64,000 nt of DNA from Balanoglossus misakiensis (taxonomy: Eukaryota > Animalia > Hemichordata), in the NCBI GenBank assembly GCA_040954595.2, contig CM082596.2, positions 8,197,124-8,261,123 of the forward strand. Reading direction: 5' to 3'. A model generated the notes under the pieces. It worked only from the letters and a program-made list of their open reading frames with translations. It was not told the DNA's origin and made no database searches. Shown piece after piece: positions 1 to 64,000 of this stretch (position 1 is the first letter of the stretch; every line of letters starts with the position of its first letter). The position numbers were made by a program, and so were the translations under genes.

Positions 1-704
1 ACAATTAGAAGTGCAGTTTGTAGTTTTAAAAGATGCGTTATAAAAATTCACTTCAATGTCACAGAGTCATAGAAAAAGGCTGAAATTTGTCCCCCTTTTG
101 TCTGCAAAAGACAAGTCCCCTCCAATTTGCAAAAATATAAAATTTGGGGTTTTGACAGACTAATAAGTTGCTTTACCATCACATATTGCCCCATTAACAT
201 AATGCCCCCTGCCAATATCAAATATTTTCCCCCATTCATATACTGCCCCCCCAAAAATCAAATATTCCCCTCCCCTTCCTTTCCTTTACAACAAAAGTGA
301 CTGAGGTCACCATCTACACTTTTATACACCACACACAAAAAGATGTCAGCAAATGATAAAAAAATATTAATTTAAGGCTGATCCAAAAGTGGAACTGTTG
401 TAAAATAGTCAACTCTGTACCCCCATCAACAATGAGTTTATTTCCTGAGAACACACTCGTATGAAAATAATTTTTGTTTCACACTATCACAGGCATAAGT
501 TTCACAGCTACTATTTGTTTTTTGTTTCGTTCACCAATCTGTTTTACTTTGTTTCTTTAGAACCGAACACACTTGTGTGAAACTAATGAAAGGAGGGTGT
601 GAGTGTGTGCTCTTAGGGTTGGCAAGGGAATCTGTGCTGAAATGGCTACAAATGTGTATAGAGACAGAAGTCACCAAATAGAAATTGTGAAAAAAACAGA
701 GTCT

Positions 705-7287
<6,583 letters not shown>

Positions 7288-8804
7288 ATTGCCTAGCTGG
7301 TTCTGACGTCATGGTTGTCAGCCATTAGTTACCTTATTTAGCAATCACTTGGGCTGAACTAAATTTCAGAAATATTCAAGGCGTGCCTGCAAAATTCGTG
7401 AATTATTCAAAAATGAAGAGTAATCGAATAACAAGAAACCAGCAATCATTTTACAGTGACGATTCAAAATTTAGAATGGGTGAGTGAATGCAGGGATATT
7501 TTCATTGCCTGTTGGTCGTCTACCCCTTATTTTGAATAGACTAATCCCCACCCAAAGGGGGGGGGAGATCACCCACGTGAGTACCACGTGAACAGTACTC
7601 TTCGTATCGTACTCGTACGAGGCGATTCGTAGTACAAGTAGTCCAGAACCTAGCCGAAAAAAACAAAACACGAAGGCTAGACTCTAGACCATCATCGTAG
7701 TAGGTATGCCAATCTGAAATAAAGATAACTGGAATGAATACAATTTCTGATAAAAAAAATAGGCCTATGCGACTTCAGAGTAACTTTTCAAAGTATCAAG
7801 AGAACTTGAAGTAGCAGTGAGAAAGTTCGGGCCTGCGTCTCCTGTCTTAGGACAAGTCGGCTAATTATCAATATCCAACAAGATAAACACAACAATGCAA
7901 GTCTTTTTATATTACTCATCTTATATCAATCGAAGCGATAATACCTGGGATGCAGACCAGGCGCATGGGGTCATATCATGCGACGGGTTTCCTAGTAAAT
8001 TTCGCTTTGCTTTTAATAGGCCTACAGTGACAAAAGTTTGTTGTATTGCAGGAATAAAAAAAAAAAAACTTTTGATCATATAGTTAAAAATTGCGTTGAA
8101 ATCCATTTCTTCAGTTCAAACCATTCAATTCTTAAATATATTAAAGCGTGAAGTTGCTGTAAGACACCCTAAGATTGTTCACTTCATGCTTTGATGTCAC
8201 CTATCATAATTGCCACCACAGTTGCGAGCAAAATGCCCACATATTGGTACAGTACGTACAAAAATGAGACACTTTTTACAGCAATTTTACAATTATGAAA
8301 TCTCCGTATTCCATTGAAATATATTCGCATAGATATGCATATAACTTACGTGTCTGTCGCCTAAATGACATCGTAATCGTCTGACATCTAAATTAGGCTA
8401 TCCGTGGAAATTCAGTTTCGCACCAGCCTCAAAAATAGATGCAAATGCGTCATGAGAAACACCATATATACGGGGTATAAAATATGTCCATTCTGACTTA
8501 TGCAAAGTAATATATAGTAGAAATTGAGATGAGCAGTGAATGGATGTGGCGAGACGATGTGAAAATTTTGCTTTGCATAAACCACGCAGAAAGAACACCT
8601 TGTGAAAAAATGTCGTTGCCACGGTCCAAAAGAAGAATACCATTTTCTCAGTTCCCCCACCACTAAATGCCAAACGGGTATGAAGAAGTTGTATAAACAT
8701 GTGAATGACGGGTGGCCGAAGTTGAATGACGGGGAGCTGTAGCACAGCGCAGCCAGCGGTTGAAATGGGACAGGGACGAATCTGTGGACGTGTGTTTACA
8801 TCGC

Positions 8805-8840
8805 TGACGTCACTTCCATAGCAACGCTGGCCGCCATATT
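8805..8840 (+). promoter_or_regulatory. Putative BBOF1 proximal promoter: CRE, RFX X-box-like site and YY1 site
   Basis: TGACGTCA at 8805-8812, CTTCCATAGCAAC (X-box-like, typical of ciliary genes) at 8813-8825 and CCGCCATATT at 8831-8840, about 130-165 bp upstream of the ATG. Confidence 0.5.
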
Positions 8841-8968
8841 GGTTTCTTGTAAAGGAGGACGTGAAGCAACAATACTTGGATAATAATACGAACGTAATAT
8901 CGTGACAGTGCAGTCGTTGCACTTCGACTTATATTGAAACTTATAAGTGCAGTTATAACGAACCAAAC

Positions 8969-11900
8969 ATGCCAAAGAAGGGCAAAAAGGGTAAGGGGAA
9001 AGGCAAAGGGAAGAAAGGGTAAGTCGTTTAAAGTTGAACCCCCAACTTGGCCTATGCGATTTCTTCCTTCAACCATTATCGTCTTACTGTAGTTCTTTAC
9101 ACACACGGTTTCTAGAACCGTGATTTACAGTGTGAGCTCTTGTCAACAGATACTAGTACTGACTCTGTGTCACAGTACAAAACTTAGTTGCAACGAATGT
9201 ATTGTAAGCTGTAGTACTGTACAGTCATCGGAACCATACTAGTCACTGAATACATGTAATTACTAGTATTTACGGGTTGAATCAGGCCACACGGTGTGAT
9301 TCTCTTGGCTGTAGGCAGTAGTGTATCCGATGCTCGGGCTACTCGGTTGATAATGTCCGTCGCACTACTGCAGTTGTGCTGCAGACAACATCATCAACCA
9401 GTGTTGAACCACAGTCCCCCGGTAATACTAATACCGGTAATCGAGGCACTGTGCATCAACCCAGCACCCGCCACAACAGTCATTGCAGCTATGCAATAAC
9501 TGTAGCCCTTCCATTCTACTTTCAGGCTAATAACACTAACACATACACACTGAATAATATCAGACACACTTTGTTTGACTGTCTAACAATACATTTTTTA
9601 CCTCTAATAACTTGATAATAACACTGACACACTGTTACAATGATTGTCACGGGTGCTGTCAACCTGGCAGCACCCGCTACAACCATTGCAGCTAACACCC
9701 AGACACACAATAATAATAACATTACATACATATAATCTATGCCTGTCTAACATTTTCTACTTCCATTCTAATTTATGCTAATACCACTAACAGGGACAGC
9801 AATGGGCAATCTACAGATGATGAGTCTTTGTAAGTTTTCAGTGCAATATATTGCTGGGTTCATAGTGTTTGCTCCAAGAAAGTCCTGAGGCTGTACTTCA
9901 CCCCCCTCTAAGTGTTTACAAACCACAACAGAATAATTTCCTGTGAAAAGACTTACATTTATAAGTTGTTAAGCCAGTTCTGTCCACAAGTTGATCAGCA
10001 TGGTAGGCTGCTTAGTCTTGTAGTAAAGTACTCTACATAGTACAAGATCTACCGGGAAATGGCTCAGTCGTTTTAATACTTCAAGTGGTCCTATAGACTG
10101 TGATAATGTTCTTCAACAACCTTCATCATTTATGTAGAATGTACTAACTAAACTATATGTCTGTTGTGTTGTGTTGCATCCTGCAAAGCATCCAATCCCG
10201 TATACTGCTGATCCAATCAAAATGGTATCATTGCGCAGCTTTGTGTGATACTTGTTGGAGTTTGACAGCTGTCTTTTCTGTGACTTGCATGCTTGTTGGT
10301 TTTGCACGGTAGATATTCTTTCTTGAAGCCACAGATAGTTTAATTGTCGTTTGTATATTGTGGTTGTTGGTGCCCCCTTCCTCAGCTTTTTGCAAGTTCT
10401 GCCAGTTTGTTTTGTTTGAGTTTTGTTTTGTATACATCTGAATACATGTATTGGAAACACCTGCTGCTGCAGTCTCTCTGGCGGATCACAGTACAAGAGA
10501 TTACCCATGACTCTCTTTGATTTGTACATGGTATGAACTTAAGGATACATGTACATGTATCTTTAATGAAAGTCTCTTCTTGGTTCATTCAATATGCAGA
10601 AAGAAGAAAGCCAGTAAAAAGTTCACCGACTCAGCACAAGCGACGGCCAACTCTAGACTCTGGGAAGCCAGGTTAGAAGCCACGGAGAAATCCAGACAGG
10701 AATACAGAGAAAATGCCAAGAGACTGGCGTTTGAGAACGAAGCTTTGCAAACGCATGTCACGCAGGCAGAGAGAGACACCATTGATGTTGTCACTTTTCT
10801 CAAGAAGGAAGATCAGGCCAAGGAAGATCTGGTAAGTGATTGTTGATCTGCAAGTGTCTCGTATTCACAGACGGGTAAGTTTTGTTAGCCCCAGCTGATG
10901 GTTAGAAACGCAGAGATTGTCAGATCAGCTGATTGGAACATGTCAAAAATGGAAAAACCTATCAACTCTTTCTGTTCTGTATCATCGCCATCAATACAAT
11001 AGTGTGCACACTATGGAACTATGCAGCTCAAGCCAGTCAACAGTTTGTTGAGTTTGTATCAGTGGCCAACAGTGCTTCACAAGACTGACACTTCACTTTG
11101 ATTTGACATAAACACAAGTTACCAAGGGGTAGTGTGTACATGTACATCAATATAATTGTGTAAAACCACATCTGTTGATTCTGGTGTACAGGCACTTTTT
11201 ATGCATACTGTTTGTGGGGTAAATCACGTTCCACAGGCTGTGTGTGAATGTTTGACAATCACTTTTTTTGAAGTGCTTCGTGTTTTTGTCGTCAATGTTT
11301 TTCTCATGTGGAATTTTGCATGACAGTGGCGTGGATGAAATATAACACTGACTTGAATGTTGGCAGCAATAAAGTGTTTTTTCCTGGTGAAAATTTCAGA
11401 AAAAAACAGATTGATTCCAAGCCAGAGAACCAGAACAGTTTGTTACTGGTATTGGAAAACATTTGTACATGTATCACCTTCATATAACTTTTGTATGCCA
11501 TGTGTTTTTTGACAGATTGCGAAGTTACAGAAACAGTTGAAAGACACGAAGAGAGATGCTAGGAAAGAGAAGCAGCAGATTGTAAGTAGACATTTTGACA
11601 GATGGAAGTCCTGTTTTATCATATTTCAGTGCAATGCAGCACCTACAAATGTATCTACTGTGGTGGGAATAATCGGAAAAAGTTTACAACATGTAATGAC
11701 TGAAGAATTGAAACTGTCACATTTGAAATCAACAACAGAAAATTTAAAATGGGTTACAATAATCACTGTATTTTTAGGTTCGTATTACATTATTATACTT
11801 GGATACAATTATCAAAATGGAAAAGTAACATTGACAGTATTTTTGTGTTACAGATTGACGAGTTTAGCCAAAGAATTAACCAACTGGAGGATTCGCTCGG

Positions 11901-14900
11901 TGATAAAAGTAATGAAGTGAAAATGATGCAGAGCGAGTTGAAGTTAGTCAAAGAATTCAGAAGAAAACGTGGACAAATGCAGAAGGAACTTGATGAGGTT
12001 TGTTCAGTTGAATGTAGATTACATAGTGTTCGGGGGTCACATAATCAAAATTGGGGCACAGTGCCAATGGTGCTATTTGTATATAAAGATATGCGAATTG
12101 TATTGAGCAAGGCTTACAAGCTAAAAATAACATGGACTTGCATGTAACTCAATTGCCTATGCAATTTTGTTACATTTTACGCAAAGTTCTGAATGCGTAT
12201 TGAATCTAACAGAACTTCTGGGTGATATATATATATTATAGATTAAAGAAGAGATGTTTTTAACAAATAAAGAGCACAAATCAACTCTCCAAAGGATGGA
12301 ACATAAATTCTTCGAGGAAAAAATCAGATTGCAACAAGAAGCCAGCCAGAAAATTGCTGAGTTAGCTGAAAGAGCCCACACTGAAGCAATTGCGTAAGTA
12401 TAATAATTGGCTTTGCTGTGTTATTATGTCTTTATTTGGCAATTAGTGCTGACGTATATAGTCTTACTGACATTACATATATGCATGTACATATTTCTTC
12501 CACCAACATTCTTCAGGGCTTGCGTTCACGTTTTTTTCACTGGATAAAATTGTGAAAGGTAAATACATGAGACATCACTGTTCAGAAGAAATCGGTTGAA
12601 ATGCTGGTGTTTTGTCTTCATTTCAGCAATCTGGATGAAACAACGCGTTCAGTTTACAAAGAGAATGTGCGTTTGAATGAAGCTCTGAGTTATCACATGA
12701 AGGATGCGGACGAAGTGAGAAAAGCCAAAGAAGCTTTGGAGAAAGAGAACGAGGAACTGAAAGGAGGAAAGGATTTGAATGATCATCTGGTGGAGAGTAA
12801 AGTTATTGAAGTCAAGAAACAAAAAGAACAAATAAGAGAGGTATGAATTAACTTGGAACATTTCATGTGTGAATGTGTCTCTCCCATGTAAAACTGCCTT
12901 TCTGTTGTACTTTGGATAACTTTATGAAATGTTCCGTCTTTAAAGATATACGGTCACCTATGGAAAATTAGCTATAGTTACAATGGCAAATTGAGATCTA
13001 GCCAATCACAGATTTTCAGTGGGTGGCACACGCGAAAAAAAGAGCGCCGCCATATGTTCTTTAGAACGCTCAAATACGCCATTTCAGCCATATATGGACG
13101 TATGTAATTTGGTGGTGACTGTGTACCTTTAACAAAGCCTGTTCATGAGTAATGACTATTATTATTGTCGACCGATGAATTTAACTCTGGACTTGAATTC
13201 AATTTTTAACAATAAAACGCTGATTACGGAAGCACAAAAGGGCTGTGTTGAAACACCCAAAGACTAGGCATTTTCTCAACGTTTTACAGAGTAGAGCAAG
13301 AAACCACAGTTGATAGCTAAAAACCAAACAAAATAGTGGGAAATATTGCTCAAATATGGAGTTTACAACGATGACATTTCCTTTGTAACACATATTCTCG
13401 TCTCAACGCGCATGCGCGTTACTTCCCAGCAAATTTTCCGTTCGATGCATTCAAACAGTGGACTTCCTTCCATATTTCATGCGCACCGTATAAGTAGATT
13501 CTGGTTTGTCCCTCCTTTTCACCCAAGCTGCTGTCTTTTCCCGATCTCCGACACAGATTATGGTCGCCGCCATCTTCTCTGTTGTTAGGACAGAGCACTG
13601 CCTTATGGGATTGACTGTTCACTAAACGTCAGTAACCAGCGGCTACAGCTGGAACATGCGTGTGAGATGAGCTAGGCGCTTTAAACAAGGACACTGAATG
13701 ATTTCTCTGTTTCTGTAACACAGCTACAAGACAAAGTGCGGACATTGGAGACAGCTCTCAGTCACGTCGTCCGGGAGTTTGAAACCGAAAGAGACATCGT
13801 TTTGAAGAAAACTGCAATCGAGACGGAGGCCAGTCGGGTGGAGATTGCCAAGTTGTTGAGAACTGTGGAGTTGAAGTCCCGAGAAATGAATAAAGTCAAG
13901 AAGTTAGCAAAGAATATACTGGACCAGGTCAGTTGAATTTGTACTGGCAGTTTACCTTTAAAAGGTTCTGCCCATGCTGGTTGGTGGTGGTCAGGCCCGA
14001 CCAGCGTTTAAAGGGACAAAGTCTCTCTCTTGCCGCCCTTTTTCCATTAATTATGTTTGATACAAGACACTGTGTACGTTATTCTACATGTGGATATATG
14101 GTTAATCAACGTTCGACCACACACAACTTCCATCCAACTTGTAGACACGAGAGCGAAAAACTTGCCAAAATGAATAATCGGTGTTTACCATTTATTCATT
14201 TTGGCAGGATTTTTACTCTCATATCCTACAAACGGAATGGAAGGTGTGTGTGGTTGAACATTGATTCACTAAATATCCACATGTAGAATAACATAAACAG
14301 TGTCTTGTATCAAACATAATTAATGGAAAAAGGAGCAGCGAGAGAGAGACTTTTCCTTTTTAAGTGAAAAAGCTAGCAAACAAAGGCTGCCAGCACGCAT
14401 TGTGTACTCAATCTAATTTACTGTCTCATTTTGATACAAGTACATAGATGAATGGGTATGACTTGCAACAGAAATTAATTTTAATGAATATCAATATTAA
14501 TGTGTCTAAATATTAATGAGTGGCCAGCACTCAAGTCAAGCTGGGCAAAACCCTGCCTTCTAGTGTTAAATATCAGACCAATACCTTTTTGTCAATTTTG
14601 ATCATCAAACTGTAAAACACTTTATTTTCGCGAGCAATAAATTTTCGTGAAATCCGCGAGAGCCAAAATAGCATGAAAATAAAAAGTCACGTAAATTTTT
14701 GTTGAAGATAACGATGCAGTGAATGAAATAAGAGAACACGAAAATTAATACTCGTGAGATAGTGGCCTCTCTCGATATCGCGAAAATTTCAACTCGCGAA
14801 AATATGTGTTTTACAGTACTTCATGACATGTCTTTCATGACAAATTCAGTATGTGCATTATTTTGCAAGGTCTTAGTCTTGTCTGCATATGATTATGAAT

Positions 14901-16708
14901 GGAAATCAGTTTTTTCAATGCAAAAGGTCTCACTTGACATGGAAATAAACATGTAACTATGTGTTCAAGATGAATGCTTTTTTTAAATTTTATATCAATT
15001 AAAAACTTGTTCTTATTTTATTACAGAGATTAGATGTAGAGAAATTTTTCTTGGAAGCACTGGAGCAAGTCAGATTAGAAATCAACACAAACAGAAAACA
15101 GTATCGGCAAGACGCAGCGACCATGTACACAAAAAAGATGCTGGCAGCGCACAAAGGAGTTGGAGAGTATCCGAAAATAAGAACTTTCGATAAATCAGAA
15201 ACAAGTACCAATAATGTGTATAGTGATCTACAAGCTGCTGAAAGTTGGTGAGTCCATCTCTTGACATTCTGTGAAGACTCTTTCATCGCCAGTTTCAATT
15301 CAGCCTGTAATGCCCGAGTAGCTGTCACATTTGGCTATGGGTTGGCTTGTTGGGGGTGTAGAATGGCTCATGGATGTTCTGGAAACTTGCAAGCCCACAA
15401 GCTTCTTGTGGTCTGGTGCACCTGGCAAACAGGATGAGTTGCTGAGTTAGAGGGGGGGGGGGGGGGTGTAACACGTTCACTACAACAGGAGATCCAGACT
15501 GTGTGTAAAAAAGGGAGTGTTATTCTTTGCTATCAATCACGTGATCTGGCCATGTGACCAACGGTGTTGTCATTTCCAGATGAAGGGCAAGCAATATTTC
15601 GGCATCCAGTAAAAGTTTTTCCGAGTGTGTTTAAAACCGCCAGACACGTAACATGTATCAGGTATAATGCCTTATCAGCCCCATGGAGTTTCGTCTGCAC
15701 AGTCTTTGTCTGGACCACGTTGTTGAAGTTGCCCGTCAGCTGGAAATTTGAATGCGAACGTAACTGCCGTCTGAGCGCGTTTGACGTTATTTGATATCGA
15801 AGAATTCAAGGTAACAAAATTGAGTTCAAACAGTCTTTGTGAAACCTTTGCATTGAAGATTGTTACTTATTCATTGCAGGGCTGGACTCAGTAGTCAAGT
15901 GGATATCAGTGACCTGACATGGGAACAGAAAGAGAAAGTGCTGAGGGTACTCTTTTCCAAGATGAACGGGGCCAGGGTCAAACTCCATGCTCCTGAACGA
16001 CTAGGGCCTGTCAAAGAAAGCAAGGTCATCTTGGCTGATGAAGAAATGTAAGTACAAAATTGTGATAGAGTGCACCTGGTCATAAACAAGTTCCTATCCT
16101 TGGTTGATGGGGTTTATGAACAATGGTCAGTCTCATACTGGATAAGACAGCTTGTGTATGAACAGCTCATGGTAGTGGCGTGATGAATTTGACTGTCAAA
16201 CCTAATCTGGAGTATTGACTTCTCAGTGTTGAAGTTGTTCAAAGTCTTAATCACACAGGCTCCATCAGTCATTGGTCTAACATAGGCCCAAAATGTGTGT
16301 AGGATCAGTGGTACCTGAAAGATAGTTATTGGAACATGCCACGCACCATAAATTTTCAAATAGAGTTGAGTGACCAACCACACTTTGATTGACTCAAAAT
16401 CAGAAATTGAATACAACTTTTTGGCTAAAAATCCTCTTTTTTTAAATACGATATTACCCCATGAAAAAGAAATTACGCCACTTCACAGAAGTTACACCGA
16501 AAAATTATAATGCTGATTCTATTTTGTTTCTTCCAACAGAAAAGCTATAGAACCTGCACCAGAAGAAGACAAGACATTCCTGACACAAGCCCGTGTAAGC
16601 GACAGTCCAGAACTGAATACAAACCCAGTTGTACCTGATATAGGAACGTCACTTGCTGTGCAAAGTGGAGCACAGGATACTGTTGCAGAAAGTACAGCTG
16701 TATCTTGA
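8969..16708 (+). CDS. BBOF1: Basal body orientation factor 1 (CCDC176)-like coiled-coil protein (10 exons, 539 aa)
   Basis: Exons 8969-9018, 10600-10831, 11516-11581, 11854-11997, 12242-12393, 12627-12840, 13724-13927, 15027-15247, 15880-16047, 16540-16708 are GT-AG and phase-consistent (1620 nt). Lys/Gly-rich N-terminus MPKKGKKGKGKGKGKK. Motifs ANSRLWEARL, MEHKFFEEKIRLQQEA, VYKENVRLNEALSYH and VDISDLTWEQKEKVLRVLFSKMNG match BBOF1 as I recall it. Confidence 0.9.
12944..13128. mobile_element. Short TTAA-flanked MITE, Kolobok-like (short family)
   Basis: TTAA|AGATATACGGTCACC...GGTGACTGTGTACCT|TTAA. Related copies at 28533-28714, ~28920-29059, ~47990-48065 and ~52886-53069. Confidence 0.7.
14012..14359. 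mobile_element. Palindromic MITE with TTAA TSD, Kolobok-like (long family, second copy)
   Basis: Same TIR and internal sequence as 5196-5546, flanked by TTAA. Confidence 0.8.
14610..14816. mobile_element. ~200-bp MITE (CTGTAAAAC family)
   Basis: Same TIRs and internal sequence as 1211-1411. Confidence 0.8.
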
Positions 16709-17537
16709 GGAGTTGGATAGTACAAGTCTCTCGTATCTAGTTGAAATCCCCCAATTTTTCAACTGTTTTAAATTTACAACACAAAAAGGATTCAAAAATC
16801 TATTTTATGTGTTTGATGTGTATACCGCTGTTTCATTGACAGTAAAGTGTCGACTTTGTTTATATTGACAATACTAAAGTTAGCGTTTTTTTCTATATTT
16901 GTCATTCTTCCGTGTTTTCATTCTTGTTTACATATGAATTGGATCTGGATGCAGTATGTGTTAATACAGGATCAAATTTTGGGGTGACCTTTGACCTAGT
17001 TTTGCATATCTTGGCCTCCATACTGGATGGAGACCATGTGCTAGGTTATGCATGCATTGGCATTGGCACTTTGTTACCCGTTCACCAACTTGGTTCAGTC
17101 CAAACCTATTGTTTTCTATGGTATGGTTGGACCTCTATAGAGGGAACTGGGAATGAAAAAGTTAAGCACGCTGGTTCGAGGACATCAAAAGCATCTAGTT
17201 TCTAGTAGCAATGTTGCAGTAGTGCAAATGTTATTGTGGAACACCGTTTAACACATGGCTGCTTGTTGTTGGTAATTCTCCTGTGAAATGTCAGTCATAA
17301 CCAAATGGGCAATTCATTACTTCTATGCTATTCAGTGTAAAGATCACCTCAGACAGATATGGATGTGAGTTTAATATTACGCAAAATTATGATTTGACTT
17401 TGAAATGTACAGTTTTGACAGAATATTGGATGCAATTGAACATGGCTGACTGCATATTGAGATATAGTCACTGAAACAAAAATCTCCTGAAGTCTTTTCA
17501 TGCAAAGTATTTTGACAAGGGTCACACAATGTACATA

Positions 17538-17699
17538 CAGTCAAACCTGTCTATAGTGGCCAGTCAAGGGACTTTACCAAACTGGCCTTTATAGACAGGT
17601 GGTCTTTATAGACAGGTTAATTTATACACGTGTAAATTGCACAGGGACTGTAACTAAGTGGTCACTATATAGAGGTGGTCACTAACACAGGTTTGACTG
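17538..17699. mobile_element. pogo/Tigger-like MITE
   Basis: TA|CAGTCAAACCTGT...ACAGGTTTGACTG|TA. Confidence 0.75.
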
Positions 17700-18559
17700 T
17701 ATTAAAAAGACATGCCTATATATCCTAGCAATGATTCTTTGTACTATCTTCCCGGAAGATGATTTTCTCAAGGGTGAATTTTGTATATATGAATTTGTAC
17801 AGAATAAAATTTCAAATTTTCTGATTAAAGTGATTATGTGGGTGTTTTTTCCTCCCTGTGTATTCACTATGTATTCACTGCAAACATGAGAACTATGACA
17901 GAACTTCATGACCGCTGCACGCTATCTGAACTGTACAGAGCACAGCAAGTGAAAGTACAGCAGAAAAATCTGCACCACGAGTTTCTAGTGTTTATTTTTT
18001 CACTCTTACTGGACTATCACTCTTTTGTACAATAATCTAATATCTGAATATGAAAAAAAAAACAATTTGTAACACGACCTCTCTATGGCAACAGTTTATG
18101 CGTGGATATACTGCTCTGGTTCGCGCGAAAATGGCAAATCCCCGACACACGTCAGAAGTTGTTATAACACACCATGCAGCGAACCCTCGATCGTGATTCG
18201 TCAATACGACGTCACGTGACCTTAGTCATTTCGGGGTACCCTCGGACTGTGTTCCAAATCTTCCATACGTCAAAAGAGAACACTTTGGTAAATAAACGAA
18301 ATGCAAGATGATGAAACATCGCGAAAGCACACTTCCGCCCGCACCTAACAACAGACACAGTCGTTGTCATGCTTGACAACCCGCCCGGTCTCGTCACTTC
18401 AAGTCTATATTCATCCGCGATTCAGGTTTTTCTGACAGCGTAATTCTTTCTCGAATGTGCGAATGACAAGAACTCTTAGTAAATTAAACATAATCTTAAA
18501 TCCAACACTCATCAATTTAATAAATGTTACCGACCAGAACAACCTTACACAATGGTTTA

Positions 18560-18748
18560 GGCTGCATTCACAAACACCTCTGGAGGGGGGGGGGGGCAGG
18601 AGAATTCAATTTTTTTTACCGTTAATTTTCACATGCCCCCGTACATAACCCGAAATTATTTCAAATCCCCCCCTTACATACCCTCAATTCTAATCCCCCC
18701 CTCAATTCTCCCGCCCCCCCCCCACCAGAGGTGTTTGTGAATGCAGCC
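18560..18748. mobile_element. PIF/Harbinger-like MITE
   Basis: TTA|GGCTGCATTCACAAACACCTCTGG...CCAGAGGTGTTTGTGAATGCAGCC|TTA: 24-bp perfect TIR with 3-bp TTA TSD. Confidence 0.8.
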
Positions 18749-19281
18749 TTAGGCGGATTTTTTTTCAAGAATAACCACTAAAAGCCACTATTAGGCCTAC
18801 ATAATAATTTTATTATTCGGCTAGGGGTAGCACACAATACTAGCCTGGCAGGGTGGGGGTGGGGGCAGACAGCAGGGTACATGTCTAACCTTAATAATGA
18901 CAAATGAATTCACACCCTTTTCAGGACGGTTTGTACAACTTTTATTTTCTGAGCTTCTTTATGAGTCGATCACCACCTCTGCAAAATGGTATCAATTTTT
19001 TCCATAGCAACTGAAGAGTGCAACGCATTCCCCCACGTTCCGCACTGTGACCCAAAACATAGCTGCCTAATCCAGGCATTTGTCACCGGTTGTCGGTAGG
19101 TTAGTCGTGACTTTTGTGGGTGTCGACCTGAGCTGATGATAACGCGCTAAAGTGTAGTACATGACGTCAGGGGTAATTCCGGGGAAAGGGGTCATTTTGG
19201 GTCTCGGTCAGTGGTCCGTCATCCGTCTTTTCGCCCGCACTCACGGCCGCAGTAAACGATCAAGAGTGACAATTGTACGAC

Positions 19282-22060
19282 ATGAGGACGTTTATTCTCG
19301 CCGTTTTGGTTGTCATGGTAACTGGTACACCGGTCACCAAAGTTTACCCAGGTAAGCTCATTAAGCCGAAGATTTCAGCAGCGGACAAGAAGTTTGTGAC
19401 AGTCCCTATGTGATTAATGATTAAAGGGATGATCCACGTGCCTTTTACATGCTTTTCTAATATACCTTTTTGGTACAAGCTGATAACCACCTCAACTCAG
19501 CAGGCGTGTGTTACTACTGTTTGAAAATTGGTTTAAATTTTTTGAGGAGTGCAGCTTCGCGTAATTGCCAAAATTGGACTGTATTCATCACGTGACCGCA
19601 CACCCTCAAACTGACAGAGAGAACCCCGTGTAACACATGCCACAACTGGAGCAGGTATCCGAGATGCGCGGTTCACCAAGGAACTTGCCGCCTATAGCCC
19701 TTGTCCTACAGCCGCTTTCATAGTCCGATCCGCACGTCTTGGTTCAATCTGATTAAAATCAGATGTAGGAAACACCATAAAAACCACGTCGCCGTCCCCT
19801 ACATCTGATTTTAATCAGATTGGTCTTGGTTATGCATGGGCACAGCTTTGGGTGGAGTTCCTTTGCAAGAAGTAACAGAGCTTGCATGGCTAGCGAAGAT
19901 GAGCAGCTTTCGAAAACATACAAATCCTGAATATTTATGCGTGAATTTGATATTGGCTTTACGGGCGATTTCAAAATCTTTTTTTGCAAACTAAAAAAAG
20001 TTTCAACGGGAACAAACTATATATTGGCAATTTTTATAGGTTATTTGAAGCCAAAGATGACTTACTTAGAAGTTTGACAAGAGAGAAAGGTAGCCTACGT
20101 GCGAAGTGCAAACACCAAAATCTGGGAAGTTTTAAGCTTTCCCTTTTCTTTGCACCCCAAATTTGCATATGAAAGTCTTAATTATGTACCTAAATTCACA
20201 TGGGGTTAGGGTTATGGTGGGGTAAGAATCGACTTGAATGCCCCCCCCCCCCCGGGCTATAACTATTTAGTTGCAGCTATTTCTGGTACCTATTGATATG
20301 CTCACCACAAAAGACATGCGCACGGAAATAGAGATGATGTGGGTTTATTAACTACTTGCCATTTTAAACTCTATTGACTGTTTGGTCTGAAAGGAAACAA
20401 TTGTGATTTTTACGAAAGGGAGACATAAATTATATAAAGGAAAGTACTGAATATATTGTGTCTTCCTAAAAAAACCTAAGGGACTAGGTTGAGAAAGAAT
20501 CGTTCCGGTCACTAGGTCACCTTCAGTTCACCTAGGCTTCCCTGGTAAATGACATCGCCACGGTTACACAAAGGGTCTTTGTGCGATATATCTTGAGTCC
20601 TTGTCATGAAACTGAAACATTACCGGTTTCTGTTGAATTGACGTCACGACGTGAACGTCTAAATTTAGAACGCAGCGCCCGTCGTCGAGTTCACAGTAGG
20701 ACGACCAACCCTAATTCTCGTCGAGTGAGCCATATTTCATGTATAAGTGTGTATGCACACGGAATTCTTTTTCTGTTCTCTTATCTCCACGGTCTTAAAT
20801 AGAAGCTTCACACAATCGTAAATTTAACATTGCCTGGCTAGTGCCTAGCCCCGAAACATCTAGTAGTACGTAGATTCTATCAGAAAAACCAGCCCCGTAA
20901 AATTGCGGACATTCATTGATACAATTTAATAACTCCTTCAAGCATACTTGACAAAATCACATGACTTTTAGCTCATAAAAATTACAAAAAATAACAAATT
21001 CCCGATTTTGAGAATTTTGGTGATTTTGTCATCTATATGTTACTCTAAAATTATGTTCACCCTACTTTTTATATTACACCACAACGTACAGATCTGCCGG
21101 AGCTACAAAATGTGACCACTGACCGGATGTCACCTGCTGAGCAGCGGCGCGTAGATGTTGCTATAGCTACGCAGGATGTTGTGCCAGTGGACGCCGGCAC
21201 CGTATGCAAAGAACTAGGTGTGTATACCCCTGTTTTGTCGATCATGATTTTACATGTAGCACGAATGACGGAAGACCTTAACAGCATTCGGCAATAAGGG
21301 GGGGGGAGGAAACATTTAATTTCTGGTGGTGGATGGAGGATTTGGGGAGGGGGGAGTTGTTGGCAGATTGTAGGGAGGAGAAAACTTCTTCAGTCTGCAA
21401 TGCATTGAAGAAAAAGGTGGACAGGCTCTCGAATACACAAATTTGCTGTGACATTGGCTGAAAAGAAATCTTTGCTGACATACCCAAATTCTCTACCCCC
21501 AAGAAATCAGATGGTTCTCCCCCTGATGATGACAAGAGTTCGTGGAGAGTCGTGGCTTTATAGACCAATCTCTCTGGAATGGCCTCTTGGGGGGGGGGGG
21601 GGGGTAAGATATTACAGACACTCTCATTTTGCTGGTGGCCACGATAAAATTATCCAAAGTGAGGTAGACGTTATAGACATACACGTGAACTGTTAACACA
21701 CAGACAATAGAGAGTTCTTCTACTTAATGGTCATACCTATATACACGATTACCTTTTCCACTACACTATTACCCAGTGAAACCAATCTTTCATGTGATAG
21801 GTGACATACAAACGATTTTCCAACACAAACATGTACATGTCCATTTTATGTACAGGTTTTCCAAGAGCCTTGGGGTTAAGGGGCCAAGGACCGGAGAGGA
21901 CTAATTGTCTTTTTGATGTCGATGATGACACCAGAGCCGTGCAATACAACTACGATGAAGATGACCCAGTCAATCAAATGTTAACTGTATGCTGTCTATG
22001 TATGTAGAAAATTCTCTCTATGTGTCAGTCTGTCCCCGCTTCTCTGTCTCGTACTCTCCG

Positions 22061-22118
<58 letters not shown>

Positions 22119-22499
22119 ATGTATGTATGTATGTATGTATGTATGTATGTATGTCTGTCTGTCTGTCTGTATGTATGTATGTATGTATGTATGTATGTAT
22201 GTATGTATGTATGTATGTATGTCTGTCTGTATGTATGTCTGTCTGTATGTATGTATGTATGTATGTATGTATGTCTGTCTGTCTGTATGTATGTCTGTCT
22301 GTCTGTCTGTATGTATGTCTGTCTGTATGTCTGTCTGTCTGCCTGTATGTATGTATGTATGTATGTATGTATGTATGTATGTATGTATGTATGTATGTAT
22401 GTATGTATGTATGTATGTATGTATGTATGTATGTATGTCTGTCTGTATGTATGTATGTCTGTCTGTATGTATGTATGTATATATGTATGTATGTCTGTA

Positions 22500-22534
<35 letters not shown>

Positions 22535-23782
22535 ATGTATGTATGTATGTATGTATGTATGTATGTATGTATGTATGTATGTATGTATGTCTGTCTGTAT
22601 GTATGTATGTATGTATGTCTGTATGTCTGTCTGTCTGTCTGTCTGTCTGTCAGTCTGTCTGTATGTATGTCTGTCTGTCTGTCTGTCTGTATGTATGTCT
22701 GTCTGTATGTCTGTCTGTCTGCCTGTATGTATGTATGTATGTATGTATGTATGTATGTATGTATGTATGTATGTATGTATGTATGTATGTATGTATGTAT
22801 GTATGTATGTATGTATGTATGTATGTATGTATGTATGTATGTATGTATGTATGTATGTATGTATTAGTGTATGTGTCTCCCCTTCTCCTGATTATTCAAT
22901 CGACTAACCAATCAAGAAAGCAACATATACCAGGCAATCGATCAGACTCAAATTTTCATTAAATCAACCACGTCTGATTTAGAAAGGGTTTTACAGCCCT
23001 TGGTGATTTTACTAGTATAATCACATGAAGATTTCTATTCACTTAAACAAAATCTTTAGATCCTGGCTACCAGGGGTGTTTCGCTGCATCAGTAAATAAG
23101 GACAACAGTTTGTTGAAGTGTTCGACCAAGGGAACTCGCATGGGAACCATCAGCCTCTCCGAGTGTCTGGGACGGTGCAGAAACACAAACTTCAGTTATG
23201 CGTCCCTTCGCAACAACATCGACTGTCGATGTGGGAACCAGTTACCAAGCGACCGCAGTGAAAAGTTGTCAGACTTGGAATGTGTCGGCGCGTGTAGTTA
23301 TAGCCATGGAAACAGCGGAATATGCACCAGTGCCGTTTACGACAGTAAGTTCTTATTTGGTATTTCATGGACCCGTGATTTTTACCTGTTGGGCTTTCTA
23401 ACTTATTTTCAGCTGCTAATAGAAGTATTTGCGTGGCGAAAGAAGTTACGTGTATCTCAGTTGACTTTTGATGATCTCCCAGATACTTCGACGTGGGCCT
23501 AGGAACTGGCCTTACTTTTGCATTTATAGCATTTGCCTTCGTCTACCATTTTCCTGACGTCATGCAAATTAAAGTAACTTCAAACACTGACATACGGTGA
23601 CTATACACTCAACATAAGTACAAGCATTTGAATTCGGGAATTCTTAACTGAAACTTACGGATATTTGAAGTCAGGAATGACTATGAATGAGAAAAAGATA
23701 TTTATCTCTTAGTGATTATTGTGCAGACCGAACGTCACCTGAGCTGAAAGTCACTGATAGATTGATGCTAATCTTAAGATTG

Positions 23783-23846
<64 letters not shown>

Positions 23847-26238
23847 CGAGTATATGCCCCGCTTTCAGCCTCTCTGGGTGCATGTGGTGGTTCCACGAAC
23901 CGAAGCGACGGCTGGATCTTCTCGCCCAATTTCCCTGGCGTGTACAAAGGCAGCCACGACTGTGTGTGGACCGTCACCGGGGCAACAGGCCGCGTCTTCA
24001 ACGTCACCTTCAGGATGTTCTACCTCGACCCGATGATCAAGACCAAACCGCAAGACGAGATCATATTCCACAACATCGGCCCGTCTGGCACCGTCACCAT
24101 GACCGGAGAGGGTAAATTCCGACACCTGCGCGGGGTCAAACCTCACAACGTGGGCATCACAGCAGGCAATGTACTAAAGGTTCACTTCAAATCAAGTTTT
24201 TCGTCGAACGGTGTAGGATTCGCCGTTCATTACAGAGGTATGTACTTCAGTACTACAAAGAAAGATTTCAGTTCCGTTTGCATAGCTATGTACTCAATAA
24301 CCCTCCATGTTACTATAAACTGACTGGAGCACAAATATGTATTTGTCACGGGATATAAATGATTTTAATCACACCATTTCAGACAAAAACAATCAAACGT
24401 ATGCTTATCCCATCCTCCGACAAATTTACAGGTGGGAAATACATATAAGCCCCCAGACATTTACTTTCAGATACTTTCTTCCAGTATTGTTTATTCTTTG
24501 AAGTCATGTATGACAGCGTGACATCGCCACTGCACGCAAAGGCTACTAGAGGCTATGATCAACAGAATACTGGCGCAACATGTCAATGATGTCAGTATGC
24601 TTTAGGAAGAAGAGTAACATCATATACACAGAACAAAGCCATATTGAATCAGTCATCGTCGCAAACCACGGCCCTTTTACGGCAGCGCTCTGCCACACTG
24701 TTGGGCACCCGAGAAACACTATATAAAATTACTGTCTCCTTACATTTACTGTTCGGGCACACTTTATCAAAATGAAATTAATAACAAATTTTAAACCGTC
24801 GATCGATCCCGACGTTCATTCTGACAGAACTAGATCGCGCGGGATGTGACGACGGCGCCAACACCGAAGAAACACGGTCTTTTGGGTCTGAAGAGAATGA
24901 CCATGGCGATAACCTGTCGCCAAAAGAACTTGCAGACGGGAACGAAACTCAGTTGTGTGAGTATCAGAACATCTAGGTGGTGTCGATTAAATTATAACAA
25001 TAAATATGAGCAAACATTTCAAAAATGCAAAGTACGTCTGTTATGATTTTGTGACAGCTCAGCAGTAGACGTCAAAGTCAATACGATTGTCTGAATATAT
25101 TTAAATTGGTTTTAGCTTTACTTATGAAAATTATAGTTAAATGTCAGATGGGGGAGAATATAGAGAAAAAAGGGAAGCGACAATGTTCTTTTCGCAAAAG
25201 ACCGATATTGATTCGAATCTGAAATTATTGCAAATATCTCCAGGATGGTAATGACAAAACTGCCAAGCGATAAAAATTTGAAAGTGCCGTACGTTAACGT
25301 TGTAAATCGGAAGTGTCGTTAACTTTTGTATTCTTATTTCCTTAGTTACAGTTTTCCAAGTTATTGTTGTGTCGTTGCTAGTGTTACTGGTGCTGATAAA
25401 CACTGCCATCTTTGTTTACGTGGTCCACACTAGAGAAAGGTGAGGTTATGGTGATTTGTGTTTCTTTCAATTTGAATATGCTCGATCGATTTGATCGATC
25501 GATCAATCAATCAATCAACAATCAAGTATATATACCTACCGGTCGAGCAACATATAATCGTCATGATTTGCTTAATTTGGCTTGATAACCAATTAATGGC
25601 CTAAACTTTAAATTCTGTTCATTTCCTTGTGATGGGAGACAGCTTATACTTCACCATGTATGGATTGTCCTAGACTTGCTCCAAGTCTATGGGCTTCATT
25701 ATGTGTAGGGAACGCGTAGGCCCGCCACCCGAAACCACAAGCTCAGTCCCAAATTCGAAACTCACCTCACTACCAAAAACACGCTCAAGGCAAGCATGCA
25801 CGTAAAAAGTATTGCAATTATATATTAAGACAAAAAAACACCGAAAACACAAAAAGTATTGAGATTTAAAAATCACCAAGCGACTAGTGGGCTAGTCTAG
25901 GATTGTCCCTCCGACGTGGGATCACGTTGTCTTTCATTGTGCTATTTTGTTTTCGTTCCATCATCAGAGCTAGAAGGAATACCCACTCTAACAAATCTGC
26001 TAATGTAGGCTACATGTCGCTGAGCAGACTGCCAAGCGATGTCATGTCCACGCACCGCGATCGCCACCAACACCGAGTCAGCGTGGCTGCATCTCAAGAA
26101 CCGATAAACCGACAGTCACTCCACCTCGACGGTGCTGATGACCAAACCTATGACTATGCCTACTATGAACGTCTACATCACCTGCCTCCCAGGTCAAATA
26201 GTAACTCAACCGACAGCTATCTTGAACCAATAAATTAA
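19282..26238 (+). CDS. Type I membrane protein: signal peptide, degenerate SRCR-like segment, WSC, CUB, TM, Tyr-motif cytoplasmic tail (Kremen-like layout, ~495 aa)
   Basis: Exons: 19282-19351 (signal MRTFILAVLVVMVTG); 21092-21217 and 21856-21999 (less certain; DAGTVCKELG|FPRAL..GQGP); 23060-23344 (WSC: PGYQGCF..CLGRC..CRCGN..C..AVYD); 23869-24237 (CUB: CGG..IFSPNFPGVY..DCVWTV..GFAVHY); 24828-24956; 25346-25439 (TM VFQVIVVSLLVLLVLINTAIFVYVV); 25968-26238. Extracellular exons are symmetric phase 1. Confidence 0.8.
19746..19822. mobile_element. Short hairpin MITE (AATCTGATTAAAATCAGATGTAGG TIR)
   Basis: Inverted repeat AATCTGATTAAAATCAGATGTAGG / CCTACATCTGATTTTAATCAGATT. A second copy lies at ~47388-47487. 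Confidence 0.65.
22063..22864. repeat. ~800-bp compound tetranucleotide microsatellite (TGTC)n/(TGTA)n
   Basis: Directly visible. It explains the three spurious ~295-aa VCMY/VCLS ORFs. Confidence 0.98.
23783..23846. repeat. (ATC)n microsatellite, ~21 units
   Basis: Directly visible, ~22 nt upstream of the CUB exon acceptor. Confidence 0.95.
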
Positions 26239-27501
26239 AGGGAGGCGGTCGCGTTGTCTGCGGCTGCGTATATGAATCCCCATAGGACATATTTGCTAGG
26301 CACAATGCGTAACTGCTAAAATGTACATCATTGCAACCAAATGAAAGTGTTGTTACTTTGCACCACACTGTACATCATATGGCAAACAATGTGTTGTTAC
26401 TTTTATCACATCCTGTCAAGGTTATTTAATTGACTTGTATTGTTTGGCGTGGCTCCAAGGACTTTATAAGGGGAAATGCCTACGACAACTTTATAAACAG
26501 AAACATCGCGCATGTGCAGTTCAGACAACCCCTTCGCTTTAATTTCGAGCTATACTCTCCTTCAATTTTGATATTAGTAAACCAAAACTGTGACTATAAT
26601 CTCATCGTAAGCCTTTTATTTGTTATGGTTTTTCCTTTATGATTAAATAAAAGAAATGTTACGAGGGTCTTGGGATTTTTTATTTTATTCACGTTGGGGA
26701 AGGGGTCCAAACGGCCACAGAGTTCTTTTCTGGCGATATCCATGAATTGCTGAACTTGTAGGGCTTCTTATGGGTTGAAAATCAAGTACTACTTACTGCC
26801 AAAGTGGTACTAAAATGTGTACGTAATATGCTTTGAAATTTTTAAGTTTTGGAAGAATTAGAGTTTATTTCCGAATCGCATGACATGTAAATATCCGAAT
26901 AATAGAAAATGACAACCCCGAGTGAACACAAAGAAAGCACGAACAAAGGGTCGAAAAGTTAGTGTCTCCAAACACAATGAATGCGCTCGCGGGCCACCAT
27001 TTTGGGGATCTTTGGATCGACCGGTGGATCATTTTTTGTGCTTTTATCGCAAAAAAACGAATACTTATACATCGCAATTCATTCTTTAGTCAACATGGTT
27101 TACTTGTTATCAAAATAATGGAATAATGAAAGCTATACTCCGACTGTAAAGAGCGCCACCAAAGGTTAAAAGAAAACAACAATAATCTTGATTGAAGAGC
27201 GCGACCTGTGTTGAAGACATGTAGTCGATGGCCAAAACAAAACCTGCCGCTATGTACGACTAGCCACTTCATTTGAGACTGTGGTTAGATTCTTTGTAAC
27301 GGACTTTTCAGTATGAAAATGACGGGAGGGGATCTTCTGGTATGTCAAGATACCCGGGTTCATCGCAGGGGTTCATCGTGGGTCATTTAAGGTCATACAT
27401 AAAGGTCATGTCACCCTTCATCACAGTCTGCGCATGTGCATTGGTCATGTTGTCGCTAATAACTTATTAAATGGTAATCTGCACTGTAAGTGTTAATAAT
27501 T

Positions 27502-36399
<8,898 letters not shown>

Positions 36400-38159
36400 A
36401 GGTCAACTTAGGTGTAAAAAAAATAGAAATTTCACAAGAATTTTATTTTAGCGAAGTACTGGGATTTTATTTTAGCTGAAAAATGAATCCAGCTAAAAAA
36501 TTGAAAATGCAGTCCTATTCTACATGATACGTACTTCTTCGCAGAACATAAACCGGAAAACTGTGCACACCCGTCTTTTTCCCATAGGATTACATTGATA
36601 ATTGCTAGAAAACATACTTCTGCTATTGTCATTTTCACGAAATTTTATACATAGCTCAAACCTCATTCAAGTAAATATAAATTCATTGGGTCAAATAAAA
36701 TCGTGTGGTCACAGCGCTCTATTTTGAGATAAATTACGTTAAATATTTTGCCCATAGACAAACCATTGGTGAAAAATTCTTCTATTATCGACTAAATTCA
36801 TGGCTCTGTGACCCCTATATTTTATCACGGATTTTCATTTTACATACTCAGGCTATAATCCAAACATCAACAAATAACTGTAACTTTCTACACATGTACA
36901 TGTATGGAAGTTCGTTAATAGGTATTTCAGAAATCTCTTTTCTGCCAGGAAACAAATGTGAATATGAGGTCTTTCTAGTGAATGCAAGGAGGTTTGCAAC
37001 ATTTTATGTATATTTTTGATTGTCATAAGCTCCGGCAATCCTGTACAAAAAACCCTGCTGGGATTAGAGTGATTCTGTAATGAATATCGACCCTCCTTTT
37101 GATATCAGGAATAATTTTTAACAAATAAAATTTGTTTGATGTGATGTGACACTTATTGTTATGAATACATATATTGTATTCTCACACTCCTGGCCGCTGG
37201 GAGTGTGAGATAGAGAGTACGTGTGAGAACAAATCGATCCCAATGAGTTTATGACGTATATTAAATGTCAATCATGCCAGTTCCGTTACAGGTGAATTTC
37301 TCCACAATGCTGTGTGAGGGCGAAGCAAGCTATAACAGTCCCTCGGGCCTTACGGCCATCGCACCACGAAACGCCGAATCGGGCCTACGGCCCTCAAAAG
37401 ATACGGGCCTTACGGCCCTCGCATGAAACACCGAATCGATACACATTAGGCGCGAGGGACTGTCGACAGTCTAGTGTTTGTTGTACACATTCATATTTGA
37501 GTTGTCTGGATAGATTCATGGGGAAATTGATCAAACTACCAGCCTTGCATTAAAATTCATAAATTTTCAAATATTTTCATTGGAAACTGCCCATAGAATC
37601 ATATGAACATGCTGAAAATCTTTACACATATCACAACACCACTAGAAAACTGGAGGGAGAACAGTTGGGTTTCTGTAATGAGTACTGGTATGTCACTGAT
37701 GTCAACAATTTGTCTCGTCACCCTTTCACCACAATGGTTCAGAATACCCATAAAAAAACACAAAATCTAACTACACTATTGTACTAGAGCAAAATGCCTT
37801 GGAAAGAAATACCATTCTACCAATCAATAATATTCTACTCTCAGGTAACTTTTCCTTTAGAAGTCTCTCGTTCAAATGAGTGATTTTCTGGGTAAAATAA
37901 AATGAGAAAAGATATTAATTTTCTGATTTGTTTGACAAGGTATTAACTCCAAGTAAAGTTATTCATGTTAACTTTATGAATGATTGAAGTCCATGTCCAT
38001 GCGTTGCGTCTATTGACATCCTGTGAATAGACAAATTCTTAAAATTCTGATATTCATTTCACACACATGGTTTTGGGTTTAAGTGGGTGGAATTCGACAC
38101 AAATGAATTCCGGTTTTGACATTTTTTTGTCATTTTTCAGCACAAGTTCTGCATTCAGT

Positions 38160-41100
38160 CTATCTGCGTTCTTCCAATTTCTCGAACATCTGTTCAATCA
38201 ATCTGACCATATCGTCTCTTCCCATGGTGCTGAATATTGCCAACAGATTCTCGAAGTTGCTTTCGAAGACAGGTCCCGTTACATGTGGATACTTCTGTTT
38301 TGTTGTTTTCTGGGCCCTTGAAACTTGTGAGGATGATGATGTGTGCATTTCTGCAAGACAATCTTCGGTGGCATCTGTGTCATCTGTGTCATATGTCATG
38401 GTCTCTTGTCCTCGTTGAAATTGGACGCTTGAGTCTAGTGGTTGTGATGATGGTGACATTTTTGCAGCTGTGACTGTGTCTTTTCCCATGGTGTTAAACT
38501 TCGCAATTAGACTATGAACATTAGAAAGAGGTCTCTGTATTGGTCTTTCTGTTTTCTGAGCCTTCACTTCTTCATCAGCAGAATCTTGTTGGGGTGATGA
38601 TGTTGATGACTGTGACATTTTTGCTGAATGACCTTCGGTGGCATCTATGTCATATGAGATGGCACAGGCACCTGCAGCTGTAGTGGTGTCTTGTCCTCGT
38701 CGGAATTGGACGCTTGAGTCTGGTTGTTGTGATGACGGTGACATCGTTGCAAAACCACTATCAACATTTTGTGTGTCATGAGAAGTGGTCCGGAATTCTG
38801 CAGCTGTAGTGGTGTCTTTTCCTCGTTGGAATTGGACGCTTGAGTCTGGTGGTTGTGATGATGGTGACATCGTTGCAATACCACTATCAACATTATGTGT
38901 GTCATGAGAAGTGGTTGTGAATTCTACAGCTGTAGTGGTGTCTTGTCCTCGTTGGAATTGGACGCTTGAGTCTGGTGGTTGTGATGATGGTGACATCGTT
39001 GCAATACCACTATCAACATTATGTGTGTCATGAGAAGTGGTTGTGAATTCTACAGCTGTAGTGGTGTCTTGTCCTCGTTGGAATTGGACGCTTGAGTCTG
39101 GTGGTTGTGATGACGGTGACATCGTTGCAAAACCACTATCAACATTTTGTGTGTCATGAGAAGTGGTCGGGAATTCTGCAGCTGTAGTGGTGTCTTTTCC
39201 TTGTCGGAATTGGACGCTTGAGTCTGGTTGTTGTGATGACGGTGACATCGTTGCCAAACCACTATCAACATTTTGTGTGTCATGAAAAGTGGCCGGGAAT
39301 TCTGCAGCTGTAGTGGTGTCTTGTCCTCGTTGGAATTGGACGCTTGAGTCTGGTTGTTGTGATGATGGTGACATCGTTGCCAAACCACTATCAACATTTT
39401 GTGTGTCATGAAAAGTGGCCGGGAATTCTGCAGCTGTAGTGGTGTCTTGTCCTCGTCGAAGTTGTTTCTTCTCTGCGCATCTACGACACCACTCGTCGAA
39501 GATGCAGTCTGTAACTGGTTTGCCTGCCAGACGTGCCGCTTCTTTCAGTACCATGACATCTGTGTTCCTGATTCCCATATGTTGAGCCATTTTGCCATAG
39601 TGCAGAGGCTCTATAGTTTCAATATCCATTGTCAGGGTCAGTGTTTTTCTGGTTTCTTCAAGCATCCATTTGATATCACAGCGTTTCCATTTCTTCAGTA
39701 AGATTGTTGTGTCATGACCTTGACAAAGCAGGTCACAAACATCTTCTGCTTTACCAACTTTTTTGTTGTACACTTTCTTTCCCATGTCTTCTGCACGTAG
39801 CACATCATTGAGAGTGTAAAAACCAACTTTTTCCATGTTGCTGTGGTTTGCAAGAGAATCTGCACTCAGGATAAGCTGATTCATCCTGTTGCCTGGACAC
39901 GCGATCGAGAAGACATCCTGTATGTCTTTGGAAACCATCTCAAGAAGCTTGTAGCCCTCACCAATCGACTTCTTGTCTTCAACTCGTACGCAGACATTGA
40001 CTGCCCTTCTGCCATTGGTCATAAAGACAAGACCTTCAACATCATGACACACTTTGATACCATTTCTCCATAAGCCACTGGGCGGTTGGCCAAGCTCTGT
40101 GAAATGCTTATATAGACGGGTCTGTAATCTTGGGAAAAAGCCTGCCGTGAAGGAATCTGTTTCATCATGGCATTCAAAACGTCTTCCAAGGTAGATTGTC
40201 TTCATACGATTCAATTCCCATTGATCTTCAGGCATATCATCGTCTTGAAGCCCTGGTATGAGGAACAGTTTCTCTCCAGTCTTTGTGATGCCCTTTGCTG
40301 GACAGAGAAGCTCAAAATCCTCCAGAAGGTCGATGAGAAGTTTGATGTTTACACCTTCACCAACTACATCTTCTATCTTATCCAAGGTCTGAAAGCGATC
40401 TCTCTCGAATCTGGAACTGAACTGTGCAAATAAATGGGTAGCCAACATTGGTCCAAATATCCTGTAACACAACCAGCTTGGATCCAATACCACGACATCT
40501 TCTCTTTCCGAAGATGACTTCTTCACAAACAAAAGCTGTACACAAGAAAAGAAATATTTCAATAAATGAAAATCTGTATGTTGCACATTTCTGTAATTGC
40601 AAGGCACAATATGAAATTTAACGTATAAGCTCCAACAAAATAATATGGCTGGCATGTGGTGAGATTTAGATAAATTATTATCAATGACATACTGAAGTTT
40701 CTTGTTACTGACCTCTCCTATGTCATGCAGGTAGTTGGTGGCTTTTTGTAAAAAACTTTCGTCAATCGTAGGATATTTTTCTTTGATTTTTGCCATGTAC
40801 AATGTCCAATAAATGCCAGGGAACTCCTTGTCATATAATTCACTCTTCATTTCCATTATTTTGGCACAAACACTTGGAAGAGTTTTCACTGTCTAAGAAT
40901 GAAAAGAAATTGATAACATGTCAAATGTTATGTGAAGTAGCCACATTTATTTCATTCAGTAAAAAAGTCATCGGGGGAAATTTTAAATAACACCATGACT
41001 TGTTTACAAGTCTCACAAAATGACACATAAAACAAGGCATTATGTTTATGCATTCCAGTCAACTTTTGCCAAAGTAGAAATTCAAATTTAGCAGACTGAG

Positions 41101-44100
41101 TATGATGCTTGTCCGGTGGTTTTACATTAACTGGACTATTATAGTGTATTTATGTTTATAAAGCTTAACTATTCAGAGGCAAAATATTGTTACCTTTTTC
41201 TGATTTAAACAGTCACGGATTTTCTTCATTTCACTGCCTGTAGAATCACGGCAATTCAACAGAAATTTGTCACTCACTATGTCTAAATTCTCTTGAAACA
41301 TAGTCTGTGCTTTTGTCAGAATTTCCTCCAGCATATGGTTTGCTGTGAATTATAAAGAGATGACAATATTAATTGCCAGATTACTCCATATGCAGAAACT
41401 AAGGCAAAAAAAGTTCTGCTGTGAACCTTAATCTCTCAATAGTGCATAAAACAGTCATTAACCCTTTCACCCCAGTTCCCTCCATCCATCCGTCCGTCCG
41501 TCATACATACATACATACATACATATTGGTACATACATGTACATATGAACTAGATTGTTAGATTTGCATATGAGCTGACCAACCTAGAGCCTCGTATTCA
41601 TTCTCCACCTCATCAGCTCGACTTGCAACCAGTATCACCACTGGTTTCTTGTATCCTTCACCTGGCTGATCGAATGAATACCTGTCCATGTGGGTTGTTC
41701 CTTTCAGAAACCGCAACCAAAACAAAATCTACAAATGAGAATATTTGTATAAATTATACAAATATTTTATTAATTTTGAGGCAAATTTATGAGATTATAA
41801 TTCAAGAAAAGTGTGATATTTTGACAATGATCAGTTTCTTCTGTCTTGGGGTATGGAAAGTGATAAATGATGCAATTCATATGGACTTCCAGTCTCATGC
41901 ATGTCTAGTAAATTTTTTGTGAAGATTCTTACCTGTGGGAACACACGTTCATAGCTGCTAAGTTGACCTTTCTCGTCTGTAGCTTTGAACACCAATATGG
42001 AGACAGCATTGGGTGCTCCCAGAAACATGTTATGAGTGACGTAATACTCAGCCTGGCCGGCAAAATCCCAAACACTGCACTTTCCTACGCCAGGAATATG
42101 AACACTTTGGACATCAATACCAGGTGTGGGAATGTGTCCACTGTGTTCAAATTCCATGGTTGTTTCTTCACTCTTTGATAAGGAAAAGTGAAAGAAAAAA
42201 ATTTCACTATATACAAACACAAAATGTCACAATTTCATCAACCATGCGTATGCTTTAATTATCCAAAGTTCACCTGTGGCATTCTGTCAGTAGTTTTCTA
42301 ATACATGTATGCACCATACATACAATGTGAATGTTACGGCTAAACTAAAACTTTTATGCAAATTAATCAATATCAACATACCCTCTGAAGTGACTTGAAT
42401 AGTGTAGTCTTACCAACTCCACCATCTCCAGCAAAGAACAACTTAAGAGTGTCGCATTCCTCACCTGATTCCTTCATCAGGTCACTGAACTCATTTCGTT
42501 TCTTTTTTAATAAAAAAAAAAAATCATGAAAATGCATTTATGCTATATTTGTGAGTTTGACACCACAGTGATCTCATCCATATGAATGAACACTTTTAAT
42601 CAATAAGAATTACCACATTTCAGGTTATATATTGATAAAATTCATGGTAATATGAAAATTACACTCACCCTAATGTAATCCAATAGCACATCCTTAGCAG
42701 TGCGATTTACAGCGACATCAAGCGGTGTCCTTCCGGTCTAAGTTTTATTAGGATAAAAAGTATTAAAACTGAATTATTATGTTGATGTTGATAAGATAAT
42801 AGTAGTATTAAATAATGTAACTGATAACATCAATGATTCAAAATGTATTAAATTCCAAAATAATGTTGAAGTCAATTCTATTTCATATTTTATGAAAAAA
42901 GAATGACAACATCATGTGACATCATGAACAAAATCTAAATGCACCCAATTGAATCTTTTACAATTGTCAGCAGATTTTGAATGAAACTATCAAGAAACTT
43001 ACATATTAACAAAATGAAAGTTGATCAGAAAACACGGTAGAGTGTCATGAAATGAAATATTTGAAAATGGAAAAATACCTGATTTTTGCAGTCAATATCA
43101 GCTCCATATTGTAACAGCAGTTTCACAACTTTTCCATAATCCCTGTAATTATATACTTCCCCCATTGCTGCCATATGAAGTGCTGTGTTGCCATCCTATA
43201 CAAAGAAACAAAAGCATAATCAGCGCACCAACAAAGTTACTGGAATCATTATCAGAGGTACAGAAAACTAGTCACAGAATGGTAGTACATGTCTGTTAAG
43301 GCAGTTTCCTTGTGAGTATGTAATTTCTTGCCAAAACTGTGGTGTTCAACTAACCTAAATATGTTCTCTGTTTGTTGAGAGATATATTTGAAGAATAACT
43401 AAAACAAAAACTAGCTGTCACTGTATCTTCTTTAAAATAAGGATCCATAGCATTATCAAACAAAGAAACATATTACATTGTAATGGATATTTCTTTCCAT
43501 TAACCTGTAGAAGTCATGGTATTTACCTTGTTTTGAATGTTAGCATCAGCTTTGTGTTCCAATAACAATCTGACACGGCCTTCATCACTATCCCTTGCTG
43601 CCTTGTGCAAAGGTGTGTTTCCATCCTGTAAGTAATGAAGGAGGAGCATGAGAATAATATGTCACAAAAATTGAAATGTAATATGAGGTTTCCTTAAACA
43701 AACAAACAAACAAATACATGTTTGTTTGTTGATTAGAATTAACCTATAGAAGTCAGGTTTGTATTTACCTTGTTTTGTATGTTAGCATCAGCTTTGTGTT
43801 CCAATAACAATTTGACATGGCCTTCACCGCCATCCCTTGCTGCAGAGTGCAAAGGTGTGTCTCCATCCTGTAAGTAATGAAGGAGGAGCATGAGAATAAT
43901 GTCACAAAAATTGAAATGTAATGTGAGATTTCCTTAAACAAACACACAAACAAATGTTTATATGTTGATTAGAATTAACCTGTAGAAGTCATGTTGGTAT
44001 TTACCTTGTTTTGTATGTTAGCATCAGCTTTGTGTTCCAATAACAATCTGAGACAGCCTTCATCACCAGACCTTGCTGCTGCATAGTGCAAAGGTGTGTC

Positions 44101-47100
44101 TCCATCCTGTAAGTAATGAAGGAGGAGCATGAGAACAATGTCACAATAATTGAAATGTAATGTGAGGTTTCCTTAAACAAACAAACAAACAAACAAACAA
44201 ACAAACAAATACATGTTTGTTTGTTGATTAGAATTAACCTATAGAAGTCAGGTTTGTATTTACCTTGTTTTGTATGTTAGCATCAGCTTTGTGTTCCAAT
44301 AACAATTTGACATGGCCTTCACCGCCATCCCTTGCTGCAGAGTGCAAAGGTGTGTCTCCATCCTGTAAGTAATGAAGGAGGAGCATGAGAATAATGTCAC
44401 AAAAATTGAAATGTAATGTGAGATTTCCTTAAACAAACACACAAACAAATGTTTATATGTTGATTAGAATTAACCTGTAGAAGTCATGTTGGTATTTACC
44501 TTGTTTTGTATGTTAGCATCAGCTTTGTGTTCCAATAACAATTTGACATGGCCTTCACCGCCATCCCTTGCTGCAGAGTGCAAAGGTGTGTCTCCATCCT
44601 GTAAGTAATGAAGGAGGAGCATGAGAATAATGTCACAAAAATTGAAATGTAATGTGAGATTTCCTTAAACAAACACACAAACAAATGTTTATATGTTGAT
44701 TAGAATTAACCTGTAGAAGTCATGTTGGTATTTACCTTGTTTTGTATGTTAGCATCAGCTTTGTGTTCCAATAACAATCTGAGACAGCCTTCATCACCAG
44801 ACCTTGCTGCTGCATAGTGCAAAGGTGTGTCTCCATCCTGTAAGTAATGAAGGAGGAGCATGAGAACAATGTCACAATAATTGAAATGTAATGTGAGGTT
44901 TCCTTAAACAAACAAACAAACAAACAAACAAACAAACAAATACATGTTTGTTTGTTGATTAGAATTAACCTATAGAAGTCAGGTTTGTATTTACCTTGTT
45001 TTGTATGTTAGCATCAGCTTTGTGTTCCAATAACAATTTGACATGGCCTTCACCGCCATCCCTTGCTGCAGAGTGCAAAGGTGTGTCTCCATCCTGTAAG
45101 TAATGAAGGAGGAGCATGAGAATAATGTCACAAAAATTGAAATGTAATGTGAGATTTCCTTAAACAAACACACAAACAAATGTTTATATGTTGATTAGAA
45201 TTAACCTGTAGAAGTCATGTTGGTATTTACCTTGTTTTGTATGTTAGCATCAGCTTTGTGTTCCAATAACAATCTGAGACAGCCTTCATCACCAGACCTT
45301 GCTGCTGCATAGTGCAAAGGTGTGTCTCCATCCTGTAAGTAATGAAGGAGGAGCATGAGAACAATGTCACAATAATTGAAATGTAATGTGAGGTTTCCTT
45401 AAACAAACAAACAAACAAACAAACAAACAAATACATGTCTGTTTGTTGATTAGAATTAACCTATAGAAGTCAGGTTTGTATTTACCTTGTTTTGTATGTT
45501 AGCATCAGCTTTGTGTTCCAATAACAATCTGACACGGTCTTCATGAACATACCTTGCTGAAATGTGCAAAGGTGTGTTTCCATCCTGTAAGTAATGAAGG
45601 AGGAGCATGAGAACAATGTCACAATAATTGAAATGTAATGTTGGGTTTCCTAAACAAACAAGCAAATGTTTATATTTCATAGAATTAACCTGTAGAAGTC
45701 AGGTTTGTATTTACCTTGTTTTGTATGTTAGCATCAGCTTTGTGTTCCAATAACAATCTGACACGGCCTCCATCACCATACCTTGCTGCTGCAAAGTGCA
45801 AAGGTGTGTTTCCATCCTGTAAGTAATGAAGGAGGAGCATGAGAACAATGTCACAATAATTGAAATGTAATGTGGGGTTTCCTTGAACAAACAAACAAAC
45901 AAACAAACAAACAATCAAATGTTTTTATGTTGATTAGAATTAACCTGTAGAAGTCATGTTGGTATTTACCTTGTTTTGTATGTTAGCATCAGCTTTGTGT
46001 TCCAATAACAATCTGACACGGCCTTCATCATCATCCCTTGCTGCTGCAGAGTGCAAAGGTGTGTCTCCATCCTGTAAGTAATGAAGGAGGAGCATGAGAA
46101 CAGTGTCACAAAAATTGAAATGCTACAGAGACTAGCCATTGACCAGTGAGCACAATGGGACCAATATAAAAGGCAAAATTTTGGGTTCACCTGTAACACC
46201 TGCTTAACTCATTAATTATGTGCATAACTAATTCCAGGCTAACTAATAGGGCCAGAGGTTTTGTTCCTGTTGGACATGGGCCAGTATAGGGTCAAAAATT
46301 TTGGGTGACCTCAGGTGACCGTTGACCTACCTTCCTATATCTCCGCATCCAGAGCAATTACAGACTTGGCGTTTGGAGGGTTGGGACTAAAATTGAAAAG
46401 CCATAGGTCACCTGTGACACCTGCTTACCTCATTAGTTATGTGCATACCTAATTCCAGGCTAACCAATAGGGCTAGAGGTTAGATTTTTGTTGAACATGG
46501 ACAATTATGGGGTCAAAATTTTTTGCTCAAATTTCGGATGACCTCAGGTGACTTTTGACCTACTTTCCTATATCTCGGCATCCACAGCTGTATACTTGGC
46601 GTTTGGAGGGTTGGGACTAACATGGACAAGCCAAATTTGGGGGCCACCTGTGACACCTGCTTATCTCATTAATTATGTGCATACCTAATTCCAGGCTAAC
46701 CAATATGGCTAAAGGTTACGTTCTTGTGGGACATGGACCAGTATGGGGTCAAAATTATCTCCCAAATTTCTGTTGACCACACATGACCTTTGACGTAAAT
46801 ATGACGTAAATGCAAAATACTACATAAATTAACAGTCTGCTGACTTTATATTTGGAAAGAATAAGCACACACCTGTAATGATTACCGCTATGTGCTATGT
46901 TCTATGTTGGCTTGGGCCCGCTATTGCTGCTTGGCAGCTATATTTGGAATTGTTATTTATATATGCAGAATATAATAAAACTCTTGTATCCGTAGTGGCC
47001 ATTCACCCAAAAGAAATGACTATTTGCACACTCTTTGCAGCAAGAGGAAACATTTGATTGTGTGCATGGTTTAAATGACACTCTAAAAAAGTAATGTTTA

Positions 47101-50100
47101 CATGACTGTCCATGAAAGATTCATCCAGAGTTTCCACTGTGGTCATGAAGTCAATCAACATGTGTAGCCGCTTTCATTACCCCTTTAAATGAAGTAATAA
47201 GTCAGTTCACGTACCTCATTCTTAGCATTGACGTCTGCACGATGACTTATCAACACCTTGACAGCATCCACTCCACCTTTCTCGCACGCTGCATGCAATG
47301 CCGTAGAATCACTCTGGAATGAAGGCGTTTAAAGTTGGAATAAAAATGATATCATCATTCAATTTGATACATTGCATGTGTGTCAACCATCTGATTAAAA
47401 TCAGATGTAGGGAACGGCGACATGGTTTTTTTATGCTGTCCTAAAAAAAATACGTCCCGTTCCCTACATCTGATTTTAATCAGATGGGTGTGTCAAGTTG
47501 AAGTGTTTGATCTTTTGTTGAAGAACTCAAAAAATGTCATCACTTTGAGCTTCAGTGCACAGCTCTTATTATAATATATGTACTTGAACCCGATGATCTT
47601 GGTAATTTTTTCTGAGGTTGAGTGGATAATTCACTGTACATGTATGAGAGAGATTATGATTGAACTGACAATTTACAGGTATTGAGACGGTTTCAGTAAG
47701 AAAGATGTCTTTTGCATGCGATATGCCATACTGCCATCAGATACAGTGTAATGTACTGATATGGCATGTCATTATCTGCTATGTCTTTCACCAAGCAATG
47801 ATGTTTGATTCATCCCATCATCATGCCTGTTATCAGCACAAGTATAACAGGGACCATCACAACAGGTTGGAACATCCATTAATTGTGACAGGGTGGGAGA
47901 CCAAAATTTGATAAGTAGCTTAATTTTCTATTTGACAAACTCAAACCATTCGCGTGTTACCGGTATTGCTAATTATATTACTATGGCCTGTGCGGCGCAT
48001 TTTAATTGGTCGAGATGAACGACGTCACTGACTGTGGCTAAATTTGTATATGTGACCGTATACCTTTAACAATACCCTCCCTTGTTGTCTCTCCCTCGTT
48101 GTCACCTTTTCGAACCACTTTTCTTACAAAAATACTTTGTCACCTTTTATGGAGTTGAAAAGAACGCAGGTGCATCGTCCTGCTCTCCAGGTGTAGTACG
48201 TCCGTAGAATAATGGAAGCCAATACCATAGTTATTCTACGCATGTTTCGTCTCTTGAAATGTATTAAAACTGCCCTTTTTAGTTGCTTTCATTTGATAAC
48301 TATGCGATCGTCAATAAATGGAAATTAAACCCCAAAACCGTGTACCAAAAAACGTGCAGGAAGGATTTAAAACGGTACGTTTATTATTATCAGCGGCAGT
48401 TAGAACAACTTCGTATAGGCCTTACGGTTTGTTCATAATCGTCGACATGCATGGCATCGTGGACATTGCAGGGTCTATGTCTGCACGCATCGACAAATAC
48501 AATACACGTAGAGCATTGCCTTTGAAAGAAACTTATCCCCGTCGATTTTCCGAATATGTTTTTAAAATCATGAACTTGACATTTCGCCATGTCAGATCCG
48601 CGCAAAATGTGTCTGTTTATTGGAAATGACACGTCGAATGTGTAAAGAGCGCTGCGCGTCGAAGTTGCTGACGTCACTGTAGTATTTTCAACTCGCGTCT
48701 TCTGCTTGCGCAGGAAGTGAAAGTGAATTAACCCATCGGAACGTTGCCGTTTTTGACACCCGGTTTGTACTTTGAAGCCCAAAATTGTGGGTGTCGTTCC
48801 ACTTTAACGTTTGTTTATGGGCGGGGGCTCGAGGAAAGCCAAAATTCATGGGCTCGGAAGCCTCACCCATAAATTTTTGGCTTTCCCCTCGCCCTTGCCC
48901 ATAAACACGGAACCGTGCCATAAACAAACGTTAATGGTCAGGGCGCTGTCCATTATTTCTATAATATTTTGAGTGAAACTGCTTTTGATGAGCTATAACA
49001 TGAAACAGTGGAAATCTAGAAGAGCATTGAGCTACTAGCAGTTAAAGCTTATTCTTTTTTTTAAAACAGCAGACTAACTTCTTTGTAAATTTCTACATCA
49101 CTTGATCGACACTAAAGTCATATGAAAACCTGTTGATGATACAAGACCTAGAGAGTGTAGTTGTATGATGGCTTCTCTTTGCCTTTTATATTGGTCAGGT
49201 GACTTTCAAGAGAAGGGCTTCAAGACTATCATGAATTTTACAAATGTATTTCCTATCACAATTACATAATGCTAAAATGGAAATTATAATTCTGATATTT
49301 AGAATTCAAATTCTTTGCTGTTTCATAAGTAGTTATCCATGTGTTATTTTTACGCGGGATGACTTCCGGTTGATATGAAACACTTACCCATGGCCAGCTA
49401 AGGTATCTACCCCTTGCATTGACATTATATCCATCAGCTATCAGCGACTGGATCTTTGCAACGTCACCACGCGCTGCAGCATTGATGAGAACCTGCAACA
49501 TTCAATTCGCAAAACTAGTCATGTTTTTAAATATTCTCAAAATGCAATCATAAAATAGCAAAAATATAATAGGAAAACATGGAAATCTTCATTTATGAAG
49601 ACAAACCGTGACACACTGTGGATAAAATGAAGACATCATATAGTGGGGAAACACTAGACTGTGTGATTATTTTTCAACAAGATAAAACAGAATCTCAAAA
49701 GAGCAGCATGCAAACTGAAACACAAAAACCTGTGGTGGCACTCCCAAGTAGAACTGGCATTGTTTGTTCAGCAAAATTTCAAGATAGCCCCTTTCTTGAC
49801 AAAAATACTCATTATTTTGTGAAATACATGTATAGTTAAAAATTAGACAAAAATGCACCCCCTAATGTACATAAACTCTCTTGGCAATAATATTTTTATT
49901 ACATGCCTCACCAGGTTGGTTTCATTGGATTGCCGTAACCTGGGCAACCAGTCAATATGACATTCACTGACATTCCACATTTTCGGAATTGCCTATTCAA
50001 ATCAATGCACTGATTTTGTACTCACATAGAGGCATGTATATAAAACACAAATAAATTAATTGCCAAGCAAATTAAGTTGCAGCCCTTTGATCTATGATAC

Positions 50101-50616
50101 CGCACTTTATTGATCTTTAAAGTGTTGAAGTTTATCGACAATCTGTCAATTTATAGTTTTCACAATGTGACACACTCTACAATTTCATGTTCACGCAAAA
50201 ATTGCATTGGTCAAATGCTTCAGTCCACTGGAATCATGAATAATCTCAAACATTATTCTGAAACACCAGTTACAATTAAATCAGTGTTTCATCTAGATGG
50301 GGGGATTCACCCCCTGTTGACATGTTGGCACCCCCTAGTAATTTGTCAAGGGGGGACCAGTGCCCCTTAAAATGACGTCATTCACATGTTAGAGATATTA
50401 TATTCCCCCATTGCCAGAGTGGAATCCCCCCAACAAATTCTGGCAAAGGGGGAATTACCCCCCCCCCCCCCCCCCCCCTGTTGATGCCATCCTGGATGAT
50501 ACACTGTTTAATGTTTTCATCTTGATCAAACAGACCATATTTTCACTGGTGCAAACAGCTGAATGCAACTTTCAAAGGTCACTTACATTTGGGCCTTCAT
50601 ATTCCTGGTAAGCCAT
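38160..50616 (-). CDS. Ankyrin repeat-Roc-COR-death domain ROCO protein (DAPK1-like layout without a kinase domain, ~1580 aa)
   Basis: Exons: 50616-50587 (putative first, MAYQEYEGPN); 49492-49388; 47313-47215; eleven ANK exons between 46071 and 43527; 43195-43079; 42737-42669; 42501-42382 (P-loop LFFAGDGGVGKTT); 42172-41933 (TPGID, WDFAGQAEYYVTH); 41728-41584 (ILVASRAD); 41342-41194; 40892-40713; 40535-38160 (COR: VVVLDPSWLC, GFFPRLQ, LWRNGI; then death-domain-like C-terminus). All phases are consistent. The first exon is uncertain. Confidence 0.88.
38672..39458 (-). repeat. Coding tandem repeat, 126-bp (42-aa) Ser/Thr/Gln/Asp-rich unit, ~6.2 copies
   Basis: The anchor cagctgtagtggtgtc recurs at 38675, 38801, 38927, 39053, 39179, 39305 and 39431 (period 126). 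Unit: GQDTTTAAEFPATFHDTQNVDSGLATMSPSSQQPDSSVQFQR. Confidence 0.95.
43500..46122 (-). repeat. Tandem array of 11 ankyrin exon+intron cassettes (~230-260 bp units)
   Basis: Exons 46071-45970, 45816-45715, 45584-45486, 45332-45231, 45093-44995, 44837-44736, 44598-44500, 44362-44264, 44106-44005, 43867-43769, 43625-43527. Each is 99 or 102 nt, flanked by ttacag|GAT and AAG|gtaaat. Introns are near-identical apart from an (AAAC)n tract. Confidence 0.95.
46123..46944 (+). mobile_element. 5'-truncated copy of the same HINE-like element in a ROCO intron, opposite orientation to the array
   Basis: Contains ~3 copies of the ~238-bp monomer (ctcattaattatgtgcatacctaattccaggctaaccaatagg) and ends in cttgggcccgctattgctgcttggcagctatatt. 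Confidence 0.8.
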
Positions 50617-51686
50617 GGTTTATGTCACTGACATTGCGTTGGAAGACATAACGTCATGCACTGGTCTTAAGTTGAGACCAACAACTGTTAGCCAACGATT
50701 ATAGTTCTATGGTGTCATCGGGCAAATCCTGTGATTTTGAAGACTGCATGTGTGGGTCTGTAAAAAGTCAATTAAAGTAACTATAAGGAACACTACTCTA
50801 TATCTAACACTATGCAAAGAAAAATTATAATCTAGTTGTCAAGATCATGATGTCACACAAATTTGTTCACAGAACTGTTTTCAATTTTGCAGGAACTCTG
50901 TGACGCAGATATACACATTTTGACAAAACAAATTGCACCAAATGTGGACTTTTAAACAAAATAGATGTCTACACTCACTGATGGTCAAGTAAAAAAATAC
51001 CTATGAAGGACACTATCCCACGCCTATTATTAACACATAATATTACATCAGCACCCACCCCTGGAGCCCTACTTATCAGAGAGGACAGGTACATATCCTG
51101 ATCGTACCATCGCCTCCTGGTATCATCCAAATGCGGTGACTTCAAAGTTAAGCAATTAAGGTAATGTTCCAACAAGTTGTTCTTTTGGACCAAAGCCACG
51201 AATGTGATTAATATCTGTGTTAAATGTCACAACGTAGCCACACTGCACCCAAAACTATTAAACTTAAAAGACGTCAGCTTGCATATTAACTCAAAAGTCA
51301 TTGCAAAACAACATTGTTGATAATTAAACAGTAACTGGCACAAAGTTACACTGAAGTAGGAGGGACCTGTTTAATAACTTTGAAGTTTTGTGTAGCTAGG
51401 ATTTTATCTGTGAGGTGGTACCACGAAGCGACGATCGCGGTACAGTCAGGGTATTGTCGCCAATTCAAGTGGAACATTTTGCTGCCACGCACAGAAAATA
51501 AAATACTGACTGGATTTCAAGTCAAGAACATCAAGGAAAATGAAACTACAAATTAATTACATGTAATGATTCTCTTTTCCATTATAAGGTTTGATATGGG
51601 CAAGTTTCCATTAAGGCTTGTTACTTACGGGAACGGACATTCTAAAATGTGACAACTACATGTATTGAGTTTCAGTGCCATGTATA

Positions 51687-51875
51687 CTGTAGAACAGGTT
51701 ATGTTAGCGAGCAATAAATTTTCGCGAAATACGCGAGAGCCAAAAGAACGTGAAAATAAAAAGTTGCATAATTTTTTTTCCAGCGATACCGATGCAGTGA
51801 AATACGAGAACACGAAAATTACTCCCCGCATAACAGTTGCCTCTTCTGAGATCGCAAAAATAACCTGTTTTACAG
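51687..51875. mobile_element. ~190-bp MITE (relative of the CTGTAAAAC family)
   Basis: TA|CTGTAGAACAGGTTAT...ATAACCTGTTTTACAG|TA, with internal similarity to 1211-1411. Confidence 0.7.
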
Positions 51876-52567
51876 TATATCGATTTGCATGCAAAGAAAC
51901 TTTAAATGTATTAATTGCGTGCATGTACAAGTAAAAATTAAATAAACTAGCACGAACCCTGTGCATACATTGTGTCGATCAATTGCATTTTCCATTCAAT
52001 TTTTGGGGGTTTCTGTTCTGTTTCATAATTCCTGCCATAAAGTACATTAAAAGCATTAGCAAAACTTTCCCTTGGCACTGAGTGATATTTCCATATGGCG
52101 GCTTAATTCCTGTTTCTCATGTTAACACAAGACAGCTGTTATAAAATGTACTCACCATAAAGTGTCTTGGTGGCAGACTTGGTACTTGCAAAAACGACTT
52201 CAAGTTGGAACTAACGTTTAGACACGAAGGCAGCAACTCTTATATTGGCTGATTCTTCAGATGGCTGTACTTATTGGTAGATCAAGAAAATCGTATGATA
52301 AGCACCAACCAATCAGTGGCCTCTTGGTATCACACAGATCTGGGGAATTAAGCAAAAAAATTTAGAAGCAATGTTTTTTTTGGACCAAAGCCACAGTTTT
52401 TGATAAATGCATATCCCTGCTACGTGCCCTTGGACCACATACCAATCAGGTGGTGTCCAAACTGATCAAAGCTCACGTGGACATGCCTAAAAGTCGTGCA
52501 AGAGACAAATGGGGATTAAAAGTCAACACAAGGTGAATGGAATTTCCCCAGACTGTGCTCCCTCCCT

Positions 52568-52644
52568 AGCCTGGCCCCAGACCAGTGTGTTTTAGATATA
52601 TAGAAATTCTATCTATCTAAAAACACACTGGTCTGGGGCCAGGC
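52568..52644. repeat. Near-perfect ~77-bp hairpin/palindrome
   Basis: AGCCTGGCCCCAGACCAGTGTGTTTTAGAT...ATCTAAAAACACACTGGTCTGGGGCCAGGCT. The right end recurs at ~52687-52700. Confidence 0.7.
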
Positions 52645-53511
52645 TGGCATACCCTCATCCCCCCAGAAATCAAAATGTCTGGTATGTCTGGGGCCAGGCT
52701 ACTCCCTCCCCCATGCCCCAGTAGATTCCATGGACAATCAGTTCATATTCTTTGCAACCAAAAACTTCTAAACTTTAAAATGCAGTTGTTTATCAGGCAA
52801 GACTGAAGATAGCACCTTTACATATTGACACAAATTTCCCAGAAAAGATTTGTATTTTTGGAAAGTTATTAAGAAAATTTAAAATTATATGGTCACTTAT
52901 GTAAATTTAGCCACAGTTATCATGGAAAGTGGAGAGACTTATAGCCAATCAATTTTCAGTGGGTGGCCATACAAAAAAATAGCTGCACCAGGTTTTTCAG
53001 AGAACTCAGACATGCTGTTTTAGCCATATCTATATAAGGCACATGTTAATTAGAGGTGACTGTATACCTTTATAATAAGGGGAGAACTATTTGATTTCTG
53101 GGGGGATGAGGGTATGTCAGCTATTTTTTGATACCCAATGTTATCGCAATTTTTTTCTATTGCCAGCCCTACTTTGTTTTTCTCAAGGCACTGCAGTAGA
53201 ATATTGTTCCGCCACCCCCCCCCCCCCAAATAAAAAATCCCCCCCAAAAATCAACTGGTCAACCCCTAACCTATAGCGCCACCAACGTTTATGTAGTCAC
53301 TCCTACATAAATGACTGTTCATCACGCAATTGGTGTAGTCTCGGTTACCCAGACCCCTCTGCTTCTTCCGTTGGGCACTCCAGAAAGAGTAAACATAAAA
53401 AAAACATGCTGAGAAGTGTTAGACCTGCTGAAACTGTCCACGAATTGAAAAGAGAGAGAGAGAACTTTGGCAAATAATTTTCTAATATCGTCATATCATA
53501 ATATCAAATGT

Positions 53512-56500
53512 TAATATAGCTGTGAACAGCAATAAGCGGGTTTCGAGACACTGCTAGCCCTATTGGTTCGCCTGGAGATAGATATGTGCATATTTAATTA
53601 GTCAGGGTGGAGGATGTGGGAAAGTTGGTCAAACGTCATGTGAGGTCACCCTAAATATGAGCAGAAAATTTTGACACTATATTGGTCCATGTCCAATAAA
53701 AACCACACATCTAGCCCTATTGGTTCGTGTGTACTTAGTTATGCACATAGTTAGGCAGGTGTCACAGGTGGTCCTAAATTTTGGCTACTTATTTTGGTAC
53801 CATCCTCCCAAACACCTAAGCTGTACCTGCTGTGGATGCCGAGATATGCGGAAGTAGGTCAAAGGTCACCCAAGGTCACCCGAAATTTGGGCAAAAAAAT
53901 TCGACCCAATACTCGTACAGATCCAACAAACACCAGACCTGTAGCCCTGTTGGTTTGCCTTGAATTAGGTATGCACATAATTAATGAGTTAGGCAGGTGT
54001 CACAGGTGACCCTAAATTTTGGCTTCTTATTTTGGTACCATCCACCCAAACACCTAAGCTGTACCTGCTCTGGATGCCGCGATATGAGGAAGTAGGTCAA
54101 AGGTCACCCAAGGTCACCCAAAATGTGGGCAAAAACATTTGACCCCATAGTGGTACATATCCAACAAACACCAGACCTGTAGCCCCCTTGGTTCGCCTAG
54201 AATTAGGTATGCACATAATTAATGAGTTAGGCAGGTGTCACAGGTGACCCTAAATTTTGGCTTCTTATTTTGGTACCATCCACCCAAACACCTAAGCTGT
54301 ACCTGCTGTAAATGCCGAGATATGAGGAAGTAGGTCAAAGGTCACCCAAGGTCATCCCAAATTTTGGGGGATAATTTGACCCCATACTGGTTCATGTCCA
54401 ACAAAAATCAGACCTGTAGCCCTATTGGTTTGCCTGGAATTAGGTATGCACATAATTAATGAGTTAGGCAGGTGTCACAGGTGACCCTTGAATTTGGCTT
54501 CTTATTTTGGTACCATCCACCCAAACACCTAAGCTGTACCTGCTCTGGATGCCGAGATATGCGGAAGAAGGTCAAAGGTCACTCAAGGTCACCCCAAATT
54601 TTGGGGGATAATTTGACCCCATACTGGTCCATGTCTAACAAAAATCAGACCTGTAGCCCTATTGGTTTGCCTCGAATTAGGTATGCACATAATTAATGAG
54701 TTAGGCAGGTGTCACAGGTGACCCTTGAATTAATTTGGCTTCTTTTTGTGGTCCTATGCTGCACACTGGCCGATAGGACTATTGCACCAACCAGAATTCT
54801 ACAAAACGACTTGGCCATAGCTTAACTATAGTGGAATACGTATAGGTATAGATTTCATAAAAAAAATTAATATAAAAAAATCGGTCGATTTTTCATATTA
54901 TTTTTTCCAGTTGGAACTGATTGTTGGAAGGTAGGCTAGCTGCACAATAAATTTGAAGCTGATCAGCCCAGCGGATGTTGAGATATTGGGCATAAATCTA
55001 AGATCCTAGGTGGCCATAGCTTAACTATGGAAAGTATAGGCCTAAGGCTGGGTCCAATGGTCTTGAAAAATATGAAAAATAATGCTTTAAAAATCATCTC
55101 CTCAAAATCGGCAAAGACTTGAACATTGAAATTTTGCATATAGGACCCTGGCCATTTGGTCCACAAAGTTTGTTCAAAGAATTTTGATTCGTCATTTTTT
55201 ATGCAAATGAGATCAATTTTAAACTTTCAATCCAAGATGGCTGCCAGGTCATGTGACCTGTTGCCATAGTTACATGATCAGAAAATTACTTGCTTTGAGT
55301 TTTACCTATGAGCCAAATTTGAAGTCATTGGGTGCAACGGTCTTCGAATAGCGGCCGTTTTTAAGAGTGGGAAGAAGAATAATAATAATAAATATAGCTG
55401 CAAGCAGCAATGGCGGGCCCAAGCCAACATAGCACATAGCAACATAGCAATAAGCATATCTGCTCTGGATGCCAAGATACGGTTAAGTAGGTGAAAGGTC
55501 ACCTGAGGTCATGCAAAATTTTGGCGCAAAATTTTGACCCTATACTGGTCAATGTTCAACAAAAACCAAAACTATAGCCCTATTGGTTAGCCTGGAATTA
55601 GGTATGCACATAATTAATGAGGTAGGCAGGTGTCACAGGTGACCCTCAATTTTGGCTTTTCAATTTTAATCCCAACCCTCCAAACGCCAAGTCTGTACCT
55701 GCTCTGGATGCCAAGATCTGGTAAAGTAGGTCAAAGGTCACCTGAGGTCATGCAACATTTGGGCATGAAATTTTGACCCTATACTGGTCCATGTTCAACA
55801 AAAACCAAACCTATAGCCCTATTGGTTAGCCTGGAATTAGGTATGCACATAATTAATGAGATATACAGGTGTCACAGGTGACCCCCATTTTGGCTTTTCC
55901 ATTTTAGTCCCAACCCTCCAAATGCCAAGTTTGTACCTGCTCTGGATGCCGAGATAAAGGAAAGTAGGTCAAAGGTCACCTGAGGTCACCCAAAATTTGG
56001 GCAAGAAATTTTGACCCTATACTGGTCCATGTCCCACAAGAACGAAACCTCTAGCCCTCTTAGTTAGCCCAGAATTAGGTATGCACATAATTAATGAGTT
56101 AAGCAGGGGTTACAGGTGAGCCTAAAATTTTGCCTTTTATTTTGGTGCCATTGTGCTCACTGACCAATAGACAGTCACTGTACAGGACTATTGCACAGAC
56201 CAGAATTCCACAATAAGACATGGACATAGCTTAACCATAGAGGTATAAGTAAAGGTATAAATTTAATAAAAAAATTAATATAAAAAAATCGGTCGATTTT
56301 TCATAGTATTTTTTTTCGCTTAAAATTATTGACACATGCTAGGCTAGCTGCACACCAAAGTTGGAGATGATCGGCCTAACAGATTTTGAGATATGTATGA
56401 ATATTTATCCAAAATAATATGTGGTCATAGCTTTACTGTGTAAAGTATAGGCCCATGGCTTGGGCGAAAAATATGAAAAATAATACTTAAAAATCTTCTT

Positions 56501-59500
56501 CTCAAAATTGACATGGCCTATGGCCTTGACATTTGGCATGTAGAACCCTGGCCATATGGTCCACAAAGTATGTTAACAGAATTTTGATATGGCAATTCAT
56601 ATGCAAATTAGGCCAATTTGAAAATTTTGCCCATATATGGTCATCAGGTCATGTGACTTATTAAACATTCACAAGGGTACTGCACCAGCTCTCATAGGCC
56701 TGCACCATTGTGCCAAATGTGAGATTTGTAGGTTCAGCCGTTTTCAAGATCTAGCTGGACAAAAAAACGACACAAGAAGAAGAAGAAGAAGAAGAAGTAG
56801 AAGAAAAACCCCAGTAATACCAATAGGGCCCAAGCCTGCTGGGCTTGGGCCCTAAATATAGCTGCAAGCAGCAATAGCGGGCCCAAGCCAACATAGCACA
56901 TAGCAACATAGCAATAAGCATATCTGCTCTGGATGCCAAGATATGGAACAATAGGTCAAAGTTCACCTGAGGTCATGCAAAAATTTGGGCAAGAAATTTT
57001 GACCCTATACTAGTCCATGTTCAATAAAAACCAAACCTATAGCCCTATTGGTTAGCCTGGAATTAGGTATGCACATAATTAATGAGATATGCAGGTGTCA
57101 CAGGTGACCCCCAATTTTGGCTTTTCAATTTTAGTCCCAACCCTCCAAACGCCAAGTCTGTACCTGCCCTGGGTGCCAAGATATGGTAAAGTAGGTCAAA
57201 GGTCACCTTAGGTCATGCAAAATTTGGGCAAGAAATTTTGACCCTATATTGGTCCATGTTCAACAAAAACCAAACCTATAGCCCTATTGGTTAGCCTGGA
57301 ATTAGGTATGCACATAATTAATCAGATATGCAGGTGTCACAGGTGACCCCCCAATTTGGCTTTTCAATTTTAGTCCCAACCCTCCAAACGCCAAGTCTGT
57401 ACCTGCTCTGGATGACGAGATATAGGAAAGTAAGTCAAAGGTCACCTGAGGTCACCAGAAATTTGGGGGAAAATTTTGGACCCCATACTGGTCCATATAA
57501 CACAAGAACGAAACCTCTAGCCCTCTTAGTTAGCCCAGAATTAGGTATGCACATAATTAATGAGTTAAGCAGGTGTTACAGGTGAGCCTAAAATTGTGCC
57601 TTTTATTTTGGTGCCATTGTGCTCACTGACCAACAGACAGTCACTGTACAGGACCATTCCAAAGACAAGAATTCCATAATAAAATGTGGACATAGCTTAA
57701 CTATAGAGGTATAAGTAGCCTAAAGGTATAAATTTAATAAAAAAATTAATATAAAAAAATCGGTCGATTTTTCAAATTAATTTTTTCGCTTAAAATGATT
57801 GACAAATGCTAGGCTAGCTGCACAACAAATTTGGAGTTGATAGGCCCGACAGATTTTGAGATATGTTGGTATTTTTATCTAAAATAATAAGTGGTTATAG
57901 CTTAGCTATAGAAAGTATAGGCCAATGGCTTGGTGAAAAAATATGAAAAATAATACTTAAAAATCTTCTTCTCAAAATGGACTTGGCCCATGGCCTTGAC
58001 ATTTGGCATGTAGGACAATGACCACATGGTCCGCAAAAGTTGCTAAAAGAATTTTGATATCTCCATTCATATACAAATAAGGCCGATTTGAAAATTTTGC
58101 CCATATATGGTCGTCAGGTCACATGACTTATTAAACATTCACAAGGGTACAGCTCATGCTCTCATTGGCCTGCACCATTGTGCCAAGTTTGAGATTTGTT
58201 GGTTCAGCCGTTTTCAAGATGTACTTGACGAAAAAAACGGCACAAGAAGAAGAAGAAGAAGAAGAAAAACTCCAGTAAAAAATATAGCTGCAAGCAGCAA
58301 TAGCGGGCCCAAGCGAACATAGCACATAGCAACATAGCAATAAGCATATCTGCTCAGGATGCCACGATATGGTAAAGTAGGTCAAAGGTCACCTGAGTTC
58401 ATGCAAAATTTGGGCAAGAAATTTTGACCCTATACTGGTACATGTTCAACAAAAACCAAACCTATAGCCCTATTATTTAGCCTGGAATTAGGTATGCACA
58501 TAATCAATGAGGTAGGCAGGTATCACAGGTGACCCCCAATTTTGCCTTTTCAATTTTAGTCCCAACCCTCCAAACGCCAAGTCTGTACCTGCTCTGGATG
58601 CCAAGATATGGTAAAGTAGGTCAAAGGTCACCTGAGGTCATACAAAATTGTGGCAAGAAATTTTGACTCTATACTGGTCCATGTTCAACAAAAACCAAAC
58701 CTATAGCCCTATTGGTTAGCCTGGAATTAGGTATGCACATAATTAATGAGATATGCAGGTGTCACAGGTGACCCCCATTTTGGCTTTTCAATTTTAGTCC
58801 CAACCCTCCAAACGCCAAGTCTGTACCTGCTCCGGATGCCAAGATATGGTAAAGTAGGTCAAAGGTCACCTGAGGTCATACAAAATTTGGGCAAGAAATT
58901 TTGACCCTATACTGGTCCATGTTCAACAAAAAGCAAACCTATAGCCCTATTGGTTAGCCAGGAATTAGGTATGCACATAATTAATGAGATATGCAGGTGT
59001 CACAGGTGACCCCCATTTTGGCTTTTCAGTTTTAGTCCCAACCCTCCAAACGCCAAGTCTGTACCTGCTCTGGATGCCGAGATATAGGAAAGTAGGTCAA
59101 AGGTCACCTGAGGTCACCCAAAATGTGGGCAAAAATTTTTGACCCTATACTGGGCCATGTCCCACAAGAACGAAACCTCTAGCCCTCTTAGTTAGCCCAG
59201 AATTAGGTATGCACATAATTAATGAGTTAAGCAGGTGTTACAGGTGAGCCTAAAATTGTGCCTTTTATTTTGGTGCCATTGTGCTCACTCACCAATAGAC
59301 AGTCACTGTACAGGACTATTGCACAGACCAGAATTCCACAATAAGACATGGACATAGCTTAACCATAGAGGTATAAGCAAAGGTATAAATTTAATAAACA
59401 AATTAATATAAAAAAATCTGTCGATTTTTCATATTATTTTTTTCTGCTTAAAATTATTGACAAATGCTAGGCTTGCTGCACACCAAAGTTGGAGATGATC

Positions 59501-62500
59501 GGCCTAACAGATTTTGAGATATGTATGTATATTTATCCAAAATAATATGTGGTCATAGCTTTACTATGTAAAGTATAGGCCCATGGCTTGGTCAAAAAAT
59601 ATGGAAAATAATACTTAAAAATCTTCTTCTCAAAATTGGCATGGCCAATGGCCTTGACATTTGGCATGTAGGACACTGACCACATGGTCCGCAAAAGTTG
59701 CTAAAAGAATTGTGATATCTCCATTCATATGCAAATAAGGCGGATTTGAAAATTTTGCCCATATATGGTCATCAGGTCACGTGACTAATTAAACATTCAC
59801 AAGGGTACTGCACTAGCTCTCATTGGCCTGCACCATTGTGCCAAGTTTGAAATTGGTAGGTTTAGCAGTTTTCCAGATCTACCTCGCCAAAGAAAATGAC
59901 AGAAGAAGAAAAAGAAGAAGAAGTAGAAGAATATAGCTGCAAGCAGCAATGGCGGGCCCAAGCCAACATAGCACATAGCAACATAGCAATAAGCATATCT
60001 GCTCTGGATGCCAAGATATGGAAAAGTAGGTCAAAGGTCACCTGAGGTCATGCAAAATTTGGGCGAGAAATTTTGACCCTATACTGGTCCATGTTCATCA
60101 AAAACTAAACCTATAGCCCTATTGGTTAGCCTGGAATTAGGTATGCACATAATTAATGAGGTAGGCAGGTGTCACAGGTGACCCCCCAATTTGGCTTTTC
60201 AATTTTAGTCCCAACCATCCAAACGCCAATTCTGTATCTGCTCTGGATGCCAAGATATGGTTAAGTAGGTCAAAGGTCACCTGAGGTCATGCAAAATTTG
60301 GGCAATAAATTTTGACCCTATACTGGTCCACGTTCAACAAAAACCAAACCTATAGCCCTATTGGTTAGCCTGGAATTAGGTATGCACATAATTAATGAGA
60401 TATGCAGGTGTCACAGGTGACCCCTATTTTGGCTTTTCAACTTTAGTCCCAACCCTCCAAACGCCAAGTCTGTACCTGCTCTGGATGCCGAGATATAGGA
60501 AAGTAGGTCAAAGGTCACCTGAGGTCACCCCAAATTTTGGCAAGAAATTTTGACCCTATACTGGTCCATGTCCCACAAGAACGAAACCTCTAGCCCTCTT
60601 AGTTAGCCCAGAATTAGGTATGCACATAATTAATGAGTTAAGCAGGTGTTACAGGTGAGCCTAAAATTGTGCCTTTTATTTTGGTGCCATTGTGCTCACT
60701 GACCAATAGACAGTCACTGTACAGGACTATTGCACAGGCCAGAATTCCACAATAAGACATGGACATAGAGGTATAAGTAAAGGTATAAATTTATTAAAAA
60801 AATTAATATAAAAAAATCCGTCGATTTTTCATATTATTTTTTTTCGCTTAAAATTATTGACAAATGCTAGTCTAGCTGCACACCAAAGTTGGAGATGATT
60901 GGCCTAACAGATTTTGAGATATGTATGCATATTTATCCAAAATAATATGTGGTCATAGCTTTACTATGGAAAGTATAGGCCCATGGCTTGGTAAAAAAAT
61001 ATGAAAAATAATACTTAAAAATCTTCTTCTCAAAATTGGCATGGCCAATGGCCTTGACATTTGGCAAGTAGGACACTGACCACATGGTCCGCAAAAGTTG
61101 CTAAAAGAATTTTGATATCTCCATTCATATGCAAATAAGGCCGATTTGGAAATTTTGCCCATATATGGTCATCAGGTCACGTGACTAATTTAACATTCAC
61201 AAGGGTACTGCACTAGCTCTCATTGGCCTGCACCATTGTGCCAAGTTTGAAATTGTTAGGTTTAGCAGTTTTCCAGATCTACCTCGCCAAAGAAAACGAC
61301 AGAAGAAGAAAAAGAAGAAGAAGAAGTAGAAGAATATAGCTGCAAGCAGCAATAGCGGGCCCAAGCCAACATAGCACATAGCAACATAGCAATAAGCATA
61401 TCTGCTCTGGATATGGAAAAATATGTCAAAGGTCACCTGAGGTCATGCAAAAATTTGGGCAAGAAATTTTGACCCTATACTAGTCCATGTCCGACAAAAA
61501 CCAAACCTATAGCCCTATTGGTTAGCCTGGAATTAGGTATGCACATAATTAATGAGATATGCAGGTGTCACAGGTGACCCCAAATTTTGTCTTTTCAATT
61601 TTAGTCCCAACCCTCCAAACGCCAAGTCTGTACCTGCTCTGGATGCCAAGATATGGTAAAGTAGGTCAAAGGTCACCTGAGGTCATACAAAATTTGGGCA
61701 AGAAATTTTGACCCTATACTGGTCCATGTTCAACAAAAACCAAACCTATAGCCCTATTGGTTAGCCTGGAATTAGGTATGCACATAATTAATGAGATATG
61801 CAGGTGTCACAGGTGACCCCCATTTCGGCTTTTCAATTTTAGTCCCAACCCTCCAAACGCCAAGTCTGTACCTGCTCTGGATGCCAAGATATGGTAAAGT
61901 AGGTCAAAGGTCACCTGAGGTCATACAAAATTTGGGCAAGAAATTTTGACCCTATACTGGTCCATGTTCAACAAAAACCAAACCTATAGCCCTATTAGTT
62001 AGCCTGGAATTAGGTATGCACATAATTAATGAGATATGCAGGTGTCACAGGTGACCCCCATTTCGGCTTTTCAATTTTAGTCCCAACTCTCCAAACGCCA
62101 AGTCTGTACCTGCTCTGGATGCCGAGATATAGGAAAGTAGGTCAAAGGTCACCTGAGGTCACCCAAAAGTTGGGCAAGAAATTTTGACCCTATACTGGTC
62201 CATGTTCAACAAAAACCTAACCTATAGCCCTATTGGTTAGCCTGGAATTAGGTATGCACATAATTAATGAGATATGCAGGTGTCACAGGTGACCCCAAAT
62301 TTTGGCTTTTCAATTTTAGTCCTAACCCTCCAAACGCCAAGTCTGTACCTGCTCTGGATGCCGAGATATAGGAAAGTAGGTCAAAGGTCACCTGAGGTCA
62401 CCCAAAATTTGGGTAAGAAATTTTGACCCCATACTTGTCCATGTTCAACAAAAATCTAACCTCTAGCCCTATTGGTTAGCCTGGAATTAGGTATGCACAT

Positions 62501-64000
62501 AATTAATGAGATAAGCAGGTGTCACAGGTGACCTCCAAGTTTGGCTTTTCAATTTTAGTCCCAACCCTCCAAACGCCAAGTCTGTACCTGCTGTGGATGC
62601 CAAGATACAGGAAAGTAGGTCAAAGGTCACCTGAGGTCACCCCAAATTTTGGCAGGAATGTTTAACCCTATACTGGTCCATGTCCCACAAGAACGAAACC
62701 TCTAGCCCTCTTAGTTAGCCCAGAATTAGGTATGCACATAATTAATGAGTTAAGCAGGTGTTACAGGTGAGCCTAAAATTGTGCCTTTTATTTTGGTGCC
62801 ATTGTGCTCACTGACCAATAGACAGTCACTGTACAGGACTATTGCACAGACCAGAATTCCACAATAAGACATGGACATAGAGGTATAAGTACAGGTATAA
62901 ATTTATTAAAAAAATTAATATAAAAAAATCCGTCGATTTTTCATATTATTTTTTTTCGCTTAAAATTATTGACAAATGCTAGTCTAGCTGCACACCAAAG
63001 TTGGAGATGATTGGCCTAACAGATTTTGAGATATGTATGCATATTTATCCAAAATAATATGTGGTCATAGCTTTACTATGGAAAGTATAGGCCCATGGCT
63101 TGGTAAAAAAATATGAAAAATAATACTTAAAAATCTTCTTCTCAAAATTGGCATGGCCAATGGCCTTGACATTTGGCAAGTAGGACACTGACCACATGGT
63201 CCGCAAAAGTTGCTAAAAGAATTTTGATATCTCCATTCATATGCAAATAAGGCCGATTTGGAAATTTTGCCCATATATGGTCATCAGGTCACGTGACTAA
63301 TTTAACATTCACAAGGGTACTGCACTAGCTCTCATTGGCCTGCACCATTGTGCCAAGTTTGAAATTGTTAGGTTTAGCAGTTTTCCAGATCTACCTCGCC
63401 AAAGAAAACGACAGAAGAAGAAAAAGAAGAAGAAGTAGAAGATTAAAGCTGCGAGCAGCATTGTCGGGCCCAAGCGCTGATCTTGAATTATATATGCACA
63501 GTATGAATGAGAAGAAACAGAATTTTCTATCGGATGTATTATCTCATGACATATCAAGGACGTGTGTATTCTTGCTGCTTAAATAGGGTGAAGTAGGTCA
63601 AAGGTCACCTGAGGTCACCCAACATTTGGGCAATTTTTTTTGACCCATACTGGTCCATGTCCAACAAAAACCAAAACTCTAGCTCTATTGGTTCGCCTGT
63701 AATTAGGTATGTGCATATTTAATGAGGTCAGCAGGTGTCACAGGTGACCCAAAAATGTGGCTTTACATTTTGGTCCCATCCTACCAAATGCCATGGCTGT
63801 ATCTGCTCTGGATGCTGAGATATGCGAAAGTAGGTCAAAGGTCACCAGAGGTCACGCAACATTTGGGCAAAACATTTTGATCCTATACTGGTCTGTGTCC
63901 AACAAAAACCAAACCTCTAGCTCTATTGGTTCGCCTGTAATTAGCTATGCACATAATTGATGAGGTCAGCAGAGGTCAAAGGGGTCATGAAAAGTAGCAA
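53512..64000 (-). mobile_element. Head-to-tail array of at least 7 non-autonomous Helentron/HINE-like elements with internal ~238-bp tandem repeats
   Basis: Unit boundaries near 53512, 55391, 56855, 58281, 59931, 61334 and 63442. On the minus strand a unit runs: optional 5' hairpin TTAGGGCCCAAGC..GCTTGGGCCCTA, then (TTC)n, a ~700-bp core, 3-6 copies of a ~238-bp monomer, subterminal CTTGGGCCC, and a GCTGCTTGCAGC stem-loop followed by TATATT. No TSDs and no coding capacity seen. The repeat structure is clear; the family call is structural inference. Confidence 0.75.

Follow-up and report, generated by a model that had tools for sequence, protein, structure and literature searches.

The window analysed here, the whole 64-kb stretch of Balanoglossus misakiensis DNA, carries on its minus strand a gene with an array of 11 ankyrin exons and 10 introns (43527..46071, read from 46071 to 43527), defined by the exon model, TRF and Pfam. 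Each array exon encodes one ankyrin repeat, is of phase 0 and is bounded by GT-AG sites, the lengths in order being 102, 102, 99, 102, 99, 102, 99, 99, 102, 99 and 99 nt (six of 99 nt, five of 102 nt); the acceptors all end in ttacag, the donors all read gtaaatac, and the introns, of 130-157 nt, each contain a TTTG microsatellite. TRF reported a period of 236, 10.8 copies and a score of 3669 for the array. A Pfam scan which took in four of the 11 exons, corresponding to four of the six distinct types, placed all four above the Ank cut-off of 21.1 bits (34.9-42.7 bits), and joining the array to 10 other exons gave a frame of 1,567 aa with no internal stops, in which 19 of the 20 introns of the 21-exon model are of phase 0. 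The array is real, and the 11 tandem one-repeat units with intact splice sites described in the original prediction were all found; any of them can indeed be skipped in frame, as all are of phase 0 with identical splice signals.

The introns had also been called near-identical, and exact repeats and a long duplication are present, but the '11 cassettes' comprise six distinct exons (6 of 11) and six distinct introns (6 of 10). Exons 4, 6 and 9 are identical (type A), as are exons 5, 7, 8 and 10 (type B), giving the order 1, 2, 3, A, B, A, B, B, A, B, 11; with seven of the 11 exons being of these two types, '11 cassettes' overstates the diversity of the allele in the window. An exact run of 782 bp (43761-44542) recurs within the array at a shift of 731 bp, the tandem duplication as a whole occupying 43761..45273 (no strand assigned). 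Nearest-repeat identity has a median of 1.0 and a mean of 0.85 (13 repeats), and in five array exons helix 1 is longer by one alanine, a possible disturbance of the fold.

Four further ankyrin or cap exons, also on the minus strand and of phase 0, flank the array: an N-cap ankyrin exon of 105 nt (49492-49388), similar by eye to the N-terminus of the Ptychodera protein P0009; non-array ankyrin exons of 99 nt (47313-47215; Ank 37.5 bits) and 117 nt (43195-43079; Ank 38.6 bits); and a C-cap-like exon of 69 nt (42737-42669) taken from the exon model. One repeat per phase-0 exon, put forward as the mark of the array, is therefore true of it without being specific to it, and it is the near-identity of the units that sets the array apart. 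Exons of 99 nt holding one repeat are common in animal ankyrin genes. A donor and ATG scan gave a candidate first coding exon of 23 codons with a phase-0 donor (49912..49980, minus strand); an alternative start is an in-frame ATG shortly before the acceptor of the next exon, and related proteins start about 10 residues before the N-cap. The 238-bp repeats at 53.6-64 kb were ruled out as a second cassette array, the ankyrin motif being absent in six frames, and blastn of the 64-kb window with one cassette found no dead or inverted cassettes outside the array, the matches being microsatellite or 13-16 nt in length.

Roc-COR module and predicted death domain

Roc and COR lie behind the ankyrin exons, as had been proposed. 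The Roc GTPase exons (41194..42501 overall, minus strand), located by Pfam Roc, G-box motifs and tblastn of relatives, are 42501-42382, which contains the P-loop, 42172-41933, 41728-41584 and 41342-41194. Pfam Roc was matched on one exon, 42172-41933, at 27.6 bits (cut-off 27), the P-loop and DxxG motifs predict a GTPase, and the top matches of a profile search were LRRK2 and the C. tepidum Roco (Roc). The COR domain (39684..40892, minus strand) comprises the exon 40892-40713 and the start of the last exon, from 40535; COR-B scored 31 bits (cut-off 27), COR-A was weak (E 0.19), and a model of the domain compared with the C. tepidum COR gave a Foldseek E of 1.4e-8, Z 14.3 and rmsd 3.3 with 232 aligned. 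NB-ARC appears in the window model only as a sub-cut-off P-loop match, Roc-COR being present in place of a NACHT or NB-ARC STAND ATPase, and judged by its domains, Roc with COR directly behind, the gene is a ROCO. The reported lack of a kinase was borne out: neither the 64-kb window, read in six frames, nor any of 168 related proteins showed a kinase motif.

The death domain claimed at the C-terminus gave neither a Pfam Death match nor a BLASTP match to the Pfam-positive relative P0041; what stands is a predicted split fold. The structure model places helices 1-4 at 39441..39683 and helices 5-6, with the stop codon, at 38160..38255, and between helices 4 and 5 lies a low-complexity insert of about 375 aa, predicted to be disordered and rich in Ser, Thr and Gln (38304..39431), all on the minus strand. 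The insert region includes a coding repeat with a 126-bp unit, present in 6.2 copies (38672-39456), and 409 residues separate the same death motifs here compared with 22-60 in the sequences of 10 relatives. Despite the insert, the model brings the six helices together in one bundle at high confidence, and comparison with the MyD88 death domain gave a Z of 10.4, which is below the caution level of the structure-comparison tool for helical bundles, and an rmsd of 2.6, with 98 of 103 aligned and both distal helices included. Death-fold domains made up 18 of the best 50 fold-search rows for the C-terminal model, and tblastn of residues 806-862 of P0154 matched 38342-38172, in the region of the distal helices. 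The model thus predicts a C-terminal death domain, as a fold split by the repeat insert.

Cassette variation and its explanation

Among the six distinct array exons, pN reaches 0.21 at positions 2, 3, 5, 10, 13 and 14, compared with a pS of 0.035 over the whole exon, 0.060 in the introns and a pN of 0 in codons 20-33. These six positions are the randomised binding surface of a designed-ankyrin library (PMC3308923). Segregating sites number six of 14 there, versus 19 of 147 for introns and silent sites together (Fisher p 0.01), values which are simple counts from six non-independent sequences with two silent sites; the whole-exon pN/pS of 2.6 is by itself no test of selection. Variation is also found at positions 15-16 (pN 0.34) and 17-21, beyond those randomised in the library, and the variable positions outside the library set include one glycine which the library holds fixed. 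Replacement changes are concentrated on what is predicted to be the target-facing side of the repeats. Recent unequal crossing-over or gene conversion in the array, as originally suggested, is supported by the exact 782-bp duplication together with the four-gamete pairs in the introns (eight pairs among nine intron sites, all spanning the microsatellite).

Public DNA runs X1 and X2, from another individual, provided an independent sample, the contigs of which were aligned to the window at thresholds of 2% frequency and 80% likeness; the contig rows are linked and the sample is possibly pooled. One 187-bp cassette was matched by 226 and 195 contigs in the two runs. Exon variant rows at a frequency of at least 2% numbered 23, of which 19 were replacements, with 14 of the 19 in five of the six surface codons, and third positions of codons 1, 3, 11 and 12 had no variant row; replacements therefore cluster on the predicted binding face both in the window and in the independent sample, in agreement with the variable ankyrin surface that had been proposed. 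Over 4.3 kb, 702 and 581 contigs were aligned, 158 and 127 of them less than 90% identical, a single allele in the Roc-COR exons was carried by up to 14 contigs, and introns of other lengths occurred among the contigs. This other individual has a multi-copy ANK-Roc-COR family with divergent Roc-COR copies, which is the paralogue diversity anticipated. No X1 or X2 contig spans the whole array, and other cassette variants are present in both runs. Tandem cassettes were found in read-derived contigs of two studies, one contig each, with periods of about 268 in X5 (runs X4 and X5 share just 0.06 of words and were used solely for one contig covering two cassettes), so that the array is not an assembly expansion as such, the exact count of 11 being that of the assembly.

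Summed contig depth in X1 was about 100,000 in the cassette bin and 1,200-2,900 in the Roc-COR exon bins, which is not a copy number. Codons 15-19 had no variant row of at least 2% in X1 and X2, and depth there is inflated. There are hints that the two commonest cassette types of the window are rare in these runs, which were set aside for the inflated depth.

We consider the gene to be probably, though by no means certainly, one copy of a multi-copy, kinase-less ANK-Roc-COR family encoding an intracellular recognition receptor, in which one-repeat exons are likely to be copied and reshuffled in the germline through unequal crossing-over or gene conversion, with selection likely favouring change at the target-facing ankyrin residues. 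The ankyrin solenoid would bind a fast-changing foreign ligand, Roc-COR would serve as a nucleotide-dependent switch, and the predicted death domain would recruit a death-fold partner leading to cell-death or NF-kB-type signalling, every allele or paralogue presumably presenting a different binding surface. The initial interpretation, an animal ANK-ROCO immune sensor, is partly supported.

There is the possibility, which we regard as unlikely, that the array is instead a minisatellite of exon-intron units, unstable and without any part in recognition, altered by slippage or unequal exchange, and that the surface positions are merely unconstrained in ankyrin repeats. The array is largely exact duplication, with two types making up most of its exons and a microsatellite in all of its introns, the same gene holds a second unstable repeat, that of 126 bp, and the silent-site count is tiny; however, the replacement rate of 0.21 versus 0.06 for introns is an excess beyond the reach of relaxed constraint, the same codons show little change at their third positions in X1 and X2, frame and splice sites are kept in 11 of 11 exons, and codons 20-33, several of which are exposed in ankyrin repeats, show no replacement change in the window. 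A Glandiceps relative with a different repeat consensus also varies at the same positions, the eight repeats of its type A being most variable at 5, 10, 13 and 14 and the six of its type B at 10, then at 3, 4, 5 and 13.

We would allow a small chance that the repertoire is made within one animal, by combinatorial skipping of cassettes in splicing or by somatic rearrangement, as proposed for brown-algal ROCOs. Phase 0 and identical splice signals put every skip in frame, 768 distinct strings are computed to be possible from in-order skipping, and splice variants differing in LRR content are reported for the Ectocarpus ROCOs (PMC11378527). However, many skip products would be redundant because neighbouring cassettes are identical, the cassettes are all intact and on the coding strand, with none of the inverted or dead ones elsewhere in the window that mark Ectocarpus, and in three of three isoform pairs of relatives compared the differences lie outside the ankyrin repeats.

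It is improbable that the variable surface tracks a polymorphic host or partner protein, as in fungal het genes, making the product a self/non-self or symbiont-sorting receptor, even though fungal NLRs, whose repeats are reported to have been studied so far in allorecognition only, come closest in repeat dynamics (PMC13449251, PMC4986451). Inspection of the gene model by eye found no evident signal peptide or membrane segment, and broad surveillance suits a multi-copy family better than a locus-to-locus match. Solitary acorn worms are not known to fuse their tissues, which also argues against such a role. We think it very improbable that assembly error created the count and order of the cassettes, by adding a false 731-bp duplication to a shorter array, or that this is a paralogue in decay whose death domain no longer works. 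The letter-identical 782-bp run, the split death fold and the fact that no aligned contig spans the array speak for such readings. Against them, each of the two studies has a read-derived contig with cassettes in tandem, the array is an irregular mosaic in which copies have microsatellite lengths of their own, the frame is open across 21 exons, and the modelled six-helix bundle closes around the insert at high confidence.

Relatives and known receptor systems

The nearest relatives of the recognition receptor proposed here are kinase-less acorn-worm proteins named 'DAPK1-like', a name found in Ptychodera, Saccoglossus, Glandiceps, echinoderms and amphioxus which is an automatic label with no functional meaning. 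The Roc-COR of the gene in the window is 52% identical to the nearest Ptychodera protein and falls in a 16-row clade, in which the 14 labelled rows are all acorn worms and the other two include two further Ptychodera proteins; the tree (FastTree, 66 rows) is unrooted, its clades carry no test and kinase-bearing DAPK1 is absent from its rows, the input having been 72 of 160 phmmer matches covering more than 400 query residues, with seven isoform or duplicate ids on the drop list. A kinase match was found in none of the 30 top relatives, several of which, from echinoderms and amphioxus, end in Death, CARD, caspase or GT4, and one PARP and one TIR domain occur among 31 additional relatives. Repeats and an NTPase followed by interchangeable effector ends have been described for bacterial AP-GTPase (Roc-COR) counter-invader systems (PMC8195603), and this was counted in favour of a recognition receptor. 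On the other side of the balance, most relatives lack conserved repeats, mean nearest-repeat identity being at most 0.45 in 14 of the 22 with at least four detected repeats.

With DAPK1 and the 'DAPK1-like' proteins the gene shares the order ankyrin-Roc-COR, which the predicted death domain would continue to the C-terminus, but it differs from DAPK1 in having no calmodulin-regulated N-terminal kinase domain (its 5' end is by prediction) and from both in being expanded and fast-changing, with an array of near-identical cassettes and a long repeat insert that divides the predicted death fold. As described by Zambounis (2012; PMC3341825) and Teng (2024; PMC11378527), brown-algal LRR-ROCOs are similar to it in several respects: they have the order repeats-Roc-COR, no kinase and one repeat per exon, they form a multi-gene family, and their concave face holds the variable residues, with recombination inside the genes. 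However, in those descriptions the repeat exons encode LRRs (72 nt, phase 2) rather than ankyrin repeats of 99 or 102 nt in phase 0, inverted or inactivated intronic cassettes are present, and the animal host and predicted C-terminal death domain have no counterpart.

Fungal NLRs with conserved ANK, TPR or WD repeats (Dyrka 2014, PMC4986451; PMC13449251) are reported to have near-identical repeats in which the ankyrin binding face carries a few hypervariable residues, and unequal crossing-over is proposed for them also. The B. misakiensis array, at a mean of 0.85, falls within the definition of the fungal HIC repeats (at least 85% internal identity over at least 100 aa), and by simple counts it has the excess of replacement on the predicted binding face that is a trait of the NLRs bearing them. 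Internally conserved repeats are rare in animals, at 0.8% of the ANK, TPR and WD repeat proteins in that survey. The fungal proteins as described there have a NACHT or NB-ARC ATPase instead of a Roc-COR GTPase and the reverse order, the repeats here being N-terminal, with an intron in each unit, and the effector C-terminal. Bacterial AP-GTPase counter-invader systems (Kaur 2021, PMC8195603) are alike in their fast-evolving N-terminal repeats, Roc-COR, variable C-terminal effector and several paralogues per genome, but are prokaryotic and intronless with LRRs, and their function is given there as a prediction.

A search of openly accessible papers found no description of an animal ankyrin-cassette ROCO. 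Were the preferred reading true, invertebrate deuterostomes would own a large, variable family of intracellular receptors hidden as 'DAPK1-like' in databases; the cassette-receptor design of brown algae (LRR) and fungi (ANK, TPR and WD on NLRs) would reach animals, with ankyrin on Roc-COR as its third pairing; and the ROCO GTPases, to which LRRK2 and DAPK1 belong, would gain a concrete role as sensor switches. A broader reading is far more doubtful: acorn worms, with echinoderms and amphioxus in parallel, would possess intracellular immune receptors of a class not described before, in which a Roc-COR switch is coupled to exchangeable death-fold or enzyme ends and draws on a genomic stock of hundreds or more ankyrin modules, one exon each. 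Paralogues would trade these modules, and splicing or somatic recombination would also combine them inside a single animal; if so, the sister group of chordates would have a variable receptor system based on ankyrin repeats. The array itself is short, at 2.6 kb, making cassette number, splicing and specificity directly accessible to PCR, long reads and binding screens.

The ankyrin exon array and its probable turnover

The ROCO gene, on the minus strand, carries the 11 tandem one-repeat exons that were originally noted (46071–43527). Six are 99 nt long and the other five 102 nt, and each encodes one ankyrin repeat in phase 0 with a common acceptor and a common donor; TRF describes the array as 10.8 copies with a period of 236. 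With ten further exons, located by eye and then fixed via their splice sites, the frame is open over 1,567 aa and 19 of the 20 introns are in phase 0. All four array exons scanned passed the Pfam Ank cut-off, and tblastn with four relatives as queries gave collinear matches to the Roc, COR and last exons, with no match in any other part of the window. A candidate first coding exon of 23 codons is found at 49980–49912 (minus strand), an alternative start being an in-frame ATG at the acceptor of the following exon. The window contains no Ns, and the array is a real feature.

The ten array introns (130–157 nt) had been described as near-identical, but they comprise six distinct versions and are mosaic at nine variable sites. 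Distinct exon sequences likewise number six, exons 4, 6 and 9 being identical to one another, as are exons 5, 7, 8 and 10. A 782-bp stretch recurs unchanged 731 bp along, with shorter exact runs at shifts of 495 and 1,226. Eight pairs among the variable intron sites, each with one site either side of the intron microsatellite, show all four allele combinations, which together with the exact duplication suggests that units have exchanged sequence by crossing-over or conversion, in line with the unequal crossover or gene conversion first proposed; repeated mutation could also generate such combinations. The intron before cassette 1 (a cassette being one ankyrin exon plus its intron) resembles the array intron over approximately 50 nt and that after cassette 11 over approximately 28 nt, as would be expected from tandem duplication of one exon and its flanks. 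An inverted copy of a 1.4–1.7-kb non-coding element lies at 46120–46900; it starts at the point, approximately 50 nt ahead of cassette 1, at which the likeness to the array intron stops, and may have truncated the 5' end of the array.

Variability across the ankyrin repeat

Eighteen of the 19 variable exon sites fall in codons 3–19, the remaining one being silent, and codons 20–33 show no replacement changes among the array exons. The fixed yardstick for the binding face was the set of positions randomised as a binding surface in a designed-ankyrin library, 2, 3, 5, 10, 13 and 14 according to the available text of PMC3308923; a second library uses 2, 3, 5, 10, 13 and 33, as excerpted from PMC4308713. 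Library positions equal exon codon n + 2, and one alanine codon was removed from the 102-nt exons for pN/pS counts. At the six library-position codons pN was 0.21, as opposed to 0.063 elsewhere in the exon, with an exon pS of 0.035 and an intron divergence of 0.060. Segregating sites were 6/14 at library positions vs 19/147 intron and silent sites (Fisher p 0.01, from a small sample of related sequences). The match to the library face is good but not clean, since positions 15–16 are equally variable (pN 0.34) and positions 17–21 somewhat so.

Five public runs contain part of the ROCO gene, none of them recorded as RNA. Two DNA runs of one sample, X1 and X2, differ from the window at many sites at full depth, so their source is another individual or a close species. 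A 4,286-bp reference covering Roc, COR and one cassette gave 702 and 581 contigs respectively, 158 and 127 of them <90% identical; in the Roc-COR exons one allele is carried by up to 14 contigs, and some introns differ in length. Two alleles of a single locus would not account for these contigs. Sample pooling may contribute to this diversity, but would not easily yield <90% identical copies with other introns, and the anticipated paralogue diversity is thus seen, in public runs only, as many divergent Roc-COR and cassette copies.

With a single 187-bp cassette as reference, 226 and 195 contigs were obtained from X1 and X2. Its 25 variant rows fell to 23 once one intron row and one row unique to X5, a run from another study, were dropped. 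Replacements relative to the reference codon made up 19 of the 23, with 14 in codons 1, 3, 8, 11 and 12 (binomial p 2e-7 assuming independence, although the rows are in fact not independent). One row reads as a stop solely against the reference lysine codon, at the third base of which 99% and 93% of the depth carries another nucleotide. The third positions of codons 1, 3, 11 and 12, a control with equal coverage, had no variant rows.

Roc-COR, the predicted death fold and relatives

Roc and COR-B scored above their Pfam cut-offs, and the predicted last-exon model matches the C. tepidum COR domain. The death domain originally placed downstream stands as a predicted fold, the ROCO gene having no Pfam match to one and no BLASTP match to a relative that has one. 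AlphaFold2, run on the last exon with a 36-row alignment, predicted four helices at residues 293–365 and two at 761–790, mostly with pLDDT >90, separated by a disordered stretch (369–744); superposed jointly on the MyD88 death domain, the six predicted helices give Z 10.4 and rmsd 2.6 with 98/103 aligned, although helical bundles may reach a Z of this size by arrangement alone. Death-fold domains account for 18 of the best 50 fold rows. The flanking motifs are 409 aa apart in the ROCO gene vs 22–60 aa in ten related sequences. The insert at 38304–39431 holds a 42-aa (126-bp) Ser/Thr/Gln-rich coding repeat (6.2 copies, 95% matches), which sits in the predicted death-domain loop, approximately tenfold longer than in relatives, and could act as a variable, modifiable spacer tuning signalling. 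Kinase motifs are absent from the window and from all 168 relatives, in line with the original description; the gene is a ROCO and, because it has no kinase, is not DAPK1.

The best matches are Glandiceps, Saccoglossus and Ptychodera proteins (36–54%), and FastTree placed the Roc-COR next to a Ptychodera protein (support 100) within a clade of 16 rows (99) in which every named member is an acorn worm; an acorn worm is thus the likely source of the window. More distant relatives include echinoderm, amphioxus, bowfin and sponge proteins. The bowfin protein (P0058, 948 aa), named 'death-associated protein kinase 1' at source, carries ankyrin repeats close to its N-terminus and lacks a kinase motif; kinase-less relatives therefore extend to vertebrates. 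Among the best 30 relatives, those from echinoderms and amphioxus often have a Death, CARD, caspase or GT4 domain at the C-terminal end. Within one amphioxus clade (P0025, P0026, P0027, P0029 and P0033) Roc-COR domains on short branches have differing ends (GT4, CARD plus caspase, two or five CARDs), which suggests that effectors were swapped recently. Conserved repeats (nearest-repeat identity of at least 0.85) occur in 3 of 22 sequences, representing two genes, from Glandiceps and Branchiostoma, and 14 of the 22 have an identity of <=0.45, the repeat motif having missed some proteins. The ankyrin repeats of amphioxus P0025 are near-identical. Although those of Glandiceps follow a different consensus, positions 5, 10, 13 and 14 are still the most variable.

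A candidate diversified receptor and its surroundings

It is probable, though well short of certain, that the ROCO gene product is a germline-diversified intracellular receptor. Unequal exchange would turn over the tandem exon copies and selection would favour new binding-face residues, both of which have direct support; Roc-COR would switch upon binding and the death fold would relay the signal, steps that we infer from the domain order, the effector swapping in relatives and published parallels. As far as the available text of each source goes, the gene would work like two known systems: brown-algal LRR-ROCOs (PMC3341825, PMC11378527), from which it differs in repeat type, and fungal NLRs whose ANK repeats are conserved (PMC4986451, PMC13449251), from which it differs in its NTPase; bacterial Roc-COR systems follow the same logic (PMC8195603). 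The portions available also mention immune hints for human ROCOs (PMC4104024) and TIR-bearing ROCOs in Aplysia (PMC9334734). No description of an animal ankyrin-cassette ROCO was found in the literature searched, which was mostly non-subscription and without supplements.

Set beside the replacements at library positions, an unstable repeat with no recognition role seems unlikely. Slightly less plausible still is a repertoire produced within one animal: frame-safe skipping would permit 768 distinct strings, which is arithmetic rather than evidence, but in the three compared isoform pairs from relatives the differences lie outside the repeats, and the window is free of inverted or dead cassettes. 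Allorecognition we would rank lower again, as improbable. An artefact of assembly or decay is very improbable. Contigs in X1 and X5 (one in each) join neighbouring cassettes, and tandem cassettes thus exist outside the window's assembly in read-derived contigs of two studies, but no run contig spans the whole array and its count of 11 is as assembled.

Elsewhere in the window, approximately 10 kb (53600–64000) consists of head-to-tail copies of the non-coding element also found inverted beside the array, each with three to six internal 238-bp units, 78–96% alike; these repeats are probably a transposon-derived satellite. The last exons of a gene on the plus strand at 34689–36410, convergent with the ROCO gene, belong to a cytochrome P450 and show the ExxR, PxRF and heme-cysteine motifs. 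Exons for WSC and CUB domains (23047–24320, plus strand) adjoin long TGTA and ATC microsatellites, and calcineurin-like phosphoesterase exons lie on the minus strand at 1925–3598.
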